Assembly: GCF_900114615.1 (NCBI RefSeq)
Contig: NZ_FOTS01000012.1
Location: forward strand, 1 to 64,000
Source: Pelosinus propionicus DSM 13327
GTDB lineage: Bacteria; Bacillota; Negativicutes; DSM-13327
Reading direction: 5' to 3'
Length of the DNA: 64,000 bases
The number at the start of each line of letters is the position of its first letter. Position 1 is the first letter of the stretch. A model generated the notes under the pieces. It ran no database searches. It saw only the letters and a program-made list of their open reading frames with translations, and had not been told where the DNA came from. Both the position numbers and the translations under genes were made by a program. Shown piece after piece: positions 1-64,000 of this stretch.

Positions 1-282
1 TGATTTTACTCCGTATTTTTTACAAAGATCCATATGAGAACCACTACCAGATAGATAATCCATCACGACTGTTTCTTTCAACTCCCAAGAATAGGATAGG
101 TTTTTCGAGGTTTCCTGTAGCCCTTCTGGTCCTAAAGACTGATACCTTGCTAACCATCGCCTAATGCTTGTATTAGCTACCTTTAATTGCTTTGACAGAT
201 CGTTCATGGAGTATTCATTCCGTAGGTACTTTTCAACTGCATCAATGCGTTCTTCATATGAAACCGTAAATTTGCTTCCCAT
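1..282 (-). mobile_element. IS3-family transposase OrfA (helix-turn-helix), N-terminal 94 codons; gene continues beyond window start
   Basis: Minus-strand ATG at 282-280 preceded by GGAAGGAG RBS (rc of 291-298). Translation starts MGSKFTVSYEERIDAVEKYLRNEYSMNDLSKQLKVANTSIRRWLARYQSLGPEGLQ...MDYLSGSGSHMDLCKKYGV, resembling IS3/IS150-group OrfA HTH proteins. The ORF track misses it because it is open-ended. Confidence 0.55.
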
Positions 283-305
283 AAAAAATATGCTCCTTCC
301 TTGCA

Positions 306-338
306 ATAGACAGTTTTATTATTTCAACTGTCTATTAC
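306..338. repeat. Perfect 11-bp inverted repeat AATAGACAGTT-N10-AACTGTCTATT immediately upstream of the IS orfA start (possible IS end or operator)
   Basis: Read directly from the sequence at 306-338. Confidence 0.5.
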
Positions 339-552
339 AAGGGGAGCATATCACTTCGGGTGAGGCGGCTTTTGCTTTATTAGCGCTGTTAACTATAGAC
401 AGCATAGAGGATCGGTACATACCCCTGGAGCTGCAACGTAATTTAGTAAAAACTCTGTTTAAAACGTCCCAGGGACGGCCGTAAAAAAGTAAGTTAAGCT
501 ATCCACCAATTAAAGCTGCATTACCTTTGGCAGAGCGATTTGTATTTTTTTA

Positions 553-1176
553 TTATTCATCTTCGTCTTCATGTTTATCTAACTGTTTAAACGCTGGATG
601 CATCAAGGTACTTCCCAAAGGACTAGGCTTTTGTTTTCGAGCTGCATTTTGAACCTGTATGATCAAATGAAAAGCTGCGCGAGAGAGGGTTGCTATCAGA
701 TATGAAGTGATAAAACCATTTAGGTGGGTCCATTTTATTAATTGTACGATGTCTAGTACAGAAAGTATTTGTACAACGATCACGGTAAGGAAGAATGTTC
801 CTACAGTATTCCAGATTAAGAACTGTCGCCAATTAGGACTATATTGTTGTACAAGCATGTAGGTGAGCGGTACTAAAGTCCAGTCCCGAAGGAAAACACT
901 CGTTATAAATGGTTCTAGTCGAACCTTATAATACCATAGTCCTGCTGTCGTTCCGTAAAGGTCAACAAGGCTCGTCATAACAGTGACTAGAGAACCGTAA
1001 AATAATAAATAAGCTAACCGCGTTTTATCCGTAAGATGATACCAAACAATATAAGCTATTATGATGATTGCGACAAGGCCCCAATACTTCGGGGTTGTTA
1101 TGGCAGTTTGCCATTGGGCGAGTAACGTATCCCACATATCCGCCCTTATCTGGTAAAGCATATAGTTTGCATCCAT
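553..1176 (-). CDS. Polytopic membrane protein of unknown function (207 aa, about 5 hydrophobic helices, acidic C-terminal tail)
   Basis: ORF with hydrophobic segments (VAIIIIAYIVWY, LLFYGSLVTVM, GTFFLTVIVVQIL). No recognisable catalytic motif. Confidence 0.45.
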   Translation of the reverse strand: MDANYMLYQIRADMWDTLLAQWQTAITTPKYWGLVAIIIIAYIVWYHLTDKTRLAYLLFYGSLVTVMTSLVDLYGTTAGLWYYKVRLEPFITSVFLRDWTLVPLTYMLVQQYSPNWRQFLIWNTVGTFFLTVIVVQILSVLDIVQLIKWTHLNGFITSYLIATLSRAAFHLIIQVQNAARKQKPSPLGSTLMHPAFKQLDKHEDEDE

Positions 1177-1732
1177 ATATTAACCTCCATATTACATATT
1201 AAGATTAGGTTACTCATATCTAATAAAAAAGATTCAACGAAAAGTTAGTTATGGAAAATATGATATATTATTAAGTGAGTTCCAAACAGGGTACAGGCCT
1301 AAGATATACTTGTAAAATCAGGTAAGCAAGTCTATTTATTTGACGATAGTTTAGCTTATAGTTACTATAGAATTGAATATAATGATGATAACAATATTAC
1401 AACGTTTTGTGAGAATTTGTTAAAAAAAGAATAAGGTTGATATTACCTTATTCTGGATGATTTTATTATGTTCTCGGATATCTAACACACAAGAGGACTT
1501 ATAATTAATAATTTTAGTGAAGGTTTTTTTGAAATGTATAATTGTGAACTAAGACCAACCATGAAGAAAAATGTGACAATATAGCGATAAGTAGAAACTG
1601 GTTATGGACGCCCTGAATCATCTTCTGATATATTGTTTACAAGATATCAGAAGATGGCATTTGTCACTATGCCTTGCTAGTTTATGATTTTAATTAGTTC
1701 TTTACTATTATCCTTGTTCTATTCAGTTGACT

Positions 1733-2251
1733 TTAAAGTGATAAATCGTATTCTTCAGAAACCCATAGCTGCACATAAGATAAAAATTTTTCGGTTGAAG
1801 AAGAAATTAGACTTTTATCCTTTATTGCAATTCCCAAGTCTCTGTATGCAGGAATTTCTAATTCTTTGCATATTATTTTTCGTGAAGTATTTTCTAATAC
1901 TAATTTTGGTAAAACACTGATTCCTAATTCACTTTCAACCATAGCGATGATTGCATAATCATCTTTTTCTGTAAAATGAACAGTAGGCGTAATTTGATGA
2001 ATTTCAAATATCTCTGAAATCTCATCATCAACGCCTTCATTTAATTTGATATAGGGATATTCAGATAATGCTGATATAGGAAAACACACTTCTTTAGCGA
2101 GTATATGTTTTTCCGGCAAGACAGCGACTAGAGGATCCCTTTTAAGGAATGTGGCTTTAAGCTGCTTGCATGTAGGTATCCTTATGAAAGAACAATCTAC
2201 ACGTCCCTGCATAATCCATTCTTCATTTTCTTCGTTTGTACCATGTAGCAA
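1733..2251 (-). pseudogene. LysR-family regulator remnant: substrate-binding domain only, N-terminal HTH missing
   Basis: The 172-aa ORF matches the LysR substrate-binding domain pattern (...LVAVLPEKHILAKE...YPYIKLNEG...ISVLPKLVLE) but lacks the roughly 90-aa HTH/linker. It abuts another gene fragment at about 2255. Confidence 0.55.
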
Positions 2252-2260
2252 TTCAAGCTG

Positions 2261-2542
2261 AATTTTTGGATTAGAGATGGTATTATTGAAGAATTAAAAT
2301 CAAAGAAAATAAAGAATATCTATATTCATATCGATGTCGATGTCATGGATCCGTTGGAATTCCCTTATCAGCCGGTACCGGCTGAAGGAGGATTAAGAAT
2401 TGATATTTTTTCAAATATATTGGGAGAACTGGCAAAGGAGTTTCATATTGTTGGAGTATGTCTTCTTGGATGCACTGCCTTAAGTAATCAAAGAATCAAG
2501 ATTTTACACGAGATTATAAATTTAGGGACAAAGATTTATTGA
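2261..2542 (+). pseudogene. Arginase/agmatinase-family C-terminal fragment
   Basis: Open frame from 2261 reads ...IKNIYIHIDVDVMDPLEFPYQPVPAEGGLRIDIF...HIVGVCLL, the C-terminal metal-binding block of the ureohydrolase family (DxDxxDP...GG). There is no N-terminal two-thirds and no start context. Confidence 0.5.
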
Positions 2543-2702
2543 CAGTAAATTTTGTTCATTCAGTTTTATAGATTGCTTATGGGTAACCCGTGTGGATAGA
2601 AGGAAAACACAGAGGTAGTATGCCCTTGGTCAGAAGGTAAAGTAATGCGTGCTTGTAGCTTTGTATGTATTTATGGTGTGTGAAATTTTTCTAAAAAAAC
2701 AA

Positions 2703-2735
2703 TTGACAACGATTATCATTTTCATGTATCATTTA
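2703..2735 (+). promoter_or_regulatory. Promoter TTGACA-N17-(G)TATCAT with an embedded Fur-box-like half-site ATTATCA; 18/21 identical to the element at 6000-6020
   Basis: ttgacaacgattatcattttc compared with ttgacaattattatcatttag. The Bacillus Fur 7-1-7 half-site ATTATCA is exact in both. Both precede iron/heme uptake genes. Confidence 0.35.
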
Positions 2736-2751
2736 ACTAATAACATATTTA

Positions 2752-2807
2752 ACAGAGGGCCAGGAGCTCCGTCACTAACTAGTTTAGAGACGGAGTTTTT
2801 TTATTGA
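2752..2807 (+). terminator. Leader intrinsic terminator preceded by conserved motif AGAGGGCCAGGAGCTCCG (candidate attenuator or cis-regulatory RNA)
   Basis: Stem CTCCGTC/GACGGAG followed by a T7 run. The same 18-nt motif plus hairpin plus T-run recurs at 6101-6148. Confidence 0.5.
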
Positions 2808-2885
2808 GTACTAATTTTGCTCAATTGCAGCAAGCAGCAGCAGTATGGCTTCAACTATTTGTTAAACTTACGGGAGGAACATATT

Positions 2886-5009
2886 ATGAAAAAGAAAATG
2901 ACATGCGCTGTTCTTTCGACAGCAATCGTGATAGGAATGGGCGGATCAGTGTCTCCAGCGTATGCAGAAACGACTATTGAACTGCAGGATCTGTATGTAA
3001 ATCCGGATTATGTAGAGATTGAACGATTAAGAGATACTAAACAAATTATTGTAATTACAAAAGAAGATATTCAGAATAAAGGATATAAAGGAGTTTCTGA
3101 TATTTTAAAGGATATTCCAAGTATCTCTGTAGGTGCAACGGGTATGGGCGATATTGATATTCGTGGGCAAGGATCGGATCAGTCAGTAAGAAACATCCAG
3201 GTTTTGTTGGATGGAGCCCCGATAACAACCTTTGTCAATCACCCGTTAAGTACAAATTATGATGTGGTTCCAGTTGAACAAATTGAAAAAATTGAAATCA
3301 TTCCGGGCGGCGGTTCGGTTCTTTATGGCTCAGGAGCTTCCGGCGGGATTATCAATATTACAACAAACTTGCGTAGTATGAATAAGCCGAACAAGACAAT
3401 TTCAACAGAATGGAATTCAGATGGCTATCGTGCTAATTTTAACTATGGAGAAAAAATCAATAATAAAATAACAACAGAAATCGGATATTTCAAGCAGGAC
3501 AGAGATTTATATTTTAAAGATACATATAAAAAGAGTGAGTATTTTTCTGCTGGAGTTCAGTATGATGCTGGTCAAGGTCAACGATTAACGTTTCGCATGA
3601 GTCATTTAGAGGAAGAAGGTCAATATATTGCTAATATCCAGCCTGCGAAAGTGGCGAAGGCAGGAAGAGATTATGTGCCTGATTATGAAACATATACCGT
3701 TGGCTTGGATGCAGATGGACATAAAATAACAGAAACAAGAAGACCGTATCTATTTGCTGACAGGAGAATGGATTCATACAACATTGGGTATCAAAAGGAA
3801 TTAAGCACTACATGGAAATTTAGCAGTGATCTTTTTTATAATACTGGCTATTTCATGAATAGCAAGTATGAAGATAAAAAAATGGATCATGAAACCAAAG
3901 GGGTAAAACTTAAATTTGACCACTCATATGGTAAAAAAAATAATATTTTGATCGGTCTGGATCTTTATGAACAAGACGCAGAAATTGGATATAACGATTA
4001 TAAGCTTGTCAGCTCCGCACAGAAAACGTATAAGATCGTTCCTTTATCATTTAACTATAATAAAAAAACAAATGCAGTTTATCTATTGAATAATATGTCC
4101 AGAGGGAAATATACGTTCACTCAGGGGATACGGAGAGAAAAGATAGATTGGAGTTTTGATAAAGTCGGCAATAACATCAATGGTGCTGGAACATCCGAAC
4201 GCTGGAATACTGCTAAAGAGCTTTCGCTGGCTTATCATTACAATGATACGGGAAGAATTTATGCACGGTATGAAAGAGGATATACTACTCCGGATGGAAT
4301 ACAGATTACGGACGAAATTAGAGTAAATGGAAGCAAACGATATGTTGGAACATCTGCGAAAGATGAAATCTTTGATCTCTATGAAATTGGTTTACGTGAT
4401 AAGGTAGGTATATCAACTGTTAATTTAACTTTATTTAATTCGAATACGGATAATCAAATGAATCGTATATATCTGTTTGATAACAATGGGTCTCTGACGA
4501 TGCAGACACTTAATATGTTGAAAACCAGACGGAAGGGTTTAGAACTTTCACTGCGCCAAAATTTTGGTAAGCTAACGTTACAGCAAGGCTATGCTTATTT
4601 GCATGGGGAAAGTGATTACACTAATTTTGGACGCAAATTCCTTGAAGAAAATAGCGGAAGTATTATTGATTGGACTAAAAGCGGACTTAAAAAAGTTCCC
4701 AAGCATAAAGGAATTTTGAAAGCAGACTATTCATTTAATGATAAGTTCACTGTAGGTATTAAATACACATATTTTGGAAAGTATAACAATTTCCTTGAAG
4801 ATGCCGATAAAGCTGATGGAGGAGTTATGCAGCCCCATTCATTGGTTGATCTGGATATGAAATATAAGCTTAATAAAGAGATTGAATTGTACAGTGGTGT
4901 AACAAATCTTACAAACAGAAGACACTATGAATATGTAGGAGATTCTTTTGGAACGATTATTCCAGGATCTGAACGTACGTATTACTTTGGCATGAAATAT
5001 GCTTTTTAA
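2886..5009 (+). CDS. TonB-dependent outer-membrane receptor (heme/siderophore class)
   Basis: ATG at 2886 after a GGGAGG RBS. Signal peptide MKKKMTCAVLSTAIVIGMGGSVSPAYA, plug-domain motifs, about 700-aa barrel ending ...YYFGMKYAF (C-terminal Phe). The ORF-track start at 2817 is an upstream in-frame extension. Confidence 0.85.
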   Translation: MKKKMTCAVLSTAIVIGMGGSVSPAYAETTIELQDLYVNPDYVEIERLRDTKQIIVITKEDIQNKGYKGVSDILKDIPSISVGATGMGDIDIRGQGSDQSVRNIQVLLDGAPITTFVNHPLSTNYDVVPVEQIEKIEIIPGGGSVLYGSGASGGIINITTNLRSMNKPNKTISTEWNSDGYRANFNYGEKINNKITTEIGYFKQDRDLYFKDTYKKSEYFSAGVQYDAGQGQRLTFRMSHLEEEGQYIANIQPAKVAKAGRDYVPDYETYTVGLDADGHKITETRRPYLFADRRMDSYNIGYQKELSTTWKFSSDLFYNTGYFMNSKYEDKKMDHETKGVKLKFDHSYGKKNNILIGLDLYEQDAEIGYNDYKLVSSAQKTYKIVPLSFNYNKKTNAVYLLNNMSRGKYTFTQGIRREKIDWSFDKVGNNINGAGTSERWNTAKELSLAYHYNDTGRIYARYERGYTTPDGIQITDEIRVNGSKRYVGTSAKDEIFDLYEIGLRDKVGISTVNLTLFNSNTDNQMNRIYLFDNNGSLTMQTLNMLKTRRKGLELSLRQNFGKLTLQQGYAYLHGESDYTNFGRKFLEENSGSIIDWTKSGLKKVPKHKGILKADYSFNDKFTVGIKYTYFGKYNNFLEDADKADGGVMQPHSLVDLDMKYKLNKEIELYSGVTNLTNRRHYEYVGDSFGTIIPGSERTYYFGMKYAF

Positions 5010-5205
5010 TAGAGAAAAAGAGCAAGAAATAGAAATAGTGAGTCTGCTTTTTATAGACGGGAGCAAATTAGAAAAAACTTAATGCTGGAAAAACGCAGCA
5101 ATGAAAGAAATTCTTACGGTAAGATTGTTCGTGAATAGATTTGGTAAATAAAGCAGGAATAATAAAAGTTTCAATTACTGCTGATTGTGAGTAGGTGATG
5201 TGTTT

Positions 5206-5988
5206 ATGGTAGAGCGTGGATACTGGAATAAATATTTTTTAATTTCATTCGGGATACATGGTTTGGTTATTCTATTGATCTCCTGCTTTGGCTTTCAAAC
5301 TTCTCCGGCTAAAATGAACAACACCGGTGAGTTCAGTGTACAGTTTGTCAATTTGAGTGAGGGAAACATGCAGGACAATGGCAGTCTTTCTGAAAATGCA
5401 GCAAGCTTTTCAACTTCAGTTGCAGGTGAGAGTGCTTTAGCGCAAAAGGATACTTCTGTATATGAACCAGAAAGAAAGAAACCATTTATCAAATCAAGTA
5501 AAGGAATGGAACCAGCTCAGCTGGAAGAAATAAATACAAACAGCAGCCAGATGACTGGAAATAGTACAAGATTATCAGAGGTAACAGGCCTAAATACCGG
5601 TGGGCAAGCAGGTGCAGCAAATCAATCCTTGGGACAAGGAGCGGGCAATGGGATTTTTAGCAACGGCAATTTTTTGTCAAATGGCGATGGCAGTTATACT
5701 GCGTTAAATGCAGAAGGAATATCCTATACGATTCTTCGAGATGCCGATGCTAGGTATCCCGAAGAGGCCCGTTCTATTGGTTATAATCGTGTGGTAAGTG
5801 TACAGGCTAAAATATTGGTAGGGTTGGATGGATCTGTGGAAAGTGTTGAAATCTTAAACTCTGTTCCCAACCTTGGATTTAAGGAATCCGCAACACAAGC
5901 CCTGCGGAAAATGCAATTTGCACCGATTTACTACCAAAGTCATAACGTGAAAATGTATTTTACTAAAAGAATATATTTTCAGCCTTAA
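5206..5988 (+). CDS. TonB-family energy transducer (N-terminal TM anchor, Ser/Gly/Asn-rich linker, C-terminal TonB domain)
   Basis: TM segment YFLISFGIHGLVILLISCF. C-terminal block YPEEARSIGYNRVVSVQAKILVGLDGSVESVEIL...ALRKMQFAP matches the TonB C-terminal domain. Unusual feature: the linker is not Pro-rich. Confidence 0.65.
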   Translation: MVERGYWNKYFLISFGIHGLVILLISCFGFQTSPAKMNNTGEFSVQFVNLSEGNMQDNGSLSENAASFSTSVAGESALAQKDTSVYEPERKKPFIKSSKGMEPAQLEEINTNSSQMTGNSTRLSEVTGLNTGGQAGAANQSLGQGAGNGIFSNGNFLSNGDGSYTALNAEGISYTILRDADARYPEEARSIGYNRVVSVQAKILVGLDGSVESVEILNSVPNLGFKESATQALRKMQFAPIYYQSHNVKMYFTKRIYFQP

Positions 5989-5999
5989 AGTCCGGTTAT

Positions 6000-6032
6000 T
6001 GACAATTATTATCATTTAGTATTATACTGTTA
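6000..6032 (+). promoter_or_regulatory. Second copy of the TTGACAA-ATTATCATTT promoter/Fur-like element
   Basis: See 2703-2735. Followed by a 9-bp-stem hairpin (6039-6068, AGAACTAAT...ATTAGTTCT). Confidence 0.35.
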
Positions 6033-6100
6033 TTATACAAGAACTAATGTAGTAATATATTAGTTCTAATGGAGAAAATGTTTTGTTTTTTATTTAAAAG

Positions 6101-6148
6101 AGAGCCAGGAGCTCCGTTGCGTAAATAAATACGCGCGGAGTTTTTTTT
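6101..6148 (+). terminator. Second leader terminator with conserved motif AGAGAGCCAGGAGCTCCG
   Basis: Hairpin CTCCG..GCG/CGC..CGGAG followed by a T8 run, 23 nt upstream of the ATG at 6171. Confidence 0.5.
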
Positions 6149-6170
6149 ATAAATAAGGAGTGTGAGTTGT

Positions 6171-7247
6171 ATGCTTGGCTATGATGGAACTGTACAGGAT
6201 TTATGGAATGAAACGCCGGCGGCATTGCGCTCCGTTCGGTGTGCCTTTTGCCATAGCATGTTATTTCGCGGTGCAGTAGAAAAAATTGAAATTAAATGCT
6301 CTAAATGCGGTACCGTTCAAGTTGTGCAGCGGAATGGCGAATCTTTGATCAAGGAACGGGACTTGTCACGGAATGGACTTAGAAGAATCAGCGGCATGCA
6401 GAATCGTATGGTAACTGACAGCATGGGAAGGCTTGTAACAATCCCCAGTCAACCGCAGCGTGTTATTATTTTAAATTCATCTAACTTAGGGCTGTTTATT
6501 GAAACAGGTGGTGAGCCGGTTGGGAGAGGAACTTGTGAGATATTGCCGGCTGCGTTGCGGGATAAAATTCAAGATATTCCTACTGTAGGGTTGCCTTGCA
6601 AGCCTGATTTAGACCGTATTCTGGCGATAAAGCCGGATTTGGTTATCGGGATGGCTTTTCCGGCGCATCAGTCGCTGGCAGCTGTTCTGGAAAGGAAAGG
6701 TATTCCAACAATGCTGCAGACATTTGCTCGCTATGCAGATGTTTTGGAAGCTTTACATTTTTATGGAGAGCTAAATGGAAAATCAAACGTTGCTGCCCAA
6801 AAAATTGCTGCTATTGAACAACATCGACAGGCATTAATCGAACAAACTAGCGGGCAGCCTTCACCAAGGGTTCTCATTGTATGGGCGATTGCGGATGGAT
6901 TATATGCAGCATTATCAACAAGTTTCATCGGTGATATGGTAAAACGGCTAGGGGGAGTAAATGTGGCTGATTTGCTAATACCTATGGATGAAAAAATAGC
7001 GTATGCACCATTGGATTACAAAGGAATTCTTGCAGTTCAGCCTGACGTTGTTTTAGTAATTGACCATCGTTTTGATGAAAAAGCGAATCAGGGTATTCAG
7101 CTGTTGCACGATTCACTGTGGCAGGGACTCCACGCTGTTCAGCAAAATTACGTGTACTCTCTTCCTTTTTCCCTGTTTGCAGTGAACCCAGGTGCGCAGG
7201 TTGAGGAAGCCATGAATATTTTGGCTGATTTTCTTTATAAAAGGTAG
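6171..7247 (+). CDS. Cytoplasmic periplasmic-binding-protein-fold (FecB/BtuF/ChuT-like, class III) protein with an N-terminal CxxC...CxxC zinc ribbon; no signal peptide
   Basis: ATG 6171 with AAGGAG RBS. N-terminus CAFCH-(17)-CSKCG; body matches iron-siderophore/heme/B12 binding proteins (LVTIPSQPQRVIILNSSNLGLF...KPDLVIG...). No hydrophobic leader. Confidence 0.6.
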   Translation: MLGYDGTVQDLWNETPAALRSVRCAFCHSMLFRGAVEKIEIKCSKCGTVQVVQRNGESLIKERDLSRNGLRRISGMQNRMVTDSMGRLVTIPSQPQRVIILNSSNLGLFIETGGEPVGRGTCEILPAALRDKIQDIPTVGLPCKPDLDRILAIKPDLVIGMAFPAHQSLAAVLERKGIPTMLQTFARYADVLEALHFYGELNGKSNVAAQKIAAIEQHRQALIEQTSGQPSPRVLIVWAIADGLYAALSTSFIGDMVKRLGGVNVADLLIPMDEKIAYAPLDYKGILAVQPDVVLVIDHRFDEKANQGIQLLHDSLWQGLHAVQQNYVYSLPFSLFAVNPGAQVEEAMNILADFLYKR

Positions 7248-7318
7248 AACAGAATAATAAGTTTTCATTTGTGAACTTTGTGTTGGTTATATTGATAAGA
7301 TGAAAGGAATGATCGTGT

Positions 7319-7843
7319 ATGAAAAAATATATAGTTTTGTACTCATCCCGGACTGGAAATACAAAAAAGATAGCAGAAGCTATTTGCAGTGCCTTGCCTG
7401 CAGGTACTCCCTGCCAGTCGATTGGCGAAGCGTCGGCTGATTTGAATGGTTATGATTGTTTATTTATCGGATTCTGGGTTGACAGGGGGACAGCCGATCA
7501 ACAGACGCAGCAGTTTCTGAAGCAATTAAGTCATCCTCATATTGCATTGTTTGCCACTTTAGGGGCTGATCCGTGTTCTCAACACGCCGCTGACAGCTTA
7601 TGTAATGCGACGGCTCTTTGTCCTAGCGAAAATCCTCTGGTACATAGTTTTATCTGTCAGGGAAAAGTTGATCCGCAGCTGATTGAACAAATGAAAAGAA
7701 TGTTTCCTCCCGGACATCCTCATGCGGTGGATGAAAAACGAGAAGCCACTCATGAGGAGGCGAAAAAGCACCCCAATGAAGCAGATGTGGCAGCTGCTAA
7801 AGCCTTTGCCGCGGAGACCATTAAGCGAGTGGAGAACATGTGA
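7319..7843 (+). CDS. Flavodoxin-like protein
   Basis: MKKYIVLYSSRTGNTKKIAE... carries the flavodoxin FMN-binding T/SxTGxT motif. It is translationally coupled to the next gene. Confidence 0.75.
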   Translation: MKKYIVLYSSRTGNTKKIAEAICSALPAGTPCQSIGEASADLNGYDCLFIGFWVDRGTADQQTQQFLKQLSHPHIALFATLGADPCSQHAADSLCNATALCPSENPLVHSFICQGKVDPQLIEQMKRMFPPGHPHAVDEKREATHEEAKKHPNEADVAAAKAFAAETIKRVENM

Positions 7844-9315
7844 TGATGAAACTACAAGACTTATTTCAAACACTATCGGCGGAAGATAAAGCCCTGCAGC
7901 TGGGATTTGAAAAGGCAGATCCTCTGACGGGAGCTTTTTCTCAAAAAAGGGTAGTGCATGCAGGTACGCAGGGTCGTCCAGTGTCACCCGGTCAAGCGCA
8001 AGTGTTGTGGTGTCAGGTTATGGAGCAGACGCCGGCAGAAAAAACGGAGCGAGCAGCTTATATTCATATTCCGTTTTGCCAGACCAAATGTTTGTATTGC
8101 AACTTTTTTCAAAATGCAGTCAATCAAACAGCAGAGGACTACTATATTGACTGTCTGATTCGAGAGTTAGAAAACGATGCCGATTTTCCTCAACTAAAGG
8201 ATGGGCTGATCCATGCCGTCTTTATCGGCGGTGGAACTCCTACCTCATTGTCTCCGCATAATGCTCGCAGGTTGCTGAAGACAATTCATCGCTGTTTGCC
8301 GCTGGCTGGCGATTATGAATTGACTCTGGAAGGCAGAAGCAGCGATCTAATACCGGAAAAAATGGATGTTTGGATGGAGAACGGTGTCAATCGTGTATCG
8401 ATTGGCGTGCAATCATTTCATACGAAAATTCGCCGTCAATTAGGACGGGTAGATGATCAGGAAACTTTACTGAAGCGGTTGGCTGGGTTGAAAGCGTATC
8501 ACCAATGTTCTGTTATTGTTGACCTTATCTATGGCTTGCCTAATCAGGATATGAAGGCATGGGAGGAAGATTTGCAGATTTTAACAGATTCTGTGGTTGA
8601 CGGTATGGATTTATACCAGCTCAATGTATTTTACGACAGTGAGCTGGAAAAACAGATATTGGCAGGAAAAATGTCTCCTGCGGCCAGTACTTCTCAGCAG
8701 GCCCAAATGTATGCCTATGCTCAGGAATTTGTAGAAAAACGTGGTTTTTCACGTCTTAGTATTTGTCATTGGCGGCGAAGCAATAGGGAACGGAGCCTTT
8801 ATAATACGTTGGCGAAGAGGGGGAGCACCATGTTCTCCTTTGGCTGCGGTGCAGGCGGCAATGTAGGTGGTTATTCGACTATGCTTCACCGAAGTCTAAA
8901 GCCGTACCAAAGTATGGTTATGGAAGGAATAAAGCCATTCATGGCTATGATGGAACAGACACCGGTGCAGTCTATTATCAATAGCATATTGGAACAATTG
9001 GAACGCGGTTTTTTAGATTTGCAACGATTGATTAAAGCGAATGATCGGCTGGCTGAATTAAAATGGCTCTATGATCTTTGGGAACAAAGAGGGCTTGTGC
9101 ATTATGACGGTGTCTATTCCTTGACTGTTGCTGGTCAGTTCTGGCAGGTTAACATTGCCCAAACTACCGTGGAATGTGTAGAGTTTATTTTGCTGCAAAC
9201 ACACAACATTGCAGTGCAGGGAATCGCTGCACAGAATGGAAAGGCGCAGCTTCCGGGAGGTAAAGTTATGCCTCCGGGGCATCCGGCAATTTCTCTGTCT
9301 GATAGAGGAAAATAG
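7843..9315 (+). CDS. HemN-like radical SAM enzyme, ChuW/HutW-type (anaerobic heme-degrading methyltransferase family)
   Basis: HIPFCQTKCLYCNF is a CX3CX2C radical-SAM motif in a HemN-like context. Position next to a TonB heme receptor plus flavodoxin matches the chuW/hutW/hmuW arrangement. Confidence 0.65.
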   Translation: MMKLQDLFQTLSAEDKALQLGFEKADPLTGAFSQKRVVHAGTQGRPVSPGQAQVLWCQVMEQTPAEKTERAAYIHIPFCQTKCLYCNFFQNAVNQTAEDYYIDCLIRELENDADFPQLKDGLIHAVFIGGGTPTSLSPHNARRLLKTIHRCLPLAGDYELTLEGRSSDLIPEKMDVWMENGVNRVSIGVQSFHTKIRRQLGRVDDQETLLKRLAGLKAYHQCSVIVDLIYGLPNQDMKAWEEDLQILTDSVVDGMDLYQLNVFYDSELEKQILAGKMSPAASTSQQAQMYAYAQEFVEKRGFSRLSICHWRRSNRERSLYNTLAKRGSTMFSFGCGAGGNVGGYSTMLHRSLKPYQSMVMEGIKPFMAMMEQTPVQSIINSILEQLERGFLDLQRLIKANDRLAELKWLYDLWEQRGLVHYDGVYSLTVAGQFWQVNIAQTTVECVEFILLQTHNIAVQGIAAQNGKAQLPGGKVMPPGHPAISLSDRGK

Positions 9316-9347
9316 ATCCTGATCAACGATTATGAGGTGCTAGATTA

Positions 9348-9725
9348 ATGTATCCTGGTAAAATCATTAAAAAATATATTTTGATGGCAGTGGGCTGTCT
9401 TTCATTATTCCTTGGCATTCTAGGTATATTTCTTCCCCTGCTGCCAACTGTGCCTTTTCTTTTACTCACTGCGTATTGCTTTGCTCGCAGTTCTAGGCGA
9501 CTGTATAATTGGCTGATTCACCATAAAACATTTGGCAGCTATATTTATGATTACCAAACTTACCGGGCCATTAAGCGAAAAACGAAGATTATGGCGATAT
9601 GTTTTTTGTGGGGATCGCTGGGGCTTTCAATGAGTTTATTGTCTGACGTGTATATCTGCCTTTTATTAACTCTTTTAGGGATGGGTGTGACATTCTATAT
9701 TCTCTCATTGCAGACTTTAAAATAA
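9348..9725 (+). CDS. DUF454 (YbaN-like) small inner-membrane protein
   Basis: LGILGIFLPLLPTVPFLLLTAYCFARSSRRLYNWL is characteristic of the YbaN family. Confidence 0.65.
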   Translation: MYPGKIIKKYILMAVGCLSLFLGILGIFLPLLPTVPFLLLTAYCFARSSRRLYNWLIHHKTFGSYIYDYQTYRAIKRKTKIMAICFLWGSLGLSMSLLSDVYICLLLTLLGMGVTFYILSLQTLK

Positions 9726-9730
9726 TAAGT

Positions 9731-9775
9731 ATAAAAGGGACTGTCTCAAATGCAAAAGCATGGGAGGCAGTCCTA
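9731..9775 (+). terminator. Hairpin terminator after the DUF454 gene
   Basis: GGGACTGTCTC...GGGAGGCAGTCC stem followed by a T-rich tail. Confidence 0.4.
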
Positions 9776-10008
9776 TTGTTACATAGATGCTATATCAAAA
9801 GTAATTAGTAGTAAAATTTGTAGTAGTTAGAGGTAGAGGAAAGAAATGACTATTTTAGAAGGGATAAGTAGAATATATTATATGTTGTTGAACGGAACGA
9901 AGAGTGGCAGTGATTAGTAGAAACAAGGTCTTAAAGATATATTGTAGTAATAAGAATCCAATATAGAGTCATAGTTTTCGTAGAATAATATTCAGTTGAG
10001 GTGAAGAG

Positions 10009-10797
10009 ATGATTAACGAAATAACCAGTGAATTAACACGGATTGAATCAGAAAACGGAGTTAAGATTTTATATGCTGTTGAATCTGGCAGCCGGGGTTG
10101 GGGCTTTGCTTCAAAGGATAGCGACTATGATGTGCGGTTTATATATATTCGTCCGTTGGCAGACTATCTTAGTATTGAGGACCACAAGGATTTTATAGAG
10201 GTACCCATCAATAGCCTTTTAGATATTAATGGTTGGGATATTCGAAAAGCTTTGAGATTATATCGAAAATCCAATCCACCACTTATGGAATGGCTGAGTT
10301 CACCTATTGTATATAGAGATGAACATTCCTTGGCTGAGAAGCTTAGAACATTGAGCGTGGAATATTTTTTGCCAGTGCCTTCGCTGCATCATTATTTAAA
10401 CTTGGCAAAAAAGACATTTCAGGAAATGCTTATAACAAAGCAGGTTAGAATTAAGAAGTATTTTTATGTGTTAAGACCCCTTATGGCCTGCAGATGGATT
10501 GATACATACCAAACGATGGCACCTATGGATTTTCATAAGTTAATGGCTGGTCTAAGGATTGAAGAGGATATTCGGGCGGGAATAGACAGTCTGATGGAGC
10601 GCAAGCTTATCAGCATAGAATCCGATATTGAGCCAATCAATCAGCAGTTATATCAGTATTTTAGCGAAACCATTGCTTATTATGAGGATAAAATTCGTCT
10701 TTTACCCAGAAAAGATCATCCAGAAAAAGCAGCATTAGATGCATTATTTTGCAAGATAGTAAAGGAGGCCTGGGCTGGAGAAAGTACATCTAGCTAA
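10009..10797 (+). CDS. Pol-beta-superfamily nucleotidyltransferase, RlaP-like (COG3541/PF10127-type), copy 1
   Basis: GS-x10-DxD signature ESGSRGWGFASKDSDYDVRFIY. This family is described as associated with RtcB RNA-repair operons. Confidence 0.6.
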   Translation: MINEITSELTRIESENGVKILYAVESGSRGWGFASKDSDYDVRFIYIRPLADYLSIEDHKDFIEVPINSLLDINGWDIRKALRLYRKSNPPLMEWLSSPIVYRDEHSLAEKLRTLSVEYFLPVPSLHHYLNLAKKTFQEMLITKQVRIKKYFYVLRPLMACRWIDTYQTMAPMDFHKLMAGLRIEEDIRAGIDSLMERKLISIESDIEPINQQLYQYFSETIAYYEDKIRLLPRKDHPEKAALDALFCKIVKEAWAGESTSS

Positions 10798-10804
10798 AGA
10801 CGTT

Positions 10805-11803
10805 ATGGATATTCAAAAGATCAAAGAGAAAATAAATAGCACAGAATATGATTTCCTACGGAAAAACAGGAATCTTGGTGATAGAATGATTCTACTGACC
10901 ACAGGAGGTTCATATGCCTATGGCACTCATGTGGAAACCAGCGATACTGATATTCGAGGGATTGCTGCAGAACGAAAAGAAGAACTGTTAGGGCTGTCAA
11001 ACTTTGAGCAGTTTGAAGACCGTATTACAGATACGGTAATTTATGGTCTCCGCAAGACCGTAAACCTTGCCCTGGCTGGAAATCCTAATATTTTAGAGAT
11101 GCTGGGCACTCGCGAAGATCACCTGTTGATTTTAACCGACGAAGGCAAATGTTTACGGGATCATGCAGATCTATTTCTATCAAAGAGAGTAATTCAGAGC
11201 TTTGGGAATTATGCCACTGCTCAGCTAAGACGGCTCCAAAATGCACTGGCCCGGGACAGTTATCCCCAAGCAGTAAAGGAACAGCATATGTTAAATAGTA
11301 TACAGGGACAGATGCATCATTTTAAGCAAAAATACCATCAATTTATGAATGAAGAAATTAACCTGTATATCGACAAGTCTAACAAAGAGGATTATGAAGC
11401 AGAGATTTTTATGGATATCAACTTGAAACATTATCCTTTGAGAGATTTTAAATCGATTTACTCAGAGATGAGCAATGTAGTTAAGGATTATTCCCAATTG
11501 AATCACCGCAATAAAAAGAAAGATGCATTGAAATTGAATAAACATGCGATGCATCTGATTCGGCTTCTGATTACAGGTTCAGAGATACTTCAGGGTAAGG
11601 GGATACATACCTATAGAGCTGCTGAGAGGGATTATCTTTTAGAGATTAGAAGTGGGAAATTTACCTATGAAGAGATTTTTGCAGCCGTTGATAAATTAGA
11701 AGCTGAATTCAAATATGCGGCGCAAAATACGGTTCTACCAGATGAACCTAACCATAAGGCAGCAGAGGAGCTTCTCATCTGTATTTATGAAAAAATGCTT
11801 TGA
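10805..11803 (+). CDS. Pol-beta-superfamily nucleotidyltransferase, RlaP-like, copy 2 (diverged paralog)
   Basis: TTGGSYAYGTHVETSDTDIRG is the same GS...DxD signature. Confidence 0.6.
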   Translation: MDIQKIKEKINSTEYDFLRKNRNLGDRMILLTTGGSYAYGTHVETSDTDIRGIAAERKEELLGLSNFEQFEDRITDTVIYGLRKTVNLALAGNPNILEMLGTREDHLLILTDEGKCLRDHADLFLSKRVIQSFGNYATAQLRRLQNALARDSYPQAVKEQHMLNSIQGQMHHFKQKYHQFMNEEINLYIDKSNKEDYEAEIFMDINLKHYPLRDFKSIYSEMSNVVKDYSQLNHRNKKKDALKLNKHAMHLIRLLITGSEILQGKGIHTYRAAERDYLLEIRSGKFTYEEIFAAVDKLEAEFKYAAQNTVLPDEPNHKAAEELLICIYEKML

Positions 11804-11850
11804 CGATTTAAGCAGGGAAATAAATATCCTATCTAATAAGGAAACCTCCT

Positions 11851-11882
11851 GTACCATTTCGCATTGAAATTACAGGAGGTTT
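11851..11882. terminator. 12-bp-stem bidirectional terminator between convergent genes
   Basis: AAACCTCCTGTA-N8-TACAGGAGGTTT. Confidence 0.5.
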
Positions 11883-11907
11883 ATATGGATATGATTGTTT
11901 ATGTAGT

Positions 11908-13017
11908 TCATGAATTCTTAATGGCAAGGAGTGAATTCAATTGTTCAAGCAGACTGCTATTGCCAGTTAAAGAAATATGACCAATTTTATCGCAGATCTT
12001 TTCTAAGAATTCGAGTTCCTTAAGACGGAAGAGGGTTTGATTTTCTTCCATTAGCTTGGCGGTATTTAACAGACTCCTGGTTGATGCCGTTTCTTCCCGG
12101 CGTGTAATCACGTTAGCAAGGGCTTTTTTTTCAGCAATAAGGACTGTATTTAAAATATCCTTAATTTCACCAGGAAGGATAATATCTTTCACACCAGCAA
12201 ACAGAAATTCTACACCGTAATTCGGTCCTTTTTCTTGAAGGGCTTTTAATACATAGGCAGCAATCTCCTGTTTCATCTTTAAAAGGTCGTCAAGCTTACG
12301 TGTTCCCACATATTCGCGCAGAATAAGCTGCAGCAGGATGTATAGTTGTTGCTCGTAATCTTTCACTTCTACTACTACTTTTAAGGCATCGGTTATTTTA
12401 TATTGACAGACGAAATTAAACCGTATTGGTATTTTGTCTTCTGTCATAATTTCCTGGCCGTTAATTTCGATCTCGCGTTTGCGCATATCCACCTTAGTAA
12501 TATCGATCTTGCTGAAACCAAGCCAGAAATAATGTCTGCCTGGCTCAAGAGTACGCTGCAGAATGTTATTGAAAAATAGTATGCCTTTCATATGTGGCTC
12601 AATATCATATACCCCGCAGTAAGGTTTAAGTTGTGGTATAGCAAGCAGATCCTTGTCTATATGATCATGGATTTCTGGATCGCTTATCGTAACAACTGTA
12701 AAAGTATGCTTTTCTAAAGGTGTCCAAAAGGCATACTTTCCAGTGTTAAGAACCACTTGAAATTTATCATTGACATAATGGAAGGCAATTTCCTTGTCTG
12801 CTACATCGATAATAGCAAGCTCGCTGCATAGATCAGCGTCTTGCAAGAACATATCTAAATGATAACCAGCAATGTAAAATGGTTTGGTTATATCTAGAAT
12901 CTCTACTTTAGTTTGAGAAAAGGGTATTATAAAATGTTTCCCAGGTTTTAAATTGCCTCTATAGTTACCATCTTTAAAGAGTATGCCGCGTTCATGGTCT
13001 CTAATTGTTATTCGCAT
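11908..13017 (-). CDS. SPFH/band-7 (stomatin/prohibitin/flotillin-like) domain protein, apparently a tandem SPFH architecture, no TM
   Basis: Two GxxxKxGxHFxxPF-like starts (GILFKDGNYRGNLKPGKHFIIPF; LEPGRHYFWLGF). The C-terminal block VVVEVKDYEQQ...ILREYVGTRKLDDLL...ITRREETAS is typical of SPFH. Confidence 0.6.
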   Translation of the reverse strand: MRITIRDHERGILFKDGNYRGNLKPGKHFIIPFSQTKVEILDITKPFYIAGYHLDMFLQDADLCSELAIIDVADKEIAFHYVNDKFQVVLNTGKYAFWTPLEKHTFTVVTISDPEIHDHIDKDLLAIPQLKPYCGVYDIEPHMKGILFFNNILQRTLEPGRHYFWLGFSKIDITKVDMRKREIEINGQEIMTEDKIPIRFNFVCQYKITDALKVVVEVKDYEQQLYILLQLILREYVGTRKLDDLLKMKQEIAAYVLKALQEKGPNYGVEFLFAGVKDIILPGEIKDILNTVLIAEKKALANVITRREETASTRSLLNTAKLMEENQTLFRLKELEFLEKICDKIGHISLTGNSSLLEQLNSLLAIKNS

Positions 13018-13295
13018 AATGTATCCTCCTCCGAATAAAAAATATGAAAAATTTATGAATATTCATTGTTATACCTTTCTCTTAGGAATCCCACAGACTT
13101 TTTAGCGGAACTTTGATTCAGCATCAAGATTTACTGTACTGAAGACTGCAAAGGGTATAGGCATATGCCTGATCTCTTGACGGTCTTGAGTGCAGTTGAC
13201 TTATGCGGTATCCTCAAAATCACAGAGCCAAAGCCTGCTGCGTGTTTGGCGGTTAGCCGCGAAATACGCAGGGAATTCCTTTGATTCAGGTGTTT

Positions 13296-13323
13296 AAAAA
13301 GGAAAGACTTGAAAGGTCTTTTT
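13296..13323 (-). terminator. Intrinsic terminator (minus strand) ending the structured RNA downstream of rtcB
   Basis: On the minus strand: AAAGAC-CTTTCAA-GTCTTT followed by CCTTTTT. Confidence 0.5.
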
Positions 13324-13497
13324 CATGTGGGGAGTCGAACCCCATTCCCAAAGGGAATTTACCAATGAAGACTCTACCTCTGAGTTAACCGTAGCAGCTA
13401 CGGTGGAGGAATCGAACCTCCGACACTTCAGTTCAGACCGTTCCTTTGGTATACCCTGCAGCAGAGCTGTGGGCACCGCCAGGCTTTTGAAACCTTA
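13324..13497 (-). ncRNA. Candidate Y-RNA-like (YrlA-type) tRNA-mimic ncRNA, possibly two tandem modules
   Basis: The minus-strand transcript holds two perfect T-arm motifs, GGAGG-TTCGATT-CCTCC and (U)GGGG-TTCGACT-CCCC(A). Each is embedded in nested helices (UUCAU/AUGAA closing stem; AUUCCC-UUU-GGGAAU; 7-bp ACCGUAG/CUACGGU hairpin). No anticodon arm or CCA acceptor is present. It lies immediately 3' of rtcB and is followed by a terminator. Confidence 0.4.
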
Positions 13498-13553
13498 GCA
13501 TGAAAAGTAAACGGTAAAATATATCGTAAAATATACTTCCAATAGTAAGGGCT

Positions 13554-14789
13554 TCAACCTTTAACTACACCGATCGTACGAAGTTTTTTTACCGGTGTGA
13601 TAAGATCAAGCTCATTTGCAATAACAGTATCAATATCTTTATAGGAATAGCGTGATTCTTCTGCGATATCAGTTTTACTGTTCTTACCGAGAACAACACC
13701 ACCGCTTTTTAAATCTGTTATTACTTCTTCAACAGAGAAGCTTTCTCTGGCTTTGGTTCTTGACATACGGCGTCCTGCACCATGGGAGCATGAAGTAAAA
13801 CTTTCCGCATTACCTTTGCCTTCGACAAGATAACTATAGGAGCCCATGGCACCAGGTATAATGCCAGTATCGCCTTCACGTGCCCTAATGGCACCTTTTC
13901 TGTGAACCCAGACATTTTTGTCGTAGTGATTTTCAATAGCGGCGTAATTATGATGGCAGTTAATATAACTGGAATACTCTGGTTGTACACCTCCGGAACG
14001 GATGACCCATCCGTCTATCATTCTTGTTATATCACTCATCATTCGGTCCCTGTTTTCCCGAGCAAATGATAATGCTAAATTCATCCAATCAATATAGGAT
14101 TGGCCTTCAACACTATTCACAGGTAAAAAGGCAAGTTGGTAGTTGTCTGGTACAAGAGAGAACCATTGTTGGTTATGTTCTCTTGCCACAGAGTGGAAAA
14201 ATTTACAGATTTGGTGTCCCAGATGTCTGCTGCCAGAGTGTAGCATAATAGCTACCATACCATCTGCATCCTCCTGCAGTTCAATGAAATGATTGCCGCC
14301 ACCTAAGGTACCTATTTGGTAGTAGCTCTTTTCTATTTCGGGAATCAATTCTTTTGCAAAAGAGTATGTATCTATATTGGATAGTGCTGTATCTATTGTG
14401 GATGAGGTTTGCTGCTTCTTATGAGATCTGAATCCTAAAGGAATATTTCGTAAAATGTCGCCAACGATGCCTTGCAGCAATGAACCGTTAGGTGTAGTTG
14501 TATTTTTGAGAAATGCTGCTTCAATATTGGTTTGCATATAAGCCATCCCGCATCCGATATCCACGCCGACAGCGTTGGGAATGACTACGCCATCTGTGGC
14601 AATCACACCGCCGATCGGCATCCCTTTGCCAGTATGTGTATCTGGCATTAGGGCAACCCATTTATGTATAAAAGGAAGATTGGATAGATTAGTAGCTTGC
14701 TCTAAGCATCCTTCTTCTAGAATATCCTTATCACTTAGCCAGACCTTTATTGGGTGGCTGTTTTTTTGTTTGTCATAAATTGTATACAT
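13554..14789 (-). CDS. rtcB: RNA-splicing ligase RtcB (3'-phosphate/5'-OH RNA ligase)
   Basis: GGGNHFIELQ and multiple His/Cys metal ligands; C-terminal ...SHGAGRRMSR. Start at MYTIYDKQ (ATG 14789) after an AAGGAGATGA RBS. The ORF-track start at 14819 is an upstream extension. Confidence 0.85.
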   Translation of the reverse strand: MYTIYDKQKNSHPIKVWLSDKDILEEGCLEQATNLSNLPFIHKWVALMPDTHTGKGMPIGGVIATDGVVIPNAVGVDIGCGMAYMQTNIEAAFLKNTTTPNGSLLQGIVGDILRNIPLGFRSHKKQQTSSTIDTALSNIDTYSFAKELIPEIEKSYYQIGTLGGGNHFIELQEDADGMVAIMLHSGSRHLGHQICKFFHSVAREHNQQWFSLVPDNYQLAFLPVNSVEGQSYIDWMNLALSFARENRDRMMSDITRMIDGWVIRSGGVQPEYSSYINCHHNYAAIENHYDKNVWVHRKGAIRAREGDTGIIPGAMGSYSYLVEGKGNAESFTSCSHGAGRRMSRTKARESFSVEEVITDLKSGGVVLGKNSKTDIAEESRYSYKDIDTVIANELDLITPVKKLRTIGVVKG

Positions 14790-14926
14790 GAAATCATCTC
14801 CTTGGCTATAATTTACCATAGGATTGATCAGGCATCATTAAAAAAAGTTTGCGAACTTCAAGGAGTCGTTGACAATTATTGCTAGGATGATATGATTAAA
14901 ACAACCAAAATGTAAGGGTGATAGAC

Positions 14927-16183
14927 ATGGCCGGATTTACGGAATTAATAAAGAACTTCGATAAAATAAGAGACTATACTAGAGATTTTTTTGTGTACGG
15001 TTATAAGTGTAGAAATGATTACACCAGAAAGAGCGGTAGAAGCTACGATAATGAAAGACGAAGAATAGAGAGCTATCTTTCTGGATACATCAAATGGGAA
15101 ACTAATTCCCGGGGGAAAAATATATTTATCAGCACGGATACGTCGGATCTTTCTAGTAATCCTCTCTTTTCCATGTGGGAGGCAAAATCTTTTACTAAGA
15201 ATGATTGCCTGTTGCATTTTTGCCTGCCTGATATACTAAGGGAAAATCCTGGTTTAACAGCAAAAGATGTGGCAGGTATTTTGAGTGAGCAATACCTGTT
15301 TTGTTTTAATGATTATGATATGTTGGATGTCATGACAGTTCGTAATAAGCTCAATGAATATACAGTTGCTGGTTTATTCAGCACAGAAAAAAAAGGTAAA
15401 ACTTTGCACTATTCCATAAATCAAAGCCTATTCGATCAAGCCGATCCTTCTGTAATAAACAACCTTCTATCTGCTTTGCAGCTTTTTGAGAATGTTGTTC
15501 CCGCTGGGGTTTTGGGCTACTTTATTCGACGGGATAGAGGCAAAAGAGAAGATATATTTTCCTTTCGTCATATCTTCATGTCACACACACTGGATGATGA
15601 GGTATTGATTACGATTGCTAATGCAATGGATTGTAAAAAAAGCATACGCTTTGCAAACTACAGTTCTCGGTCTAAGACCCATTCAGTGGAAACTGTACTT
15701 CCGCTAAAAATTGCTACCAATGTAAGGCATGGACGAAGATTTTTGCTAGCTTATAATCTTAGGATGCGCAGGCCGTTTTCCTATCGCTTGGACTATATTA
15801 AAAACCTTGAAATTTTAGAGGTAAGTGATATCTATGAAGCAAAATTGGCAGAACTTGAAAACCGATTGCCTTTTTCATGGGGAGTAGCCCTTGGCAAAAA
15901 AACGCAGATGGAGAAAGTTGAAGTAATTCTTCATATTGATGAGATAAGGGAAGGATATGTTCTTATAAGACTGAAAAGAGAAGGAAAAAATGGCACAGTT
16001 GAAAAAATAGGATATCATACCTTTGCTTACCGGAATGAAGTGTTTGACACTATGGAAATGGTTCCTTGGCTTCGAACCTTTATTGGGCGAATTATATCTG
16101 TCAAAGGATCGAATAAACCAGTCATTCAGCGGTTTATTGATGATATTGACCGCATGGCAAACTTGTACGACGAAGAGCAGTGA
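14927..16183 (+). CDS. HTH-WYL-domain transcriptional regulator (PafB/PafC/BrxR-like), copy 1
   Basis: WYL-like block IRFANYSSRSKTHSVETVLPLKIATNVRHGRRFLLAYNLRMRRPFSYRLDYIKNLEIL and an N-terminal wHTH-like region. Divergent from rtcB, with a TTGACA-N17-TATGAT promoter at 14865. Confidence 0.55.
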   Translation: MAGFTELIKNFDKIRDYTRDFFVYGYKCRNDYTRKSGRSYDNERRRIESYLSGYIKWETNSRGKNIFISTDTSDLSSNPLFSMWEAKSFTKNDCLLHFCLPDILRENPGLTAKDVAGILSEQYLFCFNDYDMLDVMTVRNKLNEYTVAGLFSTEKKGKTLHYSINQSLFDQADPSVINNLLSALQLFENVVPAGVLGYFIRRDRGKREDIFSFRHIFMSHTLDDEVLITIANAMDCKKSIRFANYSSRSKTHSVETVLPLKIATNVRHGRRFLLAYNLRMRRPFSYRLDYIKNLEILEVSDIYEAKLAELENRLPFSWGVALGKKTQMEKVEVILHIDEIREGYVLIRLKREGKNGTVEKIGYHTFAYRNEVFDTMEMVPWLRTFIGRIISVKGSNKPVIQRFIDDIDRMANLYDEEQ

Positions 16184-16209
16184 GAGTGGTGGAGTAGATA
16201 ACAAATTGT

Positions 16210-17256
16210 ATGGTATATGCGATTAGGCGAAAGGGAGAGGTTTTTATTTTGGAGATTTTTAATGAAATACATAGTCGATATTTTTATATTATAAGTGAAA
16301 TTCTAAAAGCTGCTTCCTTAAGTAGCCTACATAGTAAGGATATTGCTAGGATAGTTGCTAAGTTAGGTTTTGCCGAAACCGCAGTGACCCTGCCCGAAAA
16401 ATTAGTAAATGCGAATGGGGAAGGCTATTTTGTACTGAAAGAAGAGTCTTCCAGATATACGCCAGTCTTAAAAGGCGATCCACCCCTTTTATTAACGGAG
16501 TATCAAAAACGGTGGATTCGAACAATTGTAAAGGATAAACGCTTTTCCCTATTTATAGATGAAAGTCAATATCAGCTTTATGAAGAACTGCTTTCCGGCG
16601 TTGAACCTTTGTATGATAGTCAGCACTTTATAACGGTTGACATGGCCAATGATGGTGATGACTACGAAAGCAAGGAATACAGAGGGATTTTTAAATCAAT
16701 AATGCAGGGTATACAAGATAACAAAATTATTCTCATTACATATGAAAGTGGTAAAGGTAACCGCCTTTCCGCATACTTTGCTCCTTATAAGCTAGAGTAT
16801 TCTATTAAGGATGACAAATTTAGACTATGCGGGATACGAGTTAGGCAAGGTAGAATGAGAAGCCTCTATAAACTAAACCTTTCCCGAATCAGTTCGGTGG
16901 AAGTCATGGAATATAATAGACCAGAAAATCTTGCTAGCTATATTAAAAGCCTTCGTATGCCACTACCAGTAGAAATAGAGATTACAAATGAGCGTAACGG
17001 TTTTGAACGAATCTTTACCCAGTTATCCAACTTTGAGCGTGTTTCAGAATACGATGAAAATACTAAAAGATGTCTAATGAAAATTTATTATTATGAGGTC
17101 GATGAGATGGAACTACTCATAACCCTTCTTTCTTTTGGACCGGTTGTCAAAGTGATTGGTCCCGACCACTTCAAGGAGCAATTAATCGGGCGCATAGCAA
17201 GACAGAAACAATTGCTTACAATGCTAGATGAAAGATATGTAGAAGGTAATTCATGA
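16210..17256 (+). CDS. HTH-WYL-domain transcriptional regulator, copy 2 (probable partner of copy 1)
   Basis: HTH LHSKDIARIVAKLGF. WYL-like block ILITYESGKGNRLSAYFAPYKLEYSIKDDKFRLCGIRVRQGRMRSLYKLNLSRISSVEV. The start may be the TTG at 16249 after an AAGGGAGAGG RBS. Confidence 0.55.
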   Translation: MVYAIRRKGEVFILEIFNEIHSRYFYIISEILKAASLSSLHSKDIARIVAKLGFAETAVTLPEKLVNANGEGYFVLKEESSRYTPVLKGDPPLLLTEYQKRWIRTIVKDKRFSLFIDESQYQLYEELLSGVEPLYDSQHFITVDMANDGDDYESKEYRGIFKSIMQGIQDNKIILITYESGKGNRLSAYFAPYKLEYSIKDDKFRLCGIRVRQGRMRSLYKLNLSRISSVEVMEYNRPENLASYIKSLRMPLPVEIEITNERNGFERIFTQLSNFERVSEYDENTKRCLMKIYYYEVDEMELLITLLSFGPVVKVIGPDHFKEQLIGRIARQKQLLTMLDERYVEGNS

Positions 17257-17286
17257 GATAATTAACCAGGAAAGGTATGGATACAT

Positions 17287-18531
17287 ATGCTAGAAAAAGA
17301 GTTTGTAAGAAAAATCAATAGGATTCATGGTGCGGCATATGTTGTTGGTGGATGGGTTAGAGATTGGATTAGAGGAGTTATCCCTAAAGATAAAGATTAT
17401 GTGATTACTGGTGTGCTTGAAGAGGATTTTAATGAATTGTTTCCACAAACAATTAAAATAGGCAAGTCCTTCCCTGTATATTTGCTAGAAATCAATGGCG
17501 AGTCTTGTGAAATTGCATTTGCCAGGCAGGAACGTAAAACGGGTGTAGGTTATAAGGGGTTTGAGGTTTCCTTTGATAAAAGTATCCGTATTACGGATGA
17601 TCTATATCGTAGAGATACAACGATGAATAGTATTGCCTTTGATTTACAAACGCTTGAACTGATAGATCCATTTCAAGGTAAGCAGCACATTGCTGAACGA
17701 AAGATATTCCCCACTTCACATCATTTCAAAGATGATCCAATTCGGGCGCTGCGAGCAGCGAGACAATCAGCACAGTTTGATTTTTCCATTGATGAATCAA
17801 CAATTGCGTTGATGAAGGAATGCCGGGAAGAATTAACGAGCGAGCCTAAAGAACGATTATTTAATGAACTGGACAAGGCTTTACAATCGAATAAGCCATC
17901 GCTATTTTTCTTAGCATTACAACAGGCTAATTTGTTGGATATCACGTATCCTCCAATTCATGCATTAATTGGACAGACACAACCCGTCCAGTATCACCCA
18001 GAGGGAGATGCCTTTAACCATACCATGGATGTTGTAGATCGGGTCTCGGAGCTCAACCCCAGAATTGAGGTGCGATTTGCAGCATTAGTACATGATCTTG
18101 GCAAGGGACTGACGCCAAAGGAGAAATTGCCAACGCATCATCTGCATGATGTGCTGGGGCTTGATGCCCTAAAGGCGTTCGATAAGCATATTGGATTACC
18201 TAATAAGTGGATAGCATGTGCAGAGTTTGTCATCCAGCACCATATGCGTGTCAATAAATTAAAACAAAAAGGTAAAATCGTTGATTTTATCCTTGCGTTA
18301 CATAAAAATCCAATTGGTGATAAAGGATTTAGTGATGTTTTGCTCGTTGACAATGGAAGTCTGCCAGATTGCTTGCTGAATTTCGAGAAATATATTACTG
18401 CAATTAAGACGGTAAAGGGCAATGATGCACCGAGTGAGTTGCAAGGGAAAGAGATAGGGGATTGGATTAGGCAGCAACAGATTAAAGCATATGGTCAGCA
18501 AAAATGGCTTTCTAAGATTAATGATAGATAA
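17287..18531 (+). CDS. cca: CCA-adding tRNA nucleotidyltransferase (class II Pol-beta NTase with HD domain)
   Basis: N-terminal GGWVRD and head motifs (RRDTTMNSIAF); HD-domain HxxHD (HHLHDVLG). Confidence 0.8.
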   Translation: MLEKEFVRKINRIHGAAYVVGGWVRDWIRGVIPKDKDYVITGVLEEDFNELFPQTIKIGKSFPVYLLEINGESCEIAFARQERKTGVGYKGFEVSFDKSIRITDDLYRRDTTMNSIAFDLQTLELIDPFQGKQHIAERKIFPTSHHFKDDPIRALRAARQSAQFDFSIDESTIALMKECREELTSEPKERLFNELDKALQSNKPSLFFLALQQANLLDITYPPIHALIGQTQPVQYHPEGDAFNHTMDVVDRVSELNPRIEVRFAALVHDLGKGLTPKEKLPTHHLHDVLGLDALKAFDKHIGLPNKWIACAEFVIQHHMRVNKLKQKGKIVDFILALHKNPIGDKGFSDVLLVDNGSLPDCLLNFEKYITAIKTVKGNDAPSELQGKEIGDWIRQQQIKAYGQQKWLSKINDR

Positions 18532-19333
18532 AGGTTTTTAATGAAGTATATTTCTAAGAAGCATCAAGAATAGGGGTGAATCAATAGTCTTAAGTATGAG
18601 AAAGTAATAAATGAATGGGACCCAATTAACTTATAGCAAAGAAAATAGTTGATAATTTATAATCCCAAAGATGTGGGAGGATTTATGGCTTGGATATTTA
18701 TATTATAAGGAAGATTGCGATTTCACAAGGTATCAATTAAAATACAAGTTACTTATTATGGCGTAACGACAAAATGTGAGGAATTAATATCGACCTCATG
18801 CGAAGGGGGGACTAAGGATGAAGAATTACTGGTCATCATTCTGAAAAATTTGATCAGTGCTGCCTTCCAGCCGCTTTCCTTGAAGGTTTTTTAAAATAAA
18901 AAATAAGGATAGTATCCTTGGAAGTGTTTTGTTGGCTACTCATAAAATACTAGTGAATATTTCAAATTTATTACCATTAATTCTGCAATAATAATGCTTG
19001 GCAACAATAATATACTTATGGTAATATATTAGCATATCCTTGGAAATCAGTTTGATAAGTAAAATAATAATGAAACATGCAAACTTATTGAAAGGTAAGG
19101 ACGCAAAGCCATGGGTCTACATACTTTTGTATACGGCTGCCAGGTTGCAATTGCAATCTGGCATTTTTTGTTGTGAATAAAAATAGTTATTATTTAAAAA
19201 TTTTAAAAGTAGGGTTACCATAAAAAAGAATAAATGGTAAAATAATACAACGAATATTAATGCCTGCACAGTGGAAGAAATAGGTACTGTTTGCAATTGA
19301 TCATGTATATTTTATCGGGTGGTGAATTATTGA

Positions 19334-20824
19334 GTGAAAAAAAATTTAATACTATGCTTTGCAATGACAGCAATAATAGGTACATCGACTGGGTATCCCT
19401 TTGGGGGTGAGTGGATGGGAAATGTGGCTTATGCTGCTTCAAACCAGCTTGATAATGTTTCTACTGCTAATTCAGAAAAGTTCAAAGTTGACTTTGCCTA
19501 TGAAATGTCTCAAATTACATCCACAATCGTATCTTCTCAAAATACAAATGTTGAAAGTTTTAAGAGTGAGTTTGCATATGCAACTGCTAAGGTAACAGCA
19601 AAAGTAATGCAATTTATACCTGACTCCCAAAAGAAGGACTTTTCCTATGAAATGGCACAAATTACAACAAAGATAATAAATGATCCAAACTTGAATGTTG
19701 AAAAAGCCAAAGTTGAATTTGCGTACAAAACTGCGCAACTTACAAGCAAAATCATAGCAAGCACAGAGCCGATTACCGTAGGTAATACAACTGCAACTGC
19801 AACTACAAATACAACGACGTTGCTTAGGAATAATGCTGATATTGAGCAAAAATTAGTAGGGAAAGCAAATACGATTTCTGCTAGTCCAAAACCAATGATT
19901 CAGACAAGTGATGTTACTCCGGAGACATATACAAGTCTTTTAAATGAATTGAAGCATGTGGGAGACCACAGAAGTAACTTGGATAATAAGATAAATATTG
20001 ATGGTGAAATTCGTTATCACTACGCATTAAACAGTGGTCTTGGACAAATAGGCAAGGATTCTTCGGGTTTTCGGGCACGTCTTGCTATTGATACGGAATT
20101 TAATAAAGATTGGCGTGTTTACGGAGGTTTGGAAGGCAAGAAAAATATAGTGAATTATGATAATGGTTTTGAGTTTTCCCGCTTATATATAGCTGGCAAA
20201 TTAGGACAATCCATGGTAAAAGCTGGTTCTTTTGGCTATCTCATGGCAGAAGGAAATATTTATGATAGTGATTATGATGGTGTTCGGGCTGATTTCGGTC
20301 GACCAATCAAATACACAGTGAGTTATGGATCCACTAATGATACTCAAAAAACATATATTGCAACTGCACTTTATAATGATTTTGATTATAATCTAGAAGC
20401 TGGTGTTTATCGCAATCAGCTGAATGACAGCAGTAATAGCCGAAACACCATTCGTACCCTTGGCGGCAACTATAATTTCAGTAATTTTAGTTTAGGAGCT
20501 ATGGTTTTGAACTCTAGTCTGAAAGATACAAAAGGTAACCGCAATGGATATGTGTTTAGTTTTAACTATGGTGATCTCAAAACATGGAGACCAGGTACTT
20601 ATGGCGTCTTTGCTAAATATTATAATCAGCCTCAATATACTTATATTTCTCATGGTATGAATGGTTCTGGTAGCAAGATGGGAGGCTTTAGGGGTTATGG
20701 TATAGGTATGAGCTATACCGTTGCTGAAAATTTTGTTGCAGGAATTGAATATTATAGTTTAGCAGATAAAATTAACGGAGACAAAGGCGATACTTGGTGG
20801 AGCCAGTTAACTCAGTATTTTTAA
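19334..20824 (+). CDS. Putative outer-membrane beta-barrel protein with signal peptide, 4 x 22-aa N-terminal repeats and a C-terminal ...QYF
   Basis: GTG start after a GGGTGGTGA RBS. Repeats KVDFAYEMSQITSTIV / FKSEFAYATAKVTAKVMQ / KKDFSYEMAQITTKII / KVEFAYKTAQLTSKII. The C-terminal half alternates hydrophobic residues (beta-barrel-like) and ends in Phe. Confidence 0.5.
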   Translation: MKKNLILCFAMTAIIGTSTGYPFGGEWMGNVAYAASNQLDNVSTANSEKFKVDFAYEMSQITSTIVSSQNTNVESFKSEFAYATAKVTAKVMQFIPDSQKKDFSYEMAQITTKIINDPNLNVEKAKVEFAYKTAQLTSKIIASTEPITVGNTTATATTNTTTLLRNNADIEQKLVGKANTISASPKPMIQTSDVTPETYTSLLNELKHVGDHRSNLDNKINIDGEIRYHYALNSGLGQIGKDSSGFRARLAIDTEFNKDWRVYGGLEGKKNIVNYDNGFEFSRLYIAGKLGQSMVKAGSFGYLMAEGNIYDSDYDGVRADFGRPIKYTVSYGSTNDTQKTYIATALYNDFDYNLEAGVYRNQLNDSSNSRNTIRTLGGNYNFSNFSLGAMVLNSSLKDTKGNRNGYVFSFNYGDLKTWRPGTYGVFAKYYNQPQYTYISHGMNGSGSKMGGFRGYGIGMSYTVAENFVAGIEYYSLADKINGDKGDTWWSQLTQYF

Positions 20825-20852
20825 ATCGATAAATAGGTGAGAGGAAATAGGG

Positions 20853-22175
20853 ATGGAAATATTTGAAAGAATTCGAACCCAAAAAGATTTTTTAGCAGTT
20901 GTCGGTCTTGGTTATGTGGGACTACCGATTGCGGTTGCCTTTGCTGAGAAAGTTAAAACCTTGGGATTTGATATTAATCAAGATAAGATTGATACGTATA
21001 AAAAAGGAATTGATCCTACCAAAGAAATTGGTGATGAGAAAATTCAAAGTACAGCGTTAGAATTTACAACAGATCCAACAAGACTAATGGAAGCTAAAGT
21101 TATCATTGTTGCTGTTCCTACGCCCGTCAATGGTGATAAGACACCTAATTTGTCACCAATTATCAATGCAAGCAAAATAATAGGGGCGAACTTAGCTAAA
21201 GGCAGCATTGTGGTTTTTGAATCCACAGTGTATCCGGGAGTTACTGAAGATGTTTGTGCACCTATTTTAGAAAATGAGTCAGGTCTAATATGTGGAAAAG
21301 ATTTTAAAATCGCCTATTCACCGGAACGAATTAATCCTGGAGATCGAGTGCATACGCTTGAAAATATTCAAAAGATTGTTGCGGGTATGGATGAAGAAAC
21401 TGTTGAAAATATTGCGGCTGTCTATGAGTTGGTTATTCATGCAGGTGTCTATCGAGCACCTAGCATTAAGGTAGCGGAAGCGACAAAATTGGCTGAAAAT
21501 GCTCAAAGAGATATTAACATTGCCTTTATGAATGAATTGTCAATGGCCTTTGACCGAATGGGAATCAATACGAAAGAGGTCATTGATGCCATGAATACCA
21601 AATGGAATGCTCTACGATTTTATCCAGGATTGGTAGGTGGTCATTGTATTGGTGTCGATCCGTATTACTTTATTTATCAAGCAGAATTGCTGGGGTACCA
21701 CTCGCAAATTATTGCTGCAGGCAGAAAAGTCAATGATAATATGGGGATCTTTGTCACTGATAACATCATAAAAAAAATGATTCAATCTAATATAAATGTA
21801 AAAAAATCTAACATTTATATTATGGGCATCACTTTTAAAGAGAATTGTCCGGATATGCGCAATTCAAAAGCTGTAGAGGTTTGTAAACATCTTGCTACTT
21901 ATGGAATAAAAGTAAAGGTAGTAGACCCTGTTGTTGATAAAATGGAATTTAAACAAGAGTTCGATATGGAATTGATAGATATAAATGATGTCCGAAATGC
22001 TGACTGTCTAGTATTTTTAGTGGCTCATCAGCAATTTAAAAATTTGCGGATGGCAGATTTGAAAAAGTTGTTTAAACAGCAAAAGTCACAAACAAAATAT
22101 GTTTTTATTGATATTAAAAATATATTTGAACAAAGAGCTGTAGAAGAAGAGGGTTATTCTTACTGGAGTCTTTAA
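20853..22175 (+). CDS. UDP-sugar 6-dehydrogenase (UDP-GlcNAc/ManNAc dehydrogenase family, TviB/WbpA/WecC-like)
   Basis: N-terminal Rossmann GLGYVGLP, catalytic-Cys region GGHCIGVDPYY, 440 aa. Confidence 0.8.
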   Translation: MEIFERIRTQKDFLAVVGLGYVGLPIAVAFAEKVKTLGFDINQDKIDTYKKGIDPTKEIGDEKIQSTALEFTTDPTRLMEAKVIIVAVPTPVNGDKTPNLSPIINASKIIGANLAKGSIVVFESTVYPGVTEDVCAPILENESGLICGKDFKIAYSPERINPGDRVHTLENIQKIVAGMDEETVENIAAVYELVIHAGVYRAPSIKVAEATKLAENAQRDINIAFMNELSMAFDRMGINTKEVIDAMNTKWNALRFYPGLVGGHCIGVDPYYFIYQAELLGYHSQIIAAGRKVNDNMGIFVTDNIIKKMIQSNINVKKSNIYIMGITFKENCPDMRNSKAVEVCKHLATYGIKVKVVDPVVDKMEFKQEFDMELIDINDVRNADCLVFLVAHQQFKNLRMADLKKLFKQQKSQTKYVFIDIKNIFEQRAVEEEGYSYWSL

Positions 22176-22193
22176 TCATAAGGGGTGATATAC

Positions 22194-24833
22194 GTGAAAA
22201 ATAAGAAAATGGTATCATCACTGGTTTTATTTATCGGTGTTTGTCTTTTAGGATTGCTTTTCTTTAAAGATTTTTTTACAACGCCTACTGGTGGCGACTA
22301 TCGAAATATTACAGATTTAGAAAGTTCTTATGATGCCGAGGAAGAGGTTGCACAAGCCTTAGCGAGGATGAAAAGTAGTCAAGAAAAGGCAAATGTTATT
22401 ATGCGTAGCAATAGTGTTCAGCGTCAGGTTGCTCTGACTTTTGATGGACTAACAGATCGTACTAGCGTGCAGCAGATCTTAGACCTATTAAAAAAACATA
22501 ATATGAAAGCAACATTTTTTGTAGATGGGATGCAGACAGCCGAAGACCCGCAAACTGTTGTAAATATTAAAAAAGCAGGGCATAAAATAGAAAACTATTC
22601 ACTTTCAGGCATGAGTAAAATGGAAACTCTACCTGTGGAAAGAGTAGTGAAAGATTTCAGTCGGGCACAAAAAATTATTAAGGTGACTACCGATCAAGGG
22701 CCAAATCTTTTAAAATGTAATGAGACCCAATATACAGATCTTTTACTGCAGGCAGCAAAGGCCTGTGGCTTCAATAGTGTTGTGAAAAATGATGTTTTTT
22801 TGAATGTGAAACAAATGAATTCTCTTTTTGCAGCGGATGTTTTTGTCAGTAAGCTTAAACCGGGAAGTATTGTTTCCGTTAAACTAAAACCCAATATTGA
22901 ACTGATTGTAAATGAACCTGGAAAAACGGATTTACGACCGGCAGTTGACAAACAGCCTGGATTAAAAGAATTGCCGCAAGAAGTAGAATTAGGAGAAAAA
23001 GAAACGATCGATGCGGTAGAAAGACTATTAATAGCTCTTAGTAAGGCAAACTACACTACTGTTTATGTAGAAGATTTCGCAAATAACAATAGTATTCAAA
23101 AGCCAGTGAAAACGACTTCTATTCAAAATAGTATTAACAATGTTAAAAAGAATCTTAATGTCTCTCTTCTTGTTACTTTCCTCCAAGCAGAAGTTATGGA
23201 TTTATTTACTTATCGAACAGCTTATGCTGCAGAGAATGTAGATAACCAGGCACAAGAAATCAAAGTGATTTCAACCACAGAGCCGGCTCTTTCTTATACC
23301 TTTGGAGGATTAGCAAACGAAACGGTCGTGAATGATGTACTCACAAGATTACATGATTTAGGTATTAAAGCGACTTTTTTTGTAGCGGAAGTAGAGATGA
23401 AGAAGTATCCTGAAACACTGCGAAGGATCATTAGAAATGGACATGAAATTGGTATTGCGATCAGACCGAAAGATGGGGAAACCGCTGATGAGACTCGTAG
23501 TACAATTATGCGTGATACTAAGAACCTGCAAGAGACTTTTGGTGTGACAACAAACTTGGTAAAACAGCCTTGGGGGGGAGTATCGGATACAACAAAAGAA
23601 GTTATTTCTAGCTTAGGTTATAAATTGATTGGTCAATCTGTCAATGTTGTTCAAAGCAAACATAAGGATTACACTTCAGCAGATCAAGTAATGGGAGAAA
23701 TTTTTGGCAAATCGATATTTTCTTTATCGCGAGGACAGATTATACATTTTAGAATGGATTATTATACTGATGCGAGGTTAGTTGGCGACTTGTTAGAAAA
23801 AATTAAACAGCATAAAATTGATAATATTGCTTATACAACATTTTACGATAATCCTGCCAGTAACTTGGCAAATGACTCTCAGTATACCATTAAGACGATA
23901 GGTCAAATTCTTAATAATTCCAAATTTACGTATCAATATCCAATAGATGCTTCAAAGATTCCTGCGCACTTGAAACATGATGGGCCAGCTCTGTTAATTG
24001 ATCGGCATAATTTCTTGGCTGAGACCTCTAAGCGTTATCTTGGAAATGCAGACGTAACCTATGAAGATCGTATGCTAGGATTCTCCAGAATGGAGACTCG
24101 CCGTTTTGATACCAGCGGATTAGTTCACACCAAAGACAATGTTATTTTTCTTACTTTTGACGATTGGGGGACAGATGCGGCAGTCAATAAAATACTATAT
24201 GTCTTGCATAAGCATAATGCCTCAGCGACGTTCTTTGTTCTCACAAATAATGTACTAAATAATCCTAATTTACTTCGATCCATTGCTATGCAGGGGCATG
24301 ATATTGGGAGCCATTCTGATAAGCATAAGCCTATGGCAGTTCGTGATCCTAAAACCGGCAGGCAGGTCAAAGTACAGGATAAAGTCGAATATTTTCAAGA
24401 TCTTACCACAGCCTATCAAAAATTAAGAAATGTAACTGGTGATGTAATTGTCAATGGTAAGCCAGCTTTGACCAGATTCTTTCGTCCTCCAACACTGGCA
24501 ATCAGCAAAATGGGGATTGAAACGCTGTTTGAATCTGGTTATGAATACATCATTAACGGTTCTTGTAGCACATATGATTATAAAGCGCAAAATGTTCCAG
24601 AACTTGTAGAGACAATCAAAGAAGGAGTATATACAAAAAACGGTGAAATAAAAAAAGGAGCTATCTTGACGATGCATATGGGCGATAGTTGTATATACAC
24701 TCCAACGGCTTTAGATATACTTCTGACTGCAAATGAAGCCAAGGCAGATTCGGATCCTTCTAAATTTACAGTCGGCAGGTTATCGGATTATTTAATCGAT
24801 GGATATTCACAATCCAATCGAAAATCACTGTGA
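22194..24833 (+). CDS. Membrane-anchored polysaccharide deacetylase with three NodB-type (CE4) domains
   Basis: N-terminal TM; three VALTFDG / FGGLANE...TFFV / IFLTFDDWG NodB signatures. Probable GTG start at 22194 (RBS AAGGGG). Confidence 0.7.
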   Translation: MKNKKMVSSLVLFIGVCLLGLLFFKDFFTTPTGGDYRNITDLESSYDAEEEVAQALARMKSSQEKANVIMRSNSVQRQVALTFDGLTDRTSVQQILDLLKKHNMKATFFVDGMQTAEDPQTVVNIKKAGHKIENYSLSGMSKMETLPVERVVKDFSRAQKIIKVTTDQGPNLLKCNETQYTDLLLQAAKACGFNSVVKNDVFLNVKQMNSLFAADVFVSKLKPGSIVSVKLKPNIELIVNEPGKTDLRPAVDKQPGLKELPQEVELGEKETIDAVERLLIALSKANYTTVYVEDFANNNSIQKPVKTTSIQNSINNVKKNLNVSLLVTFLQAEVMDLFTYRTAYAAENVDNQAQEIKVISTTEPALSYTFGGLANETVVNDVLTRLHDLGIKATFFVAEVEMKKYPETLRRIIRNGHEIGIAIRPKDGETADETRSTIMRDTKNLQETFGVTTNLVKQPWGGVSDTTKEVISSLGYKLIGQSVNVVQSKHKDYTSADQVMGEIFGKSIFSLSRGQIIHFRMDYYTDARLVGDLLEKIKQHKIDNIAYTTFYDNPASNLANDSQYTIKTIGQILNNSKFTYQYPIDASKIPAHLKHDGPALLIDRHNFLAETSKRYLGNADVTYEDRMLGFSRMETRRFDTSGLVHTKDNVIFLTFDDWGTDAAVNKILYVLHKHNASATFFVLTNNVLNNPNLLRSIAMQGHDIGSHSDKHKPMAVRDPKTGRQVKVQDKVEYFQDLTTAYQKLRNVTGDVIVNGKPALTRFFRPPTLAISKMGIETLFESGYEYIINGSCSTYDYKAQNVPELVETIKEGVYTKNGEIKKGAILTMHMGDSCIYTPTALDILLTANEAKADSDPSKFTVGRLSDYLIDGYSQSNRKSL

Positions 24834-24938
24834 TATGTTTAACAGGTAGTATAGGTCTAAATCATCTATAAATGAAATGACGAGAGCGATTTATTATATG
24901 TTGCTTAGGGTAGCAGCGTAGAAATGGCAAGGAAGTGG

Positions 24939-26765
24939 ATGATGGATAAGATAAAAACAGAAGAGGATATTTTACTTATTGCCAAACCTGATCGCAGGCT
25001 AATTTCTAAAGTACCTGATAAAGAAAAATTGCGTACAAATATAGACAGGCGCCGTGTAAAAGGGAATGGTGATCTCAATGATATCTCAACTCTTGTAGAA
25101 AATGAAAAAATGGGCAGACGCTATTTGGTTAATTATGATGTCTCGATCCAATATGTTTCTGCTGGTAAAGAAGTCACTTGCTTTGGAAAAGGGGTAGATA
25201 TATCAACTACCGGTATGTTACTTGATGTTCCTCAGGAAGTGGCTGAGGATTTGAGTCAGGCATCGAAAATCAAACTGAAGTTTGTCATAACTCCTGGCAC
25301 AATGCCAGAGGGATATGAAATGAAGGTTGATATTGCTGCTCGCTATATCCGGTTTGGCACAAGTTCTGAAGGCAAAACCTTGTGCGGAGTAGAATTTTTG
25401 GAATCACTTGCACAATACGCAGTAAAGAAGAAAAATTGGTATATGCTTTCAGCAGCTTCGTTTTTCCTATTCGTTATTACTGCATGCATTTTTCTTATGA
25501 GGGCAGAAAGCGTACTTTATTTTAAATATAATAAAATATTATATATGTACAGTATTATTGCGGCTAGTTTTTTGTTAACTCGATACCTGTTTGGTTCTTT
25601 TTATCGATCTGTTCCTATTGACAAAGATTTTACACCAGGGGTCACAATTATTGTTCCTTGTTTTAATGAAGAACAGTGGATACAAAGAACGATCTTAGGC
25701 TGCATTAATCAAGATTATCCCATCAATAAACTCGAAGTGATTGTTGTAGATGATTGTTCTAATGATAAATCCGTTGAAAAAATTAAAGAAATCGTAGAAG
25801 AACTGAAGGTTAAAGAACAACGCTATGATGTTGAAAACAGGCTTCGCTATATTGTTCAGTCAACAAATGCAGGTAAACGGGAGGCATTGGCAAAAGGAGC
25901 ACTGATGGCACAGCATGAATTAATTGTATTTGTTGATTCTGACAGCTTCTTAGATCCTTTTGCCATTCGAAATATTGTTCAGCCTTTTAAAGATTCAAAA
26001 ATGGGTGGCGTTTCCGGCAGAACTGACGTTGCCAATACCTATACAAATGCACTTACGAAAATGCAGTCTGTTCGTTATTACATTGCCTTTCGTATCATGA
26101 AGGCAGCAGAGAGCTATTTTGATGCAGTCACTTGTCTATCTGGTCCTCTCTCATGTTACAGAAAAGATTTGCTTGTTAAATATATGGATGAGTGGCTTAA
26201 TCAACGATTTTTGGGAGAGAAGGCTACATTTGGCGATGACCGAAGCATGACAAATCTTATACTAAGAGAGAATCGTACGAGTTATCAGGATACTGCAATA
26301 TGTAATACTATTGTTCCTAATACCTATACTGTTTTTTTGAAACAGCAAATGCGTTGGAAACGATCATGGCTTCGAGAATCCCTTATTGCAGCCGGATTTA
26401 TGTGGAAAAAAGAACCTTTTATGGCCTTATCTTTTTATATGGGGGTACTTGTACCGCTATTGGCACCGATTATCGTAATTTATAATTTAATTTACATTCC
26501 GATAACACATCGTGTATTTCCTCTTACCTTTATGATTGGTATTTTTTTAATGGCTTTGCTCATGAGTATGGCTCAATTATTTCTAAGAAGAAGCTCAACA
26601 TGGGTTTATGGATTGTGGTTTTGTTTATATTATGAAGCCGTACTGTTATGGCAGATGCCGATTGCTTGGGTTACCTTTTGGAAAACTACATGGGGAACAC
26701 GCATGACTCCGGCAGATCTTGCGGAATTGTTAAAAAAGAATCGCAAAAAGCAAGAGAGGGCATAA
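24939..26765 (+). CDS. Processive family-2 glycosyltransferase (PgaC/BcsA/HAS-like synthase) with an N-terminal PilZ domain
   Basis: PilZ motifs RRRVK (RxxxR) and DISTTG (DxSxxG) in the first 130 aa. GT2 motifs VVDDCSND, DSD, QQMRWKRSW (QxxRW) and C-terminal TM helices. Confidence 0.7.
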   Translation: MMDKIKTEEDILLIAKPDRRLISKVPDKEKLRTNIDRRRVKGNGDLNDISTLVENEKMGRRYLVNYDVSIQYVSAGKEVTCFGKGVDISTTGMLLDVPQEVAEDLSQASKIKLKFVITPGTMPEGYEMKVDIAARYIRFGTSSEGKTLCGVEFLESLAQYAVKKKNWYMLSAASFFLFVITACIFLMRAESVLYFKYNKILYMYSIIAASFLLTRYLFGSFYRSVPIDKDFTPGVTIIVPCFNEEQWIQRTILGCINQDYPINKLEVIVVDDCSNDKSVEKIKEIVEELKVKEQRYDVENRLRYIVQSTNAGKREALAKGALMAQHELIVFVDSDSFLDPFAIRNIVQPFKDSKMGGVSGRTDVANTYTNALTKMQSVRYYIAFRIMKAAESYFDAVTCLSGPLSCYRKDLLVKYMDEWLNQRFLGEKATFGDDRSMTNLILRENRTSYQDTAICNTIVPNTYTVFLKQQMRWKRSWLRESLIAAGFMWKKEPFMALSFYMGVLVPLLAPIIVIYNLIYIPITHRVFPLTFMIGIFLMALLMSMAQLFLRRSSTWVYGLWFCLYYEAVLLWQMPIAWVTFWKTTWGTRMTPADLAELLKKNRKKQERA

Positions 26766-26769
26766 GACA

Positions 26770-28638
26770 ATGATGATATCAAATGAAATTTTTACTGCCC
26801 AAAAAGATAGAAAAAAAAGAATACGTGTAGTGGTGCAAATTATAATTCTTCTTGCATTAGTTGCTATTTGTATAAATGCATTATTTACTTTAAAAGCATA
26901 TCAGCCGTATACACATCAGAATACAAAATTTTCAGGGGATAAGGGGTTCGTTACCCTTGCTTATTTTGGGGTAGACCGGATTGGCAATCAAAATCTAATT
27001 GGTGTGGAGCGTTTGCGTGGGCACCTGCAAGCACTAAAAGATTTGGGTTATGTGACAGTCACGCAAGAGGACGTTTTAAATTATTATCAAGCAGGTAAAC
27101 AACTACCGGAAAAATCTCTTTTCTTGATATTTGAGGACGGCAGCAGAGATTCAGCTATTTTTTCGCAGAAAGTTTTAGAAGATTTGAATTTTAAGGCAAC
27201 CATGCTAACATATCCGGAAAACTTCGCAAAAAAAGATCCTAAATTCTTAATGCCGAACGAACTAAAAGAACTTGAAAAATCAACTTTTTGGGAAATGGGA
27301 ACCAATGGATACCGACTAGCATTCATTAATGTGTTTGATAGGTACGATAATTACCTTGGCGAATTGGATCCATTAAAACATGCTAGCGTTGCGCCTTATT
27401 TAGGACGAAAATATAATCACTATTTGATGGATTATATTCGTGATGAATATGGTATTCCGAAAGAAAGTTATAACAGGATGAAAGAGCGTATCTCTTATGA
27501 TTATGAAGCTATAAGAGATAGTTATACAAAATCCATAGGGTATGTACCTGAAATGTACATATTGATGCACTCCAATACAGGAAGCTTTGGCAATAATGAT
27601 AAAGTAAGTGCTGTGAATGAATATTGGATTAAAACATTATTTAAAATGAACTTTAACAGAGAGGGTTTTTCATTTAACCAGAGAAACAGTAGCCTTTATG
27701 ATTTAAGCAGGATGCAGCCACAGGCTTATTGGTACACGAATCATTTGCTGATGCGTATCAAATACGATATCAATCAAGAGTTAGAATTTGTCAAAGGTGA
27801 TATGAATAAACAAAAAGCATGGGAAACCCTTAAAGGGGCTTTAGAAATTCAAGAGGAAACGATGATTGTAACCTCTTTACCAAAAGACAAAGGATTGCTA
27901 CGTTTAAAAAATAGTAATGATTTTGGAGACCTGAAACTTTCCGTGAGGATGAAGGGAAATAAACTTGGCCTGCAGAAAGTATATCTCAGGGCAGATGAAA
28001 GCTTAAATCGATTCTTGTCTGTATATATTCTCAATAATTTTCTATATGTTACAGAAAAAAATAGCGGTGCCGAAAAAGAATTGTTTAAATTGAACTTGGA
28101 TAAACATGACGGTAAAGAATGGATATCCGTTCCGGAAGATAAGAAAGCAGCTGAAATTCGGGAATTGGAGATGTTTGCAAAATACGCTGATTCTGCTGAA
28201 AAAGCAAAGATTTATGCAGAGCGTTTAAAGGATAAAAACATAGAGAAGGTGCCTGGCGTGACAGAAGGTGCCGGGGAATATATACCTGACCTTAGTGTTA
28301 ATGCAAAAGGCGACCGTATGCTGGCATTATCTCTCAAGAAAAATCAAATCAGCATTATGATCGATGGAAAAGATGCTGTTATTGATTTACCCATATCTGA
28401 ATCAAAGGCGGGTTCTATTTATCTGGAAACAGCATGGGGCGGTTATGGCTGGAGTCAAAGAAATTTGGCGGATGATGTGTATGATGGTGTATTTGAAAAG
28501 TTAATAATCACCGAAAATACAGGAGCAGAAACCGAAAAAACTTTATTTGACAGCCGACTTCAAGGATTTGATGCTGTTAAATTTAAAATAGGGAAGCTTT
28601 GGGAAGCGCTTATCAATTGGTTTATTACAAAATTGTAA
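26770..28638 (+). CDS. Membrane-anchored NodB/PgaB-like polysaccharide deacetylase with C-terminal extension of unknown function
   Basis: TM after the N-terminus. LFLIFEDGSRDSAIF...ATMLTY resembles the PgaB/IcaB-type deacetylase core. Confidence 0.5.
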   Translation: MMISNEIFTAQKDRKKRIRVVVQIIILLALVAICINALFTLKAYQPYTHQNTKFSGDKGFVTLAYFGVDRIGNQNLIGVERLRGHLQALKDLGYVTVTQEDVLNYYQAGKQLPEKSLFLIFEDGSRDSAIFSQKVLEDLNFKATMLTYPENFAKKDPKFLMPNELKELEKSTFWEMGTNGYRLAFINVFDRYDNYLGELDPLKHASVAPYLGRKYNHYLMDYIRDEYGIPKESYNRMKERISYDYEAIRDSYTKSIGYVPEMYILMHSNTGSFGNNDKVSAVNEYWIKTLFKMNFNREGFSFNQRNSSLYDLSRMQPQAYWYTNHLLMRIKYDINQELEFVKGDMNKQKAWETLKGALEIQEETMIVTSLPKDKGLLRLKNSNDFGDLKLSVRMKGNKLGLQKVYLRADESLNRFLSVYILNNFLYVTEKNSGAEKELFKLNLDKHDGKEWISVPEDKKAAEIRELEMFAKYADSAEKAKIYAERLKDKNIEKVPGVTEGAGEYIPDLSVNAKGDRMLALSLKKNQISIMIDGKDAVIDLPISESKAGSIYLETAWGGYGWSQRNLADDVYDGVFEKLIITENTGAETEKTLFDSRLQGFDAVKFKIGKLWEALINWFITKL

Positions 28639-28659
28639 TCAATAAGAGGAAGTGAATGC

Positions 28660-29694
28660 ATGAGCAGCGTAGGTTATAAAATTATCAAAACAGTTATTTT
28701 TGTATCAGTTTTTATTATCTTGATTGGCTGCAATTATGATCATCAATCTGCTGTTAATGCAGTCGCAAAAGAACCAACGAAAGTATCAGCATGGTTAGCC
28801 TATTGGGATTTAAATGCAGGGGAAAAGGATATGAAAAAGCTAGGAAAAAAGCTAGAGAAACTTTCTTATTTTGGCGCATATTTTGATAGCAATGATCGGC
28901 TTTTTATCCCTCAAGATCTTAGTGATAAAAGAAGTGAATTACAGAAGAAAAAAGGAAACTATGAAACGTACCTTACTTTTGTCAATGATAAGCAAAATTT
29001 TGATGGCTCGACTGTGATGAAAGATACAGAAGTTCTTCGCAGGTTATTTTCTGATGATGCGTCCGTGGAAAAACATATTGATGAAATTATTGCACTGACG
29101 CTGCGGGGCGGATATGAAGGTATTGAAATTGATTATGAAAAAATATGGAAAGACGAAACCATAGGACAGTCTTTTTTGCACTTTACAAATAAGCTGTACG
29201 CAAAATCTCAGAAAAATAACTTAAAGCTAAGGGTTGTTTTGGAACCGAGTACACCATTTTCTTCAGTTAATTTTATCAAAGGACCAGAATATGTAGTCAT
29301 GCTCTATAATCTTTATGGATTGCATAGTACTCCTGGACCTAAAGCCAATAAGGAATTTATTCAAAAAACAATAGCGCGAATGGAAGCTTTACCGGGAGAA
29401 AAATCGGTAGCATTTTCAACTGGCGGATGTTTATGGGGCGAAAACGGTGAAAAAAAGTTTTTGACAGAAATAGAGGCAAAAACGCTTGCTGCGATATATG
29501 ATTGTGAAACCAGAAGAGATGAAGAAAGCCAATGTATTGTTTTTGATTACAAAAGCAAGGGTGTGACCTATCAAGTCTGGTATGCAGATGTGAAAACGTT
29601 AAATTACTGGATAACGATTGCGAAAGAGCAAGGTGTAAATCACATTAGCCTATGGCGTCTTGGCGAGAATGTGGATATTGACAAAATAAAATAA
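28660..29694 (+). CDS. Lipoprotein, GH18-like TIM-barrel glycosyl hydrolase (candidate exopolysaccharide hydrolase)
   Basis: Lipobox LIGC. VSAWLAYWD and GYEGIEIDYE match the GH18 beta-strand 1 and the DxxDxDxE block (catalytic Glu retained). Confidence 0.45.
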   Translation: MSSVGYKIIKTVIFVSVFIILIGCNYDHQSAVNAVAKEPTKVSAWLAYWDLNAGEKDMKKLGKKLEKLSYFGAYFDSNDRLFIPQDLSDKRSELQKKKGNYETYLTFVNDKQNFDGSTVMKDTEVLRRLFSDDASVEKHIDEIIALTLRGGYEGIEIDYEKIWKDETIGQSFLHFTNKLYAKSQKNNLKLRVVLEPSTPFSSVNFIKGPEYVVMLYNLYGLHSTPGPKANKEFIQKTIARMEALPGEKSVAFSTGGCLWGENGEKKFLTEIEAKTLAAIYDCETRRDEESQCIVFDYKSKGVTYQVWYADVKTLNYWITIAKEQGVNHISLWRLGENVDIDKIK

Positions 29695-29704
29695 CTTACA
29701 AAAA

Positions 29705-29745
29705 AAGAACCCCTCTGTTTGAGTGGTTCTTTTTTCGCTTTAATA
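29705..29745. terminator. Hairpin plus T-run after the EPS operon
   Basis: AGAACCCCTCTGTTTGAGTGGTTCTTTTTT. Confidence 0.45.
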
Positions 29746-29800
29746 GAAGTACTAGATGACTATGTAGTAGAACCATTGCTAAAATGGGTGGCTGAGACTA

Positions 29801-29908
29801 TTAGTAGCATGCTGATGAGTCATCTCCACAAAAGGCAAATAATAGGATGATAATGATAATAATCACGGACCAGTTGTTGCCACCATGTCTACCGCATCCA
29901 AACCCCAT
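29801..29908 (-). CDS. Small (35 aa) Gly/Cys-rich hydrophobic protein resembling YjcZ-type sporulation proteins; absent from ORF track
   Basis: GGAGGT RBS 5 nt before ATG (29908). Translation MGFGCGRHGGNNWSVIIIIIILLFAFCGDDSSACY. An upstream AC-N17-CATACTATA motif (29949-29976) follows the sigma-K pattern. Confidence 0.4.
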   Translation of the reverse strand: MGFGCGRHGGNNWSVIIIIIILLFAFCGDDSSACY

Positions 29909-30000
29909 AGCGAGACCTCCTTTTAGAGCGAGTTACTATTTATATTGCTATAGTATGATGCAGGTAATAATTTCGTAGATTGTCTTTTTAGAATAAGTGA

Positions 30001-31077
30001 TTAAGAATTGAATAATTTTTTGAAATACTCTTTATTATAGAGTACGCTAGGATGATTAGGAACATATGATTCTGCCTTCTTATTATGTTCTAATGCTAAA
30101 CTGTTTTCGCCAAGTTTGGAATAGCAGACACATAATTGGAGGTGAGGGAGCCAAGTTGAACATGCGTAGTTTTTTAGAGAAGAATGATCATTTGACTCTT
30201 TGAGATCAAGTGCTAGATTATACCAAAATATGGAATTTGAATATTTTTGGGTATTGAGAAAATGGTAGCCAAGTCGGCAGCAGAAATCAGGTCGTGGCGT
30301 ATCATATTCAAAAGACTTATAGATATATTTTAATTTTTGTTGCTCATCACCAATATGACTGAAGCAATCGGCAAGTTTGCCACAGGCAGAAATATTATCT
30401 TCGATCCAGCCCAATTGAGTATTCAGAAAATCTTGGTAATATTGGGCTGCTTTTTCATACATTTGATGATCTACCAATTCATTCCCGTAATAAAAAAGAT
30501 CTCTAGGTGAGAATACTTCGCCATTTGCTAATCGATTCTCATAGATTTTTAAATTACGATCAGCAGTATCACATCTTTCTTTCTTGTGTGTCACAGTGAT
30601 CTCAGAATTGATAACTTTGCCATTTATGGCTAGATATTCATGTACAGCTCCGATCCATTGGAAATTTCGTGTTCTCTTGACTAATCTATTTCTTCGCAAA
30701 CTAGAGACGATATTGCCATTTTCATCAGAGGCTAAGTTATAATTCATTGTCACGGAATCTACGGCTAAATCCAAATCATGCTTTAAAAGTAAAAGCTTTT
30801 GTAAATCATTTTCAAGAAGGACATCGTCGGCATCCAGCCACATAATATAATCCTGTGTGGCATGGCTGAAAGCAAAGTTGCGCGCTGCGCCAAAGTTGTC
30901 AATCCATACAAAGTCGTATACCTTATCGGTATATTGCAATGCAATTTTTTTAGTTGAATCAGTAGATCCTGTATCTACAATAATGATTTCATCCAATCCA
31001 GGTTTGACTGATTCAAGGCAGCGAGCTAAGGTTTCTTCTTCATTTTTCACAATAAGGCATAAGCTGATAGTAATCAA
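30001..31077 (-). CDS. Family-2 glycosyltransferase with C-terminal TPR repeats (SpsA-like); candidate glycosyltransferase for the adjacent collagen-like proteins
   Basis: LCLIVKNEEETLARCLESV...IIIVDTGSTDST and DADD; TPR-like C-terminal half. Confidence 0.7.
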   Translation of the reverse strand: MITISLCLIVKNEEETLARCLESVKPGLDEIIIVDTGSTDSTKKIALQYTDKVYDFVWIDNFGAARNFAFSHATQDYIMWLDADDVLLENDLQKLLLLKHDLDLAVDSVTMNYNLASDENGNIVSSLRRNRLVKRTRNFQWIGAVHEYLAINGKVINSEITVTHKKERCDTADRNLKIYENRLANGEVFSPRDLFYYGNELVDHQMYEKAAQYYQDFLNTQLGWIEDNISACGKLADCFSHIGDEQQKLKYIYKSFEYDTPRPDFCCRLGYHFLNTQKYSNSIFWYNLALDLKESNDHSSLKNYACSTWLPHLQLCVCYSKLGENSLALEHNKKAESYVPNHPSVLYNKEYFKKLFNS

Positions 31078-31108
31078 AAGTTATCACCTTCTCACATTTA
31101 ATAGATTA

Positions 31109-31143
31109 GAACATTGACAGAGTAACATTCTCTGTCAATGTTC
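31109..31143. repeat. Perfect 14-bp inverted repeat GAACATTGACAGAG-N7-CTCTGTCAATGTTC between collagen gene 1 and the GT2-TPR gene
   Basis: Read from the sequence. No U-run follows on the coding strand, so it is a hairpin, operator or processing site rather than a simple terminator. Confidence 0.5.
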
Positions 31144-31192
31144 TTAAGTTGATTATGGCTAATAAATTCCTTTATAAAGTGTATGTCATCTT

Positions 31193-33052
<1,860 letters not shown>

Positions 33053-33064
33053 CTAACCAATGTT

Positions 33065-33103
33065 ATAATATGATAAGTGCAGTAGATATGTGATTATGTT
33101 AAT
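33065..33103 (-). promoter_or_regulatory. Sigma-K-type promoter ATTAACATAATCAC-N17-CATATTATA for collagen gene 1
   Basis: On the coding strand this matches the AC-N17-CATANNNTA mother-cell consensus. The same 14-nt upstream motif and exact 17-nt spacer recur upstream of copies 2 and 3. Confidence 0.45.
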
Positions 33104-33179
33104 GATATAAAATATTGAGTCAATTGTATTCCATAGGAATTAGTGCTTTTATATAAAAGAAATGTTGAAACAAAGCTGT

Positions 33180-34856
<1,677 letters not shown>

Positions 34857-34930
34857 TAGTGAAAATTGCATAGAGAAAGCAGGCCTACGACCAAAATCGA
34901 GGCCTGCCTTGTTATGACATGCAATTGACC

Positions 34931-36924
<1,994 letters not shown>

Positions 36925-37137
36925 AAGAATTGTTTCATTTAAACTAACTATTCAATTTTTAATCTGAATGATATCACGATAGATTAAGTTAGATTGTATG
37001 CTATATTGAAAGCAACAATAACGAGTATGTTAATGAAATATGATGAAAGACATCAAATATAGATAGAGGAATGGAAGAATGCGCCGTTTTCCATTCCTCT
37101 ATCTTGTAGTGATATTGTAAGGCAGTTTTATAATTTT

Positions 37138-39240
<2,103 letters not shown>

Positions 39241-39491
39241 TTAAGAGTGTCTATTTAAGCAAATCATTAATTATATCGCCAGAGGATAATCAGTCTGCAG
39301 CTATTTTAAAGTAGTCTGTTTAAATTGGAATCGTAATAGAATAAGTGGAGTAAGACCTAATAAAAACAGGTAAAACTTTTGACAAACATAAAAAAGAAAA
39401 GTACAATAAATAAATGCTTGTGAGCGTTTGAGTTTCATGGAATACGACTTATTATTTTGTAGTAAATTATGAAGAAGTGAGGTTGAGAAAT

Positions 39492-39905
39492 ATGATTACA
39501 GTTCGAGAAAAGGTTCGCTTTGTCGAGACGGATATGATGGCTGTGGTACACCATGCCAATTATTTTCGCTGGTTTGAAATGGGGCGTGTAGAATACTTAA
39601 GGCAAGCAGGCATCTCGTTGCTTAAAATGATGGATGATGACATTGTTTTTCCAATTACCAGTGTGGACTGCCAATATCGCTCTTCTGCAAAATTTGATGA
39701 TATTATTCTCATAGAAACATCAATGACAGAAGTAACACCTGTAAAGATGATTTTTACTTATAAAGTGGTTCGTGAGGCTGATGGAGTGTTATTAGCGACA
39801 GGTAATACTCAAAATTTGTTTACCAATAAGCAGGGGAAAATTATCCGTTTGCCCAGTACATATTTTAATAAACTAAAAGAGTATTTTGAAAATGCAGGAC
39901 AGTGA
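39492..39905 (+). CDS. Hotdog-fold acyl-CoA thioesterase (4HBT/YbgC family)
   Basis: VRFVETDMMAVVHHANYFRWFEMGRVEYLR. Confidence 0.7.
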   Translation: MITVREKVRFVETDMMAVVHHANYFRWFEMGRVEYLRQAGISLLKMMDDDIVFPITSVDCQYRSSAKFDDIILIETSMTEVTPVKMIFTYKVVREADGVLLATGNTQNLFTNKQGKIIRLPSTYFNKLKEYFENAGQ

Positions 39906-39959
39906 ATGCATATAAGAAAATAGATTTAGATAGAATATTTTGTTAGGAGGTGCAGTCAC

Positions 39960-40757
39960 GTGAATGATAATGCACCAATTGGCATTTTTGATTCGGGAAT
40001 TGGCGGACTTACTGTAGTGAAAGAAATGATGGATATGATGCCAAGGGAGAATTTGATTTATTTTGGAGATACAGCACGAACTCCTTATGGATCTCGTCCA
40101 GAAGCGGAAATTCTTGAATTTATGCAGCAAATATTAGCTTTTTTTGCAGCGCAGAAGGTCAAAATGGCAGTAGTTGCTTGTAACACCATGACTGCCCTGG
40201 GATTAGAATGGATGAAAACTCAATATTCATTTCCTTTAGTTGGTGTGAACACTGGAGTGGAGTTAGCATTTGCTGCTGGCAAATGTAAAAAGGCAGGAAT
40301 CCTTGCTACACAAGCTACGATTGCTAGTGGAAGTCATAGTCGGGCAATTCGCAGTAAAGATACAACAGTACTCGTTTATCCTCAGGCATGTCCTAAATTG
40401 GTACCATTGATAGAGCGTGAGCAGGTGCAAGGAATAGAGATCGAACAGGCAACTGCTGAGTATGTGCTGCCTATGAAAAAGCTGGCAGTAAATGTCATTA
40501 TTTTAGGCTGTACTCATTATCCGTTTATAAGTTCGGTGATACAAAAAATCGCAGGTAAGGAAATTGAGATTATCGATCCGGCAAAAGAGACTGCAAAAGA
40601 GGCGCAGAAGATACTCTTTCAGAAGGGCCAAGTATCTGAAGAATGTGAAGGAAAAGTTCGCTTGTGTTTTTCTGCAGATGTGGAAAGAGCAAAAAGAATG
40701 GCAGAGATCATGTTTAATACTGAAAAAATAAATTTTGAATTAGTAACGTTAGAGTGA
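39960..40757 (+). CDS. murI: Glutamate racemase
   Basis: IGIFDSGIGGLTV and the second Cys-motif region GCTHYP. Confidence 0.85.
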   Translation: MNDNAPIGIFDSGIGGLTVVKEMMDMMPRENLIYFGDTARTPYGSRPEAEILEFMQQILAFFAAQKVKMAVVACNTMTALGLEWMKTQYSFPLVGVNTGVELAFAAGKCKKAGILATQATIASGSHSRAIRSKDTTVLVYPQACPKLVPLIEREQVQGIEIEQATAEYVLPMKKLAVNVIILGCTHYPFISSVIQKIAGKEIEIIDPAKETAKEAQKILFQKGQVSEECEGKVRLCFSADVERAKRMAEIMFNTEKINFELVTLE

Positions 40758-40837
40758 TTTGTTCCTGTGTGATGCACTTTTGAGGAAAATTTGGTATACT
40801 AGTTAAGGAAAAAACTTCTAGAGATGGGGGCCTTGGT

Positions 40838-41395
40838 GTGGAAATCTTGGTGACGATAGTAATAGTAGCTATAATTATGGCAGTAGCTGTGTGGTTGTTT
40901 ATTGCCAAACAAGGTGATGCCGACTTTGAATTTATGGTGAATGAGCGAACGGAATTTATAGTAATTGCAGAAACCGAAAAAACAGCTACTTTTTCTTGTG
41001 AAGTAGCATTTGTCAATAAGGGTTCACAGGATGGTACGATAATGGATGCTTTTCCTCGTCATTTGCTGCCTTATGAGCAATTTGATGAGGTTGAGGTAAA
41101 TTCTCGAATGGAGCTTGCTACAGCACTCCGAACCGATAATTATTTTGAAGCGGTGATTATTCCTAAAGGAACGGGTGGAACCGTTATTGTTACGGTTACA
41201 TTTACAGCAAAGACAGGCAATATAAAAGATGCTTTACAAAATTTATATGACTTGTCAGTAGATATGCCAATTGATATTGTGTATCAGATTGTGGCTCGTA
41301 CCCCGTGGTATATTCACAAAGCGCGTATGATTATGACTTGCGATGAAATCAATAGGGCTATGCAGGCAAAAGGTACTGCGAAAAGGGAGGACTAG
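40838..41395 (+). CDS. Hypothetical N-terminally membrane-anchored protein, first gene of a coupled operon
   Basis: TM ILVTIVIVAIIMAVAVWLFIA; no recognisable motif. The stop is 3 nt before the next start. Confidence 0.4.
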   Translation: MEILVTIVIVAIIMAVAVWLFIAKQGDADFEFMVNERTEFIVIAETEKTATFSCEVAFVNKGSQDGTIMDAFPRHLLPYEQFDEVEVNSRMELATALRTDNYFEAVIIPKGTGGTVIVTVTFTAKTGNIKDALQNLYDLSVDMPIDIVYQIVARTPWYIHKARMIMTCDEINRAMQAKGTAKRED

Positions 41396-41397
41396 TA

Positions 41398-42075
41398 ATG
41401 GCAGAACTTGAACTCAAACCAGTAGGTACGCGTATTTTAACAGATAAAGATAATATTGTAGATATGATCGAAAAGTATGCCAAAGAGGATATTGGTCCAG
41501 ATGATGTAGTATCGGTAGCTGAGAGTGTCGTTGCGATTACCCAGGGACGTGTGGCAAGGCCTGAAGATTTTAAAGTATGTTTTTTGGCGAAGATATTATG
41601 CCGCTTTGTACCTCAAAAGGGGAGTTTATCTAGTGTCTACGGCATGCAGTCTTTAATGGATGCTGAAGGGAAATGGCGTGTTTTATTTGCTATGATAATC
41701 GGTATGTTTGCTAAAATTGTTGGGAAGAATGGTGTGTTTTATGAGTTAGCAGGTTCGCATGCTGCTCTGGTTGATGATGTGACAGGTACGATGCCGCCTT
41801 TTGATAAATGTTTGGTATACGGGCCTTTGGAGGCAAATAGGGTAGCAGAAGAAATAAAACGACGATTGGGCTGCTATGGTGCAGCTGTAGCAGATGTAAA
41901 TGATTTAAAGCGAGCATTAGTAGTAGGTGCTTCAACAGGTCTTGATCCTAAGAAGTTAGCACATATTTTAATTGATAATCCTTTTGGTAATGCTTCTCAG
42001 CGGACACCAATCGTTATTATTAAAAATTATGCAGCAGTAGAGAGAAGGACAGAAAATCTTCTTTCTATGGAGTAA
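41398..42075 (+). CDS. CofE-like (F420-0:gamma-glutamyl ligase family) amide-ligase homologue
   Basis: DDVVSVAESVVAITQGR...DVTGT...VGASTGLD resembles the CofE fold motifs. No F420 pathway is evident in the window. Confidence 0.45.
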   Translation: MAELELKPVGTRILTDKDNIVDMIEKYAKEDIGPDDVVSVAESVVAITQGRVARPEDFKVCFLAKILCRFVPQKGSLSSVYGMQSLMDAEGKWRVLFAMIIGMFAKIVGKNGVFYELAGSHAALVDDVTGTMPPFDKCLVYGPLEANRVAEEIKRRLGCYGAAVADVNDLKRALVVGASTGLDPKKLAHILIDNPFGNASQRTPIVIIKNYAAVERRTENLLSME

Positions 42076-42180
42076 TTGATTAGCAAAGAGGATAGAATAC
42101 AGCTATCCTCTTTATTATTTTTGCTGTAAAATTAACTAATGAGTCTGCAAATTATGCAATTTATGTTTTGGAGGAATGAC

Positions 42181-43158
42181 ATGGCTAGTATTGGTATTAC
42201 TACAACCGTACCTGTGGAGATTATTTTAGCAGCCGGTAATGTACCAGTAGATTTAAATAATGTATTTATTACTGATAAAGAGGCCAATCGATTAGTAGAA
42301 GGAGCCGAAGATGCAGGTTACCCGCGGAATATATGCGGCTGGATTAAAGGCTTATATTCTGTAGTCGTAGAGAGGGGGAATATCGATACGGTACTTGCAG
42401 TTACCCAAGGAGACTGCAGTAATACGCATGCCTTAATGGAAACCTTGCAATTGGTAGGTGTAGAGACCATTCCCTTTGCATATCCTTTTGATCGGGATTA
42501 TGATCTTTTGAAATTGCAGATGGATAAATTAATTGCAGCTTTAAAGACAGATTGGAATCAGGTTATGGCTGTAAAAAAACGTTTAGATGGGGTCAGAAGT
42601 AAAATTGCTGAAATGGATCGCCTTACCTGGCAGGAAAATTTGGTTAGCGGCTGGGATAACCACTTATTCCAAGTGAGCTGCAGTGATTTTAATGGGAATG
42701 TGGACGAATTTGAGCAGGATATTGATCAGTTTCTACTAAAAACAAAATCTGCAAATGAATTTACAGAAGATATCCGTTTGGGATATATTGGTGTTCCGCC
42801 TATTTTTAATGATTTATATGATCATTTTGAAAAAATGGGAGCGCGGATTGTCTTCAATGAAGTGCAGCGGCAGTTCGCCATGCCTTATCAAGTTGAGGAT
42901 TTAGTAGAACAATATAGACTATATACCTATCCTTATGGTGTATTCCAGAGAATTGAAGATATTAAGGGAGAAATTGAAAAACGTAATTTGGATGGTATTG
43001 TGCATTATGTCCAAAGCTTCTGCTTCAGGCAGATTGAAGATATGATCTTTAGGGAAAAATTAGATATTCCTATACTAACCATCGAAGGAGATAAGCCGGG
43101 TAAGCTGGATGCGAGAACGAAACTTCGAATCGATAGTTTTTTGGAAATGCTGCGATGA
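42181..43158 (+). CDS. 2-hydroxyacyl-CoA dehydratase D-component-like (HgdB/YjiM-type) protein
   Basis: ATG 42181 after a GGAGG RBS. N-terminal region matches the HGD-D family with conserved Cys (GDCSNTH). Confidence 0.5.
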   Translation: MASIGITTTVPVEIILAAGNVPVDLNNVFITDKEANRLVEGAEDAGYPRNICGWIKGLYSVVVERGNIDTVLAVTQGDCSNTHALMETLQLVGVETIPFAYPFDRDYDLLKLQMDKLIAALKTDWNQVMAVKKRLDGVRSKIAEMDRLTWQENLVSGWDNHLFQVSCSDFNGNVDEFEQDIDQFLLKTKSANEFTEDIRLGYIGVPPIFNDLYDHFEKMGARIVFNEVQRQFAMPYQVEDLVEQYRLYTYPYGVFQRIEDIKGEIEKRNLDGIVHYVQSFCFRQIEDMIFREKLDIPILTIEGDKPGKLDARTKLRIDSFLEMLR

Positions 43159-43168
43159 GGTGAAAGAT

Positions 43169-43933
43169 ATGTTTTGTGGTATCGATTTAGGCAGTCGTAG
43201 TGTAAAGTTAGTTGTAATGGATCAAGACGGTGTCAATCATTCTGAAATTTTTGAAACGGTGCAGTTTTATCGAAACTATGGACAGCCTGGGGAAAATGGA
43301 TTAGTTGTTAACTTTGCCTCTGTGGGGGTAGGGGAATTTGACAAGGTGGTTGCTACTGGTTATGGGCGCAATACCATCAATATTGTAGGAGCTACTGTTA
43401 TTGCTGAATTAAAAGCACACGTGATAGGAGCTATATGGCAGACGGGACTTACTGATTTTACCTTATTGGATTTGGGTGGGCAGGATAGTAAAGTAATAAA
43501 AGTCCGTAATCGTAAAATGGTGGATTTTGCGACAAATGATAAATGCGCTGCCAGCACAGGACGATATTTAGAAAATATGGCAACGGTTCTCGGGATTAGT
43601 TTAGCAGAGCTTAGCAGTTATAAGGAAAATCCTGTAGAGTTGTCTGCAACTTGTGCTATTTTTGGAGAATCTGAGCTTATTGGACGCATTGTGGAAGGGT
43701 ATAGCGTTCCACAATTGGCAGCTGGCGTTAATTATACGATTTTTAAGAGAATCAAGCCGATGCTTCATTCTCTTGCAAGTGAAGTGATTGTTTTTACAGG
43801 AGGTGTGGCTTTAGGAAAAGCCATTGGACAAACCATATCTTCGGAACTTGGTGTAGAGGTTGTTGTACCCAAATATCCACAACTTAATGGAGCAATCGGT
43901 TGTGGGGTTTATTCCTGGGAAAAGAGGGGATAA
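43169..43933 (+). CDS. BadF/BcrA/HgdC-type ATPase (CoA-substrate-specific enzyme activase)
   Basis: MFCGIDLGSRSVKLVVMD...ATGYGR (ASKHA ATPase with cluster-helix motifs). Confidence 0.7.
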   Translation: MFCGIDLGSRSVKLVVMDQDGVNHSEIFETVQFYRNYGQPGENGLVVNFASVGVGEFDKVVATGYGRNTINIVGATVIAELKAHVIGAIWQTGLTDFTLLDLGGQDSKVIKVRNRKMVDFATNDKCAASTGRYLENMATVLGISLAELSSYKENPVELSATCAIFGESELIGRIVEGYSVPQLAAGVNYTIFKRIKPMLHSLASEVIVFTGGVALGKAIGQTISSELGVEVVVPKYPQLNGAIGCGVYSWEKRG

Positions 43934-43934
43934 T

Positions 43935-45599
43935 ATGTTCTTAGGGCTTGATGTAGGTGGAACATTTACGGATGGTGTGGTAGTAGCAGATGGGAAGATA
44001 GTCAGTATGGTTAAAGCTCCTACTACTAATGAAAATCTATTGCGATGTATATTGACAGTAGTAGATAAAATGGTGGAGGATATTGGTAGTAAGGCGTTTG
44101 AACGGATTGTATTATCCACAACAATTGTAACCAATGCGATAGTGGAAGGAAAGATTGACCAGGTTGCCTTATGTATTATGCCAGGACCAGGGATGAACAT
44201 AGCTGATATTCTACCAGTTGAGCCTTATATCTTATCTGGTTATATTGACCATCGTGGCCGAGAAATGGCTCAGCCGAGCAAAGAAGAAGTGCTGAGTGCT
44301 TGTCGCCATTTTGCTTCTTGTGATGTATTTGTTGTTTCTGGCAAATTTGCTGTTCGTAATCCTAATTTTGAGTCCGCAGTAGCGGATTGGATACAAGAAA
44401 AAGTTAGCCCTATGCATATAAGCAGAGGAGGAAAGGTTTCAGGAACACTCAATTTTTTAAGACGTACTAACTCAGCCTATTATAATGCAGCGGTATGGCG
44501 GCGCTTTAATGCTTTTGCTACGGCAGTAGAGGAAGCATTAACGATTCGTGGGGTTTACAGTCCTGTTTTTGTGTTAAAAGCTGACGGAGGCACACTACCT
44601 TTATCAGTAGCCAGAAACTGTCCTATAGAGGCTATTTTTACTGGACCCGCTGCCAGTACCATCGGTGTTATGGGTATGAATGGGGATGCTGCCGTTTCTG
44701 GAATTTCTCTTGATATTGGGGGTACTACTACCGATATTGCATTGTGGCAAAAGGGAAGACCTGCTTTAGCAAAAGAAGGGGCAGCTGTTGCTGGACATAG
44801 AACTGGAGTTCAAGGATTTCGCCTTAAGTCTGCCGGAATCGGCGGTGATAGTTTGGTCTTCTGGGAGAATCATGTATTGAAAGTAGGACCAATGCGTCAT
44901 GGCCCTGCTATGGCGGCAGGAGGTCCTAAGCCAACTGTGACTGATGCTATGGTAGCGGCGGGGTTCATTGATTTTGGCGATCGTGCCTTAGCAGTAAAGG
45001 CAATGAAACAGCTTGCTTTACAAGGACAAAGCCCAGAAGAGATGGCGAGTCAAGTAGTAGATAAGGCAGTGAATGATATTTGTCAGGCGATAGCAGATTT
45101 GTTAGATGAGCAAGCTGCTGAACCTTTATATCATGTAGAAGAAATTGTTTATGAAAGAAAATTCGTCTTAGAAACTATAATTGGTGTAGGTGGCGGAGCG
45201 GCTGGTCTTGTACCTCTGATTGCTAAAAAGCTGGGAATTAGCTATACACTTCCTGAGAATGGGAAGGTTGCTAATGCCTTTGGTGCGGCGGTAGCAAGGC
45301 CAACTATTGCTATTACTCTTCGTGCTGATACCGCAGAAGGATATTATACCGTTCCAGAATTAGGGATCAAAAATAGACTGCCTCGAGGGAATTCTTCCTT
45401 ACAAAATATGTATGAGTTAGCAGAAAAACATTTGGCAGAATTAGCCCAGAGAAATAGTATTTTTGCTGGTGAAACGCAAATCGTACAATCAGAGGAATTT
45501 AATATGGTTCGTGGTTTTACTTCAGTGGGAAAAATTATGACCTGCCGCTTGCAGATAAAACCTGGCGTGCTGCAGTATGGTGAGGAGGAGTTATGTTGA
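43935..45599 (+). CDS. Hydantoinase/oxoprolinase-A-like (ATP-dependent, acetone-carboxylase superfamily) protein
   Basis: MFLGLDVGGTFTDGVV N-terminus typical of the HyuA family. 555 aa from the ATG at 43935 (RBS AAAGAGGGGA). Confidence 0.6.
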   Translation: MFLGLDVGGTFTDGVVVADGKIVSMVKAPTTNENLLRCILTVVDKMVEDIGSKAFERIVLSTTIVTNAIVEGKIDQVALCIMPGPGMNIADILPVEPYILSGYIDHRGREMAQPSKEEVLSACRHFASCDVFVVSGKFAVRNPNFESAVADWIQEKVSPMHISRGGKVSGTLNFLRRTNSAYYNAAVWRRFNAFATAVEEALTIRGVYSPVFVLKADGGTLPLSVARNCPIEAIFTGPAASTIGVMGMNGDAAVSGISLDIGGTTTDIALWQKGRPALAKEGAAVAGHRTGVQGFRLKSAGIGGDSLVFWENHVLKVGPMRHGPAMAAGGPKPTVTDAMVAAGFIDFGDRALAVKAMKQLALQGQSPEEMASQVVDKAVNDICQAIADLLDEQAAEPLYHVEEIVYERKFVLETIIGVGGGAAGLVPLIAKKLGISYTLPENGKVANAFGAAVARPTIAITLRADTAEGYYTVPELGIKNRLPRGNSSLQNMYELAEKHLAELAQRNSIFAGETQIVQSEEFNMVRGFTSVGKIMTCRLQIKPGVLQYGEEELC

Positions 45600-46912
45600 A
45601 TGCTCAAAAGTTAGGACTGGTATTTTTTCCAGCTTTTGACTGGGCGATTAGCCCAACTCATCCTGAGAGGGAGGAACGTTTGTTATATACCCGTGACCAG
45701 ATTGTAGAAGAAGGACTTCTGGATATGCCATCGATACGGGAATATAAGCCTAAAATCGCTAACCTTCAGGATATTGAAAGAGTGCATGTGGGAGTTCCTG
45801 ACATATTTTCTTTAATTACCAATGCTCATTTAGTGTCAGCAGGTGGAGCGATTGCAGCTGCTGATGCGGTAATAAAGAAGGAAGTGCAGCGAGCTTTTGC
45901 TTTAGTACGTCCGCCAGGACATCATGCCATGCGCATTGTTCATGGGACTCGTGGATTTTGTACCATTAATATGGAAGCAATTATGATAGAATATTTACGG
46001 AAGACCTATGGTATTGGTAAAGTTGCCATCGTTGATACAGATGTACATCATGGTGATGGCACTCAAGATATTTTTTATCATGACCCTGACACCCTATTTA
46101 TTTCCTTTCATCAGGATGGGCGGACCTTATATCCGGGGACTGGTTTTACCAATGAAATGGGGAGTCCTAATGCTCTTGGTACTACAGTGAACATACCTTT
46201 GCCGCCAGGAACAGGTGACTGCGGTCTTCATGAAGTGCTAGATCACCTGATTATGCCTATTCTAGGAGAATTTAAACCTGAAATAATTATTAATTCCGCC
46301 GGTCAGGATAATCATTTTAGTGATCCTTTAGCGAATATGGCAATTACAGCGCAGGGGTATGCGCGATTAGCCGATACATTAAAAGCTGATATTGCCGTAT
46401 TGGAAGGCGGTTATTCGATTGAAGATGCTTTGCCTTATGTAAATGTAGGGATTGTATTAGCTATGGCAGGAATGGATTATAGCAGAGTCATTGAACCTAA
46501 TATTGTAGATTGTCCTTCTCAAGCCTCTTCTGTCACTCATTATATAAAAGAAATCATCAAGGAACGCCAAGATATGTGGGGGAGAAAAGAGAAACTGAAG
46601 CGTGAAGCAATTATGAAGCATGGTGAATTCTGGCAGACAGAACGCAGTATCTATTATGATGATGAAGGTATTAACGAACAGCAGAAAGAAAGAATACGCT
46701 TATGCTCTCATTGTTCTGGATATGTAACAATTGAAACGAAGGCGCGCAGCAGTCTTCATTATAAAACAGCTTATATTGGTATGATTCCTCAGAAAGCTTG
46801 CCCAGCTTGTCTAAAAGCAGCTTACAATGAGGTACATACAGCAAAGAAAAAAGGAGAATATCAGCACTATATGGTGCAAAATAAACAGGAAGATCGGCTG
46901 GAAAGATTGTAA
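45593..46912 (+). CDS. Histone-deacetylase-family (AcuC/arginase-deacetylase fold) amidohydrolase with C-terminal Cys4 zinc ribbon
   Basis: HHGDGTQDIFYHDPDTLFISFHQ together with the DxH motifs; C-terminal CSHCSGY...CPAC. Confidence 0.7.
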   Translation: MLNAQKLGLVFFPAFDWAISPTHPEREERLLYTRDQIVEEGLLDMPSIREYKPKIANLQDIERVHVGVPDIFSLITNAHLVSAGGAIAAADAVIKKEVQRAFALVRPPGHHAMRIVHGTRGFCTINMEAIMIEYLRKTYGIGKVAIVDTDVHHGDGTQDIFYHDPDTLFISFHQDGRTLYPGTGFTNEMGSPNALGTTVNIPLPPGTGDCGLHEVLDHLIMPILGEFKPEIIINSAGQDNHFSDPLANMAITAQGYARLADTLKADIAVLEGGYSIEDALPYVNVGIVLAMAGMDYSRVIEPNIVDCPSQASSVTHYIKEIIKERQDMWGRKEKLKREAIMKHGEFWQTERSIYYDDEGINEQQKERIRLCSHCSGYVTIETKARSSLHYKTAYIGMIPQKACPACLKAAYNEVHTAKKKGEYQHYMVQNKQEDRLERL

Positions 46913-47080
46913 CAATGTGTATAAAATAGAACTAATACCTTATCTGTGCTAAACTATAGAGTTAGTGAGGAGTTTTTGACTTGTAAGGTGGCACAACGAA
47001 GTAATTCGGAAAAAAGACTGCTGAAGTAGCAGAATTTAAATGCAGATGCAGTACTATATATTGTAGGAGGAGTCAAATAG

Positions 47081-47824
47081 ATGAACCGACCAGATGGCCG
47101 AAAGGCTGATAAAATGCGTCCATTAAAAATAACTCGTAATTATTTAAAATACCCGGAAGGATCGGTGCTGATAGAGGTAGGCAATACAAAGGTAATATGC
47201 GCTGCCACAATTGAGGATAAAGTACCACATTTTATGAAGGGTTCAGGTGAAGGATGGATCACGGCTGAATATTCTTTACTGCCTCGTTCTACGCAGGTGC
47301 GTAATATTCGTGAGTCTGCTAAAGGGAAAATAACAGGAAGAACTCATGAAATACAACGGCTAATTGGCAGAGCATTGCGAAGTGTGGTTGATTTAAAAGC
47401 TTTAGGAGAAAAAACAATTTGGATTGATTGTGATGTTATACAAGCAGATGGCGGTACTCGAACAGCAGCGATTACAGGATCGTTTGTCGCTTTGGTTGAT
47501 GCAGTCAATAGTATTTATACCAATCATGAGAAACCTTTCCCTGTTAAAGAGTTCTTAGCAGCGGTTAGCATCGGTGTTGTAAAAGATGCAGTGGTTGCTG
47601 ATTTGTGTTATGAAGAAGATTCAGCAGCGATAGTGGATATGAACGTTGTAATGACTGGGAGCGGCCAATTTGTAGAAGTGCAGGGAACAGGTGAAAAACG
47701 TCCTTTTAGTAGGCAGGAGCTAAATGAAATGCTGGCCGTTGCCGAAAAGATGGTAGGGGAATTAATTGATTATCAAAAAGATATTCTAGGACCTTTATCG
47801 TGGAAAATCGGACGTGAGCCATGA
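47081..47824 (+). CDS. rph: Ribonuclease PH
   Basis: [21 protein letters not shown]...; GGTRTA motif. Confidence 0.9.
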
Positions 47825-48417
47825 AAGAAGTAGTGGTAGCAACTACGAATAAAGGGAAAGTTGCCGAGATTGCCTTAGCTTTGGCTAACTTGCCTGTCAA
47901 AGTGTTAGATCTAAGTGATTTTAGTGATATTCCTGAGGCTGTGGAAGATGGTGATAGCTTTATGGCAAATGCCCAGCTAAAAGCTAAGCATTATGCCCAC
48001 CATACGGGAAAGGCCTGCTTAGCAGATGATTCTGGACTAGAAGTGGATGCATTAGGAGGCGCACCAGGCATTTATTCTGCACGCTTTGCCGGGGAGGATG
48101 CTAATGATGCTGCAAATAATCAAAAATTGTTAGCAGAATTAATTGGTGTTGTCCCTGAAAAGCGGACTGCTAGATTTCGTTGTGTTTTGGCTCTTGCTGA
48201 CATTGATGGGACGATCATGACTGCCGATGGAGTAAGAGAAGGAATTATTGGTCAAGACTTGCGTGGTTTAGGCGGATTTGGATACGATCCATTGTTTTAT
48301 ATGCCTGAAATGGAGAAAACCATGGCTGAATGTTCAAAGAGTGAAAAAAACGATATTAGCCATAGAGGACAAGCGCTGAAGATTATGACCAAGATACTGG
48401 GAGAGTATTTAAAATGA
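47821..48417 (+). CDS. rdgB: dITP/XTP pyrophosphatase (RdgB/HAM1)
   Basis: [12 protein letters not shown]...FGYDPLF. Confidence 0.85.
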
Positions 48418-48902
48418 AAATAGGGGTCATGAGTGATACCCATGGTGACCAGGCGGCTGTCAGGCAAGGGATAAAAGCAGCAGGTTCTATGGATATGTGG
48501 CTGCATGCAGGAGATTATAGCCAAGATGCAAACTATTTAGCTAAGTTAGTCAATGTTCCTGTATTTGCAGCGAGAGGAAATTGTGATGGGCAGGCAGCAG
48601 CCAAAATTGATGAATTTGTAGAAGTGGCTGGTAAGAAAATATGGATAACCCATGGGCATCGCTATGGTGTAAAGCAAGGTGTTAGTCAATTGGTAGAATG
48701 GGGCAGGCATTATGAGGTGGACATTGTAATTTATGGACATACTCATATCCCAGATAGCCACTGGGAAGAAAATTTACTGGTTTTCAATCCTGGCAGTGCT
48801 GCTGAACCTCGCTCTGGATATGGTACTTGTGGTATTTTAACGATTGATCATGAAGGGAAAATAGCAGGGGAGATTCTTACAGTGGGTAAGAAAGTAAAAT
48901 GA
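48414..48902 (+). CDS. YfcE/YsnB-like metallophosphoesterase
   Basis: [12 protein letters not shown]...GNCD...GHTH motifs. Shares the rph-rdgB-phosphoesterase order with B. subtilis. Confidence 0.75.
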   Translation: MKIGVMSDTHGDQAAVRQGIKAAGSMDMWLHAGDYSQDANYLAKLVNVPVFAARGNCDGQAAAKIDEFVEVAGKKIWITHGHRYGVKQGVSQLVEWGRHYEVDIVIYGHTHIPDSHWEENLLVFNPGSAAEPRSGYGTCGILTIDHEGKIAGEILTVGKKVK

Positions 48903-48910
48903 ATATAGAA

Positions 48911-48950
48911 TGAGGGTCTGTTCTACATCTTGTGTAGAACAGACCCTCAT
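48911..48950. terminator. Strong 16-bp-stem bidirectional terminator
   Basis: GAGGGTCTGTTCTACA-N5-TGTAGAACAGACCCTC between convergent genes. Confidence 0.6.
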
Positions 48951-48982
48951 TACGATAAAAGGTGCTTAGTTTAATGATTTAC

Positions 48983-50233
48983 TCAATCATAATTCTTGGT
49001 ATAAGCTACTTGTAATACTTCATCTGGCAGTTCATTTTCCCAACGCGCTACTACTACAGCAGCTACGCAGTTACCAATTAGATTGCAAGCCGTACGAGCC
49101 ATATCAAGTATACGGTCAACTCCAAGAATAATACCAATACCTTCTACTGGCAAACCAAAAGCTGCTGCGGTACCGGCAATAACGATCAAAGAAGCACCGG
49201 GCACTGCTGCAATGCCTTTTGTAGACATCATCAATGTTACAAGCATAATTAGTTGAGTTTCGATTGGGAAGGGGATATTATAAACTTGAGCGATAAAAAT
49301 GACAGCTAATGCACTATACAAGGTTGAACCATCTAAGTTAAATGTATAACCTGTCGGCAGCACGAAGGTAACAATATGCTTTGGAACGCCAAATTGCTCT
49401 AATTTTTCCATTGCAATTGGCAATGCTGCTTCGCTGGAGGCAGTGGAGAAAGCAATCAAGATAGGCTCTTTTATAGCTCTTAAGAGCTGGAAGAAATTCA
49501 TACGGATAATTAGTGAAGCACAGGCTAATAACAAAACAATAAAAAGTACTAGAGCAAAATATAAGGAACCGATCAACTTCGCTAAAGGAATTAGCATACC
49601 CAAGCCGAATTTACCTACTGTATAAGAAATTAGAGCAAAAACACCAATAGGAGCCAATTTCATGACATACCAAGTGAATTTGAACATAATCTCAGCAACG
49701 CTGATTGCTAATGTAACGGTTGGTTTGCCCTTTTCTCCCATAGCGGCAGCTGCTACACCGAAGAAAGTAGAGAATAAAATGATTTGCAGCATGTCGCCGC
49801 GTCCCATGGCATCTACCACATTGGTAGGTACAATGTTAACGATCATTTGCGTCATATCAATGGTCTTTTTTGCTGCAGCTGCTGCAGAACTCACATCAGC
49901 ACCAGTTGCAATTGCGACACCTGCACCAGGCTGGAATACATTTGCGACAGCCAGTCCAACGAAGAGAGCCAAGGTTGTAGCGACTTCAAACCAAATAATT
50001 GATTTTGCGCCTAAACGACCTAGTTTCTTAAAGTCACCAGTACCTGCAATACCCATAATTAATGAACTGAAAATTAAAGGTACCACAATCATTTTAATCA
50101 TACGGATAAACGTGTCACCGACAGGCTTTAATGCTTGTCCATAGACAGGGAAGATATAACCGAACACAACACCTAGAATAAGAGCAATAAAAATTTGAGT
50201 TGTTAGGCCTATTCCTTTTTTTTCTTTTTCCAT
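48983..50233 (-). CDS. Dicarboxylate/amino acid:cation symporter (DAACS, GltP/GltT family)
   Basis: 416 aa, multiple TM and re-entrant loop motifs (GxxxNxDG-like, VTLMMSTKGIAAVPGASL). Confidence 0.8.
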   Translation of the reverse strand: MEKEKKGIGLTTQIFIALILGVVFGYIFPVYGQALKPVGDTFIRMIKMIVVPLIFSSLIMGIAGTGDFKKLGRLGAKSIIWFEVATTLALFVGLAVANVFQPGAGVAIATGADVSSAAAAAKKTIDMTQMIVNIVPTNVVDAMGRGDMLQIILFSTFFGVAAAAMGEKGKPTVTLAISVAEIMFKFTWYVMKLAPIGVFALISYTVGKFGLGMLIPLAKLIGSLYFALVLFIVLLLACASLIIRMNFFQLLRAIKEPILIAFSTASSEAALPIAMEKLEQFGVPKHIVTFVLPTGYTFNLDGSTLYSALAVIFIAQVYNIPFPIETQLIMLVTLMMSTKGIAAVPGASLIVIAGTAAAFGLPVEGIGIILGVDRILDMARTACNLIGNCVAAVVVARWENELPDEVLQVAYTKNYD

Positions 50234-50290
50234 AAACGAATCCTCCTATAAATTTTGATTACTTGGAAACACCAAGAGATAAAGTAATCA

Positions 50291-50345
50291 AGGGGATTGC
50301 CTTGATTACCTTTACTGCACTGCACAGTAAAGAGAAAATATTTTT
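50291..50345. promoter_or_regulatory. Two adjacent inverted repeats (GTAATCAAGG-N6-CCTTGATTAC; CTTTACTG-N7-CAGTAAAG) in the symporter/kinase divergent region
   Basis: Read from the sequence. Candidate response-regulator operators. Confidence 0.3.
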
Positions 50346-50506
50346 AATGATGAAATACTTTCTTCTCCTAGTATAGAATGTAACCATCTGCTAAACTACA
50401 GAAAACAACTGAAAAAAATTATTATGCAATTCAGAATTATATAAGAATAGCTTTTTAGGACGATGAGGATTATAATGTTGTATGTCGAATTTTGCATTTA
50501 CAATGA

Positions 50507-51904
50507 GTGGCTAAATTGTTCACTAAAGGAGGGAGTTTTCTGTTATCTACTTTGCTAAAAAAAGTGCATGATGTCTTTGGAGGTATACAAGATTTATTTC
50601 ATAAATATAAATCCCTTATCAATACGATATTGCTTGTTTCCTTAACTGGTATTGTATATATTTACCCTTTTGGCAGCTATTTTCGTTTTACCCTAGCGAT
50701 TGTATTGTTAATCGTCTTTTTATTATATTTTGAGCAGTTTCCCATTTTATCTGGTACAATCTTGACAGGAGCAGTGATTGTATTTTTTCGTACGACAACG
50801 GATTTTTTAATAACCGGTCATGATTATAAGACTGCTATCATGTATAACTTACCTTCCCTGGCATACTATATCTCTTTTGCCGTACTATTTTACTTATTTT
50901 CCATTCGAAAGTACAAAGATCACATCTTGGTCCTTATTCTCTTATTGAGCGTGGTTGATATCCTCAGTAATATGGTCGAACTTTTTTGTCGTTCTGAATT
51001 GATTGGTGCAAAATTTGCAGTGGTTTTTCCAAGTATTGTAGTTGTGGCTATTGTGCGGGCTAGTTTAGCCTTTGTTGGGTATTATGCGTTAAAGCAATAT
51101 CAATCCTTTATTCTAGCTAATGATCAGGCAAAGCGCTATATCGAGCAAACTCTCATGGTTGCTAAATTGAAAAGCGAGCTATTTTATCTAGAAAAATCAT
51201 CTCAAGATATTGAAAATGTTATGGAGAAAGCCTATTGGCTTTATAAGCAATTAAACTCTAAGGTACAATTTGATAGAGAGCAAGAACATTTGCCTGCAGA
51301 GAATGCTCTTGCAGTGGCAAGAGAAATTCACGAGATAAAGAAAGATTACTATCGAGTCATAACTGGAATTGAAAATATTCTTAGACCCTCAAGCAGGGCT
51401 CAGAAGATAAAACTATCAGAAATATTGTTTATCATTGAACAAAATACAATACGGTATTTGAATGTAATCGATAAAAAGATTGATATCACCTATGAGTTAG
51501 CGGATGATTTTCTTACAGACAAGCATTATACTTTAGTTTCCATATTAGATAATCTCATTATGAACTCAATTGAGGCCTGTGGTGATGACGGAATTATTAA
51601 GGTAATTGAAACCAGTTCCAATGACATTATCTATTTTTGTGTGGAAGACAATGGAGTTGGTATTGATGAACAAGAATTTGAACTCATTTTTAATCCTGGT
51701 TATTCTACAAAATTTTCGCCGCGCACTGGTAAAATTTCAACAGGACTAGGCTTGGCCCATGTGAAAAATTACATTGAGCTATTAGGTGGAACCATTCGGG
51801 TGGAATCGCAGCCTGATGTATGTACTCGGTTTTTAATTGCGTTACCTCGCTTGGGTGTACTGATTTCTAATAAGGGTACTGATTTTTCTGTACCTTACTC
51901 TTAA
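50507..51904 (+). CDS. Sensor histidine kinase, GlnK/CitA/DcuS-class (SpoOB-type helical dimerisation domain plus HATPase), multi-TM N-terminus
   Basis: C-terminal HATPase motifs (NLIMNSIEA, EDNGVGI, GLGLA). The helical domain before it and the 5-6 TM N-terminus resemble B. subtilis GlnK (YcbA). Confidence 0.65.
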   Translation: MAKLFTKGGSFLLSTLLKKVHDVFGGIQDLFHKYKSLINTILLVSLTGIVYIYPFGSYFRFTLAIVLLIVFLLYFEQFPILSGTILTGAVIVFFRTTTDFLITGHDYKTAIMYNLPSLAYYISFAVLFYLFSIRKYKDHILVLILLLSVVDILSNMVELFCRSELIGAKFAVVFPSIVVVAIVRASLAFVGYYALKQYQSFILANDQAKRYIEQTLMVAKLKSELFYLEKSSQDIENVMEKAYWLYKQLNSKVQFDREQEHLPAENALAVAREIHEIKKDYYRVITGIENILRPSSRAQKIKLSEILFIIEQNTIRYLNVIDKKIDITYELADDFLTDKHYTLVSILDNLIMNSIEACGDDGIIKVIETSSNDIIYFCVEDNGVGIDEQEFELIFNPGYSTKFSPRTGKISTGLGLAHVKNYIELLGGTIRVESQPDVCTRFLIALPRLGVLISNKGTDFSVPYS

Positions 51905-51964
51905 CCTCATATATTGGAGTAAACGATTCATAATAAAGTATTTTTATAAGAAAGTGGTGCGAAT

Positions 51965-52825
51965 ATGTCGTTACGTTTTGTGATTGTTGATGATGATCTT
52001 GTGATTTGTAGAATTCTACAAAAAATTATTGAGCAAAATCAATTAGGTACTGTTGTTGAGCAATGCAATGACGGCTTAAAGGGTGAGAGGATCATTCGAG
52101 AATACCAGCCGGATATTGCATTGGTTGATTTATTGCTGCCAGGCCAAGATGGAGTGGAACTCATTGAAAAGGTGTCTGCTGCAGCGACCAATACTTCGTT
52201 TATCATGGTTTCCCAAGCCACGAGCGAACAATTAATTACGAAAGCTTATGAAGCTGGGATTGAGTTTTTTATTCATAAACCCATTAATGTCTTAGAAACG
52301 GTATCTGTGATTAATAAAGTGCAAGAGCATCGTAAGTTAAAACAGATTATGTCTTTGATGCATCAAACCATTTCTCAATATCCTAATATTCGTCCTGCAT
52401 CTGAGGATGGGACGAAAAATATGCAAAAGACTCGCATTTACAAAGTCTTTTCTGATTTGGGGATTATTGGTGAGGCGGGTGTAAAAGATATTTATCGAAT
52501 GGTACAGCTAATCCTGAAAAAAGGTATAGAAAGTAAGTCCTATCAGTTATGTGATATTTATCAGCAAATGTCAGAAGGAATGGAGCAAGATGCGAAAGCA
52601 ATTGAGCAGCGAGTACGTCGTGCCACAACGAAAAGCTTACACAATCTTGCCAATTTGGGGATTGATGATTATTACAACGAAATCTTTCAATCCCATAGTT
52701 CTTCTCTGTTTGATTTTAAAGAAGTGCGTCAAGAAATGAATTACATTTTAGGAAAAAGCCAATACCGCGGAAAAATTAATGTTAAAAAGTTTATTGAAGG
52801 GCTATTATTTATTGCAGAAGTCTGA
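51965..52825 (+). CDS. Response regulator with REC domain and GlnL/YcbB-type C-terminal domain
   Basis: REC motifs (VIVDDD, ALVDLLLPG, MVSQ). The C-terminal half is not a LuxR/OmpR/LytTR type. Confidence 0.65.
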   Translation: MSLRFVIVDDDLVICRILQKIIEQNQLGTVVEQCNDGLKGERIIREYQPDIALVDLLLPGQDGVELIEKVSAAATNTSFIMVSQATSEQLITKAYEAGIEFFIHKPINVLETVSVINKVQEHRKLKQIMSLMHQTISQYPNIRPASEDGTKNMQKTRIYKVFSDLGIIGEAGVKDIYRMVQLILKKGIESKSYQLCDIYQQMSEGMEQDAKAIEQRVRRATTKSLHNLANLGIDDYYNEIFQSHSSSLFDFKEVRQEMNYILGKSQYRGKINVKKFIEGLLFIAEV

Positions 52826-52841
52826 TGGATAAGATGGTTAA

Positions 52842-52873
52842 GTGGGGGACTACAACATGCCGGTTGTAGTCCC
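52842..52873 (+). terminator. Hairpin terminator after the two-component operon
   Basis: GGGGGACTACAAC-N5-GGTTGTAGTCCCC. Confidence 0.5.
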
Positions 52874-53034
52874 CTTAGGCTATTTGTCAAAAAGAATATA
52901 CTTAAATTAGTAGTTTATTGAATATTCTTAATTTTTTGAGTATGTTGTGGTTTTTTAAAAGGATTTTGGATAGCGTTGTACGAAGTAGCATCTTGATTGT
53001 CCTATGACAATTAAATTTTATAAGAGGTGGTATT

Positions 53035-54114
53035 ATGAAGAAACGTATTTACGGTATTTTTGTAACTCTTTGTCTCTTGGTGCTGTCTTTACAAGTGGTT
53101 GTTTTTGCGGCAGAAACTCCAGAAAAACCTAATGTTGTCATTCTTGCAACAGGAGGAACTATTGCCGGTGCAGGTGTTAGCAGTACTACAACCGTCGGGT
53201 ATACAGCTGCTGTTACTGCTGTAGACAAACTTATTTCGAATGTTCCCGAATTGGCTAAGGTTGCAAATGTACGCGGAGAACAAGTTTTTCAAATTGCCAG
53301 TGAAAGTATAACCATGGACAATTGGTTAACGCTGGCCAAACGTGTCAATCAGCTTCTTGCTCAAGATAATGTAGACGGCATCGTTATTACTCATGGGACT
53401 GATACATTAGAAGAAACCGCATATTTTCTTGATCTGGTAGTAAAAAGTGAAAAACCTGTTGTACTTGTTGGTTCCATGCGTCCTGGTACAGCAATGAGTG
53501 CTGATGGGCCTCTGAATTTATATCGTGCTGTTATTCTGGCTGGCACGAAAGAAGCTGCCGGCAGTGGTGTCATGGTAATGCTCAATGATACGATTCATTC
53601 CGGGCGTGAGGTAACAAAAACTATAACTGATCGTGTTGATACGTTTCAAGCGCCAATCATCGGTGCAATAGGTGTATTTACTGGTGATAAACCTGTATTC
53701 TATCGTCAATCGTTACGCAAAAATACGGTGGCGACGGAATTTGATGTCACTAACCTGACGTCATTGCCTCGTGTCGATATTGTGTATCATTATGCCGGCA
53801 ATGCTGGAACCATGATTGATGCTGCTGTAAATGCTGGTGCAAAAGGGATTGTTCATGCAGGAACTGGTAACGGCAGTATTGGAAAAGCGGAATATCCTGC
53901 AGTTGAAAATGCTCTTAAAAATGGTGTAGTTATTGTAAGGAGTGCCCGTGTTGGCAGTGGGATTATCGCTCGTAATGGGGAAGCGAATGATGACAAGTAT
54001 GGTTTTATTGCCAGCGATAACTTGAATCCCCAAAAGGCACGCGTTTTACTAATGCTGGCTCTTACCAAAACTTCTGATGTAAATGAAATTCAACAAATGT
54101 TCTGGAAGTATTAA
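53035..54114 (+). CDS. ansB: Periplasmic type II L-asparaginase
   Basis: Signal peptide; ILATGGTIAG (active-site Thr), HGTDT. Confidence 0.85.
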   Translation: MKKRIYGIFVTLCLLVLSLQVVVFAAETPEKPNVVILATGGTIAGAGVSSTTTVGYTAAVTAVDKLISNVPELAKVANVRGEQVFQIASESITMDNWLTLAKRVNQLLAQDNVDGIVITHGTDTLEETAYFLDLVVKSEKPVVLVGSMRPGTAMSADGPLNLYRAVILAGTKEAAGSGVMVMLNDTIHSGREVTKTITDRVDTFQAPIIGAIGVFTGDKPVFYRQSLRKNTVATEFDVTNLTSLPRVDIVYHYAGNAGTMIDAAVNAGAKGIVHAGTGNGSIGKAEYPAVENALKNGVVIVRSARVGSGIIARNGEANDDKYGFIASDNLNPQKARVLLMLALTKTSDVNEIQQMFWKY

Positions 54115-54365
54115 AATATTATTGTATTGAATTTGATAAATGCAATGAACCGCAGGGATAGATGGTGCTATGTGTCTGTGAGCACGTTAGCACCGCTAAA
54201 ATCCATGCGGTTTATTTAAAAAAAAGGTAGCAGTAGTTTTTTGAATATTTATAATACTTTCTGTATGATGCTGTGAGGTGGGTTGCATTTTTGCGAAAAA
54301 TATGACATAATTAATCATGGTTAATAAATTGGATTAATGGATTAAGCCAATTGTGGGGTGCAATC

Positions 54366-55322
54366 ATGATTTTACAGCGAGTCGGTATTCCGATCTATTT
54401 GCAAATTAAAACATACATTTTGGACAAAATAAAGTCTGGAGAGTATGTATCGGGTGCTAAAATACCTACAGAAAGAGAGTTGTCTACTGAATTAGGTGTG
54501 AGTCGCAATACTGTCAGTGCTGCTTACAAAGAACTTTTATTGGAGGGCGTGCTCGAAGCGCAGCAAGGTAGAGGGACGTTTGTAAAAACGGCTACGGATG
54601 ATGCGGAAGAGCAAGTCATCGGTGGAAGACGGGAGCGATTGGTTAAAATTATTGATGATGCTATGGCAAAAGTAGTAGAGCTAGGCTTCACAGTAGATCA
54701 ATTTGCTGCAATTGCCAGTATCAGGGCTATTGAAAAGAACCAAGCTGTTAAAGAATTGCGAGTAGCTGTTGTTGATTGTGCCTCTGAATTTATTCAACGC
54801 TTTATTAACCAAATTGGACAAATTGCTAACGTGCGATTTGAAACGGTAATGTTAGCAGATCTAATGGAAGGTCGAACTCCCGTTGAATTATTGCAGGCTT
54901 GTGACTTAGTTGTTACGACGCTGGGGCACCAGGCTGCAGTTGTTAGTCTATTGGGAAAGGCAAGTAAAGTAATTGGTGTGGCAACGGTTCCAAATCTTGA
55001 TGCGGTTATTAAATTAGCTCGTTTGCCCGCAAATACGCAAGTAGCAATTGTGGCAAAGAGTGATGCATTTGTAACTAACCTGCAAAATTTACTGGAGAAG
55101 ACATCAATTAATCAATTGAAATTTAGAATTGTGCAATCAAGTGATTTCTCAGAAGTTAATAGGATGATTGCGAATTATAAAGTAGTAATTGTCAGTGAAG
55201 AGCGTGAAATGCTTGTGCGCCAAATGGTGAATGAAAGTCAAGAAGTGATTACATTCTATTATGAAATTGACCGCGGTTCCTTAAATCAGGTTCTGATGAA
55301 GTTAGTCAGTCAAGCACTTTAG
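54366..55322 (+). CDS. GntR-family transcriptional regulator with non-canonical C-terminal domain
   Basis: N-terminal GntR HTH (KIPTERELSTELGVSRNTVSAAYKEL). Confidence 0.65.
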   Translation: MILQRVGIPIYLQIKTYILDKIKSGEYVSGAKIPTERELSTELGVSRNTVSAAYKELLLEGVLEAQQGRGTFVKTATDDAEEQVIGGRRERLVKIIDDAMAKVVELGFTVDQFAAIASIRAIEKNQAVKELRVAVVDCASEFIQRFINQIGQIANVRFETVMLADLMEGRTPVELLQACDLVVTTLGHQAAVVSLLGKASKVIGVATVPNLDAVIKLARLPANTQVAIVAKSDAFVTNLQNLLEKTSINQLKFRIVQSSDFSEVNRMIANYKVVIVSEEREMLVRQMVNESQEVITFYYEIDRGSLNQVLMKLVSQAL

Positions 55323-55370
55323 ATAGTAGAAATACTAGATATAGATTTTAATAGCAAAGGAGTAGTTAGG

Positions 55371-55787
55371 ATGGAAAACAATAAAGTAAAAGTAGTTTTG
55401 GGGGTTATTGGCGCTGACTGTCATGCAGTAGGTAACAAAATATTAAACTATGCCTTTACTTCTGCAGGATTTGAAGTAGTTAATTTAGGGGTTTTGGTTC
55501 CTCAAGAAGAGTTTGTAAATGCAGCTATTGAAACAGATGCAAAAGCTATTCTCGTCGCTTCCTTATATGGACATGGAGAAATTGATTGTCGGGGTTTGAG
55601 AGAACGCTGCCGTGAATCCGGTCTAGGTGACATTTTATTGTATGTTGGCGGAAATTTGGTAGTTGGCAAAACTGATTTTGCAGAAGTGCACAGCAAGTTT
55701 ATTGAAATGGGTTATGACAGAGTCTATGAGCCAGGTATACTTCCTGATCAAGTGGTCATTGATTTAAAAAATGATTTAGGTTTATAA
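55371..55787 (+). CDS. glmS: Glutamate mutase sigma subunit (B12-binding; MutS/GlmS)
   Basis: DCHAVG (DxHxxG cobalamin-binding) in a 138-aa Rossmann-like protein. Confidence 0.85.
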
Positions 55788-55800
55788 GGGAGTCTTGATA

Positions 55801-57183
55801 ATGAATCATATTTTACTGATTGATTTTGGGAGTACTTATACCAAAATTACTGCAGTGGATATTGAAAAAGAAATAGTATTAGGCACTGCTCGTGGTATAA
55901 CTACTGTAGAAACTGATATTATGAATGGATTGAATCAGGCGATCGAAGCCTTGTTTCTTAAAACGGGTAAATTAAAATTTTCAAAAGTATTAGGCTGCTC
56001 TAGTGCGGCCGGTGGATTGAAAATGGTAGCCGTTGGATTGGTGCCTGAACTTACAGCAGAAGCTGCCAAACGTGCGGCTCTAGGGGCCGGTGCCAAGATT
56101 ATGGGTGTATATGGTAACGAATTAAATGAATATGAAATAGAAGAAATAGCTCAGTTGCAACCGGAAATTATTCTGTTAGCTGGTGGTACCAATGGCGGTA
56201 ATAAAGAAGTAATTTTGCATAACGCTAGAATGCTTACCACTCTTGGTAAAGATATACCTGTTATTGTGGCAGGTAATAAATCGGTAGCACCTCAAGCAGT
56301 AAAGATCTTATTGGAAGCAATGACGGAGGTAGTACATACTGAAAATGTAATGCCGAAGTTAAACGAACTGAATATTGAGCCTGCACGTGAAACCATTCGT
56401 AGTGTATTCTTAAGGCGGATTGTTGAAGCGAAAGGTCTCAATAAAGCCAATCAATTTGTCGATGATGTTGTTATGCCTACGCCGGCGGCAGTATTAAAGG
56501 CTGCAGAACTTTTAAGCAAAGGTACCGAATATGAGTCTGGTTTAGGCGACTTAATGGTAGTGGATATTGGTGGTGCAACCACAGATGTATATTCCATTGC
56601 CAAAGGTGATCCTACTAAAACCAATGTTGCCTTGCGAGGACTCCCAGAGCCCTTTGCGAAACGTACAGTAGAAGGCGATTTGGGAATGAGGTATAGTGCG
56701 ACAGCTCTATTTAAAGCAGCTGGTGCTAAGAGGATTGCAGATTATGCCAATCTTTCTGCAGAAGATGTGGAGGCATATGTGGAAAAGGTTGAAGCAAATA
56801 TTGAATACCTGCCACAAAATGAGGTTGAGGAAAAAGTAGAAATCGCCATGGGGAAAGCTTGCACTTCCTTAGCGGTGGAACGGCATGTCGGACAACTTGA
56901 AACGATATTCACATGTTTTGGTTCTGCTTTTGTACAAAAAGGTAAGGATCTGAGTGATGTCAAGACAGTAGTAGGTACTGGTGGCGTAATTATCCATCAT
57001 GAACAGCCGAAAGAAATCTTAAAGGGTGCAGCATACAGTGAAAGCACGCCTGAGATGTTAAAACCAGAGTGTCCGAAGTACTTGATCGATGAAGAATATA
57101 TTATGGCATCCATGGGTCTTTTGGGCGAAGTATATCCTGATGTAGCAGTAAGAATGATGAAAAAATATATTGTGCGGGGGTAG
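55801..57183 (+). CDS. glmL: Glutamate mutase subunit L (MutL/GlmL, reactivase/chaperone-like)
   Basis: About 460 aa between glmS and glmE. ATG at 55801 after an AAGGGAG RBS. Confidence 0.7.
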
Positions 57184-57188
57184 CAGTA

Positions 57189-58643
57189 ATGGAATTGAAA
57201 AATAAAAAGTGGACACACGATCACTTCTATGGTGTACGCGAAGAAATAATAAAACATTGGCCAACGGGTGCAGATGTAAATTTTGAGGAAGCTGTTAAGT
57301 ATCATGAGACAATCCCAGCTAGAAAACACTTTGCAAAACGCTTGGTAAAGGCGAAGAAAAATGGTGAAACATTAACTCAACCTAGAGCTGGGGTTGCATT
57401 ATTGGATGAACACATTAATCTTTTGAACTTTTTACGTACGGAGGGGGAAGCGGATCTTCTGCCAACTACGATTGATAGTTATACGCGTCAAAATCAATAT
57501 GAAAATTGTGCAAATGCAATTGAAGAAAGTATGAAAGCCGGTCGGTCATTGTTAAATGGTTTTCCAGCAGTAAATCATGGAGTTCATGGTGTACGTAAGC
57601 TGGTTGAAAGTGTAGATGGTCCATTGCAAGTACGACATGGTACGCCAGATGCTCGTTTATTAACAGAAATTACACTAGCAGGTGGCTTCACATCCTATGA
57701 GGGTGGCGGTATCTCCTACAATATTCCTTATGCTAAAAGTGTTTCTTTGGAAAAAACAATTTACGATTGGCAGTATAATGACCGCTTGGTAGGTATTTAT
57801 GCTGAACATGGCATTGAAATTAACAGAGAACCTTTTGGACCCTTAACAGGTACGCTAGTACCACCTTGTATTTCTCATGCAGTAGCCATCATTGAAGGTA
57901 TCTTGGCAGCAGAGCAGGGGGTTAAAAATATTACATTAGGTTATGGCCAATGTGGCAATCTATTCCAAGACGTTGCAGCAATTAAAGCCTTGGAACAGTT
58001 GGCAGAAGAGTATTTGGTAAAACATGGATATAATGATTGTGTGTTAACTACTGTATTCCATCAATGGATGGGTGGATTCCCGCAAGATGAAGCAAAGGCA
58101 TTTGCGGTAATTTCTTGGGGTGCAGCAGCTGCTGCCTTGGCAAAGGCTACAAAAGTTATTGTTAAAACTCCTCATGAAGCATTGGGGATTCCTACCAAAG
58201 AAGCCAATGCGATGGGACTTCGTGCAACCAAGCAATTAATCAATATGCTGGCAGACCAGCCATTCCCGATCACTGCGGAAGTAGATATCGAAGTGGAAAT
58301 GATAAAAGCAGAAACCCGTTGTATTTTGGACAAAGTTTTTGAACTTGGCAATGGAGACTTTGCATCTGGTAGTGTTCGTGCTTTTGAAGCAGGTGTTCTA
58401 GACGTACCTTTTGCTCCTAGCCAATATTCTTTGAATAAAATTTTGCCAGCCCGTGATAATAATGGTGCTGTACGCTTATTTGATGTAGGAAATCTACCAT
58501 TCACACAAGATATTATTGATTTCCATAAAGCTAAAATTGATGCGCGTGCTAAAGAAGAAGGACGTAAAGCAAGTTTCCAAATGGTTATTGATGATATTTA
58601 TGCGATTTCCAAGGGACGCTTAGTAGGCAGACCTAGTAAATAA
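57189..58643 (+). CDS. glmE: Glutamate mutase epsilon (catalytic) subunit
   Basis: 484 aa TIM-barrel subunit in conserved operon position. Confidence 0.8.
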
Positions 58644-58657
58644 ATTATAAAATCAGC

Positions 58658-58692
58658 AGGGCGGCAAAAGGTATTCTGCCTTTTGCCGCCCT
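58658..58692 (+). terminator. Intra-operon hairpin (attenuator or RNA processing/stability element) between glmE and mal
   Basis: AGGGCGGCAAAAGG-N7-CCTTTTGCCGCCCT (14-bp stem). No strong T-run. Confidence 0.45.
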
Positions 58693-58721
58693 ACATAAAA
58701 AAGGAATGGAGAGTGTAACTC

Positions 58722-59972
58722 ATGAAAATTGCTAATGTTGTATGTTCAAAAGGTCGTACTGGTTTTTATTTTGATGATCAACGGGCTATTAAAGCAGGAG
58801 CTCAGCATGATGGTTTTAGCTATGTAGGAGAAACGGTTACTCCTGGATTTCATTCCATTCGTCAAACTGGGGAAGCTGTATCCGTAATGATCGTATTAGA
58901 AGATGGACAAGTGGCTTACGGCGATTGTGCTGCTGTACAATACAGCGGAGCAGGTGGTCGTGACCCTTTATTTTTAGCCGAAGATTTTATTCCTGTGATT
59001 GAAAAAGAAATTAAACCACGTCTCGTGGGTCGTGAATTAACTTCCTTTAGACAATTGGCAGGAGAAATTGACAGTATGGTTGATGCCAAAACAGGTAAAC
59101 TGATCCATACTGCATTGCGTTATGGTGTAACCCAAGCAATATTAGATGCTGTATCCAAAGCAAAACATAAATTAATGTGCGAAGTAGTTGCAGAAGAATA
59201 TAACACGACTGTTAGTGAAACGGCTATTGATATCTTTACCCAGTCTGGTGACAATCGTTATGAAAATGCTGATAAAATGATCATCAAAGGCGCTCAAGTA
59301 TTACCCCATGCCTTGATTAATAATGTAGAAGAAAAATTAGGCAAGAATGGTGAATTGCTGATTGAATATATTATTTGGTTAAAGAATCGTGTATTAAGCC
59401 TACGTACCAGCGATTCTTATAATCCTGTACTGCACATTGATGTGTATGGCACAATTGGTGCTGCGTTTGACTTGGATACAGAAAGAATGGTGTCTTACTT
59501 CCGCGAACTAGAAAAAGCAGCTGCTCCTTTAAAACTTCGCATTGAAGGCCCGATGGACGTAGAAGATCGCGAAAAACAAATGCTAGCGTTAAAAGAGATT
59601 ACGGCTCGTTTGCACGAAGAAAAAATCAATGTAGAAGTGGTTGCTGATGAATGGTGCAATACACTGGAAGATATTAAATATTTCGCTGATAATAATGCGG
59701 GTGATATGCTGCAAATCAAAACACCGGATTTAGGCGGAATTAACAATACTATCGAAGCTGTTTTATATTGTAAAGAAAAAGGCGTAGGTGCATACCAAGG
59801 CGGTACTTGCAACGAAACAGATCGTTCCGCACAGGTTTGTGTACACCTTGCAATGGCAACTAAACCAGTGCAGATGTTAGCAAAACCAGGCATGGGTGTG
59901 GATGAGGGCATTATGATTGTATATAATGAAATGCAACGTATCTTAGCTGTTCGCCAGGCTCGTAAGGCGTAA
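58722..59972 (+). CDS. mal: 3-Methylaspartate ammonia-lyase
   Basis: MKIANVVCSKGRTGFYFDDQRAIKAG is the classic MAL N-terminus; enolase-superfamily C-terminus. Confidence 0.85.
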   Translation: MKIANVVCSKGRTGFYFDDQRAIKAGAQHDGFSYVGETVTPGFHSIRQTGEAVSVMIVLEDGQVAYGDCAAVQYSGAGGRDPLFLAEDFIPVIEKEIKPRLVGRELTSFRQLAGEIDSMVDAKTGKLIHTALRYGVTQAILDAVSKAKHKLMCEVVAEEYNTTVSETAIDIFTQSGDNRYENADKMIIKGAQVLPHALINNVEEKLGKNGELLIEYIIWLKNRVLSLRTSDSYNPVLHIDVYGTIGAAFDLDTERMVSYFRELEKAAAPLKLRIEGPMDVEDREKQMLALKEITARLHEEKINVEVVADEWCNTLEDIKYFADNNAGDMLQIKTPDLGGINNTIEAVLYCKEKGVGAYQGGTCNETDRSAQVCVHLAMATKPVQMLAKPGMGVDEGIMIVYNEMQRILAVRQARKA

Positions 59973-59974
59973 TT

Positions 59975-60907
59975 ATGAGAATGTTAATGCATGAGCAATT
60001 AATGTATGCTAGTTACTTTGCACCAAGAGGACGTAACCGGATGTTTGTCTTGGGGCAGCAGATTAGTGAGCGTTATTTGTCACCGCTGGATAGGCTGATT
60101 GGCATCGTTGGTGGTCCTGGTGCAGGTAAATCTTCCTTAATTAAGGGCATGTTTCCTGGATTAGAATTAACAAATGATGATGATGGTGTAAATGTACGCC
60201 CCTTGCCTTTGCTCAAAAATATTGAAAAAGATTTCTTTTCTAGTCATACGTATCATATTGATATTCGTTTTGAGTTAGCATTTACTCAACTTCATGTATT
60301 AGCAGATGCTATTAAGAAAGCATTATCTCATGATAAACGGGTCATTGTAGAACATTTTGATCTGTTATATCCTGCTCTGGGGGCAAATGCTGACGTGCTC
60401 TTAGGAGTAGGTGGCGAGGTTATCGCTGTTCGTCCTAATGTCTTTGGTCCTTTTCCCCAGGAAATTGCTGACGTGGTTGTAAAGACTTTAAAGTATCGTA
60501 AAATGGCGCATACTGCTGAAGATCTGACAGAAAGTATTTTATTAAAAGATTATGGTGCGATCTTGCCTTTTGCTCACAGAGATGTACATCATGGTTTTGT
60601 TCTTGAATATCCAGTAGAACTTGATGCCGATCTAAAGGAAGTTGAAAAAAAGGTTAAGGGAATCATTGATGAGGGGCTGAAGGTTTGTTACTCAGATGAA
60701 GGACATATTGAAATTGGCGAAGTTTCATGGGCGTGTACGGGACCCCGGACCCATGTACATAATACAGAAGATATTGAAGGTTTTCGTCTGCTCCATGAAT
60801 ATAAATATGACCCAAAAACGAAAACCTACCTTATTATTGGCTTGGTAGGGCCATTAGAAGAAAATCTTGATGGTTTTTCCAGCATGATCTTTCATGCGTC
60901 ATTGTAA
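59975..60907 (+). CDS. P-loop (Walker A GGPGAGKSS) protein of unknown function co-transcribed with the glutamate mutase/MAL operon
   Basis: Walker A only; no other recognisable family motif. Confidence 0.4.
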   Translation: MRMLMHEQLMYASYFAPRGRNRMFVLGQQISERYLSPLDRLIGIVGGPGAGKSSLIKGMFPGLELTNDDDGVNVRPLPLLKNIEKDFFSSHTYHIDIRFELAFTQLHVLADAIKKALSHDKRVIVEHFDLLYPALGANADVLLGVGGEVIAVRPNVFGPFPQEIADVVVKTLKYRKMAHTAEDLTESILLKDYGAILPFAHRDVHHGFVLEYPVELDADLKEVEKKVKGIIDEGLKVCYSDEGHIEIGEVSWACTGPRTHVHNTEDIEGFRLLHEYKYDPKTKTYLIIGLVGPLEENLDGFSSMIFHASL

Positions 60908-61033
60908 AAGTGTATAATTAGCTGTAAATGGGTACTGTTTTCTTAATGAGAAGGCAGTACCCATAAGAGCATCAAAATCCTGATTGCACAAAAAGATTAC
61001 ATATAAAAGAAATTTCACTAGGAGGTTAGAAAA

Positions 61034-61327
61034 ATGGCAAGTATTGCAAAAACTGCTCAAGCAGGAACCTTAGAATCGAGCGATGTTATGATTACTGTAG
61101 CTCCTGGTACCCAAGGAAGCGGTATTATTATTGAATTAGAAAGTATTGTTTTGGCTCAGTACGGTGAAGATATTAAGATCATATTGGAGAAAACTGTGAA
61201 GGATCAGGGGATTACGGATATTTATATTAAGGCGGTAGACCGGGGGGCGCTGGATTGTACCATTTGTGCCCGGACTCTGGCTGCATTGAGTCGTGCAGGT
61301 GCTGTGCTAAAGGAGGAAATCATATAA
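61034..61327 (+). CDS. citD: Citrate/citramalate lyase acyl-carrier (gamma) subunit
   Basis: AGTLESSDVMITVAPG carries the prosthetic-group Ser. Confidence 0.8.
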   Translation: MASIAKTAQAGTLESSDVMITVAPGTQGSGIIIELESIVLAQYGEDIKIILEKTVKDQGITDIYIKAVDRGALDCTICARTLAALSRAGAVLKEEII

Positions 61328-62199
61328 TGGATTTAAGAAGAAGTATGTTATTTATTCCTGGTAATAACCCGGGAATGCTGCAAAATGGCGGTGTATTTGG
61401 CGCAGATTCAGTTATTTTGGATTTAGAAGATGCTGTGGCACCTATGGAAAAAGATGCAGCCCGTTTTTTGGTTGCCCAGGCCCTGCGTACTGTGGATTAT
61501 GGAGCTAGTGAAACGGTGGTTCGGATTAATCCTTTAGATACCTTTGCTGCTGTGGATATTAAAGCGATTGTTCCATGTTGTCCTGATGCAATTTTGGTGC
61601 CAAAAGTAGAAAGTGCAGCTGATATTCATCAAGTAGTTGCTATGATTGCCGCGGCGGAAAAACCAGATCAAACACCTGTGAAGATTATTGCTCTCTTAGA
61701 AACACCTTGCGGAATTGTTGAGGCGTATCATATTGCGAAAGCGGACCCTAGGGTAGTTGCTCTTGCTTTAGGTGCGGAAGATTATACAGCAGGTCTGGGG
61801 GCAATGCGTACTAAAGAGGGTACTGAGATTTTTACTGCACGTACCATTGTTATCAATGCAGCTGCAGCGGCGAATGTTCAATCCATTGACACTCCTTATA
61901 CCGATGCTAATGACGAAGAAGGTTTGCTTGCTGATACACAGCTGGCTAAGAGATTGGGCTTCAAGGGAAAATTGTCTATCAATCCAAGGCAGATTGATGT
62001 AATTCATTCTGTATTTAATCCTAGTTTAAATGATATTGATTGGGCCCAGCAAGTCATTCATGCTATTCGTAAGGCAGAGGCGGAAGGCTCAGGTGTTGCG
62101 TCGTTGAATGGTAAGATGGTAGATTTACCAATTGTAAATCGTGCAGAACGCATCTTACATTTAGCGGAATTGTTAGGTTTGATGGGGGGAGAAAAATAA
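61327..62199 (+). CDS. citE: Citrate/citramalate lyase beta subunit (citryl/citramalyl-CoA lyase)
   Basis: The ATG overlaps the citD stop. HpcH/CitE fold motifs. The ORF-track start at 61255 is an upstream extension. Confidence 0.8.
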   Translation: MDLRRSMLFIPGNNPGMLQNGGVFGADSVILDLEDAVAPMEKDAARFLVAQALRTVDYGASETVVRINPLDTFAAVDIKAIVPCCPDAILVPKVESAADIHQVVAMIAAAEKPDQTPVKIIALLETPCGIVEAYHIAKADPRVVALALGAEDYTAGLGAMRTKEGTEIFTARTIVINAAAAANVQSIDTPYTDANDEEGLLADTQLAKRLGFKGKLSINPRQIDVIHSVFNPSLNDIDWAQQVIHAIRKAEAEGSGVASLNGKMVDLPIVNRAERILHLAELLGLMGGEK

Positions 62200-63740
62200 T
62201 GAAAAATGCAATTGGACGTGAAATACCTGAAACTATTTCCGGCATAGCAGCAATAAAGCCTTTTGCTGGTGCTTTTACTGCCGTACCAGAAATGGCACGT
62301 CAGGCACCTAAAGTTAAAATCATAAAACCTACCGACCGTAAATTGGTCGATAGTTTAGTTGAAGTATTTAAAAAAATACCCGTAACCGATGGAATGACCT
62401 TATCTTTTCATCATCACTTCCGAAATGGTGATGGTGTTGTAAATATGGTTCTGGCAACTGCGGCGCAATTAGGATTAAAAAATCTAACCGTTGCGTTAAG
62501 TTCTGTCTTTCCTGTACATGCACCGATTATTGACCATGTAAAAAATGGTGTGGTAACGGGTCTTGATACAAATTATATGTCCGGTCCAGTTGCTCAGGCT
62601 GTATCGAAAGGATTATTTGATAAACCTGTCATCCTGCGTACTCATGGCGGACGAGGACGGGCGATCGAATGTGGTCAGCTTAAAATTGATGTTGCGTTTA
62701 TTGCAGCGCCGGCAGCTGATGAATATGGTAATCTGAATGGTGTAGAAGGTCCGGCAGCATGCGGCTCACTCGGTTATGCTTTTCCGGATGCTCAGTATGC
62801 AGATTATGTAGTGGCTGTAACTGATTATCTAGGTGAATATCCTCTATCACCAATTTCCATACCTCAGACGAGGGTCGATTATGTAGTAAAAGTAGAGTGC
62901 GTTGGAGACCCTAAAGGCATTGTATCTGGTACAACTCGTATTACTAAAGATCCGGTAGGACTTAAAATTGCTGAAACAGCAGCAAAAGTAATTCAAGCTA
63001 CTGGACTTATAAAAAATGGTTTTGCATTTCAAACAGGAGCAGGTGGCGCTTCATTAGCAACAGCTGCTTTTGTCAGGAAAATGATGGAGAAAGATAGTGT
63101 CGTGGGCAGTTTTGCTCTTGGTGGTATTACAGGCTATATGGTAGACATGTTGGAGAGTGGTCTATTTAAGAAACTTATGGATGTGCAGGGATTTGATTTA
63201 GAAGCGATTCGTTCTTTATCTACGAATCCGAATCACTTGGAAATTGGTGCTGATTTTTATGCAAGTCCATTTAATGCCGGATGTGCCGTTAATCAGCTAG
63301 ATGTGGTCATTTTAGGGGCTACAGAAATGGACACTGACTTTAACGTGAACGTAGTTACAGGCTCCGATGGTGTTATTATGGGCGGTTCAGGTGGCCATGC
63401 AGATGCAGCGGCAGGTGCAAAAGTTACAATCATCGTAGCTAATTTATTGCGTGGACGTTTGCCTATTATTGTGAATAAAGTGCTGACGGCAACGACTCCA
63501 GGTGAAACGATTGATGTTCTTGTCACAGAAAGAGGGGTAGCCGTAAATCCTCTCAGAGGCGATTTAAAAGAAAAATTCTTGGCAGCAGGATTGCCGGTTA
63601 AAGATATACAAGAATTAAAGCAATTAGCTGAGAAAATTGCTGGTGCTCCTAAGGCGATAAAGACAGGAGAAAATATTGTTGCGGTGGTAGAATATCGTGA
63701 TGGCACAATTATTGATGTTGTGCGCCAAGTGGAGGGCTAG
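62199..63740 (+). CDS. citF: Citrate/citramalate lyase alpha subunit (CoA-transferase)
   Basis: 513 aa in conserved citDEF order. Confidence 0.8.
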   Translation: MKNAIGREIPETISGIAAIKPFAGAFTAVPEMARQAPKVKIIKPTDRKLVDSLVEVFKKIPVTDGMTLSFHHHFRNGDGVVNMVLATAAQLGLKNLTVALSSVFPVHAPIIDHVKNGVVTGLDTNYMSGPVAQAVSKGLFDKPVILRTHGGRGRAIECGQLKIDVAFIAAPAADEYGNLNGVEGPAACGSLGYAFPDAQYADYVVAVTDYLGEYPLSPISIPQTRVDYVVKVECVGDPKGIVSGTTRITKDPVGLKIAETAAKVIQATGLIKNGFAFQTGAGGASLATAAFVRKMMEKDSVVGSFALGGITGYMVDMLESGLFKKLMDVQGFDLEAIRSLSTNPNHLEIGADFYASPFNAGCAVNQLDVVILGATEMDTDFNVNVVTGSDGVIMGGSGGHADAAAGAKVTIIVANLLRGRLPIIVNKVLTATTPGETIDVLVTERGVAVNPLRGDLKEKFLAAGLPVKDIQELKQLAEKIAGAPKAIKTGENIVAVVEYRDGTIIDVVRQVEG

Positions 63741-63742
63741 AG

Positions 63743-64000
63743 ATGTTGTGGGGCACTATGGAAGAGCGGGTAATCAATCTGAATAATGTTAGACAGGTTA
63801 GTGCCGTGAGAGAGTTTCTCTCCAGATTTTCCTTAACCTTTACTGAACAAGTAGACTATACCATTGCCTTATATAAAGATGATTCTATTGTAGCAACAGG
63901 CTCGTTTGCTGGAGAAGTATTGCGTAACATTGCTATTGATGAGTCTCTGCAGGGGGAAGGTCTGACGTCAGCAGTCGTCAGCAATTTAATGCAGGAAGCA
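63743..64000 (+). CDS. citC: CitC-like [citrate (pro-3S)-lyase] ligase, N-terminal part; runs off window end
   Basis: Starts 3 nt after citF. The N-terminal acetyltransferase-like region is typical of CitC. Confidence 0.45.
   Translation, partial: MLWGTMEERVINLNNVRQVSAVREFLSRFSLTFTEQVDYTIALYKDDSIVATGSFAGEVLRNIAIDESLQGEGLTSAVVSNLMQEA

Follow-up and report, generated by a model that had tools for sequence, protein, structure and literature searches.

A probable three-module composite locus around an HgdB/HgdC-like gene pair in Pelosinus propionicus, and its association with methylaspartate pathway genes

Introduction

Do a HgdB-like protein and its activase, a CofE-like protein, a hydantoinase-like ATPase and a histone deacetylase-like amidohydrolase, encoded side by side in Pelosinus propionicus DSM 13327, serve a single pathway? 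An earlier note on this DNA described the region as one translationally coupled operon of five genes matching no characterised pathway. For the match this still stands, as our literature search found neither a characterised pathway for the set of genes nor any paper on it. In the window, i.e., the whole stretch of 64,000 nucleotides that was analysed, the relevant features are:

39477..39905, + strand: YbgC/FadM-type 4HBT thioesterase (Pfam 4HBT; TIGR00051, 89.8 bits)
39960..40757, + strand: MurI glutamate racemase (TIGR00067, 214 bits vs. cutoff 146.65)
40838..41395, + strand: g1, 185-aa protein with N-terminal transmembrane helix
41398..42075, + strand: g2, 225-aa CofE-fold protein, highly divergent member of the F420_ligase superfamily
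42085-42124, + strand: terminator-like hairpin AAAGAGGATAG-loop-CTATCCTCTTT with U-run (terminator scan: 11 bp, 4 GC pairs)
42181..43158, + strand: g3, 325-aa HGD-D family protein, HgdB/HadC/BzdN/DCCP fold
43169..43933, + strand: g4, 254-aa HgdC/HadI-type activase ("archerase"), ASKHA ATPase
43935..45599, + strand: g5, 554-aa hydantoinase-A/oxoprolinase-A-like ASKHA ATPase
45593..46912, + strand: g6, 439-aa class II HDAC/acetylpolyamine-amidohydrolase-type zinc amidohydrolase
47081..48902, + strand: rph (RNase PH), rdgB and YfcE-type phosphodiesterase genes (TIGR01966 374, PRK14822 256, TIGR00040 100 bits)
54351..63740, + strand: methylaspartate pathway cluster (GntR, glmS, mutL/glmL, glmE, methylaspartate ammonia-lyase, a 310-aa P-loop protein without family, citD, citE, citF)

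Gene content and transcription units

Six co-oriented open reading frames on the + strand fill positions 40838-46912. The count of five has to be corrected to six, the number of proteins that the earlier note itself listed; since related genomes conserve each of the six as a gene, they are not chance open reading frames. The g1/g2 and g5/g6 junctions are as previously described: the g1 stop codon (41393-41395) is separated by 2 nt from the ATG of g2 (41398), and the ATG of g6 (45593) precedes the TGA of g5 (45597-45599), giving a 7-nt overlap. Two further proposed overlaps, at 43109-43158 and 43860-43933, are artefacts of choosing the longest reading frame. The ATG of g4 (43169), for which a ribosome-binding site and the homologues speak and which is also the start chosen in Logan contig L001, identical in sequence, lies 10 nt past the g3 stop, and the supported ATG of g5 (43935) lies 1 nt past the g4 stop; some gene callers take a GTG at 43902, which yields a 565-aa form of g5 and a 32-nt overlap with g4. 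The start of g3 is most likely the ATG at 42181, not that at 42139, given its GGAGG ribosome-binding site and the 325-aa form in all homologues.

The g2-g3 spacer of 105 nt holds a G+C-containing hairpin followed by a U-run, which had gone unmentioned before. Both occur at this junction in all 13 related Negativicutes loci examined (13/13). The core of the hairpin, GAGGRTAR...YTATCCTC, was matched in 12 fetched loci, L001 (the window's own locus) among them, and is confined to the g2/g3 junction in the window (0 expected) as well as in the fetched loci; an Rfam search with the hairpin gave no match. This terminator-like element may represent a transcription-unit boundary or an attenuator. Its position in the spacer limits unbroken translational coupling to g1-g2 and to g3-g4-g5-g6, so that the single coupled operon of the earlier note becomes two units. 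A promoter-like site (TTGACA-17-TACAAT, 39379-39407; promoter scan, 11/12 match) upstream of the thioesterase gene is a possible operon start.

The g3-g4 pair

For g3-g4, the analysis shows the folds, cluster-ligand cysteines, gene fusions, missing HgdA-type partner, phyletic spread and neighbourhoods. Their labels as HgdB-like protein and HgdC-type activase hold. The short HGD-D protein g3 has the HgdB/HadC/BzdN/DCCP fold and shows high conservation, with identities of 60-75% from class to class. Three of its four cysteines (C52, C79, C281) are conserved and align with cluster ligands of HadC and DCCP, which is consistent with one [4Fe-4S] cluster with one open iron site. Being short and encoded by a single gene, g3 is presumably homodimeric and would form the electron-accepting catalytic component. 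An HgdA partner is indeed lacking, both in the 64-kb window and in all 80 related loci; every related locus has one HGD-D gene only, and tblastn with g3 and Pfam scans of other large open reading frames revealed no g3 paralogue in the window. The activase g4 (TIGR00241, 183 bits vs. 125) aligns over its full length to 4EHT, 1HUX and 7YYL_E and has both cluster-binding cysteines, in the motifs NDKCAA and TC(A)IFGESE; a dimer bridged by a [4Fe-4S] cluster is predicted. It adjoins g3 in 56 of 78 loci, although an adjacent activase is missing in several (Desulforudis, L044 and others), and many fusions of ca. 600 aa combine one HGD-D with one BcrAD_BadFG domain.

The pair departs from each of the known systems. 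The 2-hydroxyacyl-CoA dehydratases (HgdAB+HgdC, HadBC+HadI, FldBC+FldI, LcdAB) have an alpha/beta pair, with subunits of about 375-420 aa, where g3 is a single HGD-D gene product of 325 aa without a CoA-transferase gene at its locus; similarity to them is marginal (E 0.19 with the single sequence, 2e-13 with the family profile). DCCP, which together with DCCP-R forms the double-cubane systems (C. hydrogenoformans CHY_0487/0488; the E. coli YjiM/YjiL group), has a 7-Cys motif, six of which are [8Fe-9S] ligands, and is ca. 95 residues longer than g3, mostly at the N-terminus; g3 scores 40 bits against its family NF040772, with a cutoff of 350. Class I benzoyl-CoA reductases (BzdNOPQ/BcrABCD/MbdONQP) are heterotetramers in which the HGD-D and the ATPase subunits each come in two different kinds, the [8Fe-9S] cluster of BzdN has six cysteines, and aromatic-degradation genes are missing from the g3 locus. 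We rejected assignment both as a classical 2-hydroxyacyl-CoA dehydratase and as a double-cubane protein.

We place g3-g4 as a two-component ATP-driven iron-sulfur system within the benzoyl-CoA reductase/2-hydroxyacyl-CoA dehydratase/double-cubane protein superfamily. It is present in at least 584 species, and our literature search found no characterised member. To judge from homology and models, g3 is likely a homodimeric [4Fe-4S] enzyme into which electrons are injected at the expense of ATP. The g4 dimer, an HgdC-type archerase with its bridging cluster, would be reduced by ferredoxin or flavodoxin, and ATP hydrolysis would then drive a low-potential electron into g3. There, the [4Fe-4S] cluster held by three cysteines would leave the remaining iron free for substrate binding, and a carbonyl or thioester substrate bound at this iron would be converted to a ketyl-type radical, followed by elimination of an alpha-substituent or by reduction of the substrate.

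Three modules in an old synteny block

Neighbourhoods were compared for the 80 closest g3 loci, which are phylogenetically clustered, with 8 kb fetched around each. In this comparison, g1-g2, g3-g4 and g5-g6 appear as three modules inserted in an old thioesterase-murI...rph-rdgB-phosphodiesterase synteny block, g3-g4 being the sole widespread one. In loci of Negativicutes the thioesterase gene keeps its place 5' of g1 or murI, murI lies 5' of g3 in 38 of the 80 loci, and the rph/rdgB/phosphodiesterase genes follow g3-g4 in ca. 40. The complete six-gene set is restricted to Negativicutes loci and is co-linear in ca. 10 species (Pelosinus, Dendrosporobacter, Sporomusa and MAGs). Two loci (L013 and L014) have g1-g4 without g5-g6; in Desulfotomaculia, Desulfitobacteriia, Desulforudis and related lineages the order is murI-g3-(g4)-MBL-rph, with g1, g2, g5 and g6 missing, and in most lineages g3-g4 is found without the other four genes.

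It would be possible to read the region, in the sense of the earlier note, as one dedicated pathway of the Negativicutes that builds or alters a small molecule or cofactor; g2 would act as a ligase, g3-g4 would carry out a radical dehydration or reduction, g5 would use ATP for activation and g6 would remove an acyl group. This would account for the co-linearity in ca. 10 species of several genera, for the tight spacing (2, 10 and 1 nt at g1/g2, g3/g4 and g4/g5; 7-nt overlap at g5/g6) and for the fact that g5-g6 was not found in a context independent of g3-g4 among the related loci. We consider it unlikely, since the conserved hairpin and U-run split g2 from g3, L013 and L014 dispense with g5-g6, g3-g4 mostly occurs without the other genes, and in L027 a homologue of g2 stands without g3.

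The g5-g6 module, joined to g4 by translational coupling, would be an addition specific to the Negativicutes, where it may provide or further convert the metabolite on which g3-g4 acts, through ATP-dependent activation and amide hydrolysis. The hydantoinase-A-like character of g5, seen in Negativicutes loci only, was confirmed (Hydant_A_N 90 bits, Hydantoinase_A 145 bits). Enzymes of the hydantoinase/oxoprolinase/acetone carboxylase family are ATP-dependent and activate amides and carbonyls; like HyuA/HyuB, OplAB, caprolactamase and acetone carboxylase, g5 has both HyuA domains, which make up the ATP-binding ASKHA part. Nevertheless, it scores far under every equivalog cutoff (best NCBIfam match caprolactamase alpha, 105 vs. 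1000), its PDB matches span residues 103-450 only, and a HyuB-type catalytic partner was found neither at the locus nor among the window reading frames scanned. With MutL, the chaperone of glutamate mutase, it shares a phosphate-binding motif only. As proposed earlier, g6 is HDAC-like with a Cys4 motif (PF00850, 233 bits). Its motifs RPPGHHA, DTDVHHGDGTQ, SAGQDNHFSDPL and LEGGY align with the catalytic residues of HDAC6, and it shares the His-His dyad, Asp-His-Asp zinc ligands and catalytic Tyr, i.e., all catalytic motifs, with class II HDACs (HDAH, acetylpolyamine amidohydrolase, HDAC6/10; 153-224 bits to solved members). It differs from them in an extra conserved C-terminal part of ca. 140 aa with CxxC...CxxC, kept in 9 homologues, and in its translational coupling to a HyuA-like ATPase. 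Within the Sporomusaceae, the family to which Pelosinus belongs, strict six-gene co-linearity across genera and the tight g4/g5/g6 junctions also fit one pathway.

The g1-g2 module, a membrane-anchored protein with a CofE-fold putative amide ligase, would form a separate upstream unit closed by the conserved hairpin. In Pfam and NCBIfam, g1 has no family match; it was found in Negativicutes only, directly 5' of g2 in 12 loci at 35-93% identity. The CofE-like label of g2 is sound at the level of the fold. In contrast to CofE, the F420-0:gamma-glutamyl ligase (2PHN, 2G9I), g2 has a membrane-anchored protein as its partner, genes for F420 biosynthesis were not seen at its locus, sequence alignment is limited to the N-terminal 70-100 residues, and the score is 21.7 bits against an equivalog cutoff of 274. 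A role in cell-envelope biosynthesis apart from g3-g6, in which g1-g2 could add cadaverine or putrescine to the alpha-carboxyl of peptidoglycan D-Glu, appears quite improbable. It would fit the near-restriction of g1-g2 among the loci seen to Negativicutes, where this modification is characteristic and established (PMC10628300, PMC12826042). The genes also lie directly 3' of the glutamate racemase gene, the CofE fold belongs to a ligase that forms amide bonds at glutamyl carboxylates, g6 is of the acetylpolyamine-amidohydrolase type, and the sole non-Negativicutes g2 homologue (L027, 41% identity) lies in the order YkuD L,D-transpeptidase-Amj lipid II flippase-g2-pyruvoyl arginine decarboxylase. 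In the literature on Negativicutes peptidoglycan polyamination we found no gene assigned to the D-Glu modification. However, this proposal draws on gene context, with one data point outside the Negativicutes, and analogy with D-iGlu amidation would point more readily to a MurT-like Mur ligase.

A link to glutamate fermentation?

[quoted passage not shown] Genes of this pathway occur within 8 kb of g3 in 23 of the 80 loci, often on both sides of g3-g4, which they flank directly in 19-23 other loci; the remaining 57 have none within the fetched 8 kb. In the Desulfosporosinus-type order, GntR-murI-glmS-glmL-glmE-mal-g3-g4 is followed by mesaconase-like FumAB or citDEF-citCXG, in Desulfotomaculum/Desulforamulus and Carboxydocellales g3-g4 stands between mal and its usual partners (DUF1446, P-loop protein), and in Dendrosporobacter (L007) the cluster begins directly past rph-rdgB-mpe. 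"HgdBC" and MurI were already drawn, uncommented, in methylaspartate clusters by Kronen & Berg (2015; PMC4682846, Fig. 4 legend). The same paper describes clusters of Clostridium tetani, other Clostridia and E. coli O157:H7 without HgdBC-like genes; together with the 57 loci lacking pathway genes in the fetched 8 kb, this indicates that neither partner requires the other. The methylaspartate pathway as known needs no low-potential step for its chemistry to be complete, and, in a set of the 80 closest, phylogenetically clustered loci, the association could be synteny inherited with murI.

The link might be positional only, with g3-g4 an ancient resident of the murI-rph block acting on a housekeeping substrate, unrelated because catabolic glutamate genes were recruited beside murI independently. 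The commonest arrangement is murI-g3-(g4)-MBL-rph-rdgB without glm genes, with cell-wall and sporulation genes (GerM-like, SH3-amidase, L,D-transpeptidase-like) as neighbours, and the identity of g3 between classes would also suit such a role. Yet pathway genes occur on both sides in two arrangements (mal/g3-g4/FumAB or citDEF, and mal/g3-g4/DUF1446 or P-loop protein), murI was not detected in L033, L034 and L036, and FumA/FumB also adjoins fused homologues that have no murI nearby; we regard this option as conceivable but rather doubtful.

Distant g3(-g4) homologues also lie beside iron-sulfur hydro-lyase or TCA genes, i.e., FumA/FumB and an aminotransferase (L084), aconitase-IDH-citrate synthase (L085/L086) and HMGL-aconitase (L091), and in unrelated contexts (CN_hydrolase, L083; MBL-GAPDH-CetZ, L087; a radical SAM gene, L090). 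Rather than a metabolic enzyme, g3-g4 could be a system for ATP-driven reductive maintenance of neighbouring cofactors that are labile to oxygen or oxidation, e.g., the [4Fe-4S] clusters in hydro-lyases of the mesaconase, fumarase or aconitase type, or the cobalamin in glutamate mutase. FumA/FumB lies next to g3-g4 in 9 genome loci and L084, aconitase in L085/L086 and L091/L092, and glutamate mutase with its MutL chaperone 5' of it in 16-19 loci; moreover, ASKHA proteins that use ATP to activate corrinoid proteins reductively form an established class (PMC7317905). However, many loci have no nearby hydro-lyase or mutase, and in all characterised relatives covered by PMC7317905 and PMC11971306 the HGD-D protein itself is catalytic or electron-storing and the activase alone delivers the electron, which leaves g3 no obvious repair role. 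Such a function seems improbable to us.

Conclusions

Instead of encoding a single dedicated pathway, the region in P. propionicus probably combines three modules in a lineage-specific manner, with the ATP-driven iron-sulfur system g3-g4 as its evolutionary and functional core. The strongest functional lead is the recurrent embedding of g3-g4 in methylaspartate pathway clusters, and the substrate of the pair may possibly be a glutamate-derived C5 acid.

Gene organization of the locus

The region 40838-46912 comprises six co-oriented ORFs (g1 to g6), all on the + strand, where the earlier note had counted a five-gene operon. A public assembly contains an identical copy of the locus (L001). g5 shares 100% identity with a protein named from Pelosinus propionicus, and g3 is 97% identical to its counterpart in P. 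baikalensis.

Genes of the locus and its surroundings
Upstream flank: 4HBT thioesterase and glutamate racemase (murI)
g1, 40838-41395, + strand: protein of 185 aa with an N-terminal transmembrane helix
g2, 41398-42075, + strand: PF01996 (F420_ligase), 31.5 bits against a threshold of 25, weak but above it
g3, start 42181, + strand: PF06050 (HGD-D), 127 bits
g4, start 43169, + strand: BcrAD_BadFG; TIGR00241 activase, 183 bits against 125
g5, start 43935, + strand: PF05378 (Hydant_A_N), 90 bits, and PF01968 (Hydantoinase_A), 145 bits
g6, end 46912, + strand: PF00850 (Hist_deacetyl), 233 bits
Downstream flank: RNase PH (rph), RdgB and a YfcE-type phosphodiesterase
54351-63740, 7.4 kb downstream of the region: complete cluster of the methylaspartate pathway, GntR-glmS-mutL-glmE-mal-P-loop protein-citD-citE-citF

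Profile searches bear out the family assignments proposed earlier at the level of fold or superfamily, including the CofE-like g2, the HgdB-like g3 and the hydantoinase-like g5; for g1, searches of Pfam and NCBIfam returned no match. The starts chosen for g3, g4 and g5 (42181, 43169 and 43935) are each preceded by a ribosome-binding site and agree with homologues and with independent gene calls, although GTG 43902 may be an alternative start for g5. With these starts, g3 and g4 are 10 nt apart and g4 and g5 1 nt. The stop/start overlaps reported earlier stand in part: sequence reading gives a spacer of 2 nt between g1 and g2 and an overlap of 7 nt between g5 and g6, but the supposed overlaps at 43109-43158 and 43860-43933 are longest-ORF artefacts, which arose because the ORFs were extended to the first possible start codon.

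A single translationally coupled operon, as previously suggested, is not supported, since g2 and g3 are separated by a spacer of 105 nt that contains an 11-bp hairpin followed by a U-run (42085-42124). This hairpin and U-run occur at the g2/g3 junction in all 13 Negativicutes loci examined. The core of the hairpin (GAGGRTAR-loop-YTATCCTC) is invariant and was matched in 12 fetched loci from several Negativicutes genera, among which L001 is the locus of the window itself; changes at the base of the stem are compensatory. No further copy turned up elsewhere in the 64-kb window, where chance predicts 0, or in the remaining fetched loci. It follows that g1-g2 and g3-g6 form separate units or, at the least, units that differ in expression. 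The hairpin is more conserved than would be expected for a plain terminator and may be a regulatory or processing element. A riboswitch or other known RNA was rejected, as Rfam gave no family match to the hairpin even at E up to 1. The only Rfam match in the region, to Histone3 (the histone 3' UTR stem-loop) at 43782-43827 on the - strand inside the g4 coding sequence, reached 22.5 bits (E 0.012), below the gathering score of 34, and was taken as a chance match.

g3 and g4 as a predicted ATP-driven iron-sulfur system

The g3 protein contains four cysteines, three of which (C52, C79, and C281) are conserved in its family and aligned with the cluster ligands of the double-cubane cluster protein (DCCP) and HadC; the fourth (C166) is not conserved. 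The three conserved residues would provide a three-Cys [4Fe-4S] site as in HgdAB-type subunits. g4 aligns end to end with HadI, HgdC and DCCP-R, the reductase of DCCP; its motifs NDKCAASTGR and SATCAIFGESE match those of HadI and HgdC, and both bridging-cluster cysteines are present. It thus has the predicted attributes of an HgdC-type activase (archerase), i.e., an ASKHA ATPase with two Cys per monomer for a bridging [4Fe-4S] cluster, as the earlier note had recognized.

Among the most strongly reducing reactions in biology are those of the ATP-driven archerase systems, e.g., aromatic ring reduction and ketyl-radical dehydration. The g3-g4 pair resembles the HgdAB-type 2-hydroxyacyl-CoA dehydratases in its HGD-D fold, its three-Cys site and its dedicated ATP-dependent activase. 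However, these dehydratases are heterodimers of paralogous HGD-D alpha and beta subunits, whereas g3 is a single gene. The statement that an HgdA partner is lacking was substantiated, since neither tblastn with g3 nor Pfam scans of the large ORFs detected a second HGD-D gene in the 64-kb window, which rules out a classical HgdAB dehydratase with a distant partner within this stretch, and none was present across 80 related loci. Furthermore, HgdAB-type dehydratases have an associated CoA-transferase that supplies the 2-hydroxyacyl-CoA, whereas Pfam and NCBIfam detected none among the 11 genes at 39477-48902, and this weakens the case for a classical acyl-CoA substrate. Class I benzoyl-CoA reductases combine two HGD-D and two BcrAD_BadFG subunits, whereas the locus has one of each, and the Bzd/Bcr equivalog models score only 71-96 bits here against cutoffs of 313-578.

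In its pairing of one HGD-D gene with an activase, g3-g4 is like DCCP/YjiM. DCCP-type proteins are, however, defined by a 7-Cys motif, six ligands of which hold an [8Fe-9S] cluster (PMC7317905). g3 has three conserved cysteines instead of this motif and scores 40.2 bits on the DCCP model NF040772, for which the cutoff is 350, so a double-cubane protein was ruled out and g3 is predicted to be a single-cubane protein.

The family of g3 is a compact one: a search of 1.84 billion cluster representatives returned 381 clusters at E up to 1e-3. Many members are fusions of ~600 aa with one HGD-D and one activase domain each, which tie g3 to g4 and suggest that the catalytic component is homo-oligomeric. 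g3 is conserved at 60-75% identity between classes of anaerobic Firmicutes. Four distant members (P0176, P0177, P0178, and P0248; 30-39% identity in alignment A1) do not possess the conserved cluster cysteines and may, in other lineages, be paralogues without a cluster or serve as partner subunits.

A mechanism is proposed by homology with the HgdC, HadI and DCCP-R systems (PMC7317905; PMC9351452; PMC11971306). The folds, ligands, fusions and contexts were observed directly, and the homodimer, the electron path and the chemistry are inferred. Statements on cofactors and oligomers draw on this homology and on AlphaFold models for which the input alignments were shallow (73% identity or more). 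A g4 dimer would accept an electron and couple ATP hydrolysis to its transfer onto the [4Fe-4S] cluster of a g3 homodimer. The three-Cys site would leave an iron free, as in HadB and in the [4Fe-4S]-OH2 site of BzdO, to which a carbonyl-containing substrate could bind, and the resulting radical anion would then undergo elimination or net reduction.

Distribution and synteny

A scan of one genome per species brought up relatives of g3 in no fewer than 584 species. Of their loci, the 80 closest, with flanks of up to 8 kb, were tabulated by tblastn and ORF clustering, with ORFs delimited by a simple longest-ORF heuristic; six metagenomic contexts were examined as well. The full set of six genes is confined to Negativicutes (Pelosinus, Dendrosporobacter, Sporomusa, and MAGs), and two MAGs of this class carry g1-g4 alone. 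Desulfotomaculia, Desulfitobacteriia, and Desulforudis and relatives carry the arrangement murI-g3-(g4)-MBL hydrolase-rph-rdgB without g1, g2, g5 and g6. g4 adjoins g3 in 56 out of 78 loci.

The thioesterase-murI ... rph-rdgB-phosphodiesterase arrangement is presumably the old ysmA-racE...rph-ysnA-ysnB block of Bacillus, and the modules are insertions into this housekeeping synteny. From their distribution across loci the Pelosinus cluster is, therefore, composite, with g3-g4 as an ancient core and g1-g2 and g5-g6 as lineage-specific additions. The idea of one exotic pathway thus gives way to three modules, as g3-g4 occurs outside Negativicutes without the other four genes. Within Negativicutes co-linearity is strict, and this would fit a single pathway comprising all six genes, which we nevertheless consider unlikely.

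Several neighbours were dismissed as functional clues. The window's thioesterase, which we take to be part of the thioesterase-murI synteny known from the ysmA-racE...rph region of B. subtilis, was for that reason discarded as a sign of a CoA substrate. The MBL-fold gene that follows g3-g4 in Desulfotomaculia scores as RNase Z or as cyclic-nucleotide phosphodiesterase-like and is not orthologous to the MBL gene beside an archaeal g3 homologue; it was, therefore, rejected as a partner of g3-g4 and probably belongs with rph. The closest g3 homologues are all from spore-formers, beside GerM-like and amidase genes, and the window itself has BclA-like genes; a function in sporulation was ruled out because distant homologues lie in unrelated contexts and in a CetZ-bearing archaeal contig.

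Possible link to glutamate fermentation via methylaspartate

At least one gene of the methylaspartate pathway lies within 8 kb of g3 in 23 of the 80 loci and in none of the other 57. In 19 loci the methylaspartate ammonia-lyase gene (mal) is directly upstream of g3 and is itself preceded by glmS-glmL-glmE. Desulfosporosinus and related bacteria have GntR-murI-glmS-glmL-glmE-mal-g3-g4, followed by mesaconase-like two-subunit class I fumarase-type genes or by citDEF-citCXG, while Desulfotomaculum/Desulforamulus and Carboxydocellales-type loci have mal upstream of g3-g4 and the genes that usually accompany mal, for a DUF1446/AtuA-like and a 310-aa P-loop protein, downstream. In several lineages, and in no fewer than two arrangements, g3-g4 is thus enclosed by pathway genes. 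The glm cluster of Dendrosporobacter starts directly after rph-rdgB-mpe; in that of our window no mesaconase gene was seen up to the window end.

Between the six genes and this glm cluster (48983-54114) lie a GltP/DctA-type dicarboxylate/amino-acid carrier on the - strand, a histidine kinase with a response regulator, and a secreted type II L-asparaginase, so that the 25-kb region including murI appears rich in functions related to Glu, Asp and Asn. The idea that the promoter regions of glm have an operator motif in common with the intergenic regions of g1-g6 was discounted, as only AT-rich 12-mers were recovered at about chance frequency.

The P-loop protein of the window (59975-60907; 310 aa) has a Walker-A-like GGPGAGKS motif, starts 2 nt after the mal stop and has no match in Pfam or NCBIfam. 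Homologues accompany mal in five other loci (L016, L020, L033, L034, and L036) on the far side of g3-g4, and the protein looks like an uncharacterized accessory of the methylaspartate pathway. DUF1446/AtuA-like sequences directly follow g3-g4 in L016 (9958-11656), L020 (4005-6507) and L067 (9097-10482), with a small downstream ORF in L016 and L020 and a fusion to an MBL-fold protein in L020. They would represent another uncharacterized companion of the pathway, and a DUF1446/AtuA-like gene also adjoins mal in E. coli O157:H7 and Dictyoglomus (Kronen and Berg, 2015; PMC4682846).

The earlier remark that the gene set matches no characterized pathway holds: a literature search for a characterized member or operon yielded only "HgdBC", which, with "MurI", is named among the genes drawn in such clusters in the legend of Figure 4 of Kronen and Berg (2015; PMC4682846) and is left undiscussed there. 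For the pathway clusters of Clostridium tetani-type Clostridia and of E. coli O157:H7 the same paper lists no HgdBC-like genes.

More distant g3 homologues (41-52% identity) were reached via metagenome contigs. One of these (L084) has a g3-g4 fusion followed by FumA-FumB and an aminotransferase, two (L085 and L086) have g3-g4 near aconitase-isocitrate dehydrogenase-citrate synthase, and in L091 an HMGL-like synthase and an aconitase lie upstream of g3. Others are in unrelated contexts, i.e., next to a CN_hydrolase (L083), in an archaeal contig with CetZ and GAPDH (L087) or near a radical SAM gene (L090). Linkage to di- and tricarboxylate metabolism and to Fe-S hydro-lyases recurs but is not universal.

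The link with glutamate genes could be purely positional, mediated by murI. This fits the arrangement in the majority of loci, but it leaves unexplained both the pathway genes on either side of g3-g4 and the proximity of FumAB to a fused homologue that is remote from murI, and seems to us rather doubtful. The neighbouring genes would also suggest that g3-g4 serves solely in the maintenance of labile Fe-S hydro-lyases or B12; such a role would leave g3 without a clear job and is very unlikely. Glutamate mutase, methylaspartase, mesaconase and citramalate lyase are regarded as making up the whole methylaspartate route. Tentatively, and with low confidence, we propose that g3-g4 may be an unrecognized ATP-consuming Fe-S component of glutamate fermentation via this route, either catalyzing a novel reaction, radical or at low potential, of a C5 dicarboxylate (e.g., mesaconate or citramalate, or a thioester of these) or keeping its labile Fe-S or B12 enzymes reduced. 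On context, a glutamate-derived C4/C5 dicarboxylate or its thioester is favoured as the putative substrate.

The additional genes of Negativicutes

The g2 protein has the CofE fold of PF01996 but differs from CofE itself: it reaches only 21.7 bits on the CofE equivalog NF009809 (cutoff 274), a profile search against CofE from the PDB gave E 0.27, and Pfam and NCBIfam revealed no F420 biosynthesis genes in the locus. Polyamines attached to peptidoglycan D-Glu are a hallmark of Negativicutes (PMC10628300; PMC12826042), and g1-g2 could be the missing ligase that attaches them. Its position after murI, the amide-ligase fold of g2 and the near restriction of g1-g2 to Negativicutes would agree with this. 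Among the fetched loci, a single non-Negativicutes homologue of g2 was seen (L027; 41% identity). It belongs to a - strand run (13890-16854) of the order YkuD L,D-transpeptidase-Amj lipid II flippase-g2-like-pyruvoyl-dependent arginine decarboxylase, which hints at a cell-wall or polyamine role for this CofE-fold family. The evidence is thin, however, and we regard such a ligase as improbable, less likely than a role of g3-g4 in glutamate fermentation.

g5 has the ATPase domains of HyuA but, in contrast to HyuAB, no HyuB subunit or domain; neither the locus nor the remaining ORFs scanned in the window (the smaller ones in part) yielded a HyuB partner. A MutL/GlmL-type chaperone was ruled out, since BLASTP of g5 against the window's MutL aligned only an 18-residue phosphate-binding motif. 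Alignment of g6 with both catalytic domains of HDAC6 (CD1 and CD2) shows that the His-His dyad, the Asp/His/Asp zinc ligands and the Tyr are kept, and the C-terminal CxxC...CxxC is conserved, in line with the HDAC-like protein with a Cys4 motif described before. Judged by the chemistry of their families, g5 and g6, whose translational coupling to g4 is seen only in Negativicutes, would plausibly contribute an ATP-dependent activation and the hydrolysis of an amide, acting on the same metabolite or on a precursor.

Other features of the window

A TonB-dependent receptor fits a diderm Negativicute. Four large genes on the - strand at 31193-39231 (609, 523, 630, and 697 aa) encode collagen-like G-x-T triplets (GPT/GAT) with globular C-termini; judged by sequence they resemble BclA-type exosporium proteins, and they explain an island of 48-53% GC in a genome of ~38% GC. 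A c-di-GMP-I riboswitch (19068-19152; 69 bits against 35) precedes a + strand run (19334-29694) that includes a gene of the UDP-glucose dehydrogenase type and one for a large polysaccharide deacetylase; this run is probably an exopolysaccharide operon under the control of c-di-GMP. At 13554-16183 an RtcB RNA ligase (- strand) and a WYL-domain protein are encoded divergently; they form a pair typical of the regulation of RNA repair and are unrelated to g1-g6.

Implications

To our knowledge, no physiological substrate has been assigned to DCCP and other single-subunit relatives. Within the BCR/HAD/DCCP superfamily, g3-g4 represents an unstudied variant of wide occurrence and strong conservation and a third architecture, i.e., a short, three-Cys, single-gene HGD-D protein with an activase, often fused to it. 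The Negativicutes-specific additions, with their CofE-fold, HyuA-like and HDAC-like proteins, need a separate study. For g3-g4 there is now a testable link to glutamate fermentation. If the proposal is true, g3-g4 would be the first homodimer with a single cubane in this superfamily to have a physiological role, and, if the link is real, a textbook pathway would have an overlooked energy-consuming component.
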